Made by a program: the position numbers and the translations under genes | Virus record (IMG/VR): IMGVR_UViG_3300030107_006644 | Location: 62,001-126,000 of that record | Length of the DNA stretch: 64,000 nucleotides | Reading direction: 5' to 3' (one strand) | The notes under the pieces: model-generated | The model's input: only the letters and a program-made list of their open reading frames with translations | Databases searched by the model: none | What the model was told of the DNA's origin: nothing | Shown: positions 1 to 64,000 of the stretch, in pieces | Layout: each line of letters opens with the position of its first letter | How positions within the stretch are numbered: position 1 is the first letter of the stretch

Positions 1-2
1 GA

Positions 3-2210
3 GGAAGTGTTGATTCGTTAACAAACACGATTATTAAGGAAAATCTTAGAGACACCGCTGTGCAAGAAAGGCTTATGCGCGAGTATCTTAAGGATTACGA
101 GATTGATGATACTATGATGGAGCGAGTGTTGACGCTGAACTCAAAGTACAACCAGATGGCCGAGCAAGAAGAGGAAGTTAGCAGAAATATCAACTGGAAG
201 CTAAATTCGGTAAAGTTTGATAATCTGTTTAATTATGGCGAAGGCAATTCTATTGACTTTACAAACCTTGCTGGCGTAGTTGGTATTTTTGGGAAGAATT
301 ATAGCGGTAAAAGCAGTATTATCGACTCTATTTTATACACTATGTTCAACTCAACGTCAAAGAATGAGAGAAAGAACTTAAACGTTATCAATCAAAACAA
401 GGAGTTTTGTGCCGGCACTGTTGATATTTCGATTGGCGAGCGTTCTTACGAAATTAGCAGAACTTCAGAAAAGTACGTCAAAAGGCTGAAGGGCGAAGAG
501 ACCTTGGAGGCAAAAACCGACCTAAACTTTGAACAAAGAGATGCGGTCACCAACACCACACGCAGTTTGAATGGTCTTACGAGAATAGAAACAGACAAGC
601 AAATACGAAAGATGTTTGGAACACTTGACGATTTCTTGCTGACCTCTATGGCTAGCCAACTTGACTCGCTAACCTTCATCAATGAGGGCTCAACGAGGCG
701 AAAAGAGATTTTGGCCAAGTTCTTAGATTTGGAGATATTCGAAAAGAAATACAGGCTAGCCAAGGAGGATGCTAGTGACCTTCGCGGAGCACTCAAAAGG
801 CTCGAAAATAGAGAATTTGAGCAAGATATCGCTGCAGCAGCGCTTGAGTTGTGTGAGAGCGAAGATAAGATTGAAAAGCACAAGAGTCGGTGTGAAAAGT
901 ATCAAGTATCGATAGACAAGATAGGCGAAAAGATACAGGATTTAGAGGAGAAAGTGGGCTCTGTGCCGGTTGAACTGATCGATGTGGCGAACACTAGAGC
1001 CGAGATCGAAAAGCTCACAGTACAAGAGCAGTCACTGCAGTCGAAACTTGAGGAAGAGAGTAAGGATTTGAAGATTCGAACGGAACTTTACGAGAAGATT
1101 ATTAACTTTCTGGACACCATGGATATCGAGGAGTTGAGAGAAAAGAAGGAAAAGGTAGAATCACTAAACTCTACAGTGCTTGAGGTTGAATCTATGCTTC
1201 AAAACATAGATCAAAAGGCAAAATTACTCGACGGAATCCCGTGTGGAGATACATATCCCACCTGTAAGTTTATCAGAGATGCCAATGTGGCAGTAGCTAA
1301 CCGCCACCACTCCGTAAAGGAGCTAAAAACAGCCCAAAGCCGACTTGAGGAGCTTGATAGTGTGACTGTTACCGATCACATAGGCAAGTATAACAGCGTA
1401 CTTCAGAGAAAAAACCAAGTTTCTACTGGAATTGCCGAACTTAACCTGTCTATTGAGCGAAATTCTAATACGCTAGAGAAAACTATAGACAAAATACAGG
1501 TTTTAAACGAAAAGGTGGAAGAATACAACAAAAACAAGGACACAATTGACAATTTGGAGGCAATGATGTCGAAATTGTCAAAGATGCGGAACAACGTTGT
1601 GTCCTATAGGGAACAGAAGGCGCAATGTGAGGAGAGTTTGACCTCGCTGTATGTTGAGCACGGCTCTTTAGAGCAAAAATTGCGCAACTTGGAGAGCCAA
1701 AAGCAAGAACTACAAGATTTGCATGAGCAATACTCGTCTTTTGACCTGTATATGCGTTGTATGCATTCTAATGGAATTGCATATGATATCATCAAGAGAA
1801 AACTTCCGATTATTAACGAAGAAATCGCCAAAACTTTGGCAAATATTGTCAACTTTAACGTTTACTTCGAGGATGATGGAAAAAGGCTCAATATCTTTAT
1901 TAAGCACCCCAAACACGATCCGCGACCTATTGGTATGGGCTCTGGTGCCGAGAAAACAATAGCAGCAATGGCTATCAGACTGGCCTTGTTGTCTATATCA
2001 AACTTGCCAAAGGGTGATATCTTCATTTTGGATGAGCCCGGCACTGCTCTTGATGCAGAAAACATGGAAGGGTTTATCAGGATCCTAGACATGATTAAGA
2101 GCTATTACAAAACAGTCTTACTTATATCGCATATGGACGCGCTAAAGGACAATGCAGATATAATAATCAACATAGAGAAGAAAGGAAATTACGCATATGT
2201 CAGACATTAG
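3..2210 (+). CDS. SbcC/Rad50 (T4 gp46-like) SMC-family recombination ATPase, 5'-partial
   Basis: Walker A GKNYSGKSS, long coiled coil with central Cys pair (PCGDTYPTC), signature GSGAE, Walker B IFILDEP, LISH loop. The frame is open back to position 3, so the true start lies outside the window. Confidence 0.92.
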   Translation, partial: GSVDSLTNTIIKENLRDTAVQERLMREYLKDYEIDDTMMERVLTLNSKYNQMAEQEEEVSRNINWKLNSVKFDNLFNYGEGNSIDFTNLAGVVGIFGKNYSGKSSIIDSILYTMFNSTSKNERKNLNVINQNKEFCAGTVDISIGERSYEISRTSEKYVKRLKGEETLEAKTDLNFEQRDAVTNTTRSLNGLTRIETDKQIRKMFGTLDDFLLTSMASQLDSLTFINEGSTRRKEILAKFLDLEIFEKKYRLAKEDASDLRGALKRLENREFEQDIAAAALELCESEDKIEKHKSRCEKYQVSIDKIGEKIQDLEEKVGSVPVELIDVANTRAEIEKLTVQEQSLQSKLEEESKDLKIRTELYEKIINFLDTMDIEELREKKEKVESLNSTVLEVESMLQNIDQKAKLLDGIPCGDTYPTCKFIRDANVAVANRHHSVKELKTAQSRLEELDSVTVTDHIGKYNSVLQRKNQVSTGIAELNLSIERNSNTLEKTIDKIQVLNEKVEEYNKNKDTIDNLEAMMSKLSKMRNNVVSYREQKAQCEESLTSLYVEHGSLEQKLRNLESQKQELQDLHEQYSSFDLYMRCMHSNGIAYDIIKRKLPIINEEIAKTLANIVNFNVYFEDDGKRLNIFIKHPKHDPRPIGMGSGAEKTIAAMAIRLALLSISNLPKGDIFILDEPGTALDAENMEGFIRILDMIKSYYKTVLLISHMDALKDNADIIINIEKKGNYAYVRH

Positions 2211-2445
2211 CATTATGGATTTGCTGGAGATTAAAAAGCATATCGATAACGGCGCCTTTAAAGTCGTCGAAGTGCAGGAAGAAGAAACAGGAGGAGCCAC
2301 AGTCAACGTTGAAGTTACTGAGGATTTCATAAAATGGTTCAAACAGCGCGAAGGATTACAGCGTTGGAGTAACAGGAGGTTCCAGAAATTTTTCGACAAT
2401 AATCTGCAAAAATTCTTGCGTTTAGGGACTCAAACCGAAAAATAA
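2197..2445 (+). CDS. hypothetical protein
   Basis: 82-aa ORF overlapping the upstream stop, AAGGA upstream. Confidence 0.65.
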   Translation: MSDISIMDLLEIKKHIDNGAFKVVEVQEEETGGATVNVEVTEDFIKWFKQREGLQRWSNRRFQKFFDNNLQKFLRLGTQTEK

Positions 2446-2472
2446 ACTAATTATGATTGGGAGGAACAGACT

Positions 2473-2673
2473 ATGAGAAAAGGTACTCTTGATCGTATAT
2501 TAGAAAAAGCAGTTTCACGAAAGCTTTTTACATTTTTAACCGCTACAGGCTTGATGCTTTGGTCCAATCTGGATTCAGAAACATGGGGCATGATAGCGGT
2601 TGTCTATATTGCCGGCCAAAGTGTTGTCGATGTTATGAAAGCATACAGGTTTGGCGATTCTGGGGAAGTATGA
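2473..2673 (+). CDS. small two-TM membrane protein, holin-like
   Basis: GGAGG RBS; basic SRK followed by two hydrophobic helices in 66 aa. Confidence 0.55.
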   Translation: MRKGTLDRILEKAVSRKLFTFLTATGLMLWSNLDSETWGMIAVVYIAGQSVVDVMKAYRFGDSGEV

Positions 2674-3086
2674 TGAGTTGGTTAACATGGGAAGCTACCA
2701 AGCTTTTTGCAAAAAAGGCATGGGTTTGGTGCAAACACCATTGGAAGATTGTTGCTCTTGTTGTATGGACAATTGTTATCTGGTTCGTATCCAGAAAGAA
2801 TAGCCAAGTTGCGCTAAAGGTTCTCGAAACCGCACGCAACAGTTATCAAGAAGAAATTGATGCTGTCAACAAGACGCATGAAGAAGAGATTAGAAAGCGC
2901 GATGAAGCTATTGAGCGGTATAACAATGTGCTCGACTCGATTGAGCAAAATTATGAAGAGAGCAAAGAAAAATTAACATTTGAAAAGCGCGCAAGGATCA
3001 AGGAGCTAATTGATTCGCACGGATCGGATAAATCGGCTCTGAATGATGCCTTAAAGGAGGAGTTTGGATTTGAATATGTTGAGTAA
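2670..3086 (+). CDS. N-terminally anchored coiled-coil membrane protein (i-spanin-like)
   Basis: ATGA overlap with the previous gene; TM segment KIVALVVWTIVIWFV followed by a charged coiled coil. Confidence 0.5.
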   Translation: MMSWLTWEATKLFAKKAWVWCKHHWKIVALVVWTIVIWFVSRKNSQVALKVLETARNSYQEEIDAVNKTHEEEIRKRDEAIERYNNVLDSIEQNYEESKEKLTFEKRARIKELIDSHGSDKSALNDALKEEFGFEYVE

Positions 3087-3525
3087 GCTTTTATCGGCAA
3101 TTATATCAACTAGCTTAGTTTTCACACCAGTTGCGTTAGCAGATGAAGCCCCACAATACACCCATCTGGAGGTGGGGGAGGAAGCGCCCTTCGCAGGCAC
3201 GCTTTTTAATCCAGCGGCTACAGCCCAATTGATTGCTGAAAGTCAATATTCTATGGATTCTTGCGATCTGCAGGTCGAGTTTCAGATTCTACGAACTGAA
3301 GCCAGATTTCAATTGCAATTGGATACACTGCAGGCTAGTTATGATTCGCTTAATGACCGCCATACACTATTAATGGATATAAAAAATCAAGAAATCGACA
3401 CCTATAGGGAGTTGGCGCTAGAGAGGCCCAACAAAAACAACCAGTGGTGGTTGGCCGGCGGTATTATAATCGGTGCAGCATCTTCTATTGGTATTTTTTA
3501 TGCCGCTACGGAGATTTCCCGCTAA
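3076..3525 (+). CDS. exported coiled-coil protein with C-terminal hydrophobic anchor (spanin-like partner?)
   Basis: Signal peptide ending VALA/DE, heptad-rich middle, C-terminal WWLAGGIIIGAASSIGIFYA; alternative TTG start at 3064. Confidence 0.5.
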   Translation: MLSKLLSAIISTSLVFTPVALADEAPQYTHLEVGEEAPFAGTLFNPAATAQLIAESQYSMDSCDLQVEFQILRTEARFQLQLDTLQASYDSLNDRHTLLMDIKNQEIDTYRELALERPNKNNQWWLAGGIIIGAASSIGIFYAATEISR

Positions 3526-3917
3526 TGTCGAAAGATGATCCGAATTACGTTGCTAAACTTGAACGGGCAATTGCCGAAAAGTATGGCGCCGAAACAATTA
3601 GTAATCCGAAAGGTGGCTGGACCGACGAAAAGGAAAAGGAATACTTACAACAACTAAAGAAAATGGCCGCCAAAGAAAGGATAGGTAGAGAAAGTCAGCT
3701 CAAGGTAGAAGTAAATGGTGTTTTGATTCCTAAAAAACTACTTAATAAAGATAGCAAGCGAACTTGCACAATATGTAACGTCTATTCTTTTAGAAGCATG
3801 GATGATGTATATCAAGTTAAGTTTGGGTGTTGCTTCAAGTGCTATGTGCAACACATAGAAGAAAGAGAGGAGAGATGGGAGTCGGGTTGGCGCCCGAAAC
3901 AAGGAACAAATGAGTAA
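3525..3917 (+). CDS. hypothetical protein with Zn-finger
   Basis: TAATG coupling; CxxC (CTIC) and CCFKC motifs. Confidence 0.7.
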   Translation: MSKDDPNYVAKLERAIAEKYGAETISNPKGGWTDEKEKEYLQQLKKMAAKERIGRESQLKVEVNGVLIPKKLLNKDSKRTCTICNVYSFRSMDDVYQVKFGCCFKCYVQHIEEREERWESGWRPKQGTNE

Positions 3918-4413
3918 AAAAAAGAAAAACCTTAAAGAAGAAGAATATCCGCGCTCAAAACATCAAAAGCAGACGGATCCAACTCAACGGATTATTGATC
4001 AAAACGATACTATGATAGAATATCTGGAAAATATGACGAATTCTTTAAATGCCATGGTTTACTACGCAACTAAAAGTCGTGGTGGCAAGGCAGATATAGA
4101 AAAATCCATCGGTTCTTCGTTCGTTAACGAGGGACAACCAACCAACCCAGTGACATCTTCGGTCGATGCTTCCAAACAAGAGAAAGAAGACACTCAGGCG
4201 CTTTACAACATAGAACAGGGAAAGGTGACTGAGGCAACCATGCAGGCCGGAAAAGAGCAGACCTATCCAAGTGTTGACGCGACTGATCAGCGTACTGATT
4301 TTCCGGGTACAGACGATAGAGTGGCAGACCCCAGAAACGAAAGTAAAGTCTCGATAGAAGAATTGAAAGATTTAATCAGAGAGCAACTATTTATAACAAG
4401 GAAGAACAAATAA
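3910..4413 (+). CDS. hypothetical protein
   Basis: AAGGA RBS, 167 aa, acidic/low complexity, C-terminal IEELKDLIREQL helix. Confidence 0.65.
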   Translation: MSKKKKNLKEEEYPRSKHQKQTDPTQRIIDQNDTMIEYLENMTNSLNAMVYYATKSRGGKADIEKSIGSSFVNEGQPTNPVTSSVDASKQEKEDTQALYNIEQGKVTEATMQAGKEQTYPSVDATDQRTDFPGTDDRVADPRNESKVSIEELKDLIREQLFITRKNK

Positions 4414-4976
4414 TGGCCAAATCAAATGTAATAGATATAGTGAGGGGAATTGCGCAAGCCGCTGCAAACTCTTACGATGGCGCTCACGACAAAAGATACT
4501 CTTTTGATGGAGACGAGCGTAAAGTCGGCCTCAAGAGAGAGGAAGGCGATCCGATTATTGACTCAAGGATAATGGATGGATTTAATGTCCGGTTCCAAGG
4601 TCCGTTTCTCTGTATTCATTATCACGGAGACATCAAAGTAAAGGATGTACATGATAAGAATTTTGAGTCAGATATTGAGCAAATGATTTCTGATATAGCC
4701 AAATTCTTAAGAAAAGAATACAAAGCAGTAACTGGCGATAGCCTGACTCTATCAGCAGAAGATGAGATATATATCGATGTGCAGAGCACTTCAAGAGTTA
4801 GAGCGTGGGTACAGGCCTATAGAAAGTATAAAATTGGTGGCATGACCGATGTTGAGGAAACTAGCGTGCCGTCTGAAGATAGACTTGATTCTGCTATTAA
4901 AAAGTTCCTTGCGATAGGAAAGGACAAGTATCCGAACACATCTAAACCAAAAAATGTTAAGAGAAAAGGAGATTAA
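4413..4976 (+). CDS. hypothetical (probable virion/head-associated) protein
   Basis: TAATG coupling, late motif ACTATTTAT at 4386, 187 aa. Confidence 0.65.
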   Translation: MAKSNVIDIVRGIAQAAANSYDGAHDKRYSFDGDERKVGLKREEGDPIIDSRIMDGFNVRFQGPFLCIHYHGDIKVKDVHDKNFESDIEQMISDIAKFLRKEYKAVTGDSLTLSAEDEIYIDVQSTSRVRAWVQAYRKYKIGGMTDVEETSVPSEDRLDSAIKKFLAIGKDKYPNTSKPKNVKRKGD

Positions 4977-4977
4977 T

Positions 4978-5166
4978 ATGATTTTAGAAGAATTACAGCA
5001 AATTATTAGTGACCTTTCCCTAGCGGTTCGCGATGCCGAAAAGTTTGACAAAGGGAATGCTTCAGCAGGCCGTCGAGTTCGCAAATCCGCTATGGAGGCC
5101 AGCAAGCGATTGAAAGAGCTTCGTAGTCAGGTGATGAGAGAACTGCATGAACGAACGAATGGCTGA
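4978..5166 (+). CDS. histone H1-like nucleoid protein (Hc1/HctA family core)
   Basis: AGGAG RBS; DAEKFDKGNASAGRRVRK...LKELR matches the Hc1-family core motif. Confidence 0.8.
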   Translation: MILEELQQIISDLSLAVRDAEKFDKGNASAGRRVRKSAMEASKRLKELRSQVMRELHERTNG

Positions 5167-5175
5167 CGAGGTACG

Positions 5176-6762
5176 ATGTCATATTCCATTTCAAAGCAGC
5201 AAATAATCAAAGAGATAGTTAAGTCAGGTAAAGACCCACAGTACTTTTTGAACAACTATGCCAAGATATCGCACCCTCAAGAGGGTACAATTCCTTTTCG
5301 CACTTACGATTTTCAGTCTGCACTTTTAGATGATTTTAACGATCACCGATTTAATGTTATTCTAAAAGCACGACAGCTTGGAATTTCTACAATTGTTGCT
5401 GGCTACGTGACGTGGCTCATGATGTTCCATCGCGACAAGAACATTCTTGTTGTGGCAACAAAATTTACGACAGCTTCCAACTTGGTAAAAAAGGTTAAAG
5501 CAATTATCAAAAGGCTACCAGAATGGCTACAGATTGCAGATATCACAACAGATAACCGTACTTCTTTTGAGCTATCAAACGGTTCCCAAATTAAAGCTTC
5601 TTCTACGTCCGGGGATGCTGGGCGTTCGGAAGCTCTTTCGCTGTTGGTGGTTGATGAGGCTGCCCACGTTGATGGTTTAGAAGAATTGTGGATGGGTCTT
5701 TATCCCACTCTTTCAACTGGTGGTCGATGCATTGCGCTTTCTACACCAAATGGTGTTGGTAATTGGTTCCACAAGATATTCACAGAGTCGGAGATACAGG
5801 AGAATGATTTTCACCCCACTACGTTAAGATGGGATGTACACCCGGATCGTGACCAAAATTGGTTCGCAAAAGAGACCAAAAATATGTCACGCAGAGAGAT
5901 TGCTCAAGAGCTTGAGTGCAACTTTAACACTTCTGGCGAAACAGTGATCCACCCAGATGACATAGCTTGGATGCAAACTCTAACTAAGGATCCGGAATAC
6001 CGTACAGGGTTTGATAGAAACTTTTGGATTTGGGAAAAACACGATCCGGCATGCTCTTATTTGTTGTCTGCTGATGTTGCTAGGGGCGATGGAGCGGACA
6101 ATTCGTCTTTTCATATAGTCAAGCTGGAAACCATGGAGGTGGTTGCAGAGTACCAAGGGAAGCCAAGTTTGGATATGTATTCCAACATTCTGAATCAAGC
6201 CGGCCGAGAATACGGTAACTGTATGGTCGTTGTTGAAAACGTCGGAGTGGGCATCTCGGTATTGGAAAAATTGATTGATTTGGATTATCCTAATTTATAT
6301 TTCTCCACCAAGGGTGCGCATGAGTTCGTAGAGCAGTATCAAGCCGAATCGATGTCAAACGCAATAGCGGGATTTACGACTTCTTCGAAGACTAGGCCGA
6401 TAATCGTGGCAAAACTAGAGGAATTCATTAGAAATAAACTAATTAAAGTATATTCCCAGAGAGCGATTAAGGAGATTACTACATTTGTTTGGATAAACGG
6501 CAAGCCACAGGCCATGCGAGGATATAACGATGATTTAGTTATGGCTTTAGCAATTGCGTGTTGGGTTAGAGATACTGTTTTACAAACTAGCAAAAGAGAG
6601 GTAGAATATAAAAAAGCGATGCTGAACTCTATGGTGGTGGCTAATACTAAACTTAACACCACTATTAAAGGTATGCATGGCTATCACAAATCGCAAGATT
6701 CGTGGGAAAACAAGGACGAAAGATCCGAAGCACAAGAATTCAAGTGGTTATACAAGGGATAA
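5176..6762 (+). CDS. gp17: terminase large subunit (T4 gp17-like)
   Basis: YDFQ adenine motif, KARQLGIST Walker A, LVVDEAAH Walker B, STPNG, RNase H-like DVARGDG..D and DDLVMALAI. Confidence 0.97.
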   Translation: MSYSISKQQIIKEIVKSGKDPQYFLNNYAKISHPQEGTIPFRTYDFQSALLDDFNDHRFNVILKARQLGISTIVAGYVTWLMMFHRDKNILVVATKFTTASNLVKKVKAIIKRLPEWLQIADITTDNRTSFELSNGSQIKASSTSGDAGRSEALSLLVVDEAAHVDGLEELWMGLYPTLSTGGRCIALSTPNGVGNWFHKIFTESEIQENDFHPTTLRWDVHPDRDQNWFAKETKNMSRREIAQELECNFNTSGETVIHPDDIAWMQTLTKDPEYRTGFDRNFWIWEKHDPACSYLLSADVARGDGADNSSFHIVKLETMEVVAEYQGKPSLDMYSNILNQAGREYGNCMVVVENVGVGISVLEKLIDLDYPNLYFSTKGAHEFVEQYQAESMSNAIAGFTTSSKTRPIIVAKLEEFIRNKLIKVYSQRAIKEITTFVWINGKPQAMRGYNDDLVMALAIACWVRDTVLQTSKREVEYKKAMLNSMVVANTKLNTTIKGMHGYHKSQDSWENKDERSEAQEFKWLYKG

Positions 6763-6768
6763 TAAACA

Positions 6769-8817
6769 ATGGCATCTAGAAATAAGAAGCTAGCACTAAG
6801 AACGCGCCGAAACAACAACCCCAGAAATCAGGAATCTGAACTTTTCAAGAGATTGACTAGATTCTTTTCTGGTCCGGTTGTCAACTACCGCACACAGAAC
6901 ATTCGTCGATATCGTCGTCGCCATCTCGACAAGTTTAATTTTAAGTCAGCCAGCGGCAAACAGTTCAAAAAATCTGATCATAATCCGTTTGCTGCCTTAG
7001 AAGCGGATTTGATGGCGAACCAGAATCGTTCGCAAAGATACACAGACTTTGACCAGATGGAGTATACGCCAGAAATAGCCTCAGCAATGGATATCTATGC
7101 TGATGAGATGACGACATCTAGCGATCTCAAAGCTATGATGGAAATATTGTGCCCAAACGAAGAAATTAAAATTGTCTTACACAATCTTTATTCTAATATT
7201 CTTAACCTAGAGCACAATCTTTTTGGCTGGTGTCGCACAATGTGTAAATATGGCGACTTCTTCTTGTATATTGATATCGATGACGAGGTTGGTGTAAAAG
7301 CGGCAATTGGCTTGCCATCACAAGAGGTTGAGCGCATCGAGGGTGAAGACGAATCTAACCCAAATTACGTACAATTTCAGTGGAACTCGGGTGGAATGAC
7401 TTTCGAGAACTGGCAGGTCGCACATTTTCGTATTTTAGGTAACGATAAGTATTCTCCATACGGCACCTCGATCTTGGAGCCGGCAAGAAGAATCTGGCGA
7501 CAGTTAACAATGCTTGAAGATGCAGTGATGGCATATCGTATTGTTCGCTCCCCAGAACGCCGAGTATTTTACATTGACGTTGGCAATATTCCACCTGAAG
7601 ATGTGGAACAATATATGCAAAAAGTCATGACTCAGATGAAACGCAATCAAGTGATTGACCCTGATACTGGCCGAGTTGATCTGCGGTATAATCCTTTGAG
7701 TATTGAAGAAGATTACTTTATTCCTTTGCGCGGCGGCACCTCTTCTAGGGTGGAAACGCTAGCGGGAGGCACTTATACGGGCGACATTGACGATATTAAA
7801 TACCTAAGAGACAAACTCTTTGCGGCCCTAAAGATTCCGCCCTCTTACTTATCTACAGCAGAAGAGGCAGGAGAGGATAAAACCACCTTAGCGCAGAAAG
7901 ACATCAGATTCGCCAGAACTATTCAGCGACTTCAGAGAGTTGTTGTGTCGGAATTGGAAAAGTTGGGAATTATCCACTTGTATACTTTGGGCTACAGAGG
8001 TGATGATTTAATTTCATTCAGATTGAGGCTGAACAACCCCTCAAAGATTGCAGAACTTCAAGAACTAGAGCACTGGAAGACCAAATTTGATGTGGCTGCT
8101 TCGGCTACTGAAGGCTTCTTTAGTCGTCGCTGGATTGCCGAACACGTATTTAGTATTTCCGATGAAGAGTTCGTCAGAAATCAGAGAGAGATGTTTTACG
8201 ATAAGAAATTCGAAGCAATGCTTGAGGTCGAGGCTGAAGCAATCGTGCAAGCTGGCTCCGTTGAAGCCGAAGCCGGCGCAATGGACATCGCAGAGGAAGA
8301 GGGTCTCATGGGAGGCCCCGGAGGCCCCGAGGAAGGAATGCCGCCCGAGGAGGGAATGCCACCCGAGGAGGGAATGCCCCCAGAAGGCGGACCTGAAGGC
8401 GCCCCACCAGAGGAAGACGGAATGCTTCTCGCCGAACCATCAGCTAAGAGAGAGGATGGTTCTATGTGGCTTAGAGTTGGCAAAGATCCATATGCTCCTC
8501 ACGCAGCAGAAGATCAGGAGGGTGGCCGACGCTATCGAGGACCGCACGGATGGAGCAGCAGATATACTCCCGTTGATGTGGACAATCGCCAACGCGGGGC
8601 CCGCAGGAGATCCTTGGATTCACAAATCAATCCTTTAGGGCGAGCAGATCAAGCTTTTCCCGGATTTCGCGGCCCTCACAGCCTAAGTACAATATCTAGT
8701 GGTATTTATGAGAAGAAGGAAACTATTTATAATGCCGAAGAGCGCCAGTTGTTTGAGGTTAACCAAGAGATTAAGCAACTAATACAAGAATTGGAGACCA
8801 AAGTAGATGAAACTTAA
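6769..8817 (+). CDS. gp20: portal protein (T4 gp20-like) with long low-complexity C-terminal extension
   Basis: PEIASAMDIYADE, MLEDAVMAYRIVRSPERRVFYIDVGN, EEDYFIPLRGG, KLFAALKIP. Confidence 0.96.
   Translation: MASRNKKLALRTRRNNNPRNQESELFKRLTRFFSGPVVNYRTQNIRRYRRRHLDKFNFKSASGKQFKKSDHNPFAALEADLMANQNRSQRYTDFDQMEYTPEIASAMDIYADEMTTSSDLKAMMEILCPNEEIKIVLHNLYSNILNLEHNLFGWCRTMCKYGDFFLYIDIDDEVGVKAAIGLPSQEVERIEGEDESNPNYVQFQWNSGGMTFENWQVAHFRILGNDKYSPYGTSILEPARRIWRQLTMLEDAVMAYRIVRSPERRVFYIDVGNIPPEDVEQYMQKVMTQMKRNQVIDPDTGRVDLRYNPLSIEEDYFIPLRGGTSSRVETLAGGTYTGDIDDIKYLRDKLFAALKIPPSYLSTAEEAGEDKTTLAQKDIRFARTIQRLQRVVVSELEKLGIIHLYTLGYRGDDLISFRLRLNNPSKIAELQELEHWKTKFDVAASATEGFFSRRWIAEHVFSISDEEFVRNQREMFYDKKFEAMLEVEAEAIVQAGSVEAEAGAMDIAEEEGLMGGPGGPEEGMPPEEGMPPEEGMPPEGGPEGAPPEEDGMLLAEPSAKREDGSMWLRVGKDPYAPHAAEDQEGGRRYRGPHGWSSRYTPVDVDNRQRGARRRSLDSQINPLGRADQAFPGFRGPHSLSTISSGIYEKKETIYNAEERQLFEVNQEIKQLIQELETKVDET
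8326..8391 (+). repeat. 18-bp tandem repeat encoding PEEGMP (about 3.5 copies) in the portal tail
   Basis: cccgag(g/a)a(a/g)ggaatgccn repeated. Confidence 0.85.
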
Positions 8818-9649
8818 GCACAACAAGAAGAGAAATACTGCATTCCTATATGAGAGCTTGATTGTGGAGCTTACCAAAGCAATCGTAAGTGGCGCTATTG
8901 TCGACAGAGACCGAATATTAGAAACTATTCGGCACTATTTTAAACCAAGTACGATGTTGTGGGAAGATCTACAGTATTACAAGGCGCTCTCTGAGTCGGA
9001 AGGTCTGGATGTTTATACCGCCGAAAAGCTGATCTTTGAGGTGAAAAAAGATCGCAAAGCAATGGACCACAAACAATTGTTCGTTGAGCAGAGTTCTCTG
9101 ATTAACAGAATCAACAGAAATCTTACAAAATCTGTATATTCTAATTTCGTGCCCGGTTATCGTTCGCTAGCTACAATATCGCAAATTTTCGGAACAGATT
9201 TAACGACTAAACAGAGGGTTTTGCTAGAAAAGGAATTGACCAAGCTTTTAACTTCTCCCTATGAGAAGAAGAGTAATCCCGCGAGAGCAATGATCCCGCT
9301 TGACGACCTTTCTTATGGGGTGTTCGTACAGAAATTTAATAGTGAGTACGATGGAAGCTTGCTTAGCGAGCAAAAGGATTTGTTAAATAACTATATAATG
9401 TCTGTTTCCGACAACGGCAGAATGTTGCGTATATATTTAAATGAAGAGCTGTCTAGATTAAAGGGTGTTCTAACTGAGGCCACATCGCAACCTGACATTA
9501 AACAGGACAGAGGCATGACTGAGGCTACAAATTCGGTCATAGCGATTATTGAGTCTTTCAAAAACGAGCAGACAATAAGCGAGCCTATGATAAAAAGGGT
9601 ACTTAAAATACAAGATTTAGTAAGAGAGATTGAATCCGATGGCGATTAA
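8807..9649 (+). CDS. hypothetical head-cluster protein
   Basis: 280-aa helical ORF overlapping the portal stop; starts KLKHNKKRNTAFLYE. Confidence 0.75.
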   Translation: MKLKHNKKRNTAFLYESLIVELTKAIVSGAIVDRDRILETIRHYFKPSTMLWEDLQYYKALSESEGLDVYTAEKLIFEVKKDRKAMDHKQLFVEQSSLINRINRNLTKSVYSNFVPGYRSLATISQIFGTDLTTKQRVLLEKELTKLLTSPYEKKSNPARAMIPLDDLSYGVFVQKFNSEYDGSLLSEQKDLLNNYIMSVSDNGRMLRIYLNEELSRLKGVLTEATSQPDIKQDRGMTEATNSVIAIIESFKNEQTISEPMIKRVLKIQDLVREIESDGD

Positions 9650-10217
9650 TATCACCGTACAAGATGAAGAGGGCCCCGAGTCTTCTCCAGACGCTAATGA
9701 GGGAGCACCTCCAGAAACTCAAGCATCTATTGAGTTGGTTGCGCGCAGCGCAAATGATGGGAGCATTATGATATTCGACCATCCGGACATCGATATTATT
9801 CTCATTCCAGAAAAGATGAAGGTTGTAACATTAGCCAAAGATCTTATGACGGATGATGTATACGAGACTCAAAACCACTTATTTAAACACTTGACTAGAA
9901 ACGGAATAATTGAGTACGACAGCATTAGGGGTGGAAACGTTTATGGCTCTTTCGAAGCTTCTATGCCAGAATCTGTACATGAGGGTACCAACGCAATTCA
10001 ACTAGCCTTGCTGCAGATTAGCAAGTTTATTGATGATGAGCGTCCCTATTTCGAGTCCGAAAGAGCGTATATGGAGAAAGAAGAAGACCGTCTTCTTGAA
10101 CCCGGCCCAGAAGATTCGACAGAACTGGGAGAAGTTCCACACGCCAGTACGAAAGGTTCGATCCGCCCCGGGTGGATTCGCGGCCCGTTTGGCATCTACG
10201 ACATGTATAGGGTGTAA
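9639..10217 (+). CDS. hypothetical protein
   Basis: ORF overlapping the previous stop; start chosen at ATG MAINITV. Confidence 0.65.
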   Translation: MAINITVQDEEGPESSPDANEGAPPETQASIELVARSANDGSIMIFDHPDIDIILIPEKMKVVTLAKDLMTDDVYETQNHLFKHLTRNGIIEYDSIRGGNVYGSFEASMPESVHEGTNAIQLALLQISKFIDDERPYFESERAYMEKEEDRLLEPGPEDSTELGEVPHASTKGSIRPGWIRGPFGIYDMYRV

Positions 10218-10219
10218 TA

Positions 10220-10540
10220 GTGATAGATTTGCTCTATTTTATTCTTACGGCTTATGGCCTAACTCAAATTTTAGTATACGGCAGCATATTCGACAAAGTA
10301 AGGCCGTCAGAAGGCTTGTTCGGAGAGTTGTTCCGATGCCCCATGTGTTTGGGCTTCTGGGTTGGTGCATTTTTGTTTGGAATAAACGGTTTCACAGAAC
10401 TATTTACATTTGAGTATACAATAGCAAATTTCTTTATTTTGGGTTGGTTATCGTCTGCTACTTCATATGTCTTGAATATGATTATTGGCGATTGTGGGCT
10501 AAAAATTGAAACAATTAGGAGTAAAAACAATGAGCACTAA
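10220..10540 (+). CDS. membrane protein, DUF1360-like
   Basis: GELFRCPMCLGFW motif between hydrophobic helices. Confidence 0.65.
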   Translation: MIDLLYFILTAYGLTQILVYGSIFDKVRPSEGLFGELFRCPMCLGFWVGAFLFGINGFTELFTFEYTIANFFILGWLSSATSYVLNMIIGDCGLKIETIRSKNNEH

Positions 10541-10598
10541 CATTTGGACATCGAAGTGGATGCTGCAGCCTGTTAGACATTGCTGCAAAGGCTCTTAG
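10530..10598 (+). CDS. putative 22-aa peptide MSTNIWTSKWMLQPVRHCCKGS
   Basis: AGGAG RBS upstream of the ATG; fills the gap before the protease; below the ORF-track cutoff. Confidence 0.4.
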   Translation: MSTNIWTSKWMLQPVRHCCKGS

Positions 10599-10633
10599 AT
10601 CACGCGGGTAGCGCCCGCACTTATGGAGTTATT

Positions 10634-11254
10634 ATGAGTAAGAAACTATTAAGAGAATATTATGAGTTGTGCGATGGAGGATCCTGCCCAGACTTGCTTA
10701 CAGAGTCTGAAAAGGAGTTTGTTGCTAAAGGTGGCATAATTTTGTCTGGAAAGCTTCAAGAGGCAGAGGCCAGAAATGGCAATGGGCGAGTTTATCCCAA
10801 GAAAATCTTAGAAAGAGAGATGAAGAATTATCAAAAGCTTGTGAAAGAGCGACGAGCTTTGGGAGAATTAGATCATCCTGATGAATCGGTGATCAATTTG
10901 CGCAACTGTTCTCATGTGGTTACAGAAGTCTGGTGGGATAGCGATAATCCAAACGCAGTAATGGGAAAAATAGAATGTCTCAACACACCATCAGGCAAAA
11001 TACTGCAAGAGCTAGCCAGAGCGGGAGTTAAATTGGGAATCTCCTCTAGAGGTCTGGGATCTGTCAAAGAGGACAAAGGAGACACCATAGTGGAAGACGA
11101 CTTTCAACTAATTTGCTTCGACATGGTATCAGAGCCGTCTACCAATGACGCCTTTATGATGACCGAGGCCAAAGATTACAAAAAGTCTAACATTTTTACC
11201 AAGGCTGATCGAATTAATCGAGCCTTAAACAACGTATTGAGAGATGAGGAATGA
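10634..11254 (+). CDS. gp21: prohead core protease (T4 gp21-like)
   Basis: NGNGRVYP, ALGELDHP, SH, TPSGKIL, GISSRGLGS, FDMVSEPS. Confidence 0.96.
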   Translation: MSKKLLREYYELCDGGSCPDLLTESEKEFVAKGGIILSGKLQEAEARNGNGRVYPKKILEREMKNYQKLVKERRALGELDHPDESVINLRNCSHVVTEVWWDSDNPNAVMGKIECLNTPSGKILQELARAGVKLGISSRGLGSVKEDKGDTIVEDDFQLICFDMVSEPSTNDAFMMTEAKDYKKSNIFTKADRINRALNNVLRDEE

Positions 11255-11703
11255 AAAAGCAAGATTTAAGAGAGACGCTTAAGCCACTAATTCGCGAAGC
11301 TGTTCGCGAAATTGTCTTTGAAGAGGGTCTTTTGGCAGGAATAGTAGCAGAGGTGATCACTGGAGTTAATGCGGTCAGCACGCCAACGCCTCAACCTCGC
11401 CACGCCCCGCGAACCGACGCGCCACCTGTGGTGAACGAGATGCAAAGTCGCCAACGACAACAGGCTGCAGCCGCTCGTTCGGCTCGAATGGAACAACAGA
11501 AGCAACAAGTACTTGAGTCAATCAACAGGGATTCTTATAATGGAGTTGACTTGTTTGAGGGAACTACTCCGATTGGCCGAGCGGGCGTCCCGGGCCAAGC
11601 CAGCGCCCAATCGGGCCCACTATCAGGTCAGGCCTCAAACGACCCCGGTGTTGATATATCGGCTTTCTTCGGCACTTCACAAAATTGGAGCAAGTTGGTG
11701 TAA
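11251..11703 (+). CDS. hypothetical head-cluster protein
   Basis: ATGA overlap; LKPLIREAVREIVFEE N-terminus. Confidence 0.7.
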   Translation: MKKQDLRETLKPLIREAVREIVFEEGLLAGIVAEVITGVNAVSTPTPQPRHAPRTDAPPVVNEMQSRQRQQAAAARSARMEQQKQQVLESINRDSYNGVDLFEGTTPIGRAGVPGQASAQSGPLSGQASNDPGVDISAFFGTSQNWSKLV

Positions 11704-11704
11704 T

Positions 11705-11959
11705 ATGGCAAACAAAGGTATAAATGCGGCAATCTATCCTCGACGTAATGACACGCCAGAAAGGATGATTCGTCGCTTCACCAAAAAGGTTAAAAAATTG
11801 GGCATTATTGACGAGATTAAAAAGAGAAGATATTACGAAAAGCCGTCAATAGCAAAACGTCGAAAAGCAGCCGAGAGAAAAAGAATGCTGGAAAGGTTAG
11901 AGAAAAAAGCAAAAGCGAGAAAGAAGACTAATTATAGAAAGAGGCGTAGGCAATCATGA
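11705..11959 (+). CDS. rpsU: 30S ribosomal protein bS21 (phage-encoded)
   Basis: ERMIRRFTKKVKKLGIIDEIKKRRYYEKPSIAKRRK is the bS21 signature; start at ATG 11705 inside the longer track ORF. Confidence 0.9.
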   Translation: MANKGINAAIYPRRNDTPERMIRRFTKKVKKLGIIDEIKKRRYYEKPSIAKRRKAAERKRMLERLEKKAKARKKTNYRKRRRQS

Positions 11960-11977
11960 TTTGTATGGAGAACAACA

Positions 11978-12391
11978 ATGGCAGAGTATAATAAATTTAG
12001 TACCCCACCCGGGCTTAATCACGTAGGATCTTATCAGGTTTCAGGTATACCGTATTTGACCGGTTCAGCTAGTTTGGCAGCCAACCTTGAAGACCAGATT
12101 AAATTTCCGATGGTTACTAACAATTTTACTGTTATTAATACTGGCGATACGGCGTTAAGGGTTACGTTTGCATCTGTTGCCAACGCCGCCGTCGAGCTTA
12201 AAATGCACTATATTGAGCTTTCCGATAAAAAGGATTCTGTCACATTCAATGTTAAATGCAAGGAAGTATATGTATCTAATGTTGACGGCTCCTCCGCCGG
12301 CTCATACAGCCTGATGGCCGAGTTGACGCAGATTCCAACAGCTAGAATGTATGCTCTGAGCGGCTCTGGCATTAACGAGAATTCGGCATAA
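11978..12391 (+). CDS. virion structural protein (beta-rich)
   Basis: GGAG RBS, late motif at 11927, GSYQVSGIPYLTGS. Confidence 0.6.
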   Translation: MAEYNKFSTPPGLNHVGSYQVSGIPYLTGSASLAANLEDQIKFPMVTNNFTVINTGDTALRVTFASVANAAVELKMHYIELSDKKDSVTFNVKCKEVYVSNVDGSSAGSYSLMAELTQIPTARMYALSGSGINENSA

Positions 12392-12405
12392 GGGAGATAT
12401 CGTAG

Positions 12406-15400
12406 ATGGGTGGTTTTAACAAAGGAGGATTCAGTCCTTCAAGAGTTGTCAACGCAGACTTGGAAGTCGACGGCGGAACTGTTTCTGTTGATGCTGATAA
12501 TGACAAGGTTGGTATTGGAACGACTAGCCCTAAGACCAAGTTGACTGTTCAGGGAGCCGTAACTGTAGCGGAGCAAGACTCCCGTACTGCTGCCGGAGTC
12601 ACCGCCGGTTATGGTCAAATCTGGGTAAAAGATGATAACCCATGCAACCTCTATTACACTGACGACGCCGGCAATAATGTACAGATTACAAGTGGTGGCT
12701 CTTTAGCTGGAGTTGCAGGTAGTCTTTCCGGCCTAGGTAGTACCGATAACGCTATCATGCGAACCAACGGGACCGGCGGCGAGACTGCTCAAGGATCCGG
12801 AATCATTATCGATGACAGCAATAATGTCAGCAGCATGGGCACATTAGGCGTTGGAGCGATTACAACGTCTGGAGTGCTGGATATTACAGACACCACCGAT
12901 TCTTCAAATGCTAGCGGAGACACAGGCGCACTTCGGGTCGAGGGCGGCGCAAGCATCGCCAAAAAGCTTTATGTCGGAACGGATTTAGACGTTGACGGCA
13001 CAACAAACCTTGATGCTGTTGATATTGATGGCAACGTACAGTTAGACGGAACACTTACAATCGGCGCTAATGATGCTGGATATGATGTTATTTTTTATGG
13101 TGACGCCGCCTCAGCTAATATGACGTGGGACACGTCAGCAGACGATCTAATTTTGAATGGCGCCGCGCGAATTGTTGTTCCCGATGGTCAACTGGTCCTC
13201 GCTTCAACGGCTGTATCTTCCACTGCGGCCGAACTTAATAAATTGGACGGCGCCGACTCAAACGTCACCGCAGCCAAGTTGAGCACACTCTCCGCGTTAT
13301 CTGATGCTGAGATTGGTTATGTCGATGGGGCTGGAACATCGGTTGTCGCTTCTAAGGCGGTCGTTGCCGACAGCAACAAAGACGTGGGAACCATTCGGAA
13401 CCTCACGATTGACGGTACCTTTTCGGACGGCAATTACACCTTTGACACTAGCGGCAATGTATCGGGTTTAGGAACGGTAGGCTGTGGAGCAATCACAACG
13501 TCTGGAGTGCTGGATATTACTGATACCACCGACTCTTCAGATGATTCTGGCGATACGGGCGCCCTCCGAGTCGAAGGTGGAGCGAGTATTGCCAAAAAGC
13601 TTTATGTTGGAACAGACTTAGATGTTGACGGTACGACGAATCTTGATGCTGTTGATATTGACGGAAATGTTCAATTGGACGGAACGCTGACAATCGGCGC
13701 TAATGATGCTGGCTATGACGTAATCTTCTACGGCGATGCCGCTTCGGCAAACATGACTTGGGATACGTCGGCTGATGACCTAATTTTCAATGGCGCTGCT
13801 CGTATCGTGGTGCCTGATGGCCAATTGGTTCTCGCCTCAACAGCCGTATCCTCCACCGCAGCAGAACTTAATAAACTGGACGGCGCCGACTCAAACGTCA
13901 CAGCAGCCAAGCTCAGTACTCTGTCTGCTTTGTCGGACACAGAGATTGGCTACGTCGACGGCGCCGGAACTTCGGCGGTGGCATCCAAGGTTCTGGTAGC
14001 TGACGCGAACAAAGACGTAGGTACGATTCGGAACCTCACGATTGACGGCACCTTTTCGGACGGTAACTATACTTTTGACACTAGCGGCAATGTATCGGGC
14101 TTGGGAACGGTAGGCTGCGGAGCAGTTACTTCAACTGGTGCTCTTAAAATTGGCTCCGCTGCAGGCAGCGGTGTGGACGCTTATCTTTATACAGCAGGAA
14201 CAGCCGCACATGTGGGCATCCAGTGGGATGCAGATGGCGAGACCGAGGGTATTTTGATTGGTGGTGCCGATAACCATGGCGTTGATTTCAAATTCTTTGG
14301 CGAGTCATCTGGAAAATATGTACACTGGGATATGTCTGGAGATGAGCTTGTTTTGGCCTCTTCAGCTAAGATTTCTTTCAACGATGCTGGTGGCGGTGAG
14401 AACGTTGTTGCCTCCGCTGATGGTCACTTAGAAATTAACTCTGGTACAACTTTAGATATGACCGCACCAACGGTCGATATTAATGCATCAACAGCTGTTA
14501 CGGTAGATACCCCCGGTGTCACCATAACAGACACTACAGCTACCAGCGCCACCGAGGGCGGCTATGTAAGACTGGCAGCAGATGACGGCGCGGTTATGGC
14601 CAACGGCCACCGACTTGGCGTTATTGAATTTGCCGGAGCAGAAGATACTAGCAGCACCATATCTGTCGGAGCTAGAATTGAGGCTTTATGTCGAGATGCT
14701 TGGGATGGCTCTAATAATGATGCAAATTTGTTATTTTACACTACAGACGGCACTACGCAGTCTGAAGTTCTGAAACTGGACGCTGATAAGAAGGCAACTT
14801 TTGCTGGAGCTACGCAGTTTAATGGCACCGCTACTTTTGGTGTTGATGATACTGGCGTCGATATCAGAGTTTTCAGCGCTACTGCTAGCGAGGGCTTACT
14901 TTATGACGCCTCTCAAGATGAGTTGGGCTTGTTGCTCACCACAAAGCTTTCTTTTCACGATATCGGCGGAGGCGAAAACATTCATGCTTCTGAAGATGGC
15001 ACTCTCGACCTCAATGCTGGTACTTTGCTCGACGTCACTGCGCCAACAATTGATTTAAACGCCTCAACTGCTGTAACTATTGACGGCCCAGTCGTAACAA
15101 TTGCAGATTCAGCAGCCGGCAAGCCTATTCTTACTCTAAAAACTACCCACACAACCAAGACATCTTCTAGCGAACTGCAATTCCTTAAGGACGCGGCAGA
15201 CACAGAAGATGGCGAGGTATTGGGTCAGATTACTTTCTATGGCGAAGACGAAGGAAACAACAACACGCAATTTGTTGGAATTGCAGCTGAAATTGCCGAA
15301 TCAGATGACGGCGCCGAAGGCGGTAAGCTTTCGTTTAGAGTTGCATCTCACGATGGCGAACTGCAGTCTGGCTTAACGATTTTAGATGGCGATGCTGAGG

Positions 15401-16359
15401 ATGAGGTTGATGTCTTTTTGGGCAATACCACTACATCTCTTACAACTGTAGCAGGAAGCCTGAAGACTCAAGGAGATGAAGTCACTTTCGAGTCCGCCAA
15501 TTCGCTAGATCCGCTGGTTATTATCAAAAACACCACAAATGACACAAATGGCGCGCGCCTTCAGTTCGTAAAAGACAAAGGCGGCCCCGGCGCCGACAAC
15601 GATATTATTGGATCAATCCTATTCTATGGTGATGACGATGCGCAGCACAATATTGAATTTGCTTCTATTGTTGGTCAAGTGGCTGATGCTTCGAACAATA
15701 ACGAAGGTGGCCGTCTTCTGCTGAGGGTTGCCTCTCACGATGGAGAAGTGAACAACGGCCTAACGATTGAAGACGGGAGTTCCGAAGACGAAGTTAATGT
15801 TACAATTGCCAATGGACCGGGCTCCTCTACAACCATATCAGGTAACGCGATAGTTAACGGCGACCTCGAATTGGCAGAAAGCGTAGGCCAAGGCATGACT
15901 AAGCACTTGTGGCATCAGTCAGTCGATCTCCGCGCCTCTAGTGGTACCGACAACACGATCATCGCCGGCGGAGGCACTGACTTTAAAATTCCACAGTATT
16001 CAAGAATCGTCAGTGTATATGCGGTACCAACGGTAGCCTCAGATCAGACCAACTGTAATGTTGCAATTGTGTTGGATACAAATGGTTCTATTTCGGCGGG
16101 TAGTGGCGTGACCACCGGGATGAATACTGTAGAGGTTATTGGCGCCGGCGCTGCAGATTCAAGGTCTTACGATACGCAAGCCGGCGCATCGGACATTGAT
16201 TGTAAAAATGACGTTAAGAAGCCATGGTATTCTACCACGGCTAATTGGGCTGGAGCAGACATGTATGTTTATGTTGTCAATGCGGGCACTTCGAATGGTG
16301 GAGGATCACCCAGCGCAGGCTCAATTGAGATTTTCATCGAATATTATGGAATGGACTAG
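12406..16359 (+). CDS. long fibre-like structural protein (1317 aa)
   Basis: VGIGTTSP motif, Gly/Asp/Thr-rich beta repeats, internal duplication. Confidence 0.8.
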   Translation: MGGFNKGGFSPSRVVNADLEVDGGTVSVDADNDKVGIGTTSPKTKLTVQGAVTVAEQDSRTAAGVTAGYGQIWVKDDNPCNLYYTDDAGNNVQITSGGSLAGVAGSLSGLGSTDNAIMRTNGTGGETAQGSGIIIDDSNNVSSMGTLGVGAITTSGVLDITDTTDSSNASGDTGALRVEGGASIAKKLYVGTDLDVDGTTNLDAVDIDGNVQLDGTLTIGANDAGYDVIFYGDAASANMTWDTSADDLILNGAARIVVPDGQLVLASTAVSSTAAELNKLDGADSNVTAAKLSTLSALSDAEIGYVDGAGTSVVASKAVVADSNKDVGTIRNLTIDGTFSDGNYTFDTSGNVSGLGTVGCGAITTSGVLDITDTTDSSDDSGDTGALRVEGGASIAKKLYVGTDLDVDGTTNLDAVDIDGNVQLDGTLTIGANDAGYDVIFYGDAASANMTWDTSADDLIFNGAARIVVPDGQLVLASTAVSSTAAELNKLDGADSNVTAAKLSTLSALSDTEIGYVDGAGTSAVASKVLVADANKDVGTIRNLTIDGTFSDGNYTFDTSGNVSGLGTVGCGAVTSTGALKIGSAAGSGVDAYLYTAGTAAHVGIQWDADGETEGILIGGADNHGVDFKFFGESSGKYVHWDMSGDELVLASSAKISFNDAGGGENVVASADGHLEINSGTTLDMTAPTVDINASTAVTVDTPGVTITDTTATSATEGGYVRLAADDGAVMANGHRLGVIEFAGAEDTSSTISVGARIEALCRDAWDGSNNDANLLFYTTDGTTQSEVLKLDADKKATFAGATQFNGTATFGVDDTGVDIRVFSATASEGLLYDASQDELGLLLTTKLSFHDIGGGENIHASEDGTLDLNAGTLLDVTAPTIDLNASTAVTIDGPVVTIADSAAGKPILTLKTTHTTKTSSSELQFLKDAADTEDGEVLGQITFYGEDEGNNNTQFVGIAAEIAESDDGAEGGKLSFRVASHDGELQSGLTILDGDAEDEVDVFLGNTTTSLTTVAGSLKTQGDEVTFESANSLDPLVIIKNTTNDTNGARLQFVKDKGGPGADNDIIGSILFYGDDDAQHNIEFASIVGQVADASNNNEGGRLLLRVASHDGEVNNGLTIEDGSSEDEVNVTIANGPGSSTTISGNAIVNGDLELAESVGQGMTKHLWHQSVDLRASSGTDNTIIAGGGTDFKIPQYSRIVSVYAVPTVASDQTNCNVAIVLDTNGSISAGSGVTTGMNTVEVIGAGAADSRSYDTQAGASDIDCKNDVKKPWYSTTANWAGADMYVYVVNAGTSNGGGSPSAGSIEIFIEYYGMD
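12853..14118 (+). repeat. 633-bp tandem duplication (211 aa x2) inside the fibre gene
   Basis: Units 12853-13485 and 13486-14118 both begin GAITTSGVLDITDTTDSS and end VSGLGTVGC. Confidence 0.9.
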
Positions 16360-16429
16360 GCAACTTAGCAAGTTCTTGATGCTACTTAGTGATGTCAACA
16401 CTATTTAATAGCAAAGGGAGAACATCTTA

Positions 16430-18076
16430 ATGGCTAGAACTGGTTGGGCTTATGTAGATTTCAGCTATTTGAGTTCTGTAACAGGCCCTACAGGCTCTGT
16501 ACAGTTCTTGGTAGACGAGAGTACACTTAGCGGAAGTCACCTGTTTGTTTATGACACAGGTTCAAATAGAGTTGGTATTGGACTTACCACATTCGACGGT
16601 GTAGGTGCGGGCCTGCCGACTCATCAGTTACATGTTGTCGGTGACGTATCTGTTACCGGCTCAATTTATGCCGATAACCACATCATTAAGAACGTTTCGC
16701 ACTTCTATTCTGACGGATCTAGTAATTTCGGCGATAGCACCGATGATCTTCACGAATTTACAGGATCGGTATCCATTACAAACGATTTGACGGTTGATAC
16801 AACTACCTTTTATGTTGATTCTACTAATAATCGAGTTGGTATCGGTACCGCATCCCCCACTTATGTTCTCGATGCTGCTGTTTCTGCTGCCGAGGCACTT
16901 AGAATTCAAGGCTCTACGGACGGCTTAGATGTAAACTGCGTAATTGAAAACAAAGGGACGTCATCAGGTGACGATACTTTATTGGCACTCTACGCAGAAC
17001 CCAACGCTGGAGATCCTTCACTAAGATTTGCAATTGCTGGCACCGAAACATGGTCTATGGGTATTGATAACTCGGACAACGACAAGCTTAAAATTTCTCA
17101 AGCGTCTACACTGCATACAGATACACGCCTTACAATAAAGCCCATGGGTAACGTAGGCATTGGAACGCCTGATCCTACTGATTTATTAACAGTGTCTGGT
17201 GTCACGTATGGATCCAGTGCGGGAATTCACATCGCCGCTGATCTCAATGATGACGCATATCTGGATTTAACTGAGCATAACGGTTCAGACGTAACGGCGT
17301 TTGGTGCCACGGATACTTTTGGTTTTAGAATTGCTTATGACGGCGCATCAGGAGTAGAGGCTCTGCAATTTAAGACTGGGAACGAAGCTACCGTTTATAC
17401 CAGAATGTCGATTAAGAGAGACACGGGATTTGTTCTCATTGGTGGTGGTGCTGCAACTGGACTATTGCATGTCAATGGCGCTGCAGCAACAGGTGCACCA
17501 ACATTAATAGTAGATCACGATGATGATGACCAGAAAGGCGCAGTCTTTAATATCGCTTCGAAATATGATGTCGGCATAGATATTAATTTATCAAACCTCG
17601 ACGCGAATGGTGTTGACATTTCTGCAGATGACGTAACGACAGCAAGCGCGATGCACATTTCCGCAGATAGCTTAACAACCGGTAATGTCCTCAAAATCAG
17701 CGGCACTGACGGAAAGACCGATTTAAAAATTGTGAGTTCAGCCGATAGCGGCGACTATTTTTCAATAGCAACAACGACGGCTGGTGCAACAACTATAACA
17801 ACAGTCGATGACGACGGCCAAGCAGCCGACCTTACATTTGACGTTGATGGAGATATTGTTTTAGGTCCCGCCGGCGGTGATGTTTTGCCCGATGCAGATA
17901 ACACTAGGAATCTTGGATCTGCTTCAAAACGTTGGGCCAATGTCTACACTGGCGACCTCCATCTTAAGAATGAACGTGGGGATTGGACGGTTGTCGAGGA
18001 ATCCGAATATTTAACCTTAGTAAACAACGCCAATGGTAAAAAATATAAGATTATGATGGAGGAGATTGAAGACTAA
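16430..18076 (+). CDS. fibre-like structural protein (548 aa)
   Basis: Repeated NRVGIGT motifs; C-terminal NLGSASKRWANVYTGDLHLKNERGDWTVVEE module. Confidence 0.8.
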   Translation: MARTGWAYVDFSYLSSVTGPTGSVQFLVDESTLSGSHLFVYDTGSNRVGIGLTTFDGVGAGLPTHQLHVVGDVSVTGSIYADNHIIKNVSHFYSDGSSNFGDSTDDLHEFTGSVSITNDLTVDTTTFYVDSTNNRVGIGTASPTYVLDAAVSAAEALRIQGSTDGLDVNCVIENKGTSSGDDTLLALYAEPNAGDPSLRFAIAGTETWSMGIDNSDNDKLKISQASTLHTDTRLTIKPMGNVGIGTPDPTDLLTVSGVTYGSSAGIHIAADLNDDAYLDLTEHNGSDVTAFGATDTFGFRIAYDGASGVEALQFKTGNEATVYTRMSIKRDTGFVLIGGGAATGLLHVNGAAATGAPTLIVDHDDDDQKGAVFNIASKYDVGIDINLSNLDANGVDISADDVTTASAMHISADSLTTGNVLKISGTDGKTDLKIVSSADSGDYFSIATTTAGATTITTVDDDGQAADLTFDVDGDIVLGPAGGDVLPDADNTRNLGSASKRWANVYTGDLHLKNERGDWTVVEESEYLTLVNNANGKKYKIMMEEIED

Positions 18077-18315
18077 TGTCTATTGAGATCATCAGAAAAA
18101 AGAAAGTAGTACCTGCTTTGGACAACAAGACAGATCTTGGCGTTGACAAGCGCCGCTGGGCTAATATATACGCACACAACGTATATACAAACGATCTACA
18201 CCTTAAAAACGAACGTGGCGACTGGACTATTATCGAAGAGGAAGACTACTTATCTATAACGAACAATAAGACCGGAAAACGGTACAAATTTGTACTAGAG
18301 GAGATTGACGATTAA
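18076..18315 (+). CDS. stand-alone copy of the fibre C-terminal module
   Basis: RWANIY..DLHLKNERGDWTIIEEEDYL...GKRYK paralogous to the end of the upstream gene; TAATG coupling on both sides. Confidence 0.8.
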   Translation: MSIEIIRKKKVVPALDNKTDLGVDKRRWANIYAHNVYTNDLHLKNERGDWTIIEEEDYLSITNNKTGKRYKFVLEEIDD

Positions 18316-21300
18316 TGCCAATTTATACAACACACCTATCTTCGTCTGACGGCGCACAGATTACAGGCTCTTTAACTGTTTCAGGATCTAGTACCCTTAC
18401 GGTATATGGTCCAACTGTGCTTAACGCAGACCAAAACACAAGCCACGATCTGCAAGTAAAATCAGTCAACAAAGCTAATATGCTATATGTCGATTCTAGT
18501 ACCGATAGAGTGGGAATTGCGACTAATTCGCCCGCAGGAACGCTCGGCATCGACGGCGATTTGCACTTCCAACCAACAGCAATTTCCACCTCTCACATCA
18601 CCACTGCAGGCTCTCTGGATATTCGTGCAACCAACAACATGAAGATCGCAACAGATGGTGCAGACAGTGTGCGCATTGGACGAACTAACACGACCGCTGC
18701 AAAAATTTATATTCGTTCTGGTGCTGACAACGATCTCGTAATATCCGACTCTAAGGTTGGCATTGGAACGGATAGCCCTAGCTATAGCTTGGATGTTGAT
18801 CCTACTAGCGCATCCGCATTCAGAGTTAAAAACACTACAGCGGGCCTAGATGTAAACTGTGCAATAGAAAATACAGGCGATGACTCCGACGACGGCGTTT
18901 TGATGTCTTACACCGTTCAAGCCGGCGCCGGAGATCCGTCAGTAAGATTTGCCGTTGCTGGCAATGAAACATGGTCTATGGGCATTGACAATTCGGACAA
19001 CGACAAGCTTAAAATTTCTCAAGCGTCTACGTTGCATACAGATACGCGCCTTACGCTTGCTGGCAACAAAGTTGGCATCGGAGTCACCGATCCTGACACC
19101 ACCCTTGAGGTGTACAACGCTGGTACCCAACTTAAACTATCCTATAACGGTTCCGATCATGCAACTTTTGCTGTTGATGACGACGGAGACTTGACGATTG
19201 ACCCATCTGGTGACGCTGTAGTAATTACAGGAAACTTAACAGTTAATGGTACAACACAGACTATCAACACTACAAATACGGTCGTGAAGGACGGTCTTAT
19301 TGAGTTAAATAACGGCGCCACGTCCAACTCTAATGATTGCGGAATTGTAATTGAAAGAGGAAACACCGGCGACAATGCGATTATTGCATGGGATGAATCT
19401 GCAGATGGATTTGTTGTAGGAACAACTACAGCCACTGGCGCATCTACTGGAAACCTTACAATTAGTGCCGCACCCTTTGTTGCCTCGACAATCGAAGGTA
19501 CAGTTGTGAAGGGTACAACCTCTTTGCAAACCCCGCTGATTGAATATACAGACGGCGACGATGCTATTACGATTGCTGATGGCGGAGGGGTCACTTTCGG
19601 TGCTACTGCTGCTGTAACTGGCGTACTAACAGCTAATGCCGGAGTTGTTGTTGACAATATCACAATCGACGGAACAGAAATAGACCTTTCCTCTGGTGAC
19701 CTCACTCTTGATGTCGCTGGGGATATTATATTAAACGCTGATGGAGGCGAAGTGTCGGTTATAGACGATTCTGCTACGATAGCAGCGATCTCTAATCAGA
19801 GCGGCCAAGGCGAATTGAGACTTCATGAGGCTGCTAATTATGTTGGCTTCAAAGCACCAGCGCTTTCCGCTGATCAAATTTGGACACTACCAGCAGCTGA
19901 TGGCTCAAACGGCCAACAGCTCACTACAAATGGTTCGGGTGTGCTTTCTTGGGCCGCAGCCGGCAGTTCCGGTGGCGGAGCGACAGCTGCAGATGATATT
20001 GGCAACGGTGATGCAGCAGTCAACATTTTGACAACTAGCGGCAATATTACTTTAGATGCACAAGCCAACAATGCTGATATTATTTTCAAGGTTGATGACG
20101 ATGGTACCGCTGTCACTGCGCTCACCCTTGACGGCAGCGACGAAGGCAATGCAGTATTTGTCAACGATATTAAATTATCCTCAGATAGTGCGGCAATTCA
20201 CTTTGGCGCTGATAACGAGGTTACGCTTACTCACGATCACAACGTTGGTCTCAAACTTAAGCATACTGCAACTGCTGATGACAAACCCATTGTTCTTACT
20301 TTCCAGACTGGCGAAACGGACATAGCAGCAAACGATGTGCTTGGAGCCATTAACTTTGCGGCTCCTGACGAAGGTCAAGGAACTGACGCTGTTTTGGTCG
20401 CGGCTGGTATTGATGCAGTATCCGAAGGAGACTTTGCCAATAACAACAACGCAACTAAGCTTTCGTTCAAGACGGCAGCTTCGGAAGCAGCAACTGAAAA
20501 GATGTCATTAAGCTCCGCTGGATTGCTAACAGTTGCAGATGATATAGTGATCAAGGCTGATGGTACAATCGGAGGCGCTGATGATACAGATTTGATGACA
20601 TTAGGTGATGGCATACTTACGGTTGCTGGAGAAGTTCAGATGACTACCTTAGATATTGGCGGAGTCAATGTCACAGCTACCGCTGCCGAAATTAACCTTA
20701 TTGACGGCGGAACATCGAGAGGCACAACCGCCGTTGCTAATGGCGACGGCTTCTTACATAATGATGGTGGCACCATGCGAATGACCAACGTCAGCAAGAT
20801 GGCTGATTTGTTCGCAGGCACAGGAATTTCGGCCTCTAATGCCGTTCTCAGCATTGACGCGGCACAAACAGGGATCACTTCTCTTCTCGCCACAGACATT
20901 AAGATCGGTGAAGATGACCAAACAAAGATCGATTTTGAAACTGCCGATGAGATTCATTTCTATGCAGCAAATGCTCAAGAGATGATAGTGCAGGCAAATG
21001 TTGTCGCCCCCGGCGCCGATGACGGTACCGCTCTAGGGGATGCAAACCAGCGATGGTCTGACTTATTCTTAGCTTCCGGCGCCGTTATAAATTTCGATAA
21101 TGGAGATGTGACTTTAACTCATTCCTCCAATACTTTAACAGCAGCCGGCGGGACAGTCGCAACAGCAGCGTTAACAACGTCAACAATTGTTGCCAGCGGA
21201 ATCGTCAAGACAGACGACACCACAGACGCAACCAGCACTACAGATGGCTCGCTTCAAACCGATGGTGGCCTAAGCGTTGCCAAAGATGCTGTAATTGGCG

Positions 21301-24203
21301 ATGATTTGTACTTATTATCAGACAGTGCCGTGTTGGGCTTAGGCGCTGGCAAGGATGCTACATTTACTCACGATGGCACAACCGGCCTTACAATCGCAGC
21401 AACACCAATCTCAATTGATTCAACCGGCGAACTACACCTCAACTCAACAACTGGAGACATCAAGCTTCAAGATGGCGGCACCGATCAAATCGCATTTGAT
21501 CTAGACGGCACAGCCGGTGAAGTTATTATGAAACCAGCCGTTGATTCGGATGATATGGTTTTCTCTCAATACGATGGCACAGAAGTGATTCGTATTGAGG
21601 ATAATGCTTCTTTAGGCTTAGTGGGAAATAAATTAAATATTGCCAATAGCAGCGGCGATGTTATCATAAAGCCTCTCACAGATGCAAAAGATATTATATT
21701 CCAGCAATACGATGGTACTGAAGCTCTTCGCATCGACGATGACACAACTGTCAAAGTGGCCGTGGGCATCACTCCGGATGACTCCGATGGAGCGTATTTA
21801 GGTACTTCGTCGCTGCAATGGAGCGATCTGTTCTTGGCTGACGCTGCCACAATCAAGTTTGGCGATGATCAAGATATTATCTTAACACATGTTGCAGACA
21901 AAGGTCTCACGTTAAGTTCAGCTGCTTCAGGAATGCCAGAATTCATCTTGAAGAACACCAACAACGATGCTGCTGGTGGTCGAGTGGTCTTCCATAAAGA
22001 CGGAGCAAACGCTGCAGATAACGATATCTTGGGTGTTATTGACGCAGAAGGCGAAAACGACGCTGGCAGTCCCGAAACTATTATTTACGGTCATATCGAG
22101 TTCAGTTCTCCTGACATCAGTGATGGTTCTGAAGATGGTGCAATAGAACTTAAAACCATGGTTGGTGGTAGTGCTACAGCTCTTATAGACCTCAACAAGA
22201 CTCTGGCAGGTGGAGTTGCCGTACTTACTGATTTGCAAGTTGGTGATGATGTTAGCCTTAAATCTGATGGCGCCATCCTCAAGATGGGAGCCAATGAAGA
22301 GATCGCAATAACGCATGTTCATGATACTGGAATCTTGGTTACTGATTCAGGCGGCACACCCACTATCCAACTACATGATGCGAACGAGTCTATATCTTCC
22401 GATGGTTCAAAACTAATCCTTACATCCAATGGTGTTGCATTTTCTATGCCAACAGCTGATGGCTCAAACGGCCAGCAGCTTACTACCAATGGTTCGGGCG
22501 TTCTTTCTTGGGCAGCTGCAGGTTCTGGTGGCGGTACCTCGTTCTTCCTTGAAGACGGCGACGGTACCGAAGTTGAGATTGATGACGCGAAAGAAATTAA
22601 GTTTGTTGAAGGTAACGGAATTAATATTAACTGGACTGATACCTCAACCGGTGACGACGGCGATCCTTTTGATCTGACTTTTGAAGTTGCTGGTGCACTA
22701 ACGGGAGTAACCTCGCTGCTAGCAACTGATATCAAAATTGGTGAAGACGATGAGACCAAGATTGATTTCGCTACAGCAAATAGAATTAGAATTTATGCCA
22801 ACAACGCTGAGGCATTGGTACTTCACGGCGATGGAACGGATAGCACGTTTCGTCCAGCCACAGATGATAAGACGGCTCTCGGAAACGGCAGCTATAAGTT
22901 CTCCGATTTATTTTTGGCATCTGGCGGCGTGATTAACTTCAACAACGGCAATACGGATATTACACACAGTAGCAATACGATAACAATGAATGCAAACTCT
23001 GTTGTTACATCTGCCGACTTTACGGTTGGCGATGACTTGAGTGTCACGGATAATGTATCGCTAACTTCCGACTCCAGTTTTATTCAAATGGGCGCCGGCA
23101 ACGATGTTACGATTACTCACGACGGAACAACTGGTGTGACCATTGCGGCAAGTCCAATTATTCTCGATTCTGGCGCCGCTATTGAACTTGATACAGCAAC
23201 GGGAGATATAAAGCTTTCTGATGCGGGAACCGAACAATATCACATTGATTTGGATAGTTCCGCAGGCGCAATTATATTCGAACACTTAATTGATGGGGAT
23301 GATACTGTCTTCCGTCGCCATGGATCCGATGAAATAGCTCGCTTTACGGATGAAAGAAGTTTGGACTTCTTGCACGACGACCTAACTGTTATGAATTTTG
23401 GCGCAAACAAAGACATCACGCTATCGCACAATCACGATGTTGGCTTGACAATCACGAATACTCTCACTGGCGCCAGTAAGCCGATTATTTTAACTCTCAA
23501 GTCGTCTGAAGCCAATGTTGCAACGGGAGATACGGTTGGCGAAATTCACTTTAAGGGCAGCGACAACAGCAACGGGGATGCCCTCTTGACCTGTGCGGCC
23601 ATTTCGGCGATGGCTACGGCCAACCACACGGCTAGCAGCAACGCAGCTGCCCTGCTTTTCAAAACGGGTAATTCCGAGGCGGCCACCACAAAAATGTCGA
23701 TTGGGTCTAACGGCCGTGTTGGAATCGGTACAGACGCTGAGAACATGACACCGGATAATGCTCTGGAAATTGTGGATGATGGCGTTGCTTCCGGCCAGCT
23801 TAAACTATCTTACGATGCTAGCAACGGTGTGACAGCAGGTTCCGACTCAGTTGGTAACTGTGCAATTGCTCCCATGGGCACGATGATCTTCAATTCGTAT
23901 GCTGCTGTTAACGCAGCCGGCGACGATCAGGGAAGTGCGGCTGACTTAACAAAGTATTATAATGGTATCTCTGGAGCAGATGGAACTAAGGGTGTAGAAC
24001 TTCCAACCGGAGCTATTACCGGAATGACAATTCATGTCATGAATCAGGGAGGCTCTAACTTAAAGGTGTATCCTCCTACCGGCCAAGCAATTAATGCTGG
24101 AAACGCTAATGCGGCCTGCACTCTGAGCGGCGGTGCGTGGGTCATGTTCATCTACAGCGGCAACAATACGTGGAACAGTTTCGGCGCCGTAACCGGTCCA
24201 TAA
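18315..24203 (+). CDS. very long fibre-like structural protein (1962 aa)
   Basis: VGIGT repeats, duplicated ADGSNGQQLTTNGSGVLSW and TSLLATDIKIGEDD modules. Confidence 0.8.
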   Translation: MPIYTTHLSSSDGAQITGSLTVSGSSTLTVYGPTVLNADQNTSHDLQVKSVNKANMLYVDSSTDRVGIATNSPAGTLGIDGDLHFQPTAISTSHITTAGSLDIRATNNMKIATDGADSVRIGRTNTTAAKIYIRSGADNDLVISDSKVGIGTDSPSYSLDVDPTSASAFRVKNTTAGLDVNCAIENTGDDSDDGVLMSYTVQAGAGDPSVRFAVAGNETWSMGIDNSDNDKLKISQASTLHTDTRLTLAGNKVGIGVTDPDTTLEVYNAGTQLKLSYNGSDHATFAVDDDGDLTIDPSGDAVVITGNLTVNGTTQTINTTNTVVKDGLIELNNGATSNSNDCGIVIERGNTGDNAIIAWDESADGFVVGTTTATGASTGNLTISAAPFVASTIEGTVVKGTTSLQTPLIEYTDGDDAITIADGGGVTFGATAAVTGVLTANAGVVVDNITIDGTEIDLSSGDLTLDVAGDIILNADGGEVSVIDDSATIAAISNQSGQGELRLHEAANYVGFKAPALSADQIWTLPAADGSNGQQLTTNGSGVLSWAAAGSSGGGATAADDIGNGDAAVNILTTSGNITLDAQANNADIIFKVDDDGTAVTALTLDGSDEGNAVFVNDIKLSSDSAAIHFGADNEVTLTHDHNVGLKLKHTATADDKPIVLTFQTGETDIAANDVLGAINFAAPDEGQGTDAVLVAAGIDAVSEGDFANNNNATKLSFKTAASEAATEKMSLSSAGLLTVADDIVIKADGTIGGADDTDLMTLGDGILTVAGEVQMTTLDIGGVNVTATAAEINLIDGGTSRGTTAVANGDGFLHNDGGTMRMTNVSKMADLFAGTGISASNAVLSIDAAQTGITSLLATDIKIGEDDQTKIDFETADEIHFYAANAQEMIVQANVVAPGADDGTALGDANQRWSDLFLASGAVINFDNGDVTLTHSSNTLTAAGGTVATAALTTSTIVASGIVKTDDTTDATSTTDGSLQTDGGLSVAKDAVIGDDLYLLSDSAVLGLGAGKDATFTHDGTTGLTIAATPISIDSTGELHLNSTTGDIKLQDGGTDQIAFDLDGTAGEVIMKPAVDSDDMVFSQYDGTEVIRIEDNASLGLVGNKLNIANSSGDVIIKPLTDAKDIIFQQYDGTEALRIDDDTTVKVAVGITPDDSDGAYLGTSSLQWSDLFLADAATIKFGDDQDIILTHVADKGLTLSSAASGMPEFILKNTNNDAAGGRVVFHKDGANAADNDILGVIDAEGENDAGSPETIIYGHIEFSSPDISDGSEDGAIELKTMVGGSATALIDLNKTLAGGVAVLTDLQVGDDVSLKSDGAILKMGANEEIAITHVHDTGILVTDSGGTPTIQLHDANESISSDGSKLILTSNGVAFSMPTADGSNGQQLTTNGSGVLSWAAAGSGGGTSFFLEDGDGTEVEIDDAKEIKFVEGNGININWTDTSTGDDGDPFDLTFEVAGALTGVTSLLATDIKIGEDDETKIDFATANRIRIYANNAEALVLHGDGTDSTFRPATDDKTALGNGSYKFSDLFLASGGVINFNNGNTDITHSSNTITMNANSVVTSADFTVGDDLSVTDNVSLTSDSSFIQMGAGNDVTITHDGTTGVTIAASPIILDSGAAIELDTATGDIKLSDAGTEQYHIDLDSSAGAIIFEHLIDGDDTVFRRHGSDEIARFTDERSLDFLHDDLTVMNFGANKDITLSHNHDVGLTITNTLTGASKPIILTLKSSEANVATGDTVGEIHFKGSDNSNGDALLTCAAISAMATANHTASSNAAALLFKTGNSEAATTKMSIGSNGRVGIGTDAENMTPDNALEIVDDGVASGQLKLSYDASNGVTAGSDSVGNCAIAPMGTMIFNSYAAVNAAGDDQGSAADLTKYYNGISGADGTKGVELPTGAITGMTIHVMNQGGSNLKVYPPTGQAINAGNANAACTLSGGAWVMFIYSGNNTWNSFGAVTGP

Positions 24204-24253
24204 TAGTTCCAAATACTTTCTTCTTGTAAAATCGGCATTTAGCCAATCGAGGC

Positions 24254-24262
24254 ACTATTTAT
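24254..24262 (+). promoter_or_regulatory. phage late-promoter motif ACTATTTAT (representative copy before scaffold/MCP)
   Basis: CTA(T/C/A)TTA recurs before many structural genes, e.g. 2446, 4386, 8722, 11927, 16400, 27586, 28365, 28662, 31444, 36980, 39722, 41610, 52994, 56916. Confidence 0.7.
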
Positions 24263-24326
24263 TTGTGATAAAACAATTTTATATACGACGAAACGTATAT
24301 AGTACAATTTGGATCGGGAGAAAATA

Positions 24327-25574
24327 ATGTCTACAATGCTGGAGCAAGCGATAGTTGATGCGAAAGCGCTGAAAGAAGCCGCAGTTAAGAGTGCTGAACA
24401 AGCGATAATAGAAAAATACGCACCTGAAGTTAAACAAGCTGTTGAGAGTTTGCTTGAGCAAGGTCCGCCACCGGGAATGCCGATGGATCCCATGGGGATG
24501 CCCCCCGGAGATCCGGCTATGATGGGTGGTATGCCAATGGATCCCATGGGGGCGCCTCCTCCTGCCCCCGGCGCGGGAGCCGATCCGGCCGCCGCCATGG
24601 GTTCTCTCGTTCCACCCCCTGTTGCAGGCACGCAAGGAGAAAATCTTTGCCCCTGCCCCGAAGAAGGTAAACCCGTGAATCTTGATTTGACACAGCTGGT
24701 CCATGCAATAAACGGAGAAGCAGCTATGCAAGATGCAGCTATGGGAATGGCGGCCGGCGGAATGCCTCCAATGCCTCCCGGCGGAATGCCTCCAATGCCT
24801 CCCGGAATGGGAATGGCACCTCCCCCAATGCCAGCCGCAGGACAGAGCCCGATGGCTCCCGGTGGCGGAATGGGCTTACCGCCCGGAATGATGGCAGAGG
24901 GTCAAGTCCTCGCTCTAACGCAAGAGGCTTTACAAGAAATCATTGATGAGTCCAACGACCTCGGTATTGACGAGGAAATGTTGAGCAGCATCGCAGAAGA
25001 AGTTATGGCCGGCCTTAAGGAAGAGGCCAACTTCGAAACTAGAGCAAACTTTAGTTCTCCCTCGACAGGTATGGGTGGAAACACCACGCCAGTCGGAGTT
25101 CACCAAGAGGCTGATGATATCGCATGTGCAGAACTCGCCTTGGCTGAGAAAAATGAAGCTCTCCGTCAGGACAATACGAATATCAGAGAATATGCAATTG
25201 CTCTAGAGCAAAAAAATGAACAGATTACCCAAATGTTACAGCATTTAAATGAGAGGTTGTACGTAGTTAACCTTTCGAATGCTAAACTACTATACACGAA
25301 CCGTGTCTTAAGTGATAACTCCTTGAATGAGCGGCAACGCATAAAGATTGTCGAAACCATCTCAAAGTCCGGTTCACCCGAAGAGGCGAAAGCACTTTAC
25401 GAAACTCTTCTAAGCGCAGTGGGGACACAAGTCAAACCTAAAAAGACTCCCAAATCACTTCGTGAAGCAGTCAGTAGAGACCGGTCTCTTCAGATGCCGA
25501 GAAGGCAAAAACCAAGTTCTCCCGATGCGAAAGCTATGGATAGAATGAGGATGCTTGCTGGTATCAAAAAGTGA
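24327..25574 (+). CDS. prohead scaffold/core protein (T4 gp22-like position)
   Basis: Directly upstream of the MCP; coiled coil, VNLSNAKLLYTNRVL, C-terminal DRMRMLAGIK; Pro/Met/Gly-rich insert. Confidence 0.8.
   Translation: MSTMLEQAIVDAKALKEAAVKSAEQAIIEKYAPEVKQAVESLLEQGPPPGMPMDPMGMPPGDPAMMGGMPMDPMGAPPPAPGAGADPAAAMGSLVPPPVAGTQGENLCPCPEEGKPVNLDLTQLVHAINGEAAMQDAAMGMAAGGMPPMPPGGMPPMPPGMGMAPPPMPAAGQSPMAPGGGMGLPPGMMAEGQVLALTQEALQEIIDESNDLGIDEEMLSSIAEEVMAGLKEEANFETRANFSSPSTGMGGNTTPVGVHQEADDIACAELALAEKNEALRQDNTNIREYAIALEQKNEQITQMLQHLNERLYVVNLSNAKLLYTNRVLSDNSLNERQRIKIVETISKSGSPEEAKALYETLLSAVGTQVKPKKTPKSLREAVSRDRSLQMPRRQKPSSPDAKAMDRMRMLAGIKK
24756..24803 (+). repeat. perfect 24-bp tandem repeat x2 (GGMPPMPP)
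   Basis: ggcggaatgcctccaatgcctccc twice. Confidence 0.9.
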
Positions 25575-25605
25575 AAACGACAAATAAAAGGAGTAAAATT
25601 ACAAA

Positions 25606-27516
25606 ATGTCTGTATTACAAAAACTAACCGAGGGGATTGTTGACAGAGATCTTGGAAAGGAAGGCGCCGCCCTGCTTAGTAAGTGGGAACGTACCGGTCT
25701 TTTAGAGGGTCTTAACAATGATCATACTCGTTCTAGCATGGCTAGACTGCTTGAAAATCAAGCAAAGGAGCTTCTCCGAGAGGCTTCTACTATGGCCGGC
25801 GGTGACGTTGAAGGCTTCGCATCTGTTGCGTTCCCGATTGTCCGTCGTGTCTTTGGAGGCCTTATCGCCAACGATCTGGTTTCCGTGCAGCCTATGAGCT
25901 TGCCTTCTGGTCTGATCTTCTTCTTAGACTTTCAGGTCACACCCGGTACCGCTCCTAGACTTGGCGCCAGCGATGACGATTCGTTATTCGGCGGTGGCCG
26001 CGTCGGTTCTGCAATCACTGGCGGTGTCAGTCTCGTCGACAATGACATTGAGAAGGGTTTCTACAACCTTAATCAAGGTTATTCGTCTCCGACTGGATCG
26101 CTTCAGCTTACGCTGGTTCCGATTGCTTCCGGTACTGTTGGTAGTGGTATCCTTGATGATGCCGTAGGGGCAGTGTCCCACTCTAGCTGGAAGAACAGCA
26201 AGGCAACCTCGCTTAGCGAGCTTTGCCAGTACGATCCCGATCTTTCTGGATCTTGCGTTGTTGTTGCAACCGCTGCGGGTAATGCCCTTCTGGGCGCAGC
26301 CGGCACTGGTAGTTTGAATCGTGATAACTTAGTTGCGATGATGATTTCATACAATGCATCGGATACCGCCTCCGCAGATGGTCTCTATACGGGTGTCGGA
26401 GGTGCTGCTCGCATGCATCGTCGTCTTACTCGCTTAGTCGGCAGATCTGCAACCACTGCTGAGTACAGCAACCAAGCTTTGGATCCGGGTGATAGCACCA
26501 ACACATCTCTTTTGTTCGTGTTTGAGTCTACGGGTTCGGCAGCCGGCGCAGGAGCTACTGCGGTCAGTCATGAGACAGGCCTCAAGAACCTCTTGACTCG
26601 GGTTGGTTCTGGTGCAAGTGCTACGGTTAGAGCCAAGGCTTTCGACTATCCAATTAGAGATAATCTCAACAATGTTGGAGAAAGAGCACTTGGATCGCTC
26701 GTCGGTGCTGACCAGTGGGGACTGGAAGCCAATGAGGAAATCCCTGAGATCGACATCAAGGTCGATTCCGTGGCGATTACCGCTGTAACCAAGAAGCTCA
26801 AGGCCAAGTGGACGCCTGAGTTGGGACAGGATCTTAATGCCTATCACAACTTGGACGCCGAGGTTGAGTTAACCGGTATTCTTTCCGAGCAGATTGCGCT
26901 GGAGATTGATCGCGAAATCGTGAACGATCTTGTTGTCAACGCATCGGCTGGAACGTACTACTGGTCTCGTTCGCCCGGTATGTTCCTTCGCAGGGACACT
27001 GGTGCTGAGATTGGAGCTAGCTCTGCTGCTCCGGACTTCACCGGTACCGTTAGCGAGTGGTATGAGACTCTTGTCGAAACCATCAACGATGTGTCTGCAC
27101 AGATTCACCGTAAAACTCTCCGTGGTGGAGCAAACTTTATCGTCTGCGGACCTGAAGTTGCTAACATCCTTGAGTTCACCAGTGGATTCCGTGCCAACAT
27201 CACTCATGATGATGACAAGGGAACTGTCGGCGCTGTGAACGCTGGCTCTATCTCGAAGAAGTGGGATGTCTGGGTTGACCCATACTTCCCCCGCAACGTG
27301 ATCCTTGTGGGTCGCCGTGGTAACAGCTTCCTTGAGAGCGGCTATGTTTACGCTCCGTATGTACCACTGCAGACTACCCCCACAATCTTCGGAACGGAAG
27401 ACTTCGTGCCACGTAAGGGTGTTATGACCCGCTACGGCAAGAAGATGGTCCGTCCTGATATGTATGGGCTAGTTATTGTTCGCGGTCTACTTGGTGAGGC
27501 TGGCGCTACAAGCTAA
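25606..27516 (+). CDS. gp23: major capsid protein (T4 gp23-like)
   Basis: LVSVQPMSLPSGLIFFLDF, KLKAKWTPELGQDLNAYHNLDAEVELT, YAPYVPL, GVMTRYG. Confidence 0.98.
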   Translation: MSVLQKLTEGIVDRDLGKEGAALLSKWERTGLLEGLNNDHTRSSMARLLENQAKELLREASTMAGGDVEGFASVAFPIVRRVFGGLIANDLVSVQPMSLPSGLIFFLDFQVTPGTAPRLGASDDDSLFGGGRVGSAITGGVSLVDNDIEKGFYNLNQGYSSPTGSLQLTLVPIASGTVGSGILDDAVGAVSHSSWKNSKATSLSELCQYDPDLSGSCVVVATAAGNALLGAAGTGSLNRDNLVAMMISYNASDTASADGLYTGVGGAARMHRRLTRLVGRSATTAEYSNQALDPGDSTNTSLLFVFESTGSAAGAGATAVSHETGLKNLLTRVGSGASATVRAKAFDYPIRDNLNNVGERALGSLVGADQWGLEANEEIPEIDIKVDSVAITAVTKKLKAKWTPELGQDLNAYHNLDAEVELTGILSEQIALEIDREIVNDLVVNASAGTYYWSRSPGMFLRRDTGAEIGASSAAPDFTGTVSEWYETLVETINDVSAQIHRKTLRGGANFIVCGPEVANILEFTSGFRANITHDDDKGTVGAVNAGSISKKWDVWVDPYFPRNVILVGRRGNSFLESGYVYAPYVPLQTTPTIFGTEDFVPRKGVMTRYGKKMVRPDMYGLVIVRGLLGEAGATS

Positions 27517-27543
27517 TCAGCTAGAAACAAGTAAAGTAAAGTT

Positions 27544-27575
27544 AAGCCCCCGGCTAGAAAGTCGGGGGCTTTCCT
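27544..27575 (+). terminator. rho-independent terminator after the MCP
   Basis: AAGCCCCCGGCT-agaa-AGTCGGGGGCTT followed by a short T tract. Confidence 0.8.
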
Positions 27576-27657
27576 ATTGGTGAGCACTACTTAGGGGTGA
27601 GAGCAGGTGTATGCTTGCTCTCGCTTGTTTAACATATTATATAAGGAGGAAAAAAAT

Positions 27658-28293
27658 ATGGGAGGAAGAAGATTATCTTCTGGCAGGATTGAAAACTTGC
27701 TAGAAAACATGAAGAGAGAGCTTAAATTTAAGCCTAGCACTAAATTAAACTGGGAGGCGCAAGATGCCAGCAATTCGGGGGAATATACCCACGGAGCAGG
27801 CATGGTCGGTACAGGTGGATCGTGCGAAGTTTTTGTTCACGAAGTGGGCAAAGATATCACCACGACTGTCGAGATCGATTTAACTGGCCTTAAAAAGAAA
27901 AGTGATGTAGGTGATGCTATTGGTGTCGATGGCACTGACGGTTCTTATTTGTTTCAGTACAAAGCGGCTACTCACGGTATTCTTTATAGAATTGAGGTTA
28001 TTTGTATTGAGTTGCCCACTGCGGCTAGTAACGTGCTTTTGGATTTTGACATTATTTCGCAATCCGCAGCGGATGTTGCGTATGATGATGACGTTTCTGG
28101 TGGTACCGCGCTGTTCGCGATGGCTGGCAATATTGCAAAAGGTTCAATCTTGAGCGACGAAGCTATTGGTACGCAGCCAACGGAAAGCCACTATGTGTGT
28201 CTTGCCGATGGAGCCACATCGACAGCTGCTGACGTTTTTACTGGTGGAAAACTTGTTATCAAGTTCTACGGCAGACACGACATCAACACTTGA
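27658..28293 (+). CDS. virion structural protein (possible capsid decoration)
   Basis: AAGGAGG RBS, own late motif at 27586, immediately after the MCP, beta-rich. Confidence 0.6.
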   Translation: MGGRRLSSGRIENLLENMKRELKFKPSTKLNWEAQDASNSGEYTHGAGMVGTGGSCEVFVHEVGKDITTTVEIDLTGLKKKSDVGDAIGVDGTDGSYLFQYKAATHGILYRIEVICIELPTAASNVLLDFDIISQSAADVAYDDDVSGGTALFAMAGNIAKGSILSDEAIGTQPTESHYVCLADGATSTAADVFTGGKLVIKFYGRHDINT

Positions 28294-28325
28294 TCTCTTT
28301 GATCAAATTAAACCTTTAAAGTTTT

Positions 28326-28360
28326 GCCCCCCTTCTTCGGAAGGGGGGTTTTTCCTTTTT
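28326..28360 (+). terminator. rho-independent terminator with UUCG loop
   Basis: GCCCCCCTTC-TTCG-GAAGGGGGGT followed by T-rich tract. Confidence 0.88.
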
Positions 28361-28393
28361 GGCAACTATTTATTACAACAAGGAGGCCATATT

Positions 28394-28624
28394 ATGGGCA
28401 AAAAAAGACGAATTATGAACAGCAATAAGTTTAAGAGTAAAAACGCTTATCTTAGAGATGCACTGGTTAGAACTAGAGAATTATCTGAAAGGGTAGAAGA
28501 GGTTGCAGAGGCAGTAGTGGCTCCGAAGCCGAAGGTTGTAAAGCCAAAAGCTACCAAGAAAGCTAAGAGCACTAAAACGAGCACGACTCGACACAAGACT
28601 ACAAAGACCGCCAAGGCAAAATAA
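28394..28624 (+). CDS. small basic Lys/Ala/Pro/Thr-rich protein
   Basis: AAGGAGG RBS, late motif at 28365; PKPKVVKPKATKKAK tail. Confidence 0.65.
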   Translation: MGKKRRIMNSNKFKSKNAYLRDALVRTRELSERVEEVAEAVVAPKPKVVKPKATKKAKSTKTSTTRHKTTKTAKAK

Positions 28625-28688
28625 TATTAATCTATTAATAGGCCGGTTTCCCCTTCGCGCAACTATTTATGCATAGGAGGATCTATGT

Positions 28689-29960
28689 ATGTCGTACCCA
28701 ACTTTAACACCGACAAGTCAAACAAGCGCGGTGGTATTAACTTCAACCGGCTCAGCAGCGTTGGTCGCAGCATCGTGTCCGTATGGCATTTATACAGGAT
28801 CCGTCGACTTTCTTAGTGGAGCTTCTGAGCAAGTAGCCTATACTTATAAGAAACTTGGCGGTGATATACTCGATATTGAGTTGACTCCCGGCAATGTTTA
28901 CGCCGCATACGAAGAGGCGGTCTTAGAGTATTCATACATAGTCAACATCCACCAATCAAAGAATGTGCTCTCCAATATGCTCGGGGCGACGACAGGTACG
29001 TTCGATCATCACGGAAATATGAAAGACGGCGCACTCAAGACGAGCTTGGGTGACGATAAGGTTGCTTTAAAGTTTCCAAAGTTTAAGTTTACATACGCAG
29101 AAAGAATTGCTGATGCTCTTGCCGGCCGAGCAGGCCTTGGCGACAACAAGACGGAGTACTCTGCCTCGTTCACCACCACTGACAATGTACAAGATTACGA
29201 TCTACAAAGCATCATCTCATCTTCAGCTGCCACAGACACAACTCAAGATTATTATGATAAAGTTGGCAACAAGAAGGTTAGAATTAAAAAGGTTTTTTAC
29301 AAATCTAGCCATGCTATGTGGAGGTTTTTTGGATACTATGGCGGAGTCAACACGGTTGGCAACTTGTCTAACTATGGCATGTACGCCGACGATACAACCT
29401 TTGAATTGATTCCTTCTTGGCATAACCGGCTGCAGGCGATGACATTCGAAGATAATATTTATGTTAGAATTTCGCACTATTCATACGAGATCAAAAACAA
29501 CAAGATAAGACTCTTTCCGGCACCCAGTCCGACAAGCCCCAGTAAAATTTATTTCCAATTCACAGTCGAGGAGGATCCTTGGGAAGAGGAATCGGATAGA
29601 ACAGTCGGCGTCGACGGCGTGAATAACATGAATACGTTGCCTTTTGATAATTTGCCGTATGCAAATATCAACGCAATCGGTAAACAGTGGATCCGAAGAT
29701 TTGCACTAGCTATCACAAAAGAGATGCTTGGACAAGTGAGAAGCAAGTTTGGCTCAATTCCAATTCCGGGCGATCAGGTTCAACTAAATGGGGCAAACCT
29801 GATCCAAGACGGAAGAGCGGAACAGGAAAGTCTGCGCGAAGAGCTTAAAACAACGCTAGACGAGCTTACATATACTGCCTTAAATGACAAGGATGTGCAA
29901 GCCGTCGAAACAACTAACAAGATGCAGGAAAGAATTCCACTGCCAATCATTGTAGGATAA
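28689..29960 (+). CDS. neck/head-tail adaptor protein (T4 gp13-like)
   Basis: YKKLGGDILDIELT, WIRRFALAITKEMLGQVRSKFGSIPIPGDQVQLNG; position. Confidence 0.85.
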   Translation: MSYPTLTPTSQTSAVVLTSTGSAALVAASCPYGIYTGSVDFLSGASEQVAYTYKKLGGDILDIELTPGNVYAAYEEAVLEYSYIVNIHQSKNVLSNMLGATTGTFDHHGNMKDGALKTSLGDDKVALKFPKFKFTYAERIADALAGRAGLGDNKTEYSASFTTTDNVQDYDLQSIISSSAATDTTQDYYDKVGNKKVRIKKVFYKSSHAMWRFFGYYGGVNTVGNLSNYGMYADDTTFELIPSWHNRLQAMTFEDNIYVRISHYSYEIKNNKIRLFPAPSPTSPSKIYFQFTVEEDPWEEESDRTVGVDGVNNMNTLPFDNLPYANINAIGKQWIRRFALAITKEMLGQVRSKFGSIPIPGDQVQLNGANLIQDGRAEQESLREELKTTLDELTYTALNDKDVQAVETTNKMQERIPLPIIVG

Positions 29961-29972
29961 GGGAGGTAAGAG

Positions 29973-30461
29973 ATGGGTGATAGCAAATGGAAACAGCCAA
30001 CTCAGCCGCCTCCCCCCTTGTTCACGGGCAAGAAAGAGCGAGACTTAGTAAAGCAGGTTAACGATGAACTGATTGAGAGAGTCATTGGTCAACAGGTCCT
30101 CTATTATCCTATTGATATCGAGAGGACCAACTACCACGACATCTATGGCGAGGCCATTGAGAAGACCTTTTTGCCCCCAGTGCGAGTTTATGCGCTGGTT
30201 AACTGGGGCGGCATAAAGACCGCCGCTACAAACATCGGCCTAGATAAAGATATTAGATTAACTGTACACTTTCACAAGAGAAGGTTAACCGAAGATCAAA
30301 ACCTGTTTGTCCGCGAGGGCGACTTTATATTATATGGTGATACTTTTTATGAGATTACAACATTAGCTGAGCCAAAACAGATTTTTGGCCAAATCGATCA
30401 CAAAATGGAGATCAGCGCAGAATGCGTGCGCGCCCGCGAGGGTCTTTTTGACGCATCGTAA
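29973..30461 (+). CDS. head-closure/neck protein (T4 gp14-like)
   Basis: ELIERVIGQQVLYY, IYGEA, REGDFI; position. Confidence 0.75.
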   Translation: MGDSKWKQPTQPPPPLFTGKKERDLVKQVNDELIERVIGQQVLYYPIDIERTNYHDIYGEAIEKTFLPPVRVYALVNWGGIKTAATNIGLDKDIRLTVHFHKRRLTEDQNLFVREGDFILYGDTFYEITTLAEPKQIFGQIDHKMEISAECVRAREGLFDAS

Positions 30462-30475
30462 CAAAGGATAAGAAA

Positions 30476-31384
30476 ATGGCAAAGCAGACAGAATACGAAA
30501 TACAGCCCTCTACGATAGAAACCATTGATCGAGCGTTTTTTACGTGGCTCAAGGAGGAAATGAACGTACACACGACCACAAACAAGGGCTGGAACAAGGT
30601 GCCAGTCGTCTGGCTAGCTTCAGAGCGCAACTTTCATATTAAACATGATAAAGACTTAAGAGATTCCAAGGGCGTGCTTAAGCTTCCCTTGATTTCTATT
30701 GAAAAAGTCACCATGGCTAAAGATCTTACAAACAAGGGAGGCTATTATGCGGCAATTCCAGCAGGCACCGACTACAAAGGTCGTGCACTGACCATATCTA
30801 GGAGAATAAATCAGCTAAAAAGTTCCAAATACGCGCATAATGATGCGAAAAGCCGAGGCCTCAACAATACTGATAAACCTAAAGGTGCATACGTTAGGGG
30901 CCCCTATGAAACAGGCACCGTGTATGAGAATATTTCGATTCCGCTGCCCACGTACATTAATGTGCAGTACTCTGTGATCATTAGAGCCGACTATCAGCAG
31001 CAGATGAACGAGATCATATCAGCTTTCTATACTGTGCCAAATAGTTCGGCTCTGAATTCGTTTTTTGTATGTGCTGATGGGCATTGCTATGAGGTGTTCC
31101 TTGATGGCAACTTTGGACAAGCAAACAACACCACTAGTATCGGAGATTCAGAAAAAGTCTATCAATCAAACTTAACGTTTCGAGTTCAAGGCTATATTCT
31201 TGGTGCAGAGAAGAACGATTCGATGCCTAAAGTGGTGGTAAGGGAGAACAAAGTAGATGTGGTTATGTTGAGGGAAAGAGTGATGATAGGGGAGATTCCA
31301 CAATACCCGACATCTGTCGAGTCAGATCCCGATCCGAATGATGATGCGGATTCTTCAGAAGTGTCAGAAGAAACAGACGATTAA
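30476..31384 (+). CDS. tail terminator/sheath stabiliser (T4 gp15-like)
   Basis: VPVVW..SER, LPLISI, PTYINVQYSVII...QQQMNEII; precedes the sheath gene. Confidence 0.7.
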   Translation: MAKQTEYEIQPSTIETIDRAFFTWLKEEMNVHTTTNKGWNKVPVVWLASERNFHIKHDKDLRDSKGVLKLPLISIEKVTMAKDLTNKGGYYAAIPAGTDYKGRALTISRRINQLKSSKYAHNDAKSRGLNNTDKPKGAYVRGPYETGTVYENISIPLPTYINVQYSVIIRADYQQQMNEIISAFYTVPNSSALNSFFVCADGHCYEVFLDGNFGQANNTTSIGDSEKVYQSNLTFRVQGYILGAEKNDSMPKVVVRENKVDVVMLRERVMIGEIPQYPTSVESDPDPNDDADSSEVSEETDD

Positions 31385-31526
31385 GACACGCCATAAACCA
31401 AAAAAAGTAAATAAAGGAATTTTGGATTTTCGCTATCCTATGGACTATTTATTCATGATAGTACAGCATACTAGTAAGAACCAGAATACTAAGTAGCAGT
31501 TAATATTTCAAGGAGACACAAACAGA

Positions 31527-34500
31527 ATGTCAAACACACTTTCAGAATTAAGAGGCCGGTTTAACTTCGTATCTCCGGGTATTTACGTTAACGAGGTCGA
31601 CCAGTCCCAGCCATCGGTTGAGCGGTTGGCCCAAGGCCCGGTTATTATTGGCCGATTCCCCAAGGGCCCCATGATGCGCCCCGTGGTTGTTAAATCCAAA
31701 GCACAATTTATGAGCCTTTTTGGCGCTCCACACCCCGGCGGAGCCGGCGGCGATCCGTGGAGAGGCGATGCTCATGGCGGCCCAACGTATGCCGCATATG
31801 CTGCTGAGGCGCATTTACATTCTGCTGGCGGTACTGCTCCTGCTACAATTTTTAGACTTGCAGGCGAGAAGGCTTCTGGAGCAACTGGCAACTATTCCGC
31901 TGCCGGCTGGACAACCCGAGCTAGTTCTGGTGCCCAAGTTAATCCGAATGCTGCTGTCGCTAGCAACGGTGGGGCTTACGGACTGTTCGTCATGGGTCCC
32001 CCAATGGCCGGCCTAGGCAGCGACTCGCTTAACTTCGGAAGCCTTGGGTGGCAAGGCAGCCACGCCGTCACCGGCACGCTAGCCGCTGTCTTTTATCTTA
32101 CCGAGGGCTCGATTCAGCTTGTTGGTAACGGATATAGTCCCGATGGCACCGTGGGGGATCAGACAGCCAGTCTTGGCTCTCTCATTAGGTCTCACTCGCA
32201 TGTTGGCGGCACCTATTATGATGGTGTCGGTGCGGATGCAGCCCCGTGCACATTTAAATTTAGGGTTTTAAACTCTGCGGGAACTGAAGTTTCGAATCAT
32301 ATTGCATCCTTCATCCCAAGTGCCGATCTGGACTCCTACTCCGGCATAGCCGGCGCACGCGATTCGTTCAACTGCGATCCAACCAAGACCAACGCCAGCA
32401 TCAATACTTCGGCGAACACCAAGACTTACTGGCTTGGCGAGACGTATCAGCAAAGTGTCAAGGACATGGTTTCGCTGACCGGATCCAACGCTGCGGATGC
32501 GGGCCAGCAATGGGGAGTGCTTGTAGCACTACACGACGGTGCCAATAACTTTGCAGATCATCGCGAAGATTGGCAAAACCCTTCAACAGGCTGGTTCTTT
32601 TCGCAGGACCAAGGTGCGTATGCAAGCTATCATGTAAATAACATGGAGAAATTGTTTAAGTTTCACGCGCTTGATCACGGCGAATGGGCCCAAAATAACT
32701 TGCGCATTACGATTAGCAACATTGAGCAATATACCAGCAGCAAGTATAAATATGGAAGTTTCGATGTATCAGTTGAGTCGCTTTTCGGAAGAGAGAGTAG
32801 CGTATCGGTTATCGAAACCTTTTCAAATTGTAACTTAGATAGAAATTCGCCCAACTACATTTGTAAGAAGATTGGTGATAGATACTTAGAGTGGAATTCG
32901 GATGCCAATACCGGCGGGCAACATATTGACAAGGGTAGCGAACAAAACAAATCTAGCTACATTCGTGTAGAAGTTTCGGATCTAGTGAAGTACGGCGATC
33001 CCTCGACACTCCTGCCTTGGGGTGTTTATGGGCCCTCGCGCCTTCGTTCTTGGCATGCCAACTCTGGCTCGTCTGGATTCTTTTCTAGCTCTGCCGGCGT
33101 ATTCAACCCGAGTGAGGTGTCGTGTGAAGGTGTCGCTGGATTCTATGCCACGGGAGATGCTTCGGGAATGCCCGCAACGCACCCCGTTGACTCTACCGTT
33201 TCTGGTGTCGCTGCAACCGCAACAATTACTTTTACTGGCAGTCAAACTGTCAACAGGCTTATAACCATTACATCAGCGGACGGTACCGCGAGAACCTATA
33301 CAGGTAAAACTACAGGAACTCCGGGCTCCAACACCTTTGATTGTAACAATGGTGCCGCAGTTTGCGCGACATCGTTAATGGCTGCGATAAACAACGCCGC
33401 CGGCCATTCGGGCAAAATAACTGCTACGAACCCATCATCGGGCGTCGTACTGTTAACACAAGATGTGGTCGGAATAGCCGGAAACACGACTATAACTAAC
33501 GATTTCGACGCCGCAACTGTGCCGGCAGGATTCTCCGGCGGCTCTGCAGGTGAAATCTGGTTCGGTGCCAGTGGAGCTTCACAGATGAACGGCGCCAACT
33601 TTAAGATTGAATACCCCAGTGTTCGCTTGGTAGCTACAGCCTCTATTGGCGGATCCGGCGATAGATATCACAATAGATTTGGTATCGACTGGTCAGACTA
33701 TACTTTATCAGGCGGAAACCACAAGATGACAAGCACCAATGGTGAAGCAGAACTCAGTGTTGTTGATGCGTTACGCCGACTTCCTAAAGCGGTCGCTGGT
33801 AATAGCCCAGATGATTCTGGCAATGTTGAATACTCTTGGGTGTTCACTCTGGATGACATCGTTTGTAGTAACTCTACCGATACCTCTCCAATTGGCACCT
33901 ATACTTCCGGCTCTCGCGCCGGAGGTACAAGCTATACGGCAGCTAGCGGATCGTCTGCTCTTCTTGATATCGGAGATGGCAAGGGATTCCACCAGTTCAG
34001 CACATGTCTAGCTGGCGGACACGATGGTCTCGATATCTGCGAGAGAGAGCCTTTCAGAAACACGCTTTTGGATGACGCTAGCGGAGACAAAACCGTTATT
34101 GCCATGTATAATACGATGGTCCGTGCGCTAGATACCGTTAAGGATCCGGAGTATGTTGAGTGTAATATTATAACTGCCCCCGGTCTTACGGAAAACAACC
34201 TTACCGACATGTTGATTTCGCATTGCGAAAGTCGCGGTGACGCGTTGGGTATCATTGATGTTGACGGCGGATATATTCCGGGCGGTACTGAGCAGGCCAC
34301 AATCTCGCGAGGCTCCGTAAAGGCTGTCTGGCAGAATATGCGAGACCGCACACTGGACTCAAGCTATGGCTGCGCCTACTATCCGTGGGTTCAAGTTAGA
34401 AGTTCTCAAAACAAGGATAGCGTTTGGGTTCCACCCTCTGTCGTAGCCTTGGGAACAATGGCGTCCTCAACAAAGGCTTCGAAAGTCTGGTTTGCTCCCG

Positions 34501-35021
34501 CAGGGTTTACTCGCGGCGGATTGGATTCTGTCGGAACGCGCGCAGGCTCAGCAGGCCTTAAGGTAATGGATGTTAGAGATCGCCTTACTTCCACACAGAG
34601 AGATAGAATGTACGAGAATCGGATTAATCCAATTGCCAAGTTCCCAGCAGAAGGAATCGTGGTGTTCGGACAAAAGACTTTACAAGTTCCGGCCTCCGCC
34701 TTGGACCGGATCAACGTTCGCAGACTTCTGCTGCACGTCAAGAAGCAGACCTCTATCATTGCTGCTACAACCATGTTTAGCCCGAACGATGCAACTACTT
34801 GGGCCGCTTTCAAGGGGTCGATGGATTCGTTCTTAGACGACATTAAGAGCGAGTACGGCCTTCAAGATTACAAGGTTGTGTTAGATGAGACTACCACGAC
34901 GGACGACTTGATCGATGCCAACGTTCTATACGCTCAAGTATACCTGAAGCCGACCAAGGCAATCGAATTTATCCTTGTCGACTTTATCGTTACAAGCCAA
35001 GGAGCATCTTTCGACGATTAA
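31527..35021 (+). CDS. gp18: contractile tail sheath protein
   Basis: VSPGIYVNEVD, YYPWV, WFAPAGFTRG, INPIAKF..EGIVVFGQKTL, RINVRRLL, KPTKAIEFI. Confidence 0.96.
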   Translation: MSNTLSELRGRFNFVSPGIYVNEVDQSQPSVERLAQGPVIIGRFPKGPMMRPVVVKSKAQFMSLFGAPHPGGAGGDPWRGDAHGGPTYAAYAAEAHLHSAGGTAPATIFRLAGEKASGATGNYSAAGWTTRASSGAQVNPNAAVASNGGAYGLFVMGPPMAGLGSDSLNFGSLGWQGSHAVTGTLAAVFYLTEGSIQLVGNGYSPDGTVGDQTASLGSLIRSHSHVGGTYYDGVGADAAPCTFKFRVLNSAGTEVSNHIASFIPSADLDSYSGIAGARDSFNCDPTKTNASINTSANTKTYWLGETYQQSVKDMVSLTGSNAADAGQQWGVLVALHDGANNFADHREDWQNPSTGWFFSQDQGAYASYHVNNMEKLFKFHALDHGEWAQNNLRITISNIEQYTSSKYKYGSFDVSVESLFGRESSVSVIETFSNCNLDRNSPNYICKKIGDRYLEWNSDANTGGQHIDKGSEQNKSSYIRVEVSDLVKYGDPSTLLPWGVYGPSRLRSWHANSGSSGFFSSSAGVFNPSEVSCEGVAGFYATGDASGMPATHPVDSTVSGVAATATITFTGSQTVNRLITITSADGTARTYTGKTTGTPGSNTFDCNNGAAVCATSLMAAINNAAGHSGKITATNPSSGVVLLTQDVVGIAGNTTITNDFDAATVPAGFSGGSAGEIWFGASGASQMNGANFKIEYPSVRLVATASIGGSGDRYHNRFGIDWSDYTLSGGNHKMTSTNGEAELSVVDALRRLPKAVAGNSPDDSGNVEYSWVFTLDDIVCSNSTDTSPIGTYTSGSRAGGTSYTAASGSSALLDIGDGKGFHQFSTCLAGGHDGLDICEREPFRNTLLDDASGDKTVIAMYNTMVRALDTVKDPEYVECNIITAPGLTENNLTDMLISHCESRGDALGIIDVDGGYIPGGTEQATISRGSVKAVWQNMRDRTLDSSYGCAYYPWVQVRSSQNKDSVWVPPSVVALGTMASSTKASKVWFAPAGFTRGGLDSVGTRAGSAGLKVMDVRDRLTSTQRDRMYENRINPIAKFPAEGIVVFGQKTLQVPASALDRINVRRLLLHVKKQTSIIAATTMFSPNDATTWAAFKGSMDSFLDDIKSEYGLQDYKVVLDETTTTDDLIDANVLYAQVYLKPTKAIEFILVDFIVTSQGASFDD

Positions 35022-35071
35022 AGATGAAAAACAAAATGCAAGACTATATACAACAAGGAGACATACTATAA

Positions 35072-35752
35072 ATGGCTAAATTTTGGAGAAACGCAACAGC
35101 AGAGCCCAAGAGAGCATATCGATGGTTTATTACCTTTGGCGGCCTTGGGACCAACACGTCAGGTGGGAACGCCGGGGCCTCGGACAATCCCGCTGTGGCA
35201 ACCACAGACTTAACTTATGCGGTTAAGCGTGTTGACAAGCCATCAATCAGTATTTCTGAAACAGAGCACACCTTTATTAATCACAAGTTTTACTATCCCG
35301 GCCGAGTCGACTGGTCTGACGTTTCTGTCAGTTTTGTTGATGTCGTCGGTGCGGGTTCTGCAACTGATAGTGTTCTTGTTGCACTGGCCGCAGCAGGGTA
35401 TGACGTGCCTTCGAACGCTAGTGCACCCGCGTCAAACACCGACACGGCGGGTGCCGCGAATTTTACCACCGTCAGCAAGCATTCGATGTCGACAGCTCTC
35501 GGCTCTGTTATAATTACTCAAGTTAATTCCGAAGGTATACCCGTTGAGACGTGGACCTTGAACAACCCTTGGATCAAAAGCATCAATGTTGGTTCTCTCG
35601 ACTACGGCAGTGAGGAACTTCTATCGGTCGATATCAGCTTGAGGTACGACTGGGCTACTTTTGCAAGACCATCAGGCGCCAAAGGTGTCGCCCCCGACGA
35701 TACCGATACTCCAGATGCAGGCGGCGGAGAACTCTTCACCCTTTGGGAATAA
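35072..35752 (+). CDS. gp19: tail tube protein
   Basis: EPKRAYRW, YYPGRVDW, ETWTLNNPWIKSINVGSLDY, LRYDWA; follows the sheath gene. Confidence 0.9.
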   Translation: MAKFWRNATAEPKRAYRWFITFGGLGTNTSGGNAGASDNPAVATTDLTYAVKRVDKPSISISETEHTFINHKFYYPGRVDWSDVSVSFVDVVGAGSATDSVLVALAAAGYDVPSNASAPASNTDTAGAANFTTVSKHSMSTALGSVIITQVNSEGIPVETWTLNNPWIKSINVGSLDYGSEELLSVDISLRYDWATFARPSGAKGVAPDDTDTPDAGGGELFTLWE

Positions 35753-35772
35753 GACGATACGGTAATAAACCT

Positions 35773-35801
35773 TTAACAAAACGCGCAGCTTACGATATAT
35801 T
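35773..35801 (+). promoter_or_regulatory. sigma70-like promoter TTAACA-17-TATATT
   Basis: Same -10 element and spacing as the TTGACA promoters in the replication block. Confidence 0.5.
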
Positions 35802-35841
35802 AATAAAGCTAGCGAAGCACAAACTAAAATACGAGGTATAA

Positions 35842-36708
35842 ATGGCTAGAAATAATGAGTTAAGAACCGGCGCCAGTGCGGCCGGAGACTCTACGGGTGC
35901 AGTATCTGAAGCGGTTGCAAATGCAAGCCCGCTGTCTTTTGTTGTGCCAACGGAGTTTGTTGAGTTGCCAAGCAGGGGGAGATACTATCCAGAAGATCAC
36001 CCGCTATGCAATCAGGAAGTGGTAGAGATTCGCCACATGACGGCAAAGGATGAAGATATATTAACATCAGCATCGCTCTTGAAGAAAGGCTTGGCAATTG
36101 ATAGGCTGATCGCTAGCATATTGGTGGATAAAAACATAAGTCCAGATACGCTACTCATCGGAGATAGGAATGCCATTCTGCTACAAGCTAGAATCCACGC
36201 ATACACATCTAATTATGGTGTAACTGTTGGCTGTCCAGCATGCGGAGAGTCTTCAGAGCAAACTTTCGACTTAGCAGAGTGCGGCTTAAACTATGGAGAA
36301 GATTTGGGTGCTTTAACGGATGATATTTCGGGCCCAGATTCACAGAACATGTTTGATATCAGGCTACCCGTCACACAAGTCGTGGCTAAAGTTAGACTTC
36401 TTAATGCTGGCTTAGAGAAATCTATTGCAAATGAACAGGCAAGAAGGCAGAAGATGAAGCTCCCAGAAGCACCGGTGACCTTTCAACTGAAGCAAATTAT
36501 TTACTCGCTAAACGGCGAAACAGATCGAAACCAAGTTAACACCTTCATCGAGTCGATGCCGACTGCAGATACGCATTATTTGCGCGCATCATACAACAAG
36601 TTGGTGCCAAATGTGGATATGACGCAGAGCTTTACGTGTCCAAACTGTGAGAAGGAGTCACAACTGGAGGTTCCGTTTACTGCGGAGTTTTTTTGGCCTA
36701 ACCGATGA
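35842..36708 (+). CDS. baseplate hub/tail assembly chaperone (T4 gp26-like)
   Basis: VELPSRG..Y, MTAKDEDIL, GDRNAIL, CPAC and CPNC, ends FFWPNR. Confidence 0.85.
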   Translation: MARNNELRTGASAAGDSTGAVSEAVANASPLSFVVPTEFVELPSRGRYYPEDHPLCNQEVVEIRHMTAKDEDILTSASLLKKGLAIDRLIASILVDKNISPDTLLIGDRNAILLQARIHAYTSNYGVTVGCPACGESSEQTFDLAECGLNYGEDLGALTDDISGPDSQNMFDIRLPVTQVVAKVRLLNAGLEKSIANEQARRQKMKLPEAPVTFQLKQIIYSLNGETDRNQVNTFIESMPTADTHYLRASYNKLVPNVDMTQSFTCPNCEKESQLEVPFTAEFFWPNR

Positions 36709-36712
36709 CTAC

Positions 36713-36916
36713 ATGGGATCTGTATACGAGCACTTTTTTGCTCTAAAGCAGCACGGTGGCTGGAGTTTTATTGAGATGTACAATTTGCCGGTTTCTCTGC
36801 GAAGATGGTTCGTGGAAAGGCTAGCACAACACTTTGAAGAGCAGAATGAGGCCATGAAAAAAGCAAACACTGGCTCCAAAAGCTCTTCTTCCACAAAATA
36901 TGGTCCTCAAGGCTAA
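36713..36916 (+). CDS. tail chaperone downstream module (gp51-like), probably expressed as a frameshift fusion
   Basis: FFALKQHGGWSFIEMYNLPVSLRRWFVERL; no RBS; frame open upstream through the T7 run at 36688. Confidence 0.75.
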   Translation: MGSVYEHFFALKQHGGWSFIEMYNLPVSLRRWFVERLAQHFEEQNEAMKKANTGSKSSSSTKYGPQG

Positions 36917-36943
36917 ATAACACAACGCGGCGCCGGGGATTTT

Positions 36944-36973
36944 AAGCTGGGATAATTCCCAGCTTTTCTTTTT
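36944..36973 (+). terminator. rho-independent terminator
   Basis: AAGCTGGG-ataatt-CCCAGCTT followed by TTCTTTTT. Confidence 0.8.
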
Positions 36974-37003
36974 GTCAGAACTATTTACTTTAAGGTGATA
37001 TAA

Positions 37004-37351
37004 ATGCGTAATCTTAACGAAGACAAGATGGTACCAATCGTACTTGACTTGAATGCTGCAAAATCGGGCAATCTGCAAGAAGGTGGTCCGTTGCGTATTT
37101 TGGGCTGGGCTGTCGAAAACATTTTAAAGAAGATGTTCGGTTCAGGAGGGGCCGTTCCGGTTGAAGTTCGTGGAACCCCGGGACAGGTTAACTCTTTTAC
37201 AAAGGTTCTGGCGTCAGAGAAAAACTACATGCAGAATTGGCAAAAATACGGTTTAGATGATCCGAAAACATACAAAAGCAAAGGCTTTTTGCAGAAGTCA
37301 ATCAATGGCTTCGAGAGAGCCACAGGTCTCAGGTGGCCATTTTCAAGATAG
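37004..37351 (+). CDS. hypothetical protein
   Basis: AAGGTG RBS, late motif at 36980; ends FERATGLRWPF. Confidence 0.7.
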   Translation: MRNLNEDKMVPIVLDLNAAKSGNLQEGGPLRILGWAVENILKKMFGSGGAVPVEVRGTPGQVNSFTKVLASEKNYMQNWQKYGLDDPKTYKSKGFLQKSINGFERATGLRWPFSR

Positions 37352-37364
37352 GGGGTAAACATCA

Positions 37365-39701
37365 ATGAGCGGTGGAGGCGGTGGAGATCCCGGAGATATA
37401 CCAAGGTACGAAGAGCTAATAGAAGTAATCCAGCAGAGTGCGGATGAAGCGGACAGAGCCGCAGCGGCTTATGAGAGAATGTCGCAAACGTTGTCTAGCT
37501 CTTCTATGAAGGCTGAATATTTTGCGAAAGCAAACGAGCAGAACGTAAAGGCTATGGAAGCCAGCATTCAGGCTACTCAGCTTATGATCGAGGCTCTTGC
37601 CGAACAGGGTCAGGAAACCGCCGAACTAGAGCAAAAGCTTGCTGCCTACGAAGCTAGATTAAAGTCGTTAAAGGGAGAGACAGAAGCTGTTAATGCGCTC
37701 AATCAAGGCGCTAAAGACGGATTTAGAAGTTTGGCCGGCATGATTGGTATGTCGACAGACTCCAGTCAAAACTTTGTTTACCAGTTAGGGCTTATGACCA
37801 ATTCCTTGGTCGCAAACAGAAAAGAATTGATCCAAGCGCCGGCTATATTTAATGGTTTTGCCAGCGCCATGAACTCGGCAGCTAGCTGGATCGAACAAGG
37901 CTTTATTGTGTTGTTGAAGAAGGGGATAGATATAGTTCTCGACATGAACAGTGCCCAAATGACCTTTAATCGAACGATGGGCATCGCGGTAAGCCAACAA
38001 CAGCGATACGCAGATAGTATTAAGAGGACATCTAACTCGCTCTTGCTAGCCGGTGTCTCTGTTAGAGAGTCAGGTGAGGCGTGGAATCAGCTGTACACTA
38101 GCGTTACTCGTTTTTCGCATATGACTACCGAGATGCAAGAAGATTTGATGAGGACCACAGCTTTGCTGGAAAGAAACGGAATGGCCGCTCAACAAACCAC
38201 GCAATCTGTTGAAATGTTGTCAAGAGTTTATGGAATGACCGGAATGGAAGCAGCCCAGCAGATGCGAAATTTAAGAGATTTTGCAGAAGCTGCTCGAATC
38301 CCGCCGGAAATCATTTCTCGCGACTTTGCAGAGGCCAGTAGACAACTAGCTGTACATGGCAAGAGAATGGTGTCGGTATTTAAAGATTTGGAACTAGCGG
38401 CCAAAGGTACTGGTATCGGAATTCAACAGCTATTGTCGATTACTTCGCGATTTGATACGTTTGAGGGAGCCGCTGAAGCTGCCGGTCGATTGAACGCTAT
38501 TTTAGGCAGAGACTTGTTCAATTCGCTTGACATGTTAATGACGGTAGATCCGACAGAGAGATTTCGTCGCTTACGTCAAGGTATTTTGCAAGCTGCTGGA
38601 AGCTTTCAGCAGTTAAGTTATTATGAAAAGCGCGCGATTGCAGACGCAGCAGGGTTAGAAGACGTAGCTCAGCTAGCAATGCTTATGAGCGGTAGGTTAG
38701 AACAGAGTGCCGGCGCAATGGGCCAAAATGCAATGTCAGCCGAAGACCTAGCAAAGAGAACCGAAAATCTCGCTTCACTGCAAGAGAAATTTGCCAATAC
38801 GTTGTCTGCTCTTGCGCCGCAATTCCATGCGTTCATGGACTGGCTTGTAAACATGACCTCAAATACGAGAGAGTTCAAAGAATGGATCGAGAGTTGGATC
38901 CAGACTGGAATCAAGTGGTATGGAGGACTTAAGATAGGCGCTGCGATATTGTCTCTTTATAGGCTGAGGCTAATGGCGGTTACTGCTGCAGCAGGACAAG
39001 CTACAATGGCCACGCGAGGTCTTTCTTTGGCTATGGTAGGCGCCGGAGGACTGGGAGTCATGGGCCTCATGTGGGCAACTAAAAAGGTCAATGAAGCTTT
39101 TAATGAGCCCGGCTCGCCGTCCTTTTTGCAGAGCTTAGGGATCATAGGGCGAGAAGCCGGCAAATCGGCTACCCCACTCAGAAGCTTGGCATCAAGCATG
39201 GGGGAGATCGGCGCCCAAGTGGGAGCGATGCAGGTAGCCAGCAATCTTTCTATGGCTTTGCGCTCGCTTGAACAGGTTGATTCAACTGGCATAAGAGGAA
39301 TGGCAGCAGCGATTAGAGACGTAGCTTCAGCCATGAACGATATCGATCCAAATAAGAGTTTAGAGTTCCGAGCCACCATACAGGCCTTTGGCACGTCACA
39401 GATAGCACAGGCTGTTGCTGCAGCCAACAGTTTGCGAGATTCTGATGTGAACAGGATCAAAGATCTGGTTACACAGGCAAATGAGCTTGCCGCAGCCAGT
39501 AGAACTTCTGAAGGAGATCAGTTAAACGCTCTAGTTAGATCTGTAGCGCAGTTGGCTCAAGTGCAAGCCGGCGCCGGCGCAGCAGGCGGTGGTTATGCCG
39601 GCCCAAGCAAGGTCGAATCAGTGTTGAAGCTCGACGGTCGGACACTCGACAGGCACATTGTTAATGTTGTAAGCAGAAGATTCGGCAGCAGAGAAAGGTA
39701 G
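37365..39701 (+). CDS. tape measure protein
   Basis: Ala/Gly/Met-rich helical protein, FDTFEGAAEAAGRLNAILG, hydrophobic segments, C-terminal LKLDGRTL; after the chaperones. Confidence 0.8.
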   Translation: MSGGGGGDPGDIPRYEELIEVIQQSADEADRAAAAYERMSQTLSSSSMKAEYFAKANEQNVKAMEASIQATQLMIEALAEQGQETAELEQKLAAYEARLKSLKGETEAVNALNQGAKDGFRSLAGMIGMSTDSSQNFVYQLGLMTNSLVANRKELIQAPAIFNGFASAMNSAASWIEQGFIVLLKKGIDIVLDMNSAQMTFNRTMGIAVSQQQRYADSIKRTSNSLLLAGVSVRESGEAWNQLYTSVTRFSHMTTEMQEDLMRTTALLERNGMAAQQTTQSVEMLSRVYGMTGMEAAQQMRNLRDFAEAARIPPEIISRDFAEASRQLAVHGKRMVSVFKDLELAAKGTGIGIQQLLSITSRFDTFEGAAEAAGRLNAILGRDLFNSLDMLMTVDPTERFRRLRQGILQAAGSFQQLSYYEKRAIADAAGLEDVAQLAMLMSGRLEQSAGAMGQNAMSAEDLAKRTENLASLQEKFANTLSALAPQFHAFMDWLVNMTSNTREFKEWIESWIQTGIKWYGGLKIGAAILSLYRLRLMAVTAAAGQATMATRGLSLAMVGAGGLGVMGLMWATKKVNEAFNEPGSPSFLQSLGIIGREAGKSATPLRSLASSMGEIGAQVGAMQVASNLSMALRSLEQVDSTGIRGMAAAIRDVASAMNDIDPNKSLEFRATIQAFGTSQIAQAVAAANSLRDSDVNRIKDLVTQANELAAASRTSEGDQLNALVRSVAQLAQVQAGAGAAGGGYAGPSKVESVLKLDGRTLDRHIVNVVSRRFGSRER

Positions 39702-39736
39702 ATAAAGAATTTATCAAATCTCTATTTATAGTTATA

Positions 39737-40519
39737 ATGGCTTTACTTGTACCAAAATTAATAACGCTGAAGTGCAACTTGGAAGTTGTCCACCCGGCAC
39801 CGTTCGGATGGGATAGTACAACCAGAACCATAGCGAAAACTCACGGCACAAGCGAGGCTTTTAAAAGGTTTCCTTATGGTCTAGACTATTCCGACGAGGA
39901 TACATATGGCGAAACAACTCACTCAAAAACTTTAGAAAAAATGAGCCAAGGCGCCGAGCAAGACAACTCAGAAGAACCTATTGGCACAAATGTAACTGAC
40001 GAACTCAAAGTGACTTATGAAGCTGGTACTTTTGGCAACGGCGACCCGCACCAATCGACTTACGCAAATACCACAGGCCTGCACCTTTCTTTCAAACATA
40101 TCTCCTCTGGACTGACTGTGTTCTTTAAAGCTTTTCTAACTGATATGAGCGATAACTATTCTATTACGTGGAGTGAAGACGCCGCTATAGGCAGAATGGA
40201 TCCCCTTGTATCTTATCAGGGGATCAGAAGAACGGTTTCTATAACATGGGACCTGCCATCGTGGGATGTCAACGAGGGGGTGGAGAATTTACAGAAGTGC
40301 ACTAACTTGTTTAAAATGTTGTACCCCATGTATCAGGAGCACGGCCACTCTTTGTCGATGTTTTCTCCGCCCATGTTGGGAATTAAGATGTCTAATTTGG
40401 TGGCCTTTCATGACAGTCCTTTTGGCGGTTCCGGAGGATATCTCACAGGTACAGTTCAGGGGTTTGACTTTTCTCCCAACTTAGATGTTGGGTTTTGGGA
40501 TCCGAATGTAGATGAGTAG
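39737..40519 (+). CDS. baseplate/tail-tube initiator-like protein, circularly permuted
   Basis: FKAFLTDMSDNYSITW...GRMDP...RTVSITWDLP, LYP, PPMLGIKMSNL. Confidence 0.7.
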   Translation: MALLVPKLITLKCNLEVVHPAPFGWDSTTRTIAKTHGTSEAFKRFPYGLDYSDEDTYGETTHSKTLEKMSQGAEQDNSEEPIGTNVTDELKVTYEAGTFGNGDPHQSTYANTTGLHLSFKHISSGLTVFFKAFLTDMSDNYSITWSEDAAIGRMDPLVSYQGIRRTVSITWDLPSWDVNEGVENLQKCTNLFKMLYPMYQEHGHSLSMFSPPMLGIKMSNLVAFHDSPFGGSGGYLTGTVQGFDFSPNLDVGFWDPNVDE

Positions 40520-40532
40520 GAGATTAACTTAA

Positions 40533-41591
40533 ATGGGACAAGAAACAACCCCGCTTTTCTCGACAACGGTCATGAATCAGACGGGCTCTTCAGGGACAGC
40601 CGAGACCAATTATGCGAACAACAAAGGCTTTTACATAACGTTTAATAGCATGTTCGTTGCAGGCCGCGTGGACTTTAAAGCTTATCTCAACCAATATCAT
40701 GATAACTTTACCAGCGACTGGTCATCCGAAATACCATACGGCCGCGTGGACAGTATCAAAACCTTTAATAGAACAACTAGAATGATAGATATATCATTTT
40801 CAATACCAGCATATACAGCCGAAGAGGCCATACAAAACTTGGCAAAAGTTTCCGCCTTGATCAAGATGGTTTACCCTTCATATGAGAACAGGGCGTGGGG
40901 AACCACAAAAGGTCACACCGGCACCGGTGATGACGCACTCTCGACCACAGTATTGGCATCCAGTCGCACGACAAACGCATCTAACGATAGGTTCTGCTTG
41001 TCGGCGCCTCCACTAATAACGGTCAAGTTCGCAAACCTAATTAAGTCGATCCGACCAGATACCACTGCCTTACCCGGCGGGCCCGAGTTGGAAAAGACAT
41101 TTCTGGAAGGCAAAATGGACGGTATAATATCTGCAGTCACCAACTTATCTGTCAACCCGCGCGTCGACGCCGGCTTTTTTCACCTTAAAGATGGTACAGG
41201 GTGGATGTACCCCAAGGTGATAGATGTTGCTGTACAGTTTAATGTTCTTCATCAGGTGTCTCCGGGAATAGCTGCTGCTGATTTTACAACTGCAGCCGCC
41301 GCAGCTACTTATGGAGATCTTTATGGAGTCGGATACGGTAAAGTCGACGGCACCAAGGGAGATCCGGCCTATTCTGAGACTCCAGCACTTTCAATTGCTG
41401 GGGCGAGAGCGGCCCTTGAGGCAGCTGGAAGGAACAAGGCAATGGTTACAAACCCTGATGTCGCTGGGCCCACCCAAACCCCCCCTCCCGGCGTTTCAAC
41501 TGCGGCCGGCACTACTCCCGGCGGACACAGCACCGATGACTATGTGCAAATTGCCGGCGACAAAAACGAAGACGGTCAGGGCAGCCCCTAG
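40533..41591 (+). CDS. baseplate/tail-tube initiator-like protein (paralogue of the previous gene)
   Basis: FKAYLNQYHDNFTSDW...GRVD...RMIDISFSIP, VYP, PPLITVKFANL, YPKVIDVAVQFNVLH. Confidence 0.7.
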   Translation: MGQETTPLFSTTVMNQTGSSGTAETNYANNKGFYITFNSMFVAGRVDFKAYLNQYHDNFTSDWSSEIPYGRVDSIKTFNRTTRMIDISFSIPAYTAEEAIQNLAKVSALIKMVYPSYENRAWGTTKGHTGTGDDALSTTVLASSRTTNASNDRFCLSAPPLITVKFANLIKSIRPDTTALPGGPELEKTFLEGKMDGIISAVTNLSVNPRVDAGFFHLKDGTGWMYPKVIDVAVQFNVLHQVSPGIAAADFTTAAAAATYGDLYGVGYGKVDGTKGDPAYSETPALSIAGARAALEAAGRNKAMVTNPDVAGPTQTPPPGVSTAAGTTPGGHSTDDYVQIAGDKNEDGQGSP

Positions 41592-41636
41592 ACAATAACA
41601 AAACAGCAAACTACTTATTAACAAGAGGAACTAATT

Positions 41637-41981
41637 GTGGCAAAATCAAGAAACAGTAATCGTGGAATTCTCAACAATCAGCTAGAGAGGGATGTAGATT
41701 TGCGAATTGCGCGAGGCAGGCCAAACCTACGGCACTATATGTCTCCTCGCATGAAGTATCCATCAAAAGCTTTGAGAGATTCTCTTCATAAGACTGTGCA
41801 TGTGTGGTCTTCTGGAGATAGATACTGGAAGTTAGCAGCGAGATACTATAGCGACCCGACTCTTTGGTGGGTAATCGCATGGTATAACTTAAAGCCAACT
41901 GATGCTCATTGTTCGATAGGTGACAACATCATAATCCCGGGCCCCGTTGGCAAAATAATTCAATACTACTCTACCTCTTAG
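41637..41981 (+). CDS. LysM-like baseplate wedge protein (gp53-like)
   Basis: GDRYWKLAARYYSDPTLWWVIAWYN...IGDNIIIP. Confidence 0.85.
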   Translation: MAKSRNSNRGILNNQLERDVDLRIARGRPNLRHYMSPRMKYPSKALRDSLHKTVHVWSSGDRYWKLAARYYSDPTLWWVIAWYNLKPTDAHCSIGDNIIIPGPVGKIIQYYSTS

Positions 41982-42021
41982 AGTAGAGCAAAGCAAAAGA
42001 CAATTTAAATAGAGAGTTGAT

Positions 42022-45000
42022 ATGAGCATACATGAAGGCCAGCAATATACAGTAGCCCAAATTGCAGAAGAGAGAAGAACACAAGAGCAGTGCTTCTTGC
42101 TGCATTGGCTAGAAATAATTTCTGCCGCAAACAGACACATAAACTATTCCGGAAACAAGGACGATCTCGTCGCCGGCACCCCCGGAAACAGTGCGTCCTT
42201 CTATCCCATTGATGGAGATCCGGCAAAACTAGTTAGTGTGCTCACTGGAAAGATGGGCCTAGGTCCGCTCTTAACGCTGTCTCCATATAAGATGTCGTAC
42301 TTGGTACCCAAGGTGAGGCTGTATAAGGTTTTCAAAGAATACACGCCACGCACTGACACTGATCCCGGCGGAGCCCTCGAAAAAGAGTATGACGTTGAGT
42401 TTATATTTCCAGACAACATTTTAGGTATCTCGCAATATGATTACGCATCGGGAGAAAGCGGCTTTTCGAAAATAGAGCGCATGCTGACAAACAAGGTTGG
42501 TCGTGGTACCGGCGTGGGTCTACAAGAGTTTAGTTGGGAGTATCAGGGCACAAACCCAGCCGAAGCAACAAACCAACTTCTTTCCACCATATCTTTAACC
42601 TTTTCAGATCTACAAGAACTCTATGTTAAGAGAGGTCCGGTACCCGTTTCTTCTTATAAGGATGGCACGGGTCAAATAGTGAGCGAATCTCTGGAAAACG
42701 TATACTATAGCTACATCGATCTGATAATGCGAACTGTGGCTGGCGATAACGATGCTAGTGCCAGTGAGAATGCTACGGATAAGTGTATGAGGTATCGTTC
42801 TTTTGATCCAAAGTACTATGAAATTAAAGCTTTGGTTGGCTGGGCATACAAAGACGGGCACCCTTTTACAGTAGAGGAAAGAGAAGCGCTGGAATCAAGC
42901 AATATAGGACTTTACTTAACTTTGGTTGACCACGTTATATCGTTTCAAGAAGATGGTACCGTGAAGCTTGATTGCACATACCGTGCAGCGGTTGAGGGAC
43001 TTTTAGATAGCGATTTTACAGATCTGTTTACCTCTCCATACGAGCGCGCACGCCAAGCACAGATAGAGGCAGCGATGAATGCTATTCGTTCCGGCTCTTC
43101 CGCAGACGTCGATGAGGGCGTTGGCAGTACTAGCAACAATGCAGGGGGCGGAAGTGGAGGCACTGGACGATACACCGCTACCTCTACCGAGACGCCAGAA
43201 CAGGGAGCTACGCAGTCGGAACAGAATTCTCGCGCACTCTCCGCATTACAGGACGAACTAGAGCGCCTTAGAAACGACGCTCGCGGAATGGGATTCCATC
43301 AACTGGCGCAATGGCTAGCAAATTCGCCTGCCAACTCCACACTCGCTTATGAGCGCAGGTCTGAAGATTATATGCCGCTTCATGCTGGTGGAGACTCCTC
43401 CGCCCGGACAGCTACCACAAACGCGCTCAATCAAATGCCTCGAATTAAATATATTATGGCCAAGCCTTTGGCTGTTGGCGCAACCGGCGCCGCCGACGAG
43501 GATGTGACAGTTCGACTTGAGCAAGGAGATCGTTGGGGCGATGAAACCGTTACCGAAGCACTTGATAAGCAGGCGGTACGTTATGATACTTCAGGAAATG
43601 ATCGCGCTTTGGGCCCGGGCGAACACGGCTCTATCGATCCACGGACTAGAGATATGGGCCAAGCAACAGACTGGGTTAGAGAGGCGCGAGAAGAAGATGC
43701 AAGCGATAACAGTTCAACTCCTGCAGATAGCGAGGTGGGCTTTTACCAACTAGGCACAGATCCGCAAGCCCCAATCGATCAAGCTGGTATTTTGACATCG
43801 ACCGAAGTCGGCGGCGACTATAACCTCACCGCAACTGCAGGAATAGGCGATTCTCTTGTCGACGCGTCGGCCGACTCGCGCAGATATAGTCAGAACCACG
43901 AGTCTTCGAACTCCACGATTGAGTATACAGAGGACTTTGAACAGCGGCTAGATCTACAAGCCACGCGCCCAGTGCTAGTGGAGTTCACAGACTCTGCCGG
44001 CAACGCGACATCGCGACTAGTTTATCCAACTGCATTTGTTTACTATGGGGACATCATAGATTGGGCATGTCGCAAGGCTTTGTGGATCAAGCCATACGAT
44101 GCCGATTCCCAATACCCCGGCGCCGCAGGAGCGGGCGCCCCGCAGACTTCAGTTACAGCTGCGAGAGCAGAAGATGAGCGCGTCGGAGCCACAGAAACAG
44201 CCCAATCTGCCGGCTGGACACAGGGTGAAGATGGGCCGGCGCCCTCTTTGCCTCCCGTTGATGAGTTTAGAAATGCTGCCCGTGAAGGTGAGCAAAGACT
44301 GAAGCAGATTAAGGTTATATTGGGTTCGCTGCGATACTATAACCCTTCAAGCGGAGAATATCAAAACGTCAATTTGGCCGATATCCCTGTTTCGTACAAC
44401 ATGTTTGCTACATGGTTTATGAACAGAATTATGCGCCCGGGCGTTTATTCATATAGTTTGCGTACATTTATCAAGGAAACAATGCAGACGCTTATCTTGG
44501 ATGTTCTTGGGGGCACTAGCTGTATCGATGATACTGCTTATGAAGATCCCAACGGCGGAGGCTCCAGCGCAACTTTTACTAGAACCGTATTTGATATCGG
44601 CATGCTCAATGTGCAGGTGCCAAATCGCTCGATGGGTGCTGACAAGCCATCTGTAGATCCGATTAGCTATATATGGAGCGAAGAGTACAAAGCCGGCCAA
44701 TTCGGAACCTCAAATGCGGTGCATCAAAACGCGAACTACAGACTTAGCCTTGACAGGATATCGACATATATTGGGAAGAATGCTGACAACACAGACAGAG
44801 CCTTTCCCGAAGGTTTGACTTACTGCGATGAAAGCTACATCGGAAACATGACGACATATTACATTGTTTATGCAAAGGGGTACAACGTTAAAGATTTGCG
44901 AGGCGTGGAAACAAAGGAGGAAGCCGATGCCCTGTTTCCTGATGAGGGGGGTTCAGCAAAGTATGCAGATAATGAGAAAGGAATATATCACTTCTACATA

Positions 45001-45591
45001 GGACAGAATGCCGGCATGGTTAAGTCTGTATCTTTTAACAGAACCGATCAGGCGTACTTAGCGGAAGCTAGAATGATGGCCGGCGGCCATTTCGGATATG
45101 GTCAGTTGCGCGGCCGATATGAGGCTAGCATAATCATGCATGGGAACACATTCTTTTTGCCCGGCCAGATGATCTATATAAATCCAACGACAATTGGGAG
45201 CGGAAACATGTACGAAAGACGGTTGGATGCTCTCCTTCTTGGCTTGGGTGGCTATTATGTTGTTTTGGGAGTAGACAGTTCGATCACTGAAGACACGTTT
45301 GAAACCAGATTACGCGCCGTGTGGCACGGGATGGGTTCGTACTTTGATGGAAACGATTGGGTGGTGTTGAACTGCGGAGAGAGCACCGAGGACAACAACA
45401 GCATTAGTACATCAACTGCGTATGATATGGCCGAGACCGCAATGCAAGGATCTTCAGGCACGCATCAATCGATATATCCGTCGCCAGATGGAGATGATAA
45501 CGAGCGTGGAGCCACACGCGGAGTTCATGGAGACACCGGACTTCAGGATCACCAGCATCCGGGACACAACTCTAGAGAGGTAGACGAATAA
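42022..45591 (+). CDS. large baseplate hub-like protein (gp27/VgrG-type C-terminus)
   Basis: C-terminal YEASIIMHGNTFFLPGQMIYI...GGYYVVLGV...FETRLRA; position after the LysM gene. Confidence 0.65.
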   Translation: MSIHEGQQYTVAQIAEERRTQEQCFLLHWLEIISAANRHINYSGNKDDLVAGTPGNSASFYPIDGDPAKLVSVLTGKMGLGPLLTLSPYKMSYLVPKVRLYKVFKEYTPRTDTDPGGALEKEYDVEFIFPDNILGISQYDYASGESGFSKIERMLTNKVGRGTGVGLQEFSWEYQGTNPAEATNQLLSTISLTFSDLQELYVKRGPVPVSSYKDGTGQIVSESLENVYYSYIDLIMRTVAGDNDASASENATDKCMRYRSFDPKYYEIKALVGWAYKDGHPFTVEEREALESSNIGLYLTLVDHVISFQEDGTVKLDCTYRAAVEGLLDSDFTDLFTSPYERARQAQIEAAMNAIRSGSSADVDEGVGSTSNNAGGGSGGTGRYTATSTETPEQGATQSEQNSRALSALQDELERLRNDARGMGFHQLAQWLANSPANSTLAYERRSEDYMPLHAGGDSSARTATTNALNQMPRIKYIMAKPLAVGATGAADEDVTVRLEQGDRWGDETVTEALDKQAVRYDTSGNDRALGPGEHGSIDPRTRDMGQATDWVREAREEDASDNSSTPADSEVGFYQLGTDPQAPIDQAGILTSTEVGGDYNLTATAGIGDSLVDASADSRRYSQNHESSNSTIEYTEDFEQRLDLQATRPVLVEFTDSAGNATSRLVYPTAFVYYGDIIDWACRKALWIKPYDADSQYPGAAGAGAPQTSVTAARAEDERVGATETAQSAGWTQGEDGPAPSLPPVDEFRNAAREGEQRLKQIKVILGSLRYYNPSSGEYQNVNLADIPVSYNMFATWFMNRIMRPGVYSYSLRTFIKETMQTLILDVLGGTSCIDDTAYEDPNGGGSSATFTRTVFDIGMLNVQVPNRSMGADKPSVDPISYIWSEEYKAGQFGTSNAVHQNANYRLSLDRISTYIGKNADNTDRAFPEGLTYCDESYIGNMTTYYIVYAKGYNVKDLRGVETKEEADALFPDEGGSAKYADNEKGIYHFYIGQNAGMVKSVSFNRTDQAYLAEARMMAGGHFGYGQLRGRYEASIIMHGNTFFLPGQMIYINPTTIGSGNMYERRLDALLLGLGGYYVVLGVDSSITEDTFETRLRAVWHGMGSYFDGNDWVVLNCGESTEDNNSISTSTAYDMAETAMQGSSGTHQSIYPSPDGDDNERGATRGVHGDTGLQDHQHPGHNSREVDE

Positions 45592-45639
45592 CGGTACGCC
45601 GGAGCGGACAAATGTTGCTTGAGAACCTAATTACTTATC

Positions 45640-47001
45640 ATGAGCGATAAAACAAACTACAATGATGCAGAGATGTGGCCAAAGCATGAATATGATTTCC
45701 GCGCAGCCAACTCCCAAAGCACGCGAACGTTGTTTGATCAGCGCAAGAGCTATCGTGACAGGGCTCTTTATGATGGGGCACAATTGTCCTTTCACCAAGG
45801 TACGATTGACTTGCTGGCTGATGAAAAGATGACCTTCTATGGTCGCATCGATAACGACGACACGCCTAGGTACCTTAAATTTTCGCATATGAAGTCGTTC
45901 GACCTTTCGGTTCTTGAGCCCGGCGCTGGGCTCTCCGGAAAGATCCATGCGATTAATTTTGCTGTTGATGCGTTTACAGACATGGTAGCCGAACTTCGAA
46001 AAATGGTTACCGTATCGCATTGCGGACTGCAGGAAGGAGATCTCTCTCTAAAACCCAAACAAGGGAGAGTTGACAGCTACGAATCAGCACAGAGAATATT
46101 TGGAACACAAGTGTTGAGAGACTTCAACAATTATTCAACTCGCCCAACACAGGAGTTGACCGGCGCCGGTAAGCTTGATAAGATTAGAACTTTCGATGAT
46201 CTGGTTAAGCATTTTCTTGAATTTTTGGATTCGAAAAGCGGACTCTCGATGCCGGTCACACACACGGGCACCATGCTACACCCAGCCGGCTCTATACAGA
46301 TGACCGGCTTGGCGATCTTGCTAGAGGTCGACGACCAGTCGAACGATGCAAACAAAACAACGTTCTTGAATAGTGAGTTTTTCGACCTATATCGCAGATT
46401 GGCTATCAAGTACGGGTTCCTTGTTGACCGCAATTGCCCATGGCGACTGATTGCAGATATACAATCGCCGCAAATGAAAAAGTATATGGACAACTATGAG
46501 ATCACGGTAAACAACTTGTTCGATGAATGCTATATTAAAGCTTATGATTTAGATCTTGAACTTATCAAGAAGCAACTTCTTTCCTTGTGGAACACCTTGG
46601 CGACCAACTATCCAAAATATTCGTTGCGAAGCAATGGTTGCGGCTCCGGATTAGCCCATAGAGAGAGGCTTACGGCCGACGAACTCGACAAGACATACGG
46701 TGATGCTTATTGGATTCCAGTTTATGTCAAACTTAGAAACGCAGAGGCTCAGTCGAACCTGAGTAAGGTTTCGATAGCAAGGATTCAAAAACATGCAGCA
46801 GAGTTAACAAAAGCACTTGACATATCGGCCGCAATGGAGTATATTAATAGTCAGTTCCAGCGATTTTTCCTCAAACAGAGAATGGGTGGGAGAAAATTCA
46901 TGCCTTTTAACAACTTGGAAGCGGAAGAACAAAGTGACCAAGAACTCAAACGACAAATCGCTATAAGTTCCGGAGGAAATGGTGCTATTTCAGGTTATTG
47001 A
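45640..47001 (+). CDS. hypothetical (probably virion) protein
   Basis: 453 aa; FYGRID, NFAVDAF, YGFLVDRNCPWRLIAD; late-like motif directly upstream. Confidence 0.7.
   Translation: MSDKTNYNDAEMWPKHEYDFRAANSQSTRTLFDQRKSYRDRALYDGAQLSFHQGTIDLLADEKMTFYGRIDNDDTPRYLKFSHMKSFDLSVLEPGAGLSGKIHAINFAVDAFTDMVAELRKMVTVSHCGLQEGDLSLKPKQGRVDSYESAQRIFGTQVLRDFNNYSTRPTQELTGAGKLDKIRTFDDLVKHFLEFLDSKSGLSMPVTHTGTMLHPAGSIQMTGLAILLEVDDQSNDANKTTFLNSEFFDLYRRLAIKYGFLVDRNCPWRLIADIQSPQMKKYMDNYEITVNNLFDECYIKAYDLDLELIKKQLLSLWNTLATNYPKYSLRSNGCGSGLAHRERLTADELDKTYGDAYWIPVYVKLRNAEAQSNLSKVSIARIQKHAAELTKALDISAAMEYINSQFQRFFLKQRMGGRKFMPFNNLEAEEQSDQELKRQIAISSGGNGAISGY
46817..46845 (+). promoter_or_regulatory. sigma70-like promoter for polA-like gene (within upstream CDS)
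   Basis: TTGACA-17-TATATT. Confidence 0.7.
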
Positions 47002-48169
47002 TAACAAAGATGAATGCTTGGGTTATTATGCTGATGATAAGATTACGATAGACCAGACGGTACCAGAGAGTCTGTTTCAAACGTGGAACTATTCTGGCAT
47101 TTTATCAGATCGCACAGATATTGAGTACGCAAAGTTGTTTTGCGGAGGCTTGAACTTGGATGAGGCATGCCCAGAAGACTATATGGACAAATGGCTGTCC
47201 ACAAACGAAAGGTTGAAGGCTTACTTTAGATCCTTTATTGAGGCGAAGGTTTCGATGGATGATAACTGCTTTTTTCAGTTAGTGCCTCATACGTTTCTGC
47301 AGCAATACTATGAGGGACGCAATAGAATTACGGAACATGTCTTCGACACGTACCAGAGGCCAGAAAACTACAGCTTCTTGGTGGAGTTGTCGAAAATGAC
47401 CACAGAAATATCTAAACAAAGGATCAACGTTGATCACGCTAGATTGGTCGAGTATATGCACACAACTGCAGGCCGAAATTTTGTCAACAAGATCAAAAGA
47501 ACAGAGCCATACTGCAAGTACAACATATTTGGCACAAAGACCGGTCGACTGTCTACTGCTAAAGATAGTTTCCCCATTCTGACGATGAATAAGTTGTTTA
47601 GGGGAATCATAAAAGCCAATAATGATTTTCTTATCGAACTCGACTTTAATGCTGCAGAGTTGCGTACTCTTTTATCGCTCTGCGGAGAAGACCAGCCGCA
47701 AGAAGACTTGCATGACTGGAATCTCAAAAAGCTATACAAGGGGAAGGGCACCAGAGAGGAGGCAAAGAAGAAGATCTTTGCTTGGCTCTACAATCCGGAC
47801 TCTGAAGCGGGAGTGGCGGATAAATTTTATGATCGCGAGTACGTAAAGATGATTTACTGGAACAAGGACAAAGTTCACACTCCGTTTCAAAGAGTGATAC
47901 CTTGCGATGAACACCACTCTATTTCCTACATCATACAAAGTACGTGTTCTGACAACACCTTAAGGCAGATGATAAAGCTATGGAAACTTCTTGAGGGGCG
48001 CAAGTCTTATGTAGCTTTCACTATGCACGATAGCGTAGTTGTTGATTTTTCGAAGGAAGACCGAGATCTTCTATATGACATCCTTATGGAATTTAGAGAA
48101 ACCGATCTGGGCGAGTATGTCATTAACGTCAAGTGTGGCGAGAACTACGGAGAAATGAGGGAACTATAA
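46979..48169 (+). CDS. family A DNA polymerase, compact (polymerase domain only)
   Basis: TGRLS, motif A DFNAAELR, motif B REEAKKKIFAWLY, IQST, motif C HDS; GGAGG RBS. Confidence 0.85.
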   Translation: MVLFQVIDNKDECLGYYADDKITIDQTVPESLFQTWNYSGILSDRTDIEYAKLFCGGLNLDEACPEDYMDKWLSTNERLKAYFRSFIEAKVSMDDNCFFQLVPHTFLQQYYEGRNRITEHVFDTYQRPENYSFLVELSKMTTEISKQRINVDHARLVEYMHTTAGRNFVNKIKRTEPYCKYNIFGTKTGRLSTAKDSFPILTMNKLFRGIIKANNDFLIELDFNAAELRTLLSLCGEDQPQEDLHDWNLKKLYKGKGTREEAKKKIFAWLYNPDSEAGVADKFYDREYVKMIYWNKDKVHTPFQRVIPCDEHHSISYIIQSTCSDNTLRQMIKLWKLLEGRKSYVAFTMHDSVVVDFSKEDRDLLYDILMEFRETDLGEYVINVKCGENYGEMREL

Positions 48170-49023
48170 TGAATCTAATAGCACTAGGAGATACAGCAAC
48201 TAAAATAGCGGAGGCCTTTTTACAATACCCTCAGTACAAGGTGCGCACAATTAGTTCGTCGCAGAATACCAAGACGCCCCATTATAAGTTGTCTAGTTTT
48301 TCAACACCGGAAGAGTATGAGGAGCGTTGCCCCATGCAAGAGATAGGATTCTTTCTTGGAAACGTTGAAGCTGAAACAATCTTTGTTACATGCGGTGCAG
48401 ATTATGAGTCTGCGTGCTCTTTGCGTATCCTTGAGCAGGTGACCAAGGGATCCTCTGTAAAGGTTTTATATATTGAACCAGAGGTAGAGACTTTGCAGGA
48501 TACTGCAATCTTATTAGAGAGAAGTGTCCGGTCGGTTCTGCAGGAGTATGCTCGTTCCGGAGTGTTCAGTGAAATAGTGCTTGTCTCTGTGCCTCAAGCC
48601 CGCTTAGTACTCGGAGATGTGTCGATCTTGGAGTACGAACAAAAGCTAAATGAATTGGTGGCATCCACGATTCACATGATAAACGTTTTTAGGCATTCGG
48701 ATCCGATATACAATAGCCAACTTAAACATAAGGATGTTTCAAGGATCTCTACTATTGGCATGGCCTCGCTTAAAAATAATGAAGAAAGTTTGCTTTACCC
48801 CCTTGACAACGTGAAGGAAAAGAGATATATTTATTCTATATCCAAAGATTCGTTGGAGAACGACAACAAGCTTATGAGCAAGATAACAGAGCAGGTCAAA
48901 AATTCTGCAGAAAAAGATAAAATAAAAGCTGGATTTGAGGTATACTCATCAGAGTACGATGACAATTATGTGTACGTGGTAGCGCGTACATCTTTTATAC
49001 AAGAACAGTGGGAGAAAGCATGA
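48169..49023 (+). CDS. divergent tubulin/FtsZ-superfamily protein
   Basis: MNLIALGDTATKIAEAF (T1 loop-like), IFVTCG, VLYIEP, IVLVS, LNELVASTI follow the FtsZ fold order; GGGTG motif absent. Confidence 0.6.
   Translation: MNLIALGDTATKIAEAFLQYPQYKVRTISSSQNTKTPHYKLSSFSTPEEYEERCPMQEIGFFLGNVEAETIFVTCGADYESACSLRILEQVTKGSSVKVLYIEPEVETLQDTAILLERSVRSVLQEYARSGVFSEIVLVSVPQARLVLGDVSILEYEQKLNELVASTIHMINVFRHSDPIYNSQLKHKDVSRISTIGMASLKNNEESLLYPLDNVKEKRYIYSISKDSLENDNKLMSKITEQVKNSAEKDKIKAGFEVYSSEYDDNYVYVVARTSFIQEQWEKA
48803..48831 (+). promoter_or_regulatory. sigma70-like promoter (intragenic)
   Basis: TTGACA-17-TATATT upstream of 49020. Confidence 0.65.
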
Positions 49024-49274
49024 AAACATACACCGGCGTTTTTATAAAGAAGAACGGTGAAGAAAGAGAGATGAACTTCGTTAAGGTAGAAGACCTGCCA
49101 AGCGAGTTCTTGGAAACCAAGATTACTGGCAAGCGAAAGAAGGTCAACTTGTCGGAAGGTTTGGAGTTGGTTTGGGATCTGGAACATTCTGAGTTTCGAA
49201 TCTTTAACTGGAACACAGTAAGGGGGAATGTAGTTGAAAAAGATCTGGAAAACGATACAAGATTCTTGGTTTAG
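49020..49274 (+). CDS. WYL_2/DUF2693-like SH3-barrel protein
   Basis: FIKKNGEEREM...VWDLEHSEFRIFNW. Confidence 0.7.
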   Translation: MKTYTGVFIKKNGEEREMNFVKVEDLPSEFLETKITGKRKKVNLSEGLELVWDLEHSEFRIFNWNTVRGNVVEKDLENDTRFLV

Positions 49275-49563
49275 TCTTTGCTTTAAGATTGCATGGCTCA
49301 ACTGGACGAAGATACTAAAGGTATTGCTCGCCATCGTTCTTACGCTGGCGCTAGTTGCTGCTCTGTACTTTGGGTTCGACCAAACTTATAAGACAGGTTT
49401 TGATCGTGGCAGATCCGCAGGCCAGTGTGAGGTAGCTTGTGCTACATTCGGCGTCAGCTATGGTCAGGTCACGGATGAGGGAGACTGTTGGTGCAAGATT
49501 GCAGACGGAAATTATTGGTATCTTCCTTTATCAGAAAAGTTTGAAAAAGAGCTTGACAACTAA
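49234..49563 (+). CDS. membrane-anchored Cys-containing hypothetical protein
   Basis: TM helix followed by CxxxC...CWC. Confidence 0.55.
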   Translation: MKKIWKTIQDSWFSLCFKIAWLNWTKILKVLLAIVLTLALVAALYFGFDQTYKTGFDRGRSAGQCEVACATFGVSYGQVTDEGDCWCKIADGNYWYLPLSEKFEKELDN

Positions 49564-49581
49564 ACCAAAGTAGGATATATT
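49553..49581 (+). promoter_or_regulatory. sigma70-like promoter for SSB
   Basis: TTGACA-17-TATATT. Confidence 0.75.
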
Positions 49582-49661
49582 TATAGACAGTAGAGCGAAA
49601 TATTTGTCGTTCTAACTTTAGGCTAAACAGCCACAACCATTAAAACAAGGAGAAAATAATA

Positions 49662-50438
49662 ATGGCAATTGACATGAAGAAAATTCGAGCCCGCAAGGTG
49701 GCTCTTGAGAGTCGAGGAGGGGGGTCGTCTAACTTTTGGCGTCCGCAAGATGGCGAACAGACAATTCGTATCGTCCCGACTGCGGACGGAGATCCTTTTA
49801 AGGATTATTGGTTCCACTATAATGTTGGAAACAACTCGGGCTTTTTGAGTCCCAAGAAGAACTACGGAGAAGACGATCCTCTTGATGCGTTTGTCCGTAA
49901 GCTTTTCAATGAGGGCACGGAGGACAGCGTGAAGATGGCCAAGAGTCTTATGGCTCGCCAACGTTTCTTTGCTCCCGTTATTGTGCGGGGTGAGGAAGAT
50001 AAAGGTGTGCGAGTCTGGGGATTCGGCAAGACTGTGTACGAGCAGTTGATTAATCTCGTACTAAACCCAGAGTATGGAGACATCACAGATTCGGATACGG
50101 GTACGGATTTGGTTCTCCATTATGGCAAGCCCCCGGGCGCGTCATTTCCACTCACCAAGATCACTCCCCGGCGCCGCCCAAGTGTGTTATGCGATGAGGC
50201 CGTAGGAGGATCCGCTCGGTGTGCTGAGCTGTTGGAAAATATTCCAGACTTTACCAATCTGTTTGAGCGTAAGACTCCTGCAGAGGTCGGTGGATTGCTG
50301 GATGCTTTCCTGCTCGGGGATGACGGTGCGGAGGAAAACTCCACTGAGACCACTAAGTATGGTGGTACCACGGAGACTACTCCCCCGACTACGACGAGTA
50401 GCGTAGATCGTGCGTTCGATGAGCTAATGAGCGTTTAG
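49662..50438 (+). CDS. single-stranded DNA-binding protein (gp32-like)
   Basis: FWRPQDGEQTIRIVP, WFHY, VRVWGFGKTVYEQL, YGDITD..TG.D, acidic VDRAFDELM tail. Confidence 0.85.
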   Translation: MAIDMKKIRARKVALESRGGGSSNFWRPQDGEQTIRIVPTADGDPFKDYWFHYNVGNNSGFLSPKKNYGEDDPLDAFVRKLFNEGTEDSVKMAKSLMARQRFFAPVIVRGEEDKGVRVWGFGKTVYEQLINLVLNPEYGDITDSDTGTDLVLHYGKPPGASFPLTKITPRRRPSVLCDEAVGGSARCAELLENIPDFTNLFERKTPAEVGGLLDAFLLGDDGAEENSTETTKYGGTTETTPPTTTSSVDRAFDELMSV

Positions 50439-50455
50439 GGCTGCTGTCCCACAGG

Positions 50456-50489
50456 GAGGCACAGGGTTATCAGGTGCCTCACTTTTTTT
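50456..50489 (+). terminator. terminator/attenuator between SSB and RecA
   Basis: GAGGCAC...GTGCCTC followed by a T7 tract. Confidence 0.6.
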
Positions 50490-50505
50490 AACCAAAGAGG
50501 AATGA

Positions 50506-51618
50506 ATGGCTAGGACCAAAAATAAGGCCGGCAAACTTTCCATTGCCGATATGCGCTCGCTGATTAACAAGAAGGCGGGCCAAGTTGTAGCCCACAACTT
50601 AAACGAGGAGAATCCAACCGAAGTTGTTGACTGGATTCCGACTGGCTCTCGCTGGCTGGACTCCATTACATGTCGCGGCAGACTGGCTGGGATTCCCGTG
50701 GGTAAAATTGCTGAAATCGCAGGACTAGAAGCTACTGGTAAATCATATATGGCTGCACAAGTGGCGGCCAACGCACAGAAGATGGGTATTGACGTGGTGT
50801 ATTTTGATAGCGAGTCCGCTATTGACCCGTCGTTCCTTGAGCGCGCCGGCTGTAAACTAGATGAACTACTATATGTGCAGGCTTCTTCTGTAGAATTCGT
50901 ATTGGAAACCATTGAAGAACTGTTGGGCTCCAATGATAATCGCATGCTGTTTGTATGGGATTCGTTAGCCCTGACCCCATCGGTTTCCGATGTTGAGGGA
51001 GACTTCAACCCTCTCTCGTCCATGGCGGTTAAAGCCCGCATCTTGGCTAAGGGAATGTCTAAGCTCACAGTACCGATTGCGAACTCTCAGAGCACGTTCC
51101 TTGTACTCAACCAGCTTAAGACTAACATTACTCGTTCTCCATCTGAAGCTATGACAACGCCCTATATGACGCCGGGAGGAAAGGCTATGATTTATGCATA
51201 CTCCCTTCGAATCTGGCTCACCGGCCGAAAGGCCAAGGCTAGTTTCATTGTCGATGACAATGGTTATCGAATAGGTTCAGAGGTCAAGGTCAAACTAGAG
51301 AAATCGCGGTTTGGAACGCAAGGAAGGCAGTGCAACTTTAAGATCCTGTGGGGCGATGAAATCGGAGTACAGGATGAGGAGTCATGGTTCGATGCAATTG
51401 CAGGATCGTCCAGACTGCAGCGTTCGGGTGCATGGTATACCCTGTTGGACAAGGATGGCAAGCCTCTTGGCAGCAAATTCCAAGCAACCAAGTGGACGGA
51501 GAGGCTTCAGGATGAAACGTTTCGCAAGACCGTGCTGGATATTATGGACGAAGAGGTGATCTTAAAGTTCGATCAGAGAGTTGGGCCTGCAGAAGAATTT
51601 TACGGAGACGTTGAATAA
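50506..51618 (+). CDS. recA: RecA/UvsX recombinase
   Basis: IPTGSRWLD, GLEATGKS, YFDSESA, WDS, NQL, TPGGKA. Confidence 0.95.
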   Translation: MARTKNKAGKLSIADMRSLINKKAGQVVAHNLNEENPTEVVDWIPTGSRWLDSITCRGRLAGIPVGKIAEIAGLEATGKSYMAAQVAANAQKMGIDVVYFDSESAIDPSFLERAGCKLDELLYVQASSVEFVLETIEELLGSNDNRMLFVWDSLALTPSVSDVEGDFNPLSSMAVKARILAKGMSKLTVPIANSQSTFLVLNQLKTNITRSPSEAMTTPYMTPGGKAMIYAYSLRIWLTGRKAKASFIVDDNGYRIGSEVKVKLEKSRFGTQGRQCNFKILWGDEIGVQDEESWFDAIAGSSRLQRSGAWYTLLDKDGKPLGSKFQATKWTERLQDETFRKTVLDIMDEEVILKFDQRVGPAEEFYGDVE

Positions 51619-51669
51619 ACCTGCTTCTTATTCGTCTAATATTATAAGAAGCACCAAAGGAGAACCAAA

Positions 51670-51969
51670 ATGACTTCGTTACTAGCAAGCCTGCTGTTAT
51701 CTACATCAATAAATATAGCCGAGGCTCATCCAAATCGCCACAGGCATCACGCACATCGGCCACACCGGCCCGCTGTACATCGCCCGGTCCAGACCGCCCC
51801 GGTTAGGCCACCTCGTGCAGCAGTCAATCATCGTGTCACGCAACGTCATGGCCATTGGGTATATCCTCACAGTAACCCAGCCTTTATTTGGCGCTACACT
51901 CCCGGCCACTACACTCGCCGAGGAGCTTGGGTACCCGGGCACTGGCGCGTTGTGATTCGATTGCGTTAA
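51670..51969 (+). CDS. secreted His/Arg/Pro-rich protein with WXXGXW repeats
   Basis: AAGGAG RBS, signal peptide ending AEA, YTPGHY and WVPGHW. Confidence 0.7.
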   Translation: MTSLLASLLLSTSINIAEAHPNRHRHHAHRPHRPAVHRPVQTAPVRPPRAAVNHRVTQRHGHWVYPHSNPAFIWRYTPGHYTRRGAWVPGHWRVVIRLR

Positions 51970-51977
51970 AAAACCAC

Positions 51978-52006
51978 TTGACTTTAGGGCCTCTACATGC
52001 TATTGT
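51978..52006 (+). promoter_or_regulatory. sigma70-like promoter
   Basis: TTGACT-17-TATTGT with TG extension. Confidence 0.6.
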
Positions 52007-52028
52007 ATAGTGTGTGGAGGTTTTTATT

Positions 52029-52988
52029 ATGAAAAGAGTACTGATTATCGATGCCCTTAATATGTATTTTAGGGCTTACATTGTAGATCCAAGTTTGTCG
52101 ACTAACGGACAGCCGATTGGCGGCGTCAAGGGTTTTCTCAAGATACTGCAGAAGCAGATTAGAGAAAGCAAGCCCGATGAGGTTGTCATCTGCTGGGATG
52201 GCGAAGGTGGAAGCCAACGTCGGAAGAGTCAAGACAAGGGTTACAAGCAGGGTCGCAAACCAATTCGTCTCAACCGGGACATACGCAACTTGTCCGAGGT
52301 TGAAGAAATGGAAAACAAGGTTTGGCAGCAAACACAATTGTTTGAATACTTAAACCAACTACCAGTGATCCAAACAATGCTTCCAGCGGTTGAGGCCGAC
52401 GATGTTATCTCGTTTGTGACCCAATACCACAAGTATGATGACTGGCAAAAGGTTATTGTCTCCTCAGATAAGGATTTCTTTCAGCTTTGCGATGAGCACA
52501 CCGTATTATATCGGCCCATCCAGAAGCAGGTGCTAAATTCGAAGAGGATTACGGAGGATTTTGGCATCCATCCAGTTAATTTTGCTTTGGCTAGAGCTAT
52601 TGTGGGTGATCGTAGCGACAACCTTCCCGGCATTGCAGGTATTGGCTTGTCTACCGTTTCTAAACGCTTGCCGTTTTTAATTGAGGGCAAGTCCTACACT
52701 ATTGATGAGGTTATAGAGTACTGCGAGAACACTGATGCTAAAATTAAAGCTTATGGGACAATTGTAGAGCAACGAGAAGTGATCGAACACAACTATAAGA
52801 TGATGCAACTGTATGCTCCGTCGATTAGCGTGCAAGGCAAGCAAAAAGTGCGCCACGCTCTCGATAACTTTGTTCCAGAACTTAACCAGACTGAGTTCAA
52901 GAAGATGATGGTTAACGATGGCTTCGGAGTGGTCGACTTCTCAGATTTATTTGCATCCATGAAAAGAATTGTGGCCAACAACGCTTAG
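52029..52988 (+). CDS. 5'-3' exonuclease/flap endonuclease (T4 RNase H-like)
   Basis: LIIDALN, WDG, YKQGR, EADDVI, SSDKDFFQL, GDRSDNLPGIAGIG. Confidence 0.94.
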   Translation: MKRVLIIDALNMYFRAYIVDPSLSTNGQPIGGVKGFLKILQKQIRESKPDEVVICWDGEGGSQRRKSQDKGYKQGRKPIRLNRDIRNLSEVEEMENKVWQQTQLFEYLNQLPVIQTMLPAVEADDVISFVTQYHKYDDWQKVIVSSDKDFFQLCDEHTVLYRPIQKQVLNSKRITEDFGIHPVNFALARAIVGDRSDNLPGIAGIGLSTVSKRLPFLIEGKSYTIDEVIEYCENTDAKIKAYGTIVEQREVIEHNYKMMQLYAPSISVQGKQKVRHALDNFVPELNQTEFKKMMVNDGFGVVDFSDLFASMKRIVANNA

Positions 52989-53008
52989 AAATAACTATTT
53001 ATTATGCT

Positions 53009-55645
53009 ATGCCGATTTATCATGATAAGTGGCGCCAATTTCTGAAAGAAGAGGAAGAGTTTCAGAAGAACGTAGTGCGCCCCCGACTTAAACGAAACCG
53101 CTCTGCCCTCATAGACTCTGGACCCCATAATCACAATGGAGGTGGCGAATCCGGCGCCAAACCTAAGCCTCGCGGAGACTTGCCGCACGATGCTGGTCCA
53201 CTAAAAGAAGGGTTACAGCCTCAGCCTCGTTTGTTGCGCGAGATATCCGAAGACGAGGTGGAGCATATCCGCACAGCCATTGATGAAATGGGTCCAGAAG
53301 AACTCGCCTTCAATGATGCATTCGAAGGTAAGACGCGCAAGGTTATTGATTTTGCAGCCATTGACGTGGACTCTGAGCTTGGAAAGTTCATGGAGTTCTT
53401 TAGAAAGCAGGAGTACGAAGTAGATTGGAAGCGCGGGCTCGTCACAGCACTGCGAGATGTAACAACTTCGGAAGACTTAATAGATCAGCTTTTCGGACCC
53501 GGCCAGCCACCCAAAAAGAAGTACAAGAAAATTCAGATGAAGATCGGCAAGCTGTTTCCGAAGATAGCAGAAGTAGGAAAGAATCAGGCCGTACTCTTTA
53601 AGAAGGTCGTGGAACATGCCAAAATCCATCACGCGAATCGCATACCAAACCATCCGGGTAATGTCAGCGACCACCAATTGAAACAAGCACTGCCAGACGA
53701 AGAAGAATACAAGAGATACCAACAATTGTATCAACAAATGAGATTGTATGTGCCGAACTCCGGCTATTTTCAGCCGTCATGGTGGGAGGTTCCAGATTGG
53801 GCAACTAAGATGTCTAAGTATTGGCAAGAGAATGCAGCATACATTAAAGATGAGATCGATGAACTAAAAGGAGACCAGTACTCCATTATCCTCACGCGAG
53901 ATCCGATTGACATCCTTCGCATGAGCGATTTTAATAACATCACCTCCTGCCACACTCCGCCATCCAGAGGCGGGGGCGACACCTACTATAAGTGCGCAGT
54001 TGCTGAAGCTCACGGCCACGGAGCTATTGCATATGTTGTTGAAACACAAGAGCTATTAGAGGCTACTGAGACCGACACAATTGAGGCTGCTGAAGCTGTC
54101 ATCGAGCAGCTTGGAGGAGAGATCTTTCCAGACGATGTTAGGGGAAGCCATGTCGGACTCAGCACGGAGTTGAATCCAGTCTCTAGGCTACGTCTCAGAA
54201 AGTTTGTGTATGACACTCCAGATCCAGAGGGTGGTTACGATATCGGCACACAGCTAGCGGTACCGGAGAAGCGTGTGTACGGAAAGAAGATTCCCGGCTT
54301 CGTTGAGCGTGTAGTTCAGTGGGCGAGAGATAATCAGGAAGAGGCTCTTCAGAACATGCCAGTGGATGCATACGGTGATGGCATCGATTTAGGCAAGTTT
54401 AATATTGTGGGTGCTTCCTATGAAGATACTCAAGGCTATTCCGGCCGCCGGGCTCTTATGGTGCAACTAACTGGCCGGCCAAACGAAGACTTTGATGGCC
54501 AGATCGAGCAAGATGCAAGCGCGGAACATGACTTAGACACCTCTATGTTTACCGCTGGCCAAATTGAAGATGCCCAACTCCGCGCCGATGAGATAGCTGA
54601 AGACTGGAACCGTCGCTACCAAGCTGCGGAAATTCAGGCAACTGCTGAAGACGACGATGGCCAAGTCATCATCATGCTCAGAGCATATATGAAGGTTGAC
54701 TGGGGCGAAGAAGAGTGGAACAAGCTTCCGCTTCCAAGCACTGCGCGCTGGGCAGTCTCGGAGCTTAACGACTTGGGTTGGTCTTGGGCCGATGAAGGCA
54801 CGGCTTGGCTTAGGCGGGACACGCACAGACAAACAATATCTTTGGGCTTCCGTATCAACCCCGAGCATATACCAGAGTGGACCGGCATGCCGTTCACTGC
54901 AGACCCAGAAGAGATCGAAGACTTTGGCGTAGCCGTCAACGCTATTGATGACATGTACGACGGAATTAAACATTACCTCACCAGACACTACAAACTCCAA
55001 GGCATTATGGCCGGCGGTGCATTTTTAAACATGGCCATGGAGATCTCAAACAATGATATTGATCCATATGAGTGGACGCTTGAACTTGATGACCGGTGGG
55101 ATCCGGAGGAAGCTAACATTGCAATAGGTCAAGTAGAGTTCTTCTTTGATGCCGAGGAGCTTCAGTGGAACCCACAAGTTCTACAGCAGGTGCTAGACTC
55201 CCACGATTTTAGAACTGCGATTCGGAACAAAATGTTGGCAGATGCCAAAGAAGAGGTCGGAACACAGTACAACGTAGACATTTGGACGCAGGGGACGGGG
55301 GCTTTGATAGTTGATAATGGCGTAAACTACGAATTTGCACTTGTTGTTAGCAATGAGGATCCGGATGAAGTGATCGAATTGTTTCAGACAGCAGTCTGGC
55401 AACCCGGTACTGTCGATGACGAAGATAAGCTTCGCGAAATCTTTTTGGGAACACTGGAAACGATGCAGAGAGCGCGGATGCCATCTGGTATGAGAGATCC
55501 AGAGCCTATCGAACAATCTGGTCCCGACCAGCCAGATCCGCCGCCGGCCCAAAATTCTGAAGATGAGAATCTACCAAGCAGTAGATTAGATGAGAGTAGA
55601 AATATGCATAGGATGTACAAGAAATGGAGAAGCTTTATAAAATGA
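53009..55645 (+). CDS. large acidic hypothetical protein with leader-like motifs at both ends
   Basis: Late motif at 52994; N-terminal DKWRQFLKE, C-terminal KKWRSFIK; central DILRMSDF..ITSCH. Confidence 0.75.
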   Translation: MPIYHDKWRQFLKEEEEFQKNVVRPRLKRNRSALIDSGPHNHNGGGESGAKPKPRGDLPHDAGPLKEGLQPQPRLLREISEDEVEHIRTAIDEMGPEELAFNDAFEGKTRKVIDFAAIDVDSELGKFMEFFRKQEYEVDWKRGLVTALRDVTTSEDLIDQLFGPGQPPKKKYKKIQMKIGKLFPKIAEVGKNQAVLFKKVVEHAKIHHANRIPNHPGNVSDHQLKQALPDEEEYKRYQQLYQQMRLYVPNSGYFQPSWWEVPDWATKMSKYWQENAAYIKDEIDELKGDQYSIILTRDPIDILRMSDFNNITSCHTPPSRGGGDTYYKCAVAEAHGHGAIAYVVETQELLEATETDTIEAAEAVIEQLGGEIFPDDVRGSHVGLSTELNPVSRLRLRKFVYDTPDPEGGYDIGTQLAVPEKRVYGKKIPGFVERVVQWARDNQEEALQNMPVDAYGDGIDLGKFNIVGASYEDTQGYSGRRALMVQLTGRPNEDFDGQIEQDASAEHDLDTSMFTAGQIEDAQLRADEIAEDWNRRYQAAEIQATAEDDDGQVIIMLRAYMKVDWGEEEWNKLPLPSTARWAVSELNDLGWSWADEGTAWLRRDTHRQTISLGFRINPEHIPEWTGMPFTADPEEIEDFGVAVNAIDDMYDGIKHYLTRHYKLQGIMAGGAFLNMAMEISNNDIDPYEWTLELDDRWDPEEANIAIGQVEFFFDAEELQWNPQVLQQVLDSHDFRTAIRNKMLADAKEEVGTQYNVDIWTQGTGALIVDNGVNYEFALVVSNEDPDEVIELFQTAVWQPGTVDDEDKLREIFLGTLETMQRARMPSGMRDPEPIEQSGPDQPDPPPAQNSEDENLPSSRLDESRNMHRMYKKWRSFIK

Positions 55646-55824
55646 ACTATAAGTTGTGGCTAATTGTTTTGCTTTTGCTATTGGCGTGCGCACCAAAGAA
55701 AGAGGTGCGCGTACCTGAGCAGACACCGGTTGAGTTTATTCGATACGAAGAGATAGACTTTCCGGACGACGAAGAGTTGGAAGACTTGCCTGAAGCCGGC
55801 GAGGAAACAGAGGACGAAGAATAA
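55642..55824 (+). CDS. small lipoprotein with acidic tail
   Basis: ATGA overlap; lipobox LLAC after a hydrophobic stretch. Confidence 0.65.
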   Translation: MNYKLWLIVLLLLLACAPKKEVRVPEQTPVEFIRYEEIDFPDDEELEDLPEAGEETEDEE

Positions 55825-55825
55825 G

Positions 55826-56266
55826 ATGGAACTTATATCGACACACATATGCAAAGGCCAGAACATTGGCGTGCATGGAAATCTTTTTGGAGGCGTTATG
55901 CTATCGTGGCTGGATGAGGCCGGCGCAGCATACGCATGTCAGGTTTGCGATACCCCGCGAATGGTGACTGTGAAGATGGCAGAGACTGTATTTAATAGAC
56001 CAGTGCGGCCGGGACAATTAATCAAAGTGTATGGCGAGGTGTTGGAGATAGGCAACTCCTCATGCAAAGTTAAACTTCAGGCTAGAAGACACAGCGTGTA
56101 CAACGGCACGCAGAAGCCGGTATGCCAGACTGAATTAACTTACGTCAGAATCGATGGCGATGGTGAGGCGATACCGATCAGCAAAAAGGTTAAAGACGCT
56201 TATCGCCGAAAACTTGAGGAAGAGGAAGACGATTCAGAACTGTATGAGATTCACGGAGGAGATTAG
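55826..56266 (+). CDS. hotdog-fold acyl-CoA thioesterase (YciA-like)
   Basis: HGNLFGGVMLSWLDEAG, MVTV, F.RPV..G, GNSS, YVRID. Confidence 0.9.
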   Translation: MELISTHICKGQNIGVHGNLFGGVMLSWLDEAGAAYACQVCDTPRMVTVKMAETVFNRPVRPGQLIKVYGEVLEIGNSSCKVKLQARRHSVYNGTQKPVCQTELTYVRIDGDGEAIPISKKVKDAYRRKLEEEEDDSELYEIHGGD

Positions 56267-56353
56267 AAAATCTGAGATCCAAAACGGATCGAAAATGTCG
56301 AAATTCCAAAATTTCGTCGCAAGCAATTTTTCCAGATTTTCACTTTTAGTTAT

Positions 56354-56776
56354 ATGAAGCTTTTGTTAGAAAAATGGCGCAGATTCTTATTTGAAGAAAG
56401 AGAGGAAGATATGGACAGCAAGAAAATAGCGAAAATTGTCTTATATGACGGAAACAAGGTTCTATTATTAAGGAGATCGAGACATTTAAAGAAGTATCCC
56501 GGAGAATGGGATCTGCCCGGCGGCCACTTAATTGTTGGAGAAGAAGTTACAGACGGCCTCCAGAGAGAGGTTTGGGAAGAGACTGGCTTAACGATTAGAA
56601 GCCCAGAAAAGGTGTATTCCCAGAGTAGATACACCTATTTTAAGGCGCCTATGCCAACTGGTGGAATTAAACTTAGTCAGGAACACACCGAGCACGAAAT
56701 GGTAGATATGGCAAACTTGTCTAATTATGAACTACCGGAAAAATACCGAACTGCAGTGGAGAGGGCTATGAAGTGA
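56354..56776 (+). CDS. Nudix hydrolase with shared leader
   Basis: WDLPGGHLIVGEEVTDGLQREVWEETGL Nudix box; LSQEH. Confidence 0.93.
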   Translation: MKLLLEKWRRFLFEEREEDMDSKKIAKIVLYDGNKVLLLRRSRHLKKYPGEWDLPGGHLIVGEEVTDGLQREVWEETGLTIRSPEKVYSQSRYTYFKAPMPTGGIKLSQEHTEHEMVDMANLSNYELPEKYRTAVERAMK

Positions 56777-56991
56777 GAAATTTGATTAGAAAATCGCAAC
56801 AGCATATTGGCTCGCGAAATGAAACTTACTTTCAACATATGAAAGCGGCATGGAAGATTATTTACCTGCTAAAGACCCTAGAGCTAAAATGTTTCATACA
56901 TTCCTTTATTCCGGGACTATTTACAGATGCAGTATCTGAAAAGATTGAGTGTTTGCAAAAAATGGCAAGCAGAAACAAGGAGCAGCAATGA
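56773..56991 (+). CDS. DUF6356-like small protein
   Basis: ETYFQHM...IHSFIPGLF. Confidence 0.6.
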   Translation: MRNLIRKSQQHIGSRNETYFQHMKAAWKIIYLLKTLELKCFIHSFIPGLFTDAVSEKIECLQKMASRNKEQQ

Positions 56992-58346
56992 AATTAATAC
57001 TTGAAAAATGGCGAAAATACGAAGAAGAGCAGAGATTAGATGAGGTTGCCGAAATGGGCGATGAGTATGGTAGCCGATCAGATTCAGAACCCGGCCCTAG
57101 GGTCAGCGACGCCCTCCGCCGCTTCACGAGCCCGGAGTCAGCCGGAGGCCAACTCGGCAACATCGCCGGTGGCAAAGCGGCAAGCCGAAGTGTTCCGTCA
57201 CAGGTTGCAGGATTCGCCGGCGATATTCTCAATACCTATCAACAGTCTGGAGAGCACGACACTGCAGGCCACGATCCTGCCGGATCCGCCCGAACAGCCA
57301 TCGAATCTGGCGTGATCGAGCGAATTCCAAAACTTGGTCATGTCGGGTTAGCCACAGATATAGGGAATACCATACAACACCTGACTCAAGGCCGAGGAGC
57401 AGAAGCTGGCCGCACCGCCATGGCCGGCGCAGGTGATGCTCTCGGAGGTATTCTCGGCACAGCGCTCCTTGGCCCGGGCGTCGGCACTGCCATTGGAGCT
57501 ACAGCCGGCGACTGGGCTGGTCGGAGCTTAGGTCCGGGATCGGTGGCACACCGCAGATGGTCAGACCCGGGGCGTCTGATGAGTGATTTTGGCTACGAGG
57601 TCGGCGCTTTGGCCCCCGGAGGGGAAACGGCGATGCAACGATATGGCGACCGTGGCGTCGGCCAGACTTTGGATGATTTTGGCTACGAGGTCGGCGATGT
57701 TGTAGACCGCCGCGTTATCCAGCCGGCTGCTGAAGCAGCTGAATCGTTCCGGTCTGGAGAGATGTTCGGCCCACGAGGAACAGCAATTGCAAATTCGCCA
57801 TGGAACCCTCTTAGTCGAAATTTTGCTTTGTACGAGGGAGAAAGTATGGCAACACATCAAAAAACAGATCTACTAACAGAAGCGCAAGTTTTAAGAATGC
57901 GGCAATTATCGGGAATCAGTTCGAAAAGGAGGGTTGTTTTGAACGAAGAGGTAGCCACTGGCATGTGGGCCGTTGGTCTAATTGTTTATTTTCTCGTCCT
58001 CGGTGAAATGACTGACCGATGGCAAGTCGGAAAGCCGGAGGGGGGCCCACTTAGTGCTCTCGGTCGAGGCGTAAAGTCTGCATGGCAGAAGCTCAAGTCT
58101 TCCGCCGAATCCAAAGCTCAGCAAGGAGACGAAAGTCTTGAATCTGTTGTTGATGCTGTCGAATCTGAAGGAGCCCGCGCCGCTCAGTCCGCAAATTTGT
58201 CGGAAGAAGACATCGCCAGAATTCAATCAGAATTTGGAGATGACGAGCAGTTGGCAGCACTTCTCTCGCAACTTGAGGAAGCTCCACCAGAAGCATATGA
58301 GCAGGTTCTTATGCAAATTGAACAATACGTTAAATCAAAGCTATAG
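56988..58346 (+). CDS. leader-bearing hypothetical protein with glycine zipper and TM helix
   Basis: AAGGAG RBS; MKLILEKWRKY; GGILGTALLGPGVGTAIGATAG; MWAVGLIVYFLVLG. Confidence 0.75.
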   Translation: MKLILEKWRKYEEEQRLDEVAEMGDEYGSRSDSEPGPRVSDALRRFTSPESAGGQLGNIAGGKAASRSVPSQVAGFAGDILNTYQQSGEHDTAGHDPAGSARTAIESGVIERIPKLGHVGLATDIGNTIQHLTQGRGAEAGRTAMAGAGDALGGILGTALLGPGVGTAIGATAGDWAGRSLGPGSVAHRRWSDPGRLMSDFGYEVGALAPGGETAMQRYGDRGVGQTLDDFGYEVGDVVDRRVIQPAAEAAESFRSGEMFGPRGTAIANSPWNPLSRNFALYEGESMATHQKTDLLTEAQVLRMRQLSGISSKRRVVLNEEVATGMWAVGLIVYFLVLGEMTDRWQVGKPEGGPLSALGRGVKSAWQKLKSSAESKAQQGDESLESVVDAVESEGARAAQSANLSEEDIARIQSEFGDDEQLAALLSQLEEAPPEAYEQVLMQIEQYVKSKL

Positions 58347-58359
58347 TGGTAGGTAGGCA

Positions 58360-58998
58360 ATGAAACTCTTAATGGAAAATTGGCGAAGGTTTATAAACGA
58401 GGGCGCGGATCCGGAAGTCGTCCGCGATGCGTTCGCAAACACGCCTCCCGACTATATGGAGGCGTCCGTAAAGCAGAGAAACCCGGGCCCCGGATCTGCA
58501 GGTAGTACATTTTCGTCGCCAACTTCGGTACAAGAACTGGTTTCTGCTAACTGGGTACCTTACAATCATCCAGATATACAGAGCCCGGCAGTTGGGTTTA
58601 AAGCGCCGATATCTGGTGAGTTAGGAATTGCAGAAATAAGCGGACTACCAGACGATCAGGTTGTCAGATTTCAGCCCGCACACGGAGGCAAGGTGACCGT
58701 TAAAGACGAGAGCAGTCCTAAATTTGGCCAACAATTGGCAGAAGTGGCCACGGACATACCTGCTGGCAATAGAAATGTCAGTCATACAACTCTTATTTTA
58801 GGCCCATCACAAGAAGACCCAAACAAATTAAGGGTTTGGACCTTTTTCCCGGGCGATCCCACTCCAAAATTTCCAGACATTACGATGGACGATGTTCGAC
58901 GCGCTCTTGGCTCAAAAGAAGAGGAGGTCGTCGCCACTGTTGCTGATGCTAAGCAAATGGGTTACACTTTTGTCAAGCATGCCGAGGGTATTGCGTGA
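58360..58998 (+). CDS. leader-bearing hypothetical protein
   Basis: MKLLMENWRRFINE; C-terminal LILGP...VWTFFPGDP. Confidence 0.75.
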   Translation: MKLLMENWRRFINEGADPEVVRDAFANTPPDYMEASVKQRNPGPGSAGSTFSSPTSVQELVSANWVPYNHPDIQSPAVGFKAPISGELGIAEISGLPDDQVVRFQPAHGGKVTVKDESSPKFGQQLAEVATDIPAGNRNVSHTTLILGPSQEDPNKLRVWTFFPGDPTPKFPDITMDDVRRALGSKEEEVVATVADAKQMGYTFVKHAEGIA

Positions 58999-59456
58999 AG
59001 CTCCTACTTGAAAATTGGCGGAAGTATTTGAAAGAGGTTTCTATGGGCCGCGATATGACAAGCTCTATAGAATACACAGCCTTAGTGCTCGACAACGATT
59101 CGCATGAGAGGCTAGCCGTATACGCTCCAGAAGGGTGGAAAGTTATTGCCCACCATATGACAATCATCAGGCCTCACGAAATGAAAAGTGGTCGGCTACC
59201 AAGCCAATGGCTGGACTTTGAGGGATGCTTTGAAGTAACGCATATCGCTCAAAATGAGCAAGTCATGACTGCTCTGGTTGATCTTGGAGATACACCAATA
59301 CCGATGAAAGGGCCAGTCATGCCGCATGTCACTATTGCCACCAACCCGGAAACAGGTGGGAAGGCGTACATGTCCAACGATATTCCAATTACAAGCTTTG
59401 AAGAATTGTCGGAACCAATCAGCATATGCGGCGCCGTCGAGGAGGTGTTTAGATGA
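58995..59456 (+). CDS. 2H phosphoesterase-family protein with shared leader
   Basis: Two HxT motifs, HHMTI and PHVTI. Confidence 0.75.
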   Translation: MKLLLENWRKYLKEVSMGRDMTSSIEYTALVLDNDSHERLAVYAPEGWKVIAHHMTIIRPHEMKSGRLPSQWLDFEGCFEVTHIAQNEQVMTALVDLGDTPIPMKGPVMPHVTIATNPETGGKAYMSNDIPITSFEELSEPISICGAVEEVFR

Positions 59457-60427
59457 AGCTCCTATTTGAAAATTGGCGAAGGTTTATAACTGAAGAAACA
59501 GATGCAACAGGCGCTATGCCTGCACATCTTGACACAAAGAAGATCGAGGCTGCGAACCAAGAGCTTTTAGGCCAACAGGGTTATACTATCTTGCGTGAGC
59601 TTGGTAGAGGACACTACGGGGTTGTGTACGAGGTTCAGAATGAACAGAGCGGTGAGCGACTCGCAGCGAAAGTTGTCAGAAAGAGTGATAGAGAAACAGA
59701 GAATTACGAATTTGCGATGAAAAACAAGGGCTCAATGCCTCCTGAATATGCAAAATACTTGCCAGAGGTTAAAGAAATTATACCCGGAGCCTCAGACCGC
59801 AACATCATATTCATGGAGCTACTTAAACCTTTGCCAGACAGAGTGGCGCAGGAACTGTTTGCAATGGAAGATAAACCCGATGCATCGCAAAAAACAGAAA
59901 AGATCTTAAAAAGCCCCGAAGCGGTGGCTGAGTTAGTTCAAAGAATTGTCAACAATAATAGAATTTTAAACCAAATGCGCGACTTCTTAGTTAATCGGAA
60001 AGAGGTTACAAAAGCTGCCGTTAACGCAGCGACTAAATCTTCGCACTCGGATCCTGAAGGCCTCCTGAAGGCTGTGTATGGTGCCGTAGTCCGAGAACTT
60101 GAATTTCAAAGTGTTGGAGTTTACAAGTCTTTCGAGTCTGCTTTGAAGAATGATCTGCTGTTTTACTTAGATAAACAGGTTGTACCTGTTCACCAGCCAG
60201 AGCCAGACGATCCAGATGCGGATGATTTGTGGACAGGCCCGGCCATGGCAAAGACACAAGAGTTGTTCCCCGAGGCCGAGAACCTAATTAATGCTATGAG
60301 GTATTTTATGCAAGACCAGCAGTGGCGGCCTAAAGATGTGCACATAAAGAACGTTATGATGAGGCCATCGACTAATGATTTTGTAATTGTAGATCTGGGC
60401 TTGTTCCAGAGAGGGATATTTGAATGA
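59453..60427 (+). CDS. Ser/Thr protein kinase-like protein with shared leader
   Basis: LGRGHYGVVY, AAK, IFMELL, DVHIKNVM, IVDLG. Confidence 0.85.
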   Translation: MKLLFENWRRFITEETDATGAMPAHLDTKKIEAANQELLGQQGYTILRELGRGHYGVVYEVQNEQSGERLAAKVVRKSDRETENYEFAMKNKGSMPPEYAKYLPEVKEIIPGASDRNIIFMELLKPLPDRVAQELFAMEDKPDASQKTEKILKSPEAVAELVQRIVNNNRILNQMRDFLVNRKEVTKAAVNAATKSSHSDPEGLLKAVYGAVVRELEFQSVGVYKSFESALKNDLLFYLDKQVVPVHQPEPDDPDADDLWTGPAMAKTQELFPEAENLINAMRYFMQDQQWRPKDVHIKNVMMRPSTNDFVIVDLGLFQRGIFE

Positions 60428-61203
60428 AAGATTTATTAGATGCTTGGTCGAAATACGCCGATAGGCCCATGTTTGAAGAGATTATGCCTTCCGACGTCGA
60501 CACCGCCAGTTTTAGAATAAACGATGAACTTGAACACAGGGTATGGGATAAGGACGATAAATTGAAGCCAGAAATCCGCCAACGTCTTTTGGAAATAGCC
60601 TCGGAAGCTTGGGCCATTATGGGTCTTCCTACCGTAGCTGTTGACGACATAACTTTTACGGGCTCCTTGGCCAACTATAATTGGTCGTCATATTCTGATG
60701 TTGACTTGCATATACTGGTTGATTTTGGAAGCTTGCCGGGCCCCGAAGATTTGGCAGAAGTAATGATGAACGCAAAACGCGCCGCATGGAACAACAAGCA
60801 CGATATCACAATACACGGCTACGAGGTAGAGATATACATTCAGGATTCCAACGAAGTGCACCATTCTACCGGCGTATATTCGGTGCTGCATGATAGCTGG
60901 CTTGTCAAGCCCGAGAAAAAAAGGTTTACGATTGACTACGACAATGTTAAGCTTAAGGCTGCTCACATAATGAATCAAATTGATAAGATTGAAAATGTAT
61001 ATGAGCGCGGCGGCTATGAAGAGGCGATGCAAGATGTTGACAGGCTGAAAGAAAAGATCAGAAAGTTTAGAAAGTGTGGACTTGAACAAGGTGGCGAATA
61101 CTCATCGGAAAATATCGCATTTAAAGCACTTAGGAGAAATGGCTATCTGAAAAAGCTTTCGGATTTAAAGACAACCTCCTATGACAACTTAAGATCTATT
61201 TAG
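60424..61203 (+). CDS. Pol beta-superfamily nucleotidyltransferase
   Basis: TGSLANYNWSSYSDVDLH (GS..DxD), EVEIY, GEYSSENIAFKALRRNG. Confidence 0.85.
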   Translation: MKDLLDAWSKYADRPMFEEIMPSDVDTASFRINDELEHRVWDKDDKLKPEIRQRLLEIASEAWAIMGLPTVAVDDITFTGSLANYNWSSYSDVDLHILVDFGSLPGPEDLAEVMMNAKRAAWNNKHDITIHGYEVEIYIQDSNEVHHSTGVYSVLHDSWLVKPEKKRFTIDYDNVKLKAAHIMNQIDKIENVYERGGYEEAMQDVDRLKEKIRKFRKCGLEQGGEYSSENIAFKALRRNGYLKKLSDLKTTSYDNLRSI

Positions 61204-61212
61204 AAAATTCGC

Positions 61213-61241
61213 TTGACATTCTGGCCCGAATTGGCTATATT
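61213..61241 (+). promoter_or_regulatory. sigma70-like promoter for helicase
   Basis: TTGACA-17-TATATT. Confidence 0.75.
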
Positions 61242-61270
61242 AGTATTGGTGTATAACTATAACATTTGGA

Positions 61271-62653
61271 GTGCCCGTGTCTGAGACCCGTAGTGCAGAC
61301 TTTTCTAGATTTGGCAAATCCTTCCAAGAAGGCTTGTGTCAACTGATCATGCAAGATCGCCCGTTTGCTGATCAGATAGGCGAAGTATTAGATATAGGGT
61401 ATTTTGAACTCAAATATTTGCAAGTCTTTGTGCAGTGTGTGTTGTCGTATAAAGAGAAGTACAACGTACATCCCACGTCGAAGATTATGACAACCCTGCT
61501 TCGTACCGAAATAGATGATCAAAACGAGGCAACAAAAAAGCAGGTCCGAGACTTCTTTGCCCGGATTTACGAAACGGAGGTTGACGGCAACCAGTATATT
61601 AAAGAGACGGCGCTTGATTTTTGCAGGAAGCAGAACCTCAAGAACGCCATGATTAAATGTGTGCCGCTGCTGGAAGAGTCGTCTTTTGACGAAATCAGTT
61701 CGATTCTCAACTCATCACTAAAGCTTGGCCTGTGTAACGACTATGGATACGATTACCTAAAAGATTTCGAAGAGAGGTTCAAGTTTAAGCCAAGAAATCA
61801 AGTAAATACAGGATTTGAAGAGATTGATACGATTTCTAAGGGTGGCCTAGGGCAGGGCGAGTTGGGCGTAATCATTGCTCCCACTGGGGCTGGAAAATCT
61901 ATGGTGCTGGTGCACTTGGGCACTGAAGCGTTAAAAGCAGGTAAGACTGTCGTACATTATACGCTTGAGCTACAGGATGTTTCTATTGCCTCTAGGTACG
62001 ACAGTTGCCTTTCGGGGGTTCCGCTATCGGATCTGAATTCCTTTAAAGAAATGATATATGAAAAGGTGCAAGACACTCCGGGCCGACTAATTATTAAAGA
62101 GTATCCAACAAAGTCTGCGTCAGCTAAGACGTTAGGGGCTCATTTAGAGAAGCTAAAACAGCGCGGCGTAGAGGTGGATATGATAATTGTTGACTACGGG
62201 GACTTGCTGAGACCCAGTACCGCACATAGAGAAAGGAGGCATGACTTGCAGTCAATTTATGAAGAGTTAAGAGCTATTGCACAAGAGGTTCGCGCTCCGG
62301 TCTGGACCGCTTCACAAACCAATCGCTCTGGACTTAACGCAGAAGTTATCACGATGGAATCGATTAGCGAAGCTTTCAGCAAGTGTTTTGTTGCTGATTT
62401 TATCTTTTCGCTATCCAGAACAATCGAGGATAGAAACAGCAATGTAGGCAGAGTGTTCGTTGCAAAGAATAGATTTGGACCAGATGGGATAATCTATCCA
62501 ATTTATATGGATACTTCGCGCGTAAAGATAAAGGTGTATCCGAGCAACGGAGATACGCCCGGGGATGTGATGGCGAAGAGCGCGAAAGAACAGTCAGAAC
62601 TTCTCAAAGAGAAGTACAAAAAATTTAGAAAGGAAGAAAACGGGAGCAAATGA
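61271..62653 (+). CDS. replicative DnaB-like helicase (T4 gp41-like)
   Basis: APTGAGKS, YTLE, IIKEYPT, IVDYGDL, WTASQTNR, KNRFG. Confidence 0.95.
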   Translation: MPVSETRSADFSRFGKSFQEGLCQLIMQDRPFADQIGEVLDIGYFELKYLQVFVQCVLSYKEKYNVHPTSKIMTTLLRTEIDDQNEATKKQVRDFFARIYETEVDGNQYIKETALDFCRKQNLKNAMIKCVPLLEESSFDEISSILNSSLKLGLCNDYGYDYLKDFEERFKFKPRNQVNTGFEEIDTISKGGLGQGELGVIIAPTGAGKSMVLVHLGTEALKAGKTVVHYTLELQDVSIASRYDSCLSGVPLSDLNSFKEMIYEKVQDTPGRLIIKEYPTKSASAKTLGAHLEKLKQRGVEVDMIIVDYGDLLRPSTAHRERRHDLQSIYEELRAIAQEVRAPVWTASQTNRSGLNAEVITMESISEAFSKCFVADFIFSLSRTIEDRNSNVGRVFVAKNRFGPDGIIYPIYMDTSRVKIKVYPSNGDTPGDVMAKSAKEQSELLKEKYKKFRKEENGSK

Positions 62654-62656
62654 TTA

Positions 62657-64000
62657 ATGTATGACAAGCAGACTGTGATCGATAAGACACTGGAGTATTT
62701 TAATGGCGACGAATTAGCGACTAACGTGTGGACTACGAAGTACGCACTAAAAGATAAGGACGGCAACTACTTAGAGCAGAGCCCTGATGATATGCACCGA
62801 CGCATGGCTAAGGAATTTGCCCGGATAGAGGCAAAGTTTAACAGCGAGCGCGCACTTTCAGAAGAGGCAGTTTATGAATATTTGAAAGGGTTTAAGTATA
62901 TCGTTCCCCAAGGTTCGCCCATGATGGGCATAGGAAATAATCATGTTAACGTATCCTTATCAAATTGTGTCGTGGTGGATGCCCCAAGAGACAATATCTC
63001 AGATATCATTAACGCCGGAAGAGATCTTGCTAATTTATTTAAGCGGCGTTGTGGCGTCGGTGTTGATATCAGCAATCTACGCCCTGAAGGAACAGTAGTC
63101 AACAACTCAGCCGGCACCACCACTGGAGCGTGGTCTTTCGCAGATTTTTACTCGTATGTCTGTCGAATGATAGGCCAGAATGGTCGCCGTGGAGCCCTGA
63201 TGATCACAATGGATATTCGGCATCCCGATGTTGAAAAGTTTGTAAGCATGAAGCATGATCTCACAAAGGTGACCGGCGCAAACGTCTCGGTTAAGATCAG
63301 TGACAGCTTCATGGAGGCTGTAGAGAAGAATCAGAAATTCACCTTGCAGTTCCCGGTCGACTCAGATACTCCAACTTATACGTCCGAAATTGACGCAAAA
63401 GAACTATGGAATACTATTGTCGAATCTGCTACAAAGACAGCTGAACCCGGCTTGTTGATGTGGGATAATATCGTCAACACTCTACCGGCAGAATGCTATG
63501 CCGATGATGGCTTTAAGACCGTTACCACTAATCCGTGTGGGGAGATTCCTCTTTCCGCAAATGATTCATGCAGGCTGATTTCTGTAAATCTAAAAACTTT
63601 TGTAGAGCAGAAGTTTCAAAAAACTGCATCCTTTAATTTTTCTAAGTTTTCGGAAGTCGCAGCTATGGCAATGAGGCTTTCCGATGATCTTGTTGAATTG
63701 GAGTTGGAAAAGTTAGATAATATTCTTGAGGTTTGCGATACTGATGACGAAAAGGTGCTCTGGAACAAGCTCAGAAAAGCCTGCTCTGATGGCCGCAGAA
63801 CTGGTCTCGGTACTCACGGTCTGGCAGATGCAATAGCGTGTCTGGGGCTCAAATATGACTCCAAGAAGGCCATCACAGTCATAGAGCAGATATATGAAAC
63901 ATTGCGCAACGCAGCCTATATGGAGAGTGCACGCCTCGCCGAAGAGCGCGGCGCTTTCGAAGTGTTCGATTGGGAGAAGGAAAAGGACAACGAGTATATA
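62657..64000 (+). CDS. nrdJ: class II (adenosylcobalamin-dependent) ribonucleotide reductase, 3'-partial
   Basis: Translated by hand (missing from the track because no stop is reached): YFNGDELATNVWTTKYALKD, PQGSPM.GIGN, SLSNC, GRRGALM, TNPCGEIPL. Confidence 0.9.
   Translation, partial: MYDKQTVIDKTLEYFNGDELATNVWTTKYALKDKDGNYLEQSPDDMHRRMAKEFARIEAKFNSERALSEEAVYEYLKGFKYIVPQGSPMMGIGNNHVNVSLSNCVVVDAPRDNISDIINAGRDLANLFKRRCGVGVDISNLRPEGTVVNNSAGTTTGAWSFADFYSYVCRMIGQNGRRGALMITMDIRHPDVEKFVSMKHDLTKVTGANVSVKISDSFMEAVEKNQKFTLQFPVDSDTPTYTSEIDAKELWNTIVESATKTAEPGLLMWDNIVNTLPAECYADDGFKTVTTNPCGEIPLSANDSCRLISVNLKTFVEQKFQKTASFNFSKFSEVAAMAMRLSDDLVELELEKLDNILEVCDTDDEKVLWNKLRKACSDGRRTGLGTHGLADAIACLGLKYDSKKAITVIEQIYETLRNAAYMESARLAEERGAFEVFDWEKEKDNEYI

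What the first reader, a model, noticed from the sequence alone, without database searches (positions are those of the whole stretch)
58360..59500. Leader appears to spread as a DNA cassette
The leaders are similar at nucleotide level as well as protein level. GAAAATTGGCGAAGGTTTATAA (22 nt) is identical in the starts of 58360 and 59453. The starts of 58995 and 59453 share TGAAGCTCCTA.TTGAAAATTGGCG. Several leader genes are coupled by 4-nt stop/start overlaps. This suggests new cargo genes are captured or swapped by recombination at the leader, forming an expandable array.
Basis: partly seen in the sequence, partly recalled or inferred. Interest (0 to 1): 0.6.

Follow-up and report, generated by a model that had tools for sequence, protein, structure and literature searches.

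The report
Capsid-targeting leader on swappable phage genes
A 14-residue N-terminal leader shared by many unrelated genes of this uncultured marine T4-like phage most likely sends those proteins into the capsid, as the T4 internal-protein leader does, and related phages exchange single genes with breakpoints exactly at this leader.

Summary
Three adjacent genes (58360, 58995, 59453) start with M-K-L-L-x-E-N-W-R-x-[FY]-[LI]-x-E, share up to 22 identical bases, and are joined by 4-nt stop/start overlaps.

The window lies in a complete 205.5-kb T4-like phage genome. Thirteen of its genes carry this leader. In related marine virus contigs it heads 163 distinct proteins in about 90 unrelated cargo families, including NUDIX, kinase-like, nucleotidyltransferase-like, 2H phosphoesterase, SAM lyase and M23 peptidase.

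Conservation stops at [LIV]-x-E (residues 12-14), the cleavage motif of T4 prohead protease gp21. The genome encodes a gp21 homologue. A 10-residue variant of the leader lines up residue for residue with the T4 capsid targeting sequence. My best reading is a capsid-targeting propeptide on ejected effector proteins. This is inferred from sequence and has not been shown.

The DNA-cassette idea is partly supported. Codon choice in the leader is far more uniform than amino-acid constraint and codon bias predict, and conservation is bounded exactly by the ATG and codon 14. The island is absent from 55 of 76 relatives and differs in content in the rest. Single-gene cassettes are shared between phages with homology starting at one leader and ending in the next. 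However, the 22-nt match in this window is mostly explained by a clade-wide leader consensus.

The parts
53009..55645 (+). 878-aa protein of unknown function. It anchors the array in relatives. It has a leader variant at the N-terminus (MPIYHDKWRQFLKE, 53009-53050) and a second motif copy at the C-terminus (MYKKWRSFIK, 55604-55642) preceded by L-D-E.
   Evidence: Every homologue that has a complete C-terminus carries the C-terminal motif, and full-length ones also carry an N-terminal copy. No Pfam or PHROG match. A 1742-aa protein elsewhere in the genome, which has an M23 peptidase domain, clusters in the same family.
55624..55824 (+). 66-aa ORF with a lipoprotein-like signal (LLLLACAP). No leader. 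Conserved next to the 878-aa gene in L004 and L123.
55826..56266 (+). 146-aa thioesterase (4HBT). No leader.
   Evidence: Pfam PF03061, E 5.6e-15.
56354..56776 (+). 140-aa NUDIX hydrolase with a leader (MKLLLEKWRRFLFE).
   Evidence: Pfam PF00293, E 3e-15. Homologues in other contigs carry the long leader, a 10-residue leader (MTKWNKFLTE) or none.
56773..56991 (+). 72-aa ORF without a leader. It overlaps both neighbours by 4 nt. Similar ORFs occur in several relatives.
56988..58346 (+). 452-aa glycine-rich protein with a leader (MKLILEKWRKYEEE). The leader's position 12 is E, not L/I. Possibly a membrane-active ejection protein.
   Evidence: Weak PHROG match to tape-measure proteins, E 4e-6.
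58360..58998 (+). 212-aa cargo of unknown fold with a leader (MKLLMENWRRFINE).
   Evidence: In the AF2 model (mean pLDDT 69.5) the leader is helix 2-14. Foldseek found no PDB match. Its leader shares 47 identical bases with a leader on a different cargo in L088.
58995..59456 (+). 153-aa 2H phosphoesterase (CNPase/LigT-like) with a leader (GTG start, KLLLENWRKYLKE).
   Evidence: Two invariant H-x-T motifs. In the AF2 model (pLDDT 84.8) the leader is a detached low-confidence helix 2-16, followed by a disordered linker and a confident domain. Foldseek hits are to CNPase and 2'-5' RNA ligase-like structures, E down to 4e-4, TM about 0.6.
59453..60427 (+). 324-aa protein kinase-like cargo with a leader (MKLLFENWRRFITE).
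   Evidence: Pfam Pkinase, E 1.8e-6, which is below the gathering cut-off. PHROG kinase. The L123 orthologue (62% identical) has a different leader.
60424..61203 (+). 259-aa nucleotidyltransferase-like cargo with a degenerate leader (MKDLLDAWSKYADR).
   Evidence: phrog_36119, E 2e-50, and weak NTP_transf_2. Homologues in Lak and other phages align only from residue 16-29 onwards, after the leader.
10580..11254 (+). Prohead protease of the T4 gp21 family. It is the proposed processing enzyme for the leader.
   Evidence: Pfam Peptidase_S77, E 2.9e-31, above the cut-off. 32% identical to T4 gp21, E 5e-28, with the GELxHP and SSRGLGS blocks conserved.
25606..27516 (+). T4 gp23-type major capsid protein. 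Its N-terminal propeptide holds conserved L-x-E sites (LTE9, LLE34, LLE50, LRE59).
   Evidence: phrog_138, E 3.5e-70. Alignment with T4 gp23. The sites are conserved in 58 unique relatives.
52014..52988 (+). 5'-3' exonuclease (FEN/RNase H-like). Conserved left flank of the island.
   Evidence: Pfam PF02739, E 1e-29. It abuts the DnaB-like helicase gene directly in 55 of 76 relatives.
61271..62653 (+). DnaB-like helicase. Conserved right flank of the island.
   Evidence: Pfam DnaB_C, E 1.3e-20.

Best explanation
The leader is a capsid-targeting propeptide of the T4 kind. The proposed mechanism has four steps.

1. During head assembly, the N-terminal amphipathic helix (core W-[RK]-x-[FY]-[LI]-x-E) binds the scaffolding core of the prohead.
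2. This takes the attached protein inside the capsid.
3. The gp21-type prohead protease then cuts after the conserved Glu at position 14.
4. The mature enzymes are ejected into the host with the DNA, where they act before any phage gene is expressed.

The island at 53009-61203 is an array of such ejected-protein genes, translationally coupled through ATGA overlaps.

Because the same 42-nt coding leader heads every cassette, it also acts as a patch of homology. Crossovers between leaders, within one genome or between co-infecting relatives, would add, delete or swap whole in-frame cargo genes. This would explain why the array differs between relatives.

Shown here: the anatomy, the conservation pattern, the presence of the protease, the variable arrays, and the leader-bounded homology blocks.

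Inferred: packaging, cleavage, ejection, and the crossover itself.
For: Position of the motif:
- The leader sits exactly at the start codon. W is residue 8 in 12 of the 13 genes and residue 9 in one.
- 13 of the 25 occurrences of W-[RKS]-x-[FY] in the whole proteome are N-terminal leaders, and one more is the C-terminal copy on the 878-aa protein.

Conservation across 195 leader instances:
- Position 12 is L/I/V/M in 92% and position 14 is E in 85%. Conservation ends there.
- That pattern is the gp21 cleavage motif L/I-x-E (PMC9026906).

T4-type head machinery:
- A gp21-family protease is present.
- The gp23-type capsid protein has conserved L-x-E sites in its propeptide.

Likeness to the T4 capsid targeting sequence:
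- The 10-residue variant MTKWNKFLTE matches T4 MKTYQEFIAE at aromatic-4, F7, L/I8 and E10.
- These are the positions reported to matter for targeting (4, 7) and for processing (8, 10).

Modularity:
- About 90 unrelated cargo families carry the leader.
- Homologous NUDIX proteins occur with and without it.
- The AF2 model shows a detached helix ahead of a folded domain.

Cargo fits virion or ejected proteins and early-acting enzymes: M23 peptidase, DUF2272, NUDIX, kinase-like, nucleotidyltransferase-like, 2H phosphoesterase, SAM lyase, exonucleases.

Shuffling:
- The island is absent or different in relatives.
- In the L090/L094 and L110/L111 pairs, identity jumps from about 25% to 83-100% at the leader ATG and falls back inside the next leader.
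- Homology that arrives from the upstream gene ends 25-49 nt into the next leader in 22 of the 32 right-hand endpoints counted around leader starts.
- 57 leader pairs on unrelated cargo share 31 or more identical bases.
- In three of the four marine metagenome runs laid (X3-X5), contig depth rises 10- to 40-fold exactly at the leaders. The extra contigs diverge from the window on both sides of the leader.
Against: - There is no proteomic or experimental evidence. The phage is uncultured.
- The leader profile does not detect the T4 sequence or any leader in the nearest cultured relatives (immuto, Mel-JY01, RM378). Homology with the T4 sequence is therefore a pattern match, not a statistical one.
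- Some leaders lack the site: 56988 has E at position 12, and 60424 is degenerate.
- The complex prediction of protease with leader gave no verdict.

For the recombination part:
- The codon-level consensus could reflect selection on the mRNA 5' end.
- Adjacent leaders are not more alike than other leaders of the same locus.
- Strains at 97-98% identity show no rearrangement.
- Breakpoints at gene boundaries would survive selection whatever mechanism made them.
Confidence: 0.6

Rival explanations
1. The leader is mainly an mRNA or translation element. On this view the first ten codons are conserved because they set translation initiation or coupling, and the peptide has no targeting role.
For: - Codon choice is strongly position-specific and unlike both gene bodies and the 5' ends of other genes: CTC at Leu3 52% against 8-11%, CTT at Leu5 88% against 21-29%, GAA at Glu6 97% against 59-68%, CGA at Arg9 49% against 14-15%.
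- The bias is strongest in codons 2-10.
- 46% of leader genes overlap the upstream gene by 4 nt, against 12% of other genes.
Against: - Substitutions are conservative at the protein level: F/Y at 11, L/I/V at 12, K/R at 10.
- The motif also occurs at the C-terminus of the 878-aa family and inside the L123 polyprotein, far from any start codon.
- There is no excess RNA structure: mean MFE -9.2 against -9.4 for shuffles, and the highest mean pair probability is 0.13.
- No RegA-type translational repressor is encoded.
- Shine-Dalgarno-like motifs are only slightly more frequent than upstream of other genes, 64% against 53%.
Confidence: 0.12
2. The leader is a docking helix for a target other than the capsid. 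The target could be a phage replication or assembly factory, a chaperone, or a host hub protein. On this view the terminal Glu is not a cleavage site.
For: - The leader is predicted to be a short detached amphipathic helix.
- Many cargo are nucleotide- or RNA-acting enzymes that could work in the infected cell without being packaged.
- The island lies in the replication module, between the exonuclease and helicase genes.
Against: - The end of conservation coincides with the gp21 motif.
- The key positions match the T4 capsid targeting sequence.
- Very large cargo with cell-wall hydrolase domains (1742 aa with M23; 680 aa with DUF2272) are typical virion or ejection proteins.
- T4 internal-protein genes also lie outside the head gene cluster.
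Confidence: 0.15
3. Leader similarity reflects only common descent plus purifying selection on the peptide, and the arrays vary through ordinary illegitimate recombination. On this view the leader has no role as a recombination substrate.
For: - Breakpoints at gene boundaries are also common for genes without a leader.
- Enrichment of homology endpoints at leader starts is modest: 24.8% against 16.8%, P 0.035.
- There is no adjacency effect.
- The window's own 22-nt match is close to what the family consensus predicts.
Against: - Synonymous identity between leaders on unrelated cargo in different contigs is 0.54, against 0.39-0.42 expected.
- 57 such pairs share 31 or more identical bases, and one pair shares 47.
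- Cassette homology starts within 3 nt of the ATG and ends inside the next leader.
- T4-type recombination is reported to need less than 50 bp of homology (PMC2839356).
Confidence: 0.3
4. The leader is a secretion or membrane-targeting signal (Sec, Tat or lipoprotein).
For: It is N-terminal, and it is shared by unrelated proteins.
Against: - The sequence is charged and has no hydrophobic core, no twin-arginine context and no lipobox (direct reading).
- The one lipoprotein-like ORF in the island (55624-55824) lacks the leader.
- The cargo are cytoplasmic-type nucleotide enzymes.
Confidence: 0.02

Closest known systems
Capsid targeting sequence (CTS) of phage T4 internal proteins IPI, IPII, IPIII and Alt
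   Same: - A short N-terminal propeptide shared by otherwise unrelated proteins.
- It ends in L/I-x-E, which prohead protease gp21 cuts.
- The genes lie in small, highly variable loci outside the head gene cluster.
- The proteins are thought to be injected counter-defence or takeover factors (PMC3012670, PMC9026906).
- T4 MKTYQEFIAE and the short variant MTKWNKFLTE share aromatic-4, F7, L/I8 and E10.
   Different: - The usual form here is 14 residues with an extra MKLLxEN segment, and Trp replaces Tyr.
- The leader profile does not detect T4.
- The repertoire is much larger: 13 genes in this genome and about 90 cargo families in the clade.
- Many cargo are recognisable enzymes, where the T4 internal proteins are small and basic.
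- One family carries the motif at both termini.
- Nothing has been shown experimentally.
Propeptides of ejection and inner-body proteins in giant phages (phiKZ, 201phi2-1, SPN3US)
   Same: - Many head-internal proteins are processed by a gp21-related protease after Glu at a short motif.
- Paralogues share identical N-termini.
- The propeptides are thought to act as targeting sequences (PMC5694885).
   Different: - Those propeptides are mostly longer than 100 residues and the motif is S/A-x-E.
- They are not one portable leader on dozens of unrelated cargo.
- This phage has a gp23-type T4-like head.
PeSL cassettes and the repeated elements at T-even internal-protein loci (Arbiol et al. 2010; Repoila et al. 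1994, as cited there)
   Same: A short repeated sequence flanking non-essential genes in hyperplastic regions is proposed to be the site of homologous exchange that inserts, deletes or swaps whole genes (PMC2839356).
   Different: - PeSLs are intergenic promoter plus stem-loop units.
- Here the repeat is coding, bounded exactly by the ATG and codon 14, with no conserved flank, no stem-loop and no promoter signal above chance.
- Genes overlap by 4 nt.
Integron gene-cassette arrays
   Same: A one-directional array of unrelated cassettes that varies between relatives, each cassette carrying a short common element.
   Different: - No integrase or attC-like element was seen among the island genes.
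- The common element is translated.
- Exchange would rely on general homologous recombination.

Membership tests
T4-type capsid targeting sequence (CTS) propeptides | A short N-terminal peptide shared by otherwise unrelated proteins of one phage | tested here: met
   13 genes in the 205.5-kb genome. 163 proteins in about 90 cargo families in relatives.
T4-type capsid targeting sequence (CTS) propeptides | The peptide ends in the prohead-protease site L/I-x-E | tested here: met
   At sequence level only. Position 12 is L/I/V/M in 92% and position 14 is E in 85% of 195 leader instances, and conservation ends there.
T4-type capsid targeting sequence (CTS) propeptides | The phage encodes a gp21-family prohead protease and a T4-type head | tested here: met
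   Peptidase_S77, E 2.9e-31. 32% identical to T4 gp21. gp23-type capsid protein, portal and terminase.
T4-type capsid targeting sequence (CTS) propeptides | Detectable sequence relationship to the T4 CTS itself | tested here: inconclusive
   The key positions match in the 10-residue variant. The 16-position leader profile finds nothing in T4, although it finds 10 sites in the window's own genome.
T4-type capsid targeting sequence (CTS) propeptides | The proteins are present inside the capsid with the leader removed | not testable with these tools
   The phage is uncultured and no proteome is available.
T4-type capsid targeting sequence (CTS) propeptides | The leader alone is enough to package a foreign protein | not testable with these tools
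   This needs an experiment.
T4-type capsid targeting sequence (CTS) propeptides | The genes lie in hyperplastic loci whose content varies between relatives | tested here: met
   The island is absent in 55 of 76 relatives and has different content and order in the others.
PeSL-type mobile regulatory cassettes | An intergenic promoter plus stem-loop repeat flanking the cassettes | tested here: not met
   No conserved sequence lies outside ATG to codon 14. There is no excess RNA structure. Promoter and terminator scans are at shuffle level. Genes overlap by 4 nt.
Integron cassette array | An integrase and attC recombination sites | tested here: not met
   No integrase or recombinase domain in the island proteins. 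attC-like inverted repeats were not searched for specifically.
Sec/Tat/lipoprotein signal peptides | A hydrophobic core after a basic N-region, or a lipobox or twin-arginine motif | tested here: not met
   The leader composition is charged and polar.
2H phosphoesterase superfamily (cargo at 58995-59456) | Two H-x-T/S motifs on the 2H fold | tested here: met
   HHMT and PH[IV]T are invariant in 8 homologues. Foldseek hits are to CNPase and LigT-like structures. Pfam tRNA_lig_CPD matches two of the 87 representative leader-bearing proteins from relatives.

The most novel reading that the evidence does not exclude
A clade of uncultured marine T4-like phages of about 200 kb runs a gene-capture system without a dedicated recombinase. 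One 42-nt coding leader would serve two roles. It would be the address label that loads proteins into the capsid for injection, and it would be the portable homology patch through which whole in-frame effector genes are gained, lost and traded between phages. The result would be the largest known repertoire of capsid-delivered enzymes, about 90 families. Some members, such as SAM lyase, 2H phosphoesterase, NUDIX and kinase, look like pre-emptive counter-defence.
Probability: 0.35. Interest if true: 0.78.

Novelty: new variant of a known kind. Interest (0 to 1): 0.62.

Why it matters
If the leader is a capsid address label, it gives a sequence-only way to list the proteins that a large group of abundant, uncultured ocean phages inject with their DNA. 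These proteins act before any phage gene is transcribed. They are therefore prime candidates for counter-defence and host takeover.

It would extend the T4 internal-protein paradigm from a few small proteins in coliphages to dozens of enzyme families. It would also offer a natural example of one short coding element serving both protein sorting and genome plasticity.

In practice, such a leader could be tested as a tag for loading foreign proteins into non-coliphage capsids.

Tried and rejected
- Complex prediction of the prohead protease with the first 40 residues of the kinase-like cargo gave no verdict (score 0.00). It counts neither for nor against binding.
- RNA structure around the start: no excess stability and no consistent pairing.
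- RegA-type translational repressor (PF01818): absent.
- T4 late-promoter motif TATAAATA: 5 matches against 2.0 expected, none in the island. Sigma-70 and terminator scans were at shuffle level.
- Cultured phages:
  - No DNA match to the island.
  - No tblastn match for the 878-aa protein.
  - No match for a 20-residue leader query, which is too short to be informative.
  - The leader profile is absent from immuto, Mel-JY01 and RM378. In LR756508 it gave only one weak partial match (E 0.06, 8 of 16 positions).
- Sequence search of the PDB for the 153-aa and 212-aa cargo: nothing significant.
- 212-aa cargo: a moderate AF2 model with no Foldseek match.
- ESM Atlas search for the 878-aa protein: only unnamed viral clusters, at chance-level scores.
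- Test for extra similarity between adjacent leaders: not significant when positions are permuted within loci (P 0.32).
- The leader-to-leader 'joints' in metagenome contigs have sides under 35 nt. I read them as repeats that fit two places, not as deletions.
- Literature search for the motif strings: no relevant paper.
- I considered that the leader mimics the LLxKW...LLEG motif of the capsid-protein propeptide, which T4 gp23 shares. The spacing of the key residues differs, so I left it as a note.
Full report
**Where the window lies.** The window is bases 62001-126000 of a single 205,517-bp virus record that CheckV rates as complete.
- It is a T4-like myovirus. It has a large terminase (5176-6762), a portal (6769-8817), a gp23-type major capsid protein (25606-27516) and a gp21-family prohead protease (10580-11254).
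- The capsid protein's nearest cultured relatives are Flavobacterium phage immuto, Microcystis phage Mel-JY01 and Rhodothermus phage RM378, at 40-46% identity.
- Near-identical DNA occurs in marine metagenomes from several studies.

**The observation.**
- The starts of 58360 and 59453 share 22 identical bases.
- The starts of 58995 and 59453 share the quoted string.
- NTGA overlaps join 56773, 56988, 58995, 59453 and 60424 to the gene before each.
- With genome-wide codon usage as the null, a 22-nt run appears in 0.4% of simulations. The three adjacent leaders share 98 identical bases against 84.7 +/- 3.5 expected.

**Extent of the feature.**
- A six-frame scan finds the motif at thirteen gene starts in the genome. 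Trp is exactly residue 8 from the start codon in twelve of them and residue 9 in the other.
- 13 of the 25 occurrences of W-[RKS]-x-[FY] in the proteome are N-terminal leaders, and one more is a C-terminal copy.
- A profile built from 20 leaders recovers ten of the sites, with E from 6e-10 to 3.5e-4.
- In the window the leader genes start at 53009, 56354, 56988, 58360, 58995, 59453 and 60424.
- Outside the window the leader heads a 1742-aa protein with an M23 peptidase domain, a 680-aa protein with DUF2272, a 245-aa protein and two proteins of about 210 aa.

**The leader in relatives.** I fetched loci from IMG/VR through the helicase and three cargo proteins.
- The leader heads 163 distinct proteins, which fall into about 90 families with no detectable similarity after the leader.
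- The consensus is M-K-L-L-[FLM]-E-N-W-R-[KR]-[FY]-[LIV]-[NKT]-E.
- Position 12 is aliphatic in 92% and position 14 is Glu in 85%. From position 15 on there is no conservation.
- Variants exist. One is a 10-residue form, MTKWNKFLTE, on NUDIX proteins.
- Internal copies occur in a 1053-aa kinase/nucleotidyltransferase polyprotein in L123.
- A C-terminal copy, preceded by x-E, is present in every homologue of the 878-aa family that has a complete C-terminus.
- NUDIX homologues occur with the long leader, the short leader or none.

**What the leader most likely is.** T4 internal proteins carry a 10-residue capsid targeting sequence.
- That sequence binds the scaffolding core and is removed by gp21, which cuts after Glu in L/I-x-E.
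- Residues 4 and 7 matter for targeting, and residues 8 and 10 for processing (PMC9026906, PMC3012670).
- The T4 ipII and ipIII genes read MKTYQEFIAE.
- The short variant here has W4, F7, L8 and E10. The long form has the same core after four extra residues.
- The protease is 32% identical to T4 gp21, and the sequence blocks GELxHP and SSRGLGS are conserved.
- The capsid-protein propeptide keeps four L-x-E sites in 58 relatives, the last one (LRE59) just before the conserved mature core.
- In the AF2 model of the 153-aa cargo, the leader is a detached low-confidence helix, followed by a disordered linker and a confident domain.

I therefore read the leader as a T4-type capsid-targeting propeptide. 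This rests on sequence logic only.

**The cargo.**
- In the island: NUDIX, a kinase-like protein, a nucleotidyltransferase-like protein, a 2H phosphoesterase (two H-x-T motifs and a CNPase/LigT-like fold), a glycine-rich 452-aa protein and two proteins of unknown function.
- In one Pfam pass over 87 representative cargo from relatives: Pkinase, tRNA_lig_CPD, PolyA_pol, NUDIX, SAM lyase, RNase_T, DnaJ and DUF192. About 75 have no family.
- Cell-wall hydrolase domains and early-acting nucleotide enzymes both fit ejected proteins.

**Is the leader conserved as DNA?** Yes, and across the whole clade.
- Given the amino acid, codon choice is position-specific. It differs from gene bodies and also from codons 2-14 of genes without a leader:

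| Position | Codon | In leaders | Background |
|---|---|---|---|
| Leu3 | CTC | 52% | 8-11% |
| Leu4 | CTA | 47% | 13-16% |
| Leu5 | CTT | 88% | 21-29% |
| Glu6 | GAA | 97% | 59-68% |
| Arg9 | CGA | 49% | 14-15% |

- The bias holds when one leader is sampled per cargo family.
- Synonymous identity between leaders on unrelated cargo in different contigs is 0.54, against 0.39-0.42 expected. Within a contig it is 0.60.
- Mean identity is 27% up to the ATG, high through codon 14, and 27-34% after it.
- 57 pairs on unrelated cargo share 31 or more identical bases. The leader at 58360 shares 47 with a leader in L088.
- When metagenome contigs are laid on the island, depth rises 10- to 40-fold exactly at the three leaders in three of the four runs (X3-X5). 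The extra contigs diverge on both sides of the leader.
- Against this family-specific null, the window's own three leaders are only marginally more alike than expected (P 0.058).
- Neighbouring leaders are not more alike than other leaders of the same locus.
- RNA structure, a RegA-type repressor and promoter motifs do not explain the codon pattern.

**Is the array plastic, and do breakpoints fall at leaders?**
- In 55 of 76 relatives the exonuclease gene abuts the helicase gene. About twenty have islands of 0.9-5.5 kb with other content. The window's island is 8.3 kb.
- L004 shares four families with the window, but the nucleotidyltransferase gene sits at the opposite end of its island.
- Other relatives hold arrays of five to nine leader genes, in different combinations, between the same flanking genes.
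- The 2H cassette has six different upstream neighbours.
- Against the closest relative, L123 (68-74% nucleotide identity), the window has an extra block at 56777-59452. The block ends at the kinase leader. The L123 orthologue (62% identical) starts with a different, longer leader.
- In all-against-all blastn, 22 of the 32 right-hand homology endpoints counted around leader starts (-150 to +200) lie 25-49 nt into the leader. For other genes they cluster at the gene boundary.
- Two clean cases:
  - L090 and L094 share only the 2H cassette. Identity is 13-40% upstream and 83-93% from the ATG through the gene and the first 30 nt of the next leader. It then returns to background.
  - L110 and L111 share one cassette in the same way. 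L111 also has an extra leader-bounded pair of genes, including a second copy of that cassette.
- Enrichment of endpoints at leader starts over other gene starts is modest: 24.8% against 16.8%, P 0.035.
- Strains 97-98% identical to the window keep its gene order.

**Comparison with what is known.**
- The closest known system is the T4 CTS with its variable internal-protein loci. More than 30 internal-protein variants and repeated flanking elements have been described for the T-even phages (PMC2839356).
- This case differs in several ways: the leader sequence, its absence from the nearest cultured relatives, the number and enzymatic nature of the cargo, copies at both protein termini, and the fact that the repeated element is the coding leader itself, where PeSLs are intergenic.
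- A text search for the motif found no relevant paper.

**Verdict.** Cassettes bounded by leaders do move between phages, and the leader has a DNA consensus. A crossover in the leader has not been seen, and selection on codons is not excluded. The main new reading is functional: the leader is probably a capsid address label. I rate this a new variant of a known kind.

Noticed in passing
L131:3000-4081, L134:2312-3777 and 7206-7556, L007:14475-15112, L092:4637-5122, L107:8723-8941, L116:5616-5996: A second N-terminal leader class, MK[IL]TKxQLKQIIKEE, heads 12 genes in related contigs, often next to genes with the main leader. It also ends in I-x-E-E. It is not present in this genome.
   Followed up: partly
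window 55604-55642; C-termini of homologues in L004, L010, L019, L030: The 878-aa family carries the W-[RK]-x-F-[LI] motif at its C-terminus as well, preceded by L/T-x-E. This recalls T4 Alt, which is processed at both ends.
   Followed up: partly
L123:2328-5489: In the closest relative, the kinase-like and nucleotidyltransferase-like proteins are one 1053-aa reading frame. It has a low-complexity linker of about 470 residues and internal motif copies. In the window they are two genes joined by ATGA.
   Followed up: partly
window 25669-25710 (capsid protein residues 22-35); T4 gp23 in L137:4946-5400: The capsid-protein propeptide motif ALLSKWERTGLLEG is nearly invariant in 58 relatives and is shared with T4 gp23 (AELLNKWKPLLEGEG). 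It looks like the leader, but the key residues are spaced differently.
   Followed up: partly
L108:5458-6378 (a 362-kb contig): Here the 2H phosphoesterase domain is fused behind a P-loop kinase-like domain and has no leader. This arrangement resembles RNA-repair enzymes.
   Followed up: no
window 57100-57193: A strain about 97-98% identical to the window, in run X3, replaces 92 nt of the glycine-rich 452-aa gene with 11 other bases. The net loss of 81 nt keeps the frame.
   Followed up: no
window 61213-61241: The best sigma-70-like match in the region (TTGACA, 17 nt, TATATT; 11 of 12) lies just after the island and before the helicase gene. The scan as a whole is at shuffle level.
   Followed up: no
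window 55624-55824: A small ORF with a lipoprotein-type signal (LLLLACAP) overlaps the end of the 878-aa gene. It is conserved in L004 and L123.
   Followed up: no
alignment A7 (87 leader-bearing proteins from relatives): One leader-bearing cargo matches the S-adenosylmethionine lyase family (E 7e-11). Others match DnaJ, PolyA_pol and RNase_T. The tool did not report which loci they come from.
   Followed up: no
window 10634-10666: From its likely ATG, the prohead protease starts MSKKLLREYYE, with an L-R-E near the N-terminus. This is like the LIE-9 site noted near the N-terminus of T4 gp21.
   Followed up: no

Follow-up and report, generated by a model that had tools for sequence, protein, structure and literature searches.

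A shared leader resembling the T4 head-loading signal suggests that a variable enzyme kit is injected with the DNA of a marine T4-like phage

Introduction

A protein that comes into the cell together with the phage DNA is at work ahead of any host defence and of phage transcription; such proteins are known from only a few cultured phages. The capsid targeting sequence (CTS) of T4 has already been put to use for loading foreign proteins into capsids. The cargo-loading peptide of encapsulins is also short, can be at either terminus and brings diverse enzymes into an HK97-fold shell, though encapsulins are non-viral and involve neither a protease step nor the ejection of cargo. The T7 kinase gp0.7, which is relevant below, is an early product made from injected DNA and is not packaged.

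Across IPI, IPII, IPIII and Alt of T4 a short N-terminal peptide recurs on unrelated proteins, and the same arrangement is met in the phage described here. In the T4 peptide residues 4 and 7 determine targeting, and residues 8 and 10 determine processing (PMC9026906). Alt has enzymatic activity and, upon injection, modifies proteins of the host (PMC9026906, PMC5694885). The giant phages phiKZ and SPN3US have many head-internal ejection proteins, which are cleaved behind the Glu of a short motif and reach the host cell (PMC5694885), but their propeptides are mostly >100 residues with no single shared short tag, the protease is of the S80 type, and they are not close relatives of the phage at issue. 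Can a comparable set of proteins be recognised in an uncultured phage from the letters of its genome?

The locus

The window, a 64,000-nt stretch of the record IMGVR_UViG_3300030107_006644, comes from a 205.5-kb T4-like phage genome. The features of the leader locus within it are the following.

52994..53001, plus strand: promoter-like motif ACTATTTA, 15 nt upstream of the gene at 53009; the orthologous position in the closest relative, L007, also bears a copy
53009..55645, plus strand: 878-aa protein; its N-terminus has a variant leader, and the motif recurs at the very end of the C-terminus
56354..56776, plus strand: Nudix hydrolase with leader (Pfam NUDIX)
56916..56923, plus strand: promoter-like motif ACTATTTA, upstream of the operon 56988-61203
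56988..58346, plus strand: 452-aa Gly-zipper/hydrophobic-segment protein with leader, the first gene 3' of the promoter-like motif
58360..58998, plus strand: cargo gene with leader (212 aa), in the same operon as the three that follow
58995..59456, plus strand: 2H phosphoesterase ORF (153 aa, GTG start), codons 1-14 being the leader; CNPase/tRNA-ligase-CPD type
59453..60427, plus strand: kinase ORF (324 aa), leader followed by a kinase of the eukaryotic protein kinase type
60424..61203, plus strand: nucleotidyltransferase (NTase) ORF (259 aa), a degenerate 18-residue leader, a Pol-beta-type nucleotidyltransferase and a C-terminal helical bundle
61213..61241, plus strand: sigma-70-type promoter (11/12 consensus matches) upstream of a DnaB-like helicase; downstream boundary of the leader operon

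The initial annotation had described a coupled trio at 58995-61203, a 2H phosphoesterase, a protein kinase and a Pol beta-type NTase, with a Nudix hydrolase nearby, and in these respects it is borne out: the consecutive ORFs overlap by 4 nt and are translationally coupled, each of the three products has invariant motifs, and the Nudix domain is recognised by Pfam at E 3.1e-15 (56.8 bits, against a cut-off of 21.1 bits). It had been silent on the N-terminal leader common to these four products and their neighbours. The trio is best explained as the final three genes of an operon at approximately 56916-61203. Earlier in that operon, the product of 58360..58998 had no match in Pfam and PHROG searches and only viral hypothetical clusters in the Atlas, and the protein encoded at 56988..58346 has a weak tape-measure-like PHROG match confined to its Gly-rich part.

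In the window there are 11 copies of ACTATTTA where 2.1 are expected, all on the plus strand, and none of 100 shuffles reaches 11. Nine are in the structural module and two ahead of leader genes, with none ahead of replication genes, and in relatives too the motif stands ahead of leader genes. Judged from these places of occurrence, it may be a late promoter. For the T4 late promoter TATAAATA there is no enrichment: 5 copies are seen where 2 are expected, the majority on the minus strand, and these hits correspond to part of the ACTATTTA-type motif read as its reverse complement.

The enzymes

The 2H phosphoesterase keeps its two HxT motifs, H54-x-T56 and H111-x-T113, without exception in the alignment of 34 homologues. 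In its AF2 model (pLDDT 87) the leader is a separate low-confidence helix of residues 2-22, and the structural matches of the model are exclusively 2H enzymes. The best is the catalytic domain of mouse CNPase (Z 12.9, rmsd 2.7, 133 residues aligned), followed by Acb1, LigT, CPDase and Usb1 at Z 5-7, the Acb1 structure 7t27 giving Z 7.3 over 111 residues; the top Foldseek matches are CNPase, Trl1 (6u05) and LigT. At the level of sequence the match to Pfam PF08302 (tRNA_lig_CPD) is weak, 15.1 bits against a cut-off of 23 bits, and many 2H relatives carry a precomputed match to that family, one clade representative at E 2.3e-6. With CNPase and the CPD domain of fungal and plant tRNA ligases the phage protein has the two HxT motifs in common, and the CNPase match spans nearly the whole domain; it differs from them in being far smaller (a domain of approximately 130 residues), in standing alone behind its leader and in falling below the Pfam cut-off. 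Acb1, the anti-CBASS protein of T4-like phages, is a similarly small phage protein with this fold, but its similarity is clearly lower than that of CNPase, and a PDB search with the sequence profile of the 2H family gave no meaningful match and did not recover Acb1. With Z 7.3 set against 12.9 the Acb1 analogy is therefore weak, and cleavage of cyclic oligonucleotides is putative at most. The protein looks like a healer of RNA 2',3'-cyclic-phosphate ends rather than an Acb1.

The kinase has, invariant in 29 homologues, the Gly-loop (G51/G53/G56), the VAIK Lys (K73), the alpha-C Glu (E81), the catalytic Asp and Asn (D295, N300) and the DFG Asp (within D314-x-G316), and W8 and E14 of its leader are equally invariant, in homologues down to 26% identity. 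The assignment as a protein kinase stands on these residues, though the C-lobe is truncated and not canonical: the protein terminates some 8 residues past the DLG that is the DFG equivalent. When its family profile was run against the PDB, AKT and PKA were aligned in both segments, the N-lobe and the catalytic loop, and the match to Pfam Pkinase covers the N-lobe only, at 28.0 bits against a cut-off of 31.7. PHROG searches matched kinase families, the T7 type included (phrog_15752 weakly), and the neighbouring Atlas cluster bears Phage_T7_kinase. With T7 gp0.7 it has in common its small size, its occurrence in a phage and the eukaryotic protein kinase type; unlike gp0.7 it has approximately 170 residues between hinge and catalytic loop and almost nothing after the DFG-equivalent motif.

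The third enzyme has the pattern of the Pol-beta superfamily, with G80-S81 (hG[GS]), D92-x-D94 and a third carboxylate, E136, invariant in 26 homologues, and a core similar to those of the minimal NTases 2rff (Z 7.2) and 1ylq (Z 6.8), and in a structural search also to FAM46. It belongs to a family of >4400 proteins, matches phrog_36119 at E 1.8e-50 and is modelled by AF2 at pLDDT 88, and its Pfam matches are sub-threshold only. The best PDB sequence match is the DrrA/SidM adenylyltransferase (E 0.006). A wide structural search was dominated by helical-bundle matches to the C-terminal domain, and the Foldseek rows lie at TM of about 0.25, the best being CdnE (TM 0.23, rmsd 16), with ANT, FAM46 and CCA enzymes scoring alike.

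The leader and its spread

The leader is approximately MKLL-x-E-N-W-R-K-[FY]-[LIV]-x-E, 14-18 residues long, and in the predictions for the 2H protein and the NTase it forms a short amphipathic helix that stands apart from the catalytic part. In this genome it is present on about 12 otherwise unrelated proteins, always at the N-terminus. The cargo includes Nudix, 2H, kinase, NTase (where the leader is the degenerate form), a HAD-like protein and two further products, one of 1742 aa with Peptidase_M23 and one of 680 aa with DUF2272. C-terminal copies of the motif also exist, as in the 878-aa protein. Since the leader HMM was built from nine copies of this genome, its scores for those nine are circular, and the independent evidence is the regex scan, the relatives and the IMG/VR set. 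In IMG/VR there are at least 119 loci with 261 unique leader ORFs, which fall into 122 unrelated cargo clusters; at positions outside the search pattern, L/I/V/M is found at W+4 in 95% and E at W+6 in 85%. Recognisable cargo there includes Nudix, AAA_33, CCA-type PolyA_pol, HD, RNase_T, NT5C and 2H. Other phage lineages have shared leaders of their own, again ending in [LIV]-x-E, on orthologous 2H or NTase proteins and their neighbours. Cultured phages, searched at the DNA and protein levels, gave no match to the locus, to the kinase or the 878-aa protein, or to the short leaders, and in the literature searched neither the leader letters nor CTS-like tags of marine phages were described.

When the N-termini of T4 ipIII and ipII (NC_000866) are aligned with the leader, T4 residues 4, 7, 8 and 10 correspond to W8, F/Y11, L/I/V12 and E14, that is, the four most conserved leader positions have the spacing of the T4 determinants, in the common pattern aromatic-x-x-F-[IL]-x-E. 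The leader has in addition a MKLL-x-E head and is four residues longer, and a likeness of seven residues can arise by convergence. Candidates for the core or scaffold lie at 8807-10540, 11251-11703 and 24309-25574. The genome encodes, as T4 does, a gp23-type capsid protein (25606-27516) and a gp21-type protease, the presumed processor of the leader:

10634..11254, plus strand: prohead serine protease of the T4 gp21 type (Peptidase_S77, Pfam E 3.5e-30, above cut-off)

This protease gene is present in 5/5 complete relatives. Its own N-terminus is leader-like, a feature conserved in all six phages, which parallels a suggestion made for T4 gp21 (PMC9026906).

What would the leader be for?

Taken together, a short N-terminal peptide on unrelated proteins, the T4 determinants with their [LIV]-x-E end, and the protease and capsid genes make it rather probable that the leader proteins are CTS-tagged internal proteins of this phage, an uncultured T4-like jumbo phage of marine origin, and are packaged, trimmed after the Glu and ejected into the host. 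Each product would then consist of a short amphipathic leader and an unrelated enzyme domain, the leader docking the protein on the scaffolding core during prohead assembly, as the T4 CTS does, and being removed by the gp21-type protease, which would cleave [LIV]-x-E behind its Glu. The enzyme matured in this way would be retained in the head beside the DNA, be ejected into the next host cell and be active there ahead of any phage gene expression. Putative substrates would be 2',3'-cyclic phosphate RNA ends or cyclic nucleotides for the CNPase/CPD-like 2H enzyme, host proteins for the T7-gp0.7-like kinase, an RNA, protein or small-molecule acceptor for the NTase and a nucleoside-diphosphate-X compound for the Nudix enzyme. 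The cargo would be mostly mid-sized enzymes, about 12 per genome and >120 families, in contrast to the few small basic proteins of T4, and here packaging is read from genes. For a head of the T4 type, an internal load of at least 12 enzymes, one of them of 1742 aa, is large, and this counts against packaging, as does the degenerate state of the NTase leader.

Do the three coupled enzymes, with the Nudix hydrolase, instead form one dedicated pathway, as the initial annotation had it, for RNA repair after anticodon nucleases or for destroying second messengers with an Acb1-like 2H enzyme? The coupling itself speaks for this, as does the 2H fold, which is common to Acb1 and RNA-healing CPDases, and further afield there are distant 2H relatives fused to an AAA_33-like N-domain (weak, E 0.02-0.03), a lineage in which a CCA-type NTase gene lies directly upstream of the 2H gene, and kinase-Nudix fusions. 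The closest relative, however, has in the syntenic slot neither 2H nor kinase but a Nudix fusion, a SET-domain protein, a 659-aa protein and the NTase, and other relatives have still different cargo sets there. As close relatives hold other genes in the slot, the trio is not a conserved pathway; such variability is known for the T-even internal-protein loci (PMC3012670, PMC9026906). The genome searches gave no match for RNA_ligase, RtcB or AAA_33, and hence no P-loop polynucleotide kinase, so that a ligase-based RNA repair kit is not encoded, while ligase-free healing of RNA 3' ends is possible. The kinase moreover is of the protein-kinase and not the polynucleotide-kinase type, and the structural comparison clearly favours CNPase over Acb1. 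One dedicated pathway is accordingly improbable. Of the earlier proposal it is action at injection that gains support, since the leader is like the T4 CTS, the protease is of the gp21 type and the promoter motif is of a late type; the dedicated three-gene kit finds no support in the comparison with the relative whose slot is without 2H and kinase.

Two other explanations concern the leader itself. It could be a docking or localisation peptide which functions in the infected cell without packaging, by tethering enzymes to a phage or host hub or a multi-enzyme complex, or as an amphipathic membrane-targeting helix. A short predicted amphipathic helix separate from the catalytic domain would suit this, C-terminal copies would suit a generic linear binding motif, and the many nucleotide and RNA-end enzymes among the IMG/VR cargo would make a plausible assembly. 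Yet it leaves unexplained the agreement, position by position, with the determinants of the T4 CTS, the conserved protease-type site [LIV]-x-E, the leader-like N-terminus of the prohead protease, the promoter-like motif that the leader genes have in common with structural genes, and the cell-wall hydrolase domains in the cargo, and we regard it as unlikely. Alternatively, the shared 5' ends could be mainly DNA-level recombination handles for the swapping of cassettes between phages, the peptide being without function, and the varying cargo at one locus and the approximately 24 nt of near-identical DNA in some leader copies are what such handles would leave. However, protein conservation exceeds that of DNA, with synonymous codon differences between copies and unconserved DNA upstream of them, the W and E are invariant even in kinases at 26% identity, and leaders that differ from lineage to lineage end alike in [LIV]-x-E; we consider handles of this kind very improbable indeed.

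Implications

Should the leader be a capsid-targeting signal, one could list from sequence alone which proteins an abundant, uncultured group of marine phages injects, and enzymes that modify nucleotides, RNA ends and proteins would dominate the list. Tentatively, the leader may be a sequence-readable 'injection signal', such that any ORF starting with it would encode a head-packaged, host-ejected protein throughout a clade of marine T4-like phages that is widespread and has genomes of 170-205 kb, with other lineages having equivalent tags of their own. Were that so, >120 effector families would be directly readable from metagenomes, among them kinases, Nudix, 2H, NTases, CCA-type enzymes, a SET methyltransferase, phosphatases, exonucleases and cell-wall hydrolases; the ways in which these phages counter defences and take over the host early on would become testable, a natural 14-residue tag would be at hand for loading foreign proteins into such capsids, and adjoining cargo genes should not be read as one pathway.

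The 878-aa protein has the motif at both ends, and both copies are kept in its orthologues in L007 and a further relative, L008; a point of comparison is T4 Alt, from which propeptides are lost from both ends (PMC5694885).

A common N-terminal peptide

Nearly all genes from 53009 to 61203 of the window, including the 2H phosphoesterase, kinase and nucleotidyltransferase (NTase) trio at 58995–61203, start with one common peptide, approximately MKLL-x-E-N-W-R-K-[FY]-[LIV]-x-E and here termed the leader, which the initial annotation did not mention. When the whole genome was searched in six frames with a regular expression, the motif was found, one spurious match aside, solely right behind the start codons of genuine ORFs. 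Three weaker copies came from an HMM scan, which brings the carrier proteins in the genome to about 12 in all.

Leader-bearing genes of this phage, and its prohead protease gene
Window, start 53009: 878-aa protein, variant leader
Window 56354–56776: Nudix hydrolase, leader
Window, start 56988: 452-aa Gly-zipper protein, leader
Window, start 58360: 212-aa protein with no assigned function, leader
Window 58995–59456 and 59453–60427: 2H protein and kinase, leader on both
Window 60424–61203: NTase, degenerate 18-residue leader
L001 (own genome just upstream of the window), 8257 and 10194: two leader proteins
Genome 145.7–153.7 kb: second leader cluster, with a 1742-aa protein (Peptidase_M23), a 680-aa protein (DUF2272) and a HAD-like protein
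Window 10634–11254: T4 gp21-type prohead protease (Peptidase_S77, E 3.5e-30)

Is it the DNA or the peptide that is under constraint? Codons vary between the copies and the DNA upstream is not conserved; the leader is a detached low-confidence helix in both structure models (2H and NTase), and alignments to NTase homologues of other phage groups start only at residue 16–36. Constraint is therefore on the peptide rather than the DNA, and the leader is an extra element joined to the enzyme domains. Kinase homologues down to 26% identity retain its W8 and E14 without exception, just as they do the catalytic residues. The 878-aa protein has a second W-x-x-[FY]-[LI] copy at its extreme C-terminus (window 55604–55645), and its orthologues in the closest relative (L007:2049–4667) and another relative (L008:3938–6409) keep the motif at both ends. 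The C-terminal end of the NTase homologues P0156, P0167, P0176 and P0258 likewise bears such a copy. Within the leader cluster there is also a small acidic lipoprotein-like ORF (window 55663–55824), with signal peptide and lipobox Cys and without leader, that is kept in the closest relative (L007:7864–8028). No description of the leader was found in the literature searched, which is weak evidence of novelty.

Variable cargo

Relatives were retrieved via the kinase or the NTase, not via the leader, and in them most neighbouring genes are tagged, with cargo that differs from one to another. In the 204-kb relative L004 the order is thioesterase, 768-aa protein, Nudix, proteins of 370, 201 and 211 aa, kinase, 169-aa protein and HAD protein. 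The closest relative shares the window's gene order between the recombinase, which is UvsX-like here and RecA_N in L007, and DnaB, and its operon slot holds a 471-aa leader-X-Nudix fusion (L007:5996–7411), a leader-tagged 132-aa SET-domain protein (L007:7408–7806), a 659-aa protein and the NTase; neither 2H nor kinase is present in that slot. Yet other cargo sets, an RNase_T-like protein among them, are found in L008 and L009. The homologues P0135 and P0138 are kinase–Nudix fusions, and cargo domains seem, from such sequences, to be joined in series behind one leader. A Pfam match to Acb5, in a gene without leader, lies about 5 kb from the L008 kinase (L008:15588–15902).

When the leader was searched for as a degenerate DNA pattern, at least 119 IMG/VR loci matched, many on 170–205-kb contigs and often with 3–4 copies within a few kb; these yield at least 261 unique leader ORFs in at least 122 sequence clusters, the majority of those listed being without Pfam match. 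Recognised cargo comprises NUDIX, AAA_33, Pkinase, CCA-type PolyA_pol with RNA-binding domain, Zeta_toxin, HD, RNase_T, Rv2179c-like exoribonuclease, NT5C, HAD/DUF2608, tRNA_lig_CPD, NTP_transf_2 and DUF192. The trio is therefore no conserved module but one local sample, drawn from tagged cargo that forms a large and shuffled pool.

The enzymes

The three trio genes are successive ORFs with 4-nt overlaps, and their initial annotation is borne out by invariant catalytic motifs and by structure or profile matches; the Nudix assignment nearby is equally solid. The 153-aa product belongs to the 2H phosphoesterases: none of 34 homologues departs from H54-x-T56 or H111-x-T113, and the AlphaFold model of the protein (pLDDT 87) has structural matches exclusively to 2H enzymes. 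The comparison with Acb1 and CPDases that had been proposed upheld the fold but not a particular closeness to Acb1 (Z 7.3), the clear top match being the mouse CNPase catalytic domain (Z 12.9, rmsd 2.7 over 133 aligned residues); Z scores of 5–7 are reached by LigT-type proteins, CPDases and Usb1. Foldseek gave the same picture, plus the fungal tRNA-ligase kinase–CPD structure 6u05. The second product, of 324 aa, is a kinase of eukaryotic protein kinase type, with the Gly-loop, K73, E81, D295, N300 and D314-x-G316 invariant in 29 homologues and a family profile that matches AKT/PKA over the N-lobe and the catalytic-loop/DFG segment; only a weak resemblance links it to T7 gp0.7-like phage protein kinases. 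Its layout is unusual, with some 170 mostly unconserved residues from hinge to catalytic loop, an insert that may stand in for the usual C-lobe helices, and a chain end about 8 residues past the DFG-equivalent motif. The third, of 259 aa, is a nucleotidyltransferase of Pol-beta type, in whose homologues G80-S81, D92-x-D94 and E136 do not vary; it comes from a very large phage family that lacks a name (phrog_36119, >4400 matches), with members in Lak phages, huge phages, cyanophages, Caulobacter phage Cr30 and Maribacter phage Molly.

For the 2H enzyme the likeliest activity would be healing of 2′,3′-cyclic-phosphate RNA ends, given its nearness to CNPase and to the CPD domain of tRNA ligases, the fusion of distant relatives to a weakly AAA_33-like domain and, in L134 (a 141-kb contig of another lineage), the position of the 2H gene immediately after a CCA-type NTase. 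Acb1-like cleavage of cyclic oligonucleotides is possible, though by structural comparison it is the less similar model. No RNA ligase, RtcB or P-loop polynucleotide kinase was found in the phage genome, so any repair would be ligase-free 3′-end repair or dependent on host enzymes. The tag on these enzymes is of more interest than the enzymes themselves.

A T4-like phage

The window spans bases 62001–126000 of one virus record of 205,517 bp. It codes for a major capsid protein resembling gp23, for portal and large terminase, and for UvsX-like recombinase, DnaB-like helicase and ribonucleotide reductase. The capsid protein has its nearest matches in T4-like phages that are distant, namely Flavobacterium phage immuto, Microcystis phage Mel-JY01, Rhodothermus phage RM378, T4-like cyanophages and huge metagenomic phages; homologues of the studied genes occur in Tara, JGI and ENA marine metagenomes, and none of the kinase or the 878-aa protein was found among cultured phages of the collection searched. 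On these grounds the phage is an uncultured marine T4-like jumbo phage. Its capsid protein (window 25606–27516, 636 aa) matches gp23 mainly over residues 304–613 and a short N-terminal stretch, and so has a large insertion or extra domain. Outside the window, ARAGORN places a tmRNA and four tRNAs (Arg-TCT, Leu-TAA, Lys-TTT, Gly-GCC) at genome 195888–199744.

A putative capsid targeting sequence

What would such a tag be for? Four lines (alignment to T4, a gp21-type protease, a promoter-like motif and parallel T4 biology) make it probable, at moderate confidence, that the leader is a T4-type capsid targeting sequence, whose bearers would be packaged, cleaved and ejected. When the N-termini of ipIII and ipII, taken from the T4 record, are aligned to it, their residues 4, 7, 8 and 10 correspond to leader W8, F/Y11, L/I/V12 and E14. 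In T4 mutants residues 4 and 7 mainly determine targeting, and 8 and 10 processing (PMC9026906). These are exactly the leader's best-conserved positions: across the at least 119 loci W is conserved at 100% and F/Y at 98%, both within the search pattern, and L/I/V/M at 95% and E at 85%, both outside it. A gp21-type protease gene is present in this phage and in all five complete relatives; such proteases cleave after Glu in short [LIV]-x-E-type motifs, as at ITE-6 and LTE-619 of T4 Alt (PMC5694885). The protease's own N-terminus is conserved and leader-like in six of six phages, which fits the suggestion that the termini of T4 gp21 direct it to the core (PMC9026906).

The promoter-like motif ACTATTTA has 11 copies in the window against 2.1 expected, all on the coding strand, a number reached in none of 100 shuffles. 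Nine fall within the structural module, and several of these closely precede structural genes (scaffold candidate, adaptor and fibre-like genes among them); of the other two, one is 15 nt before gene 53009 and one precedes gene 56988. Another precedes the 1742-aa M23 protein, and the motif before leader genes is kept in relatives. Replication genes have sigma-70-type promoters instead, e.g. at 61213 ahead of DnaB. This suggests that leader operons are co-expressed with structural genes, the promoter role of ACTATTTA being putative, from position. Contrasting with this class, tandem intergenic runs of TTGACA boxes ahead of short genes at genome 169.1–172.0 kb and 160–164 kb, outside the window, resemble strong early promoters of sigma-70 type.

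The internal proteins of T4 are diverse, serving defence or take-over, with the targeting sequence as their sole common feature, and their loci vary among relatives (PMC3012670, PMC9026906). Among T4 enzymes Alt is packaged and has propeptides removed at both ends (PMC5694885); in the present phage and its relatives the 878-aa protein and its orthologues bear the leader motif at both ends. Cell-wall hydrolase domains and the Gly-zipper protein among the cargo suit ejection proteins. In L134 an LLREYI-type tag is on the 2H orthologue and on seven of its neighbours, and in Maribacter phage Molly a different tag is on the NTase homologue and its neighbours; these tags of other lineages likewise end in [LIV]-x-E.

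Other readings deserve weighing. A cytoplasmic docking or membrane-targeting peptide would also be a constrained helical add-on to varied domains, and is a minority possibility, rather unlikely beside the match to the T4 determinants and the leader-like protease N-terminus. A dedicated three-gene pathway is improbable, as relatives hold other cargo in the slot; the 'kit' of the initial annotation is right only in part, though its enzymes are genuine. Least likely is that shared 5′ ends before shuffled cargo are purely a DNA recombination handle, the constraint being on the peptide. The T4-type targeting sequence is the preferred reading.

Further tags

In the cultured flavobacterial phage Molly_1 (L003, 8649–19347) the NTase homologue adjoins a Nudix gene and the tag of several neighbours ends in L-[VI]-E; this phage is a possible culturable test system. 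A second N-terminal tag, of ITKRQL..II.E type, is on several small acidic or Pro/Gly-rich proteins of the present phage, a short way upstream of the window (L001:5243–7879, genome 55.2–57.9 kb); the 150-aa gene after the protease (window 11251–11703) has a similar N-terminus, and in the unrelated contig L134 that tag type is on six genes in a row (16514–20286). Some genes so tagged are preceded by a ACTATTTA-type motif.
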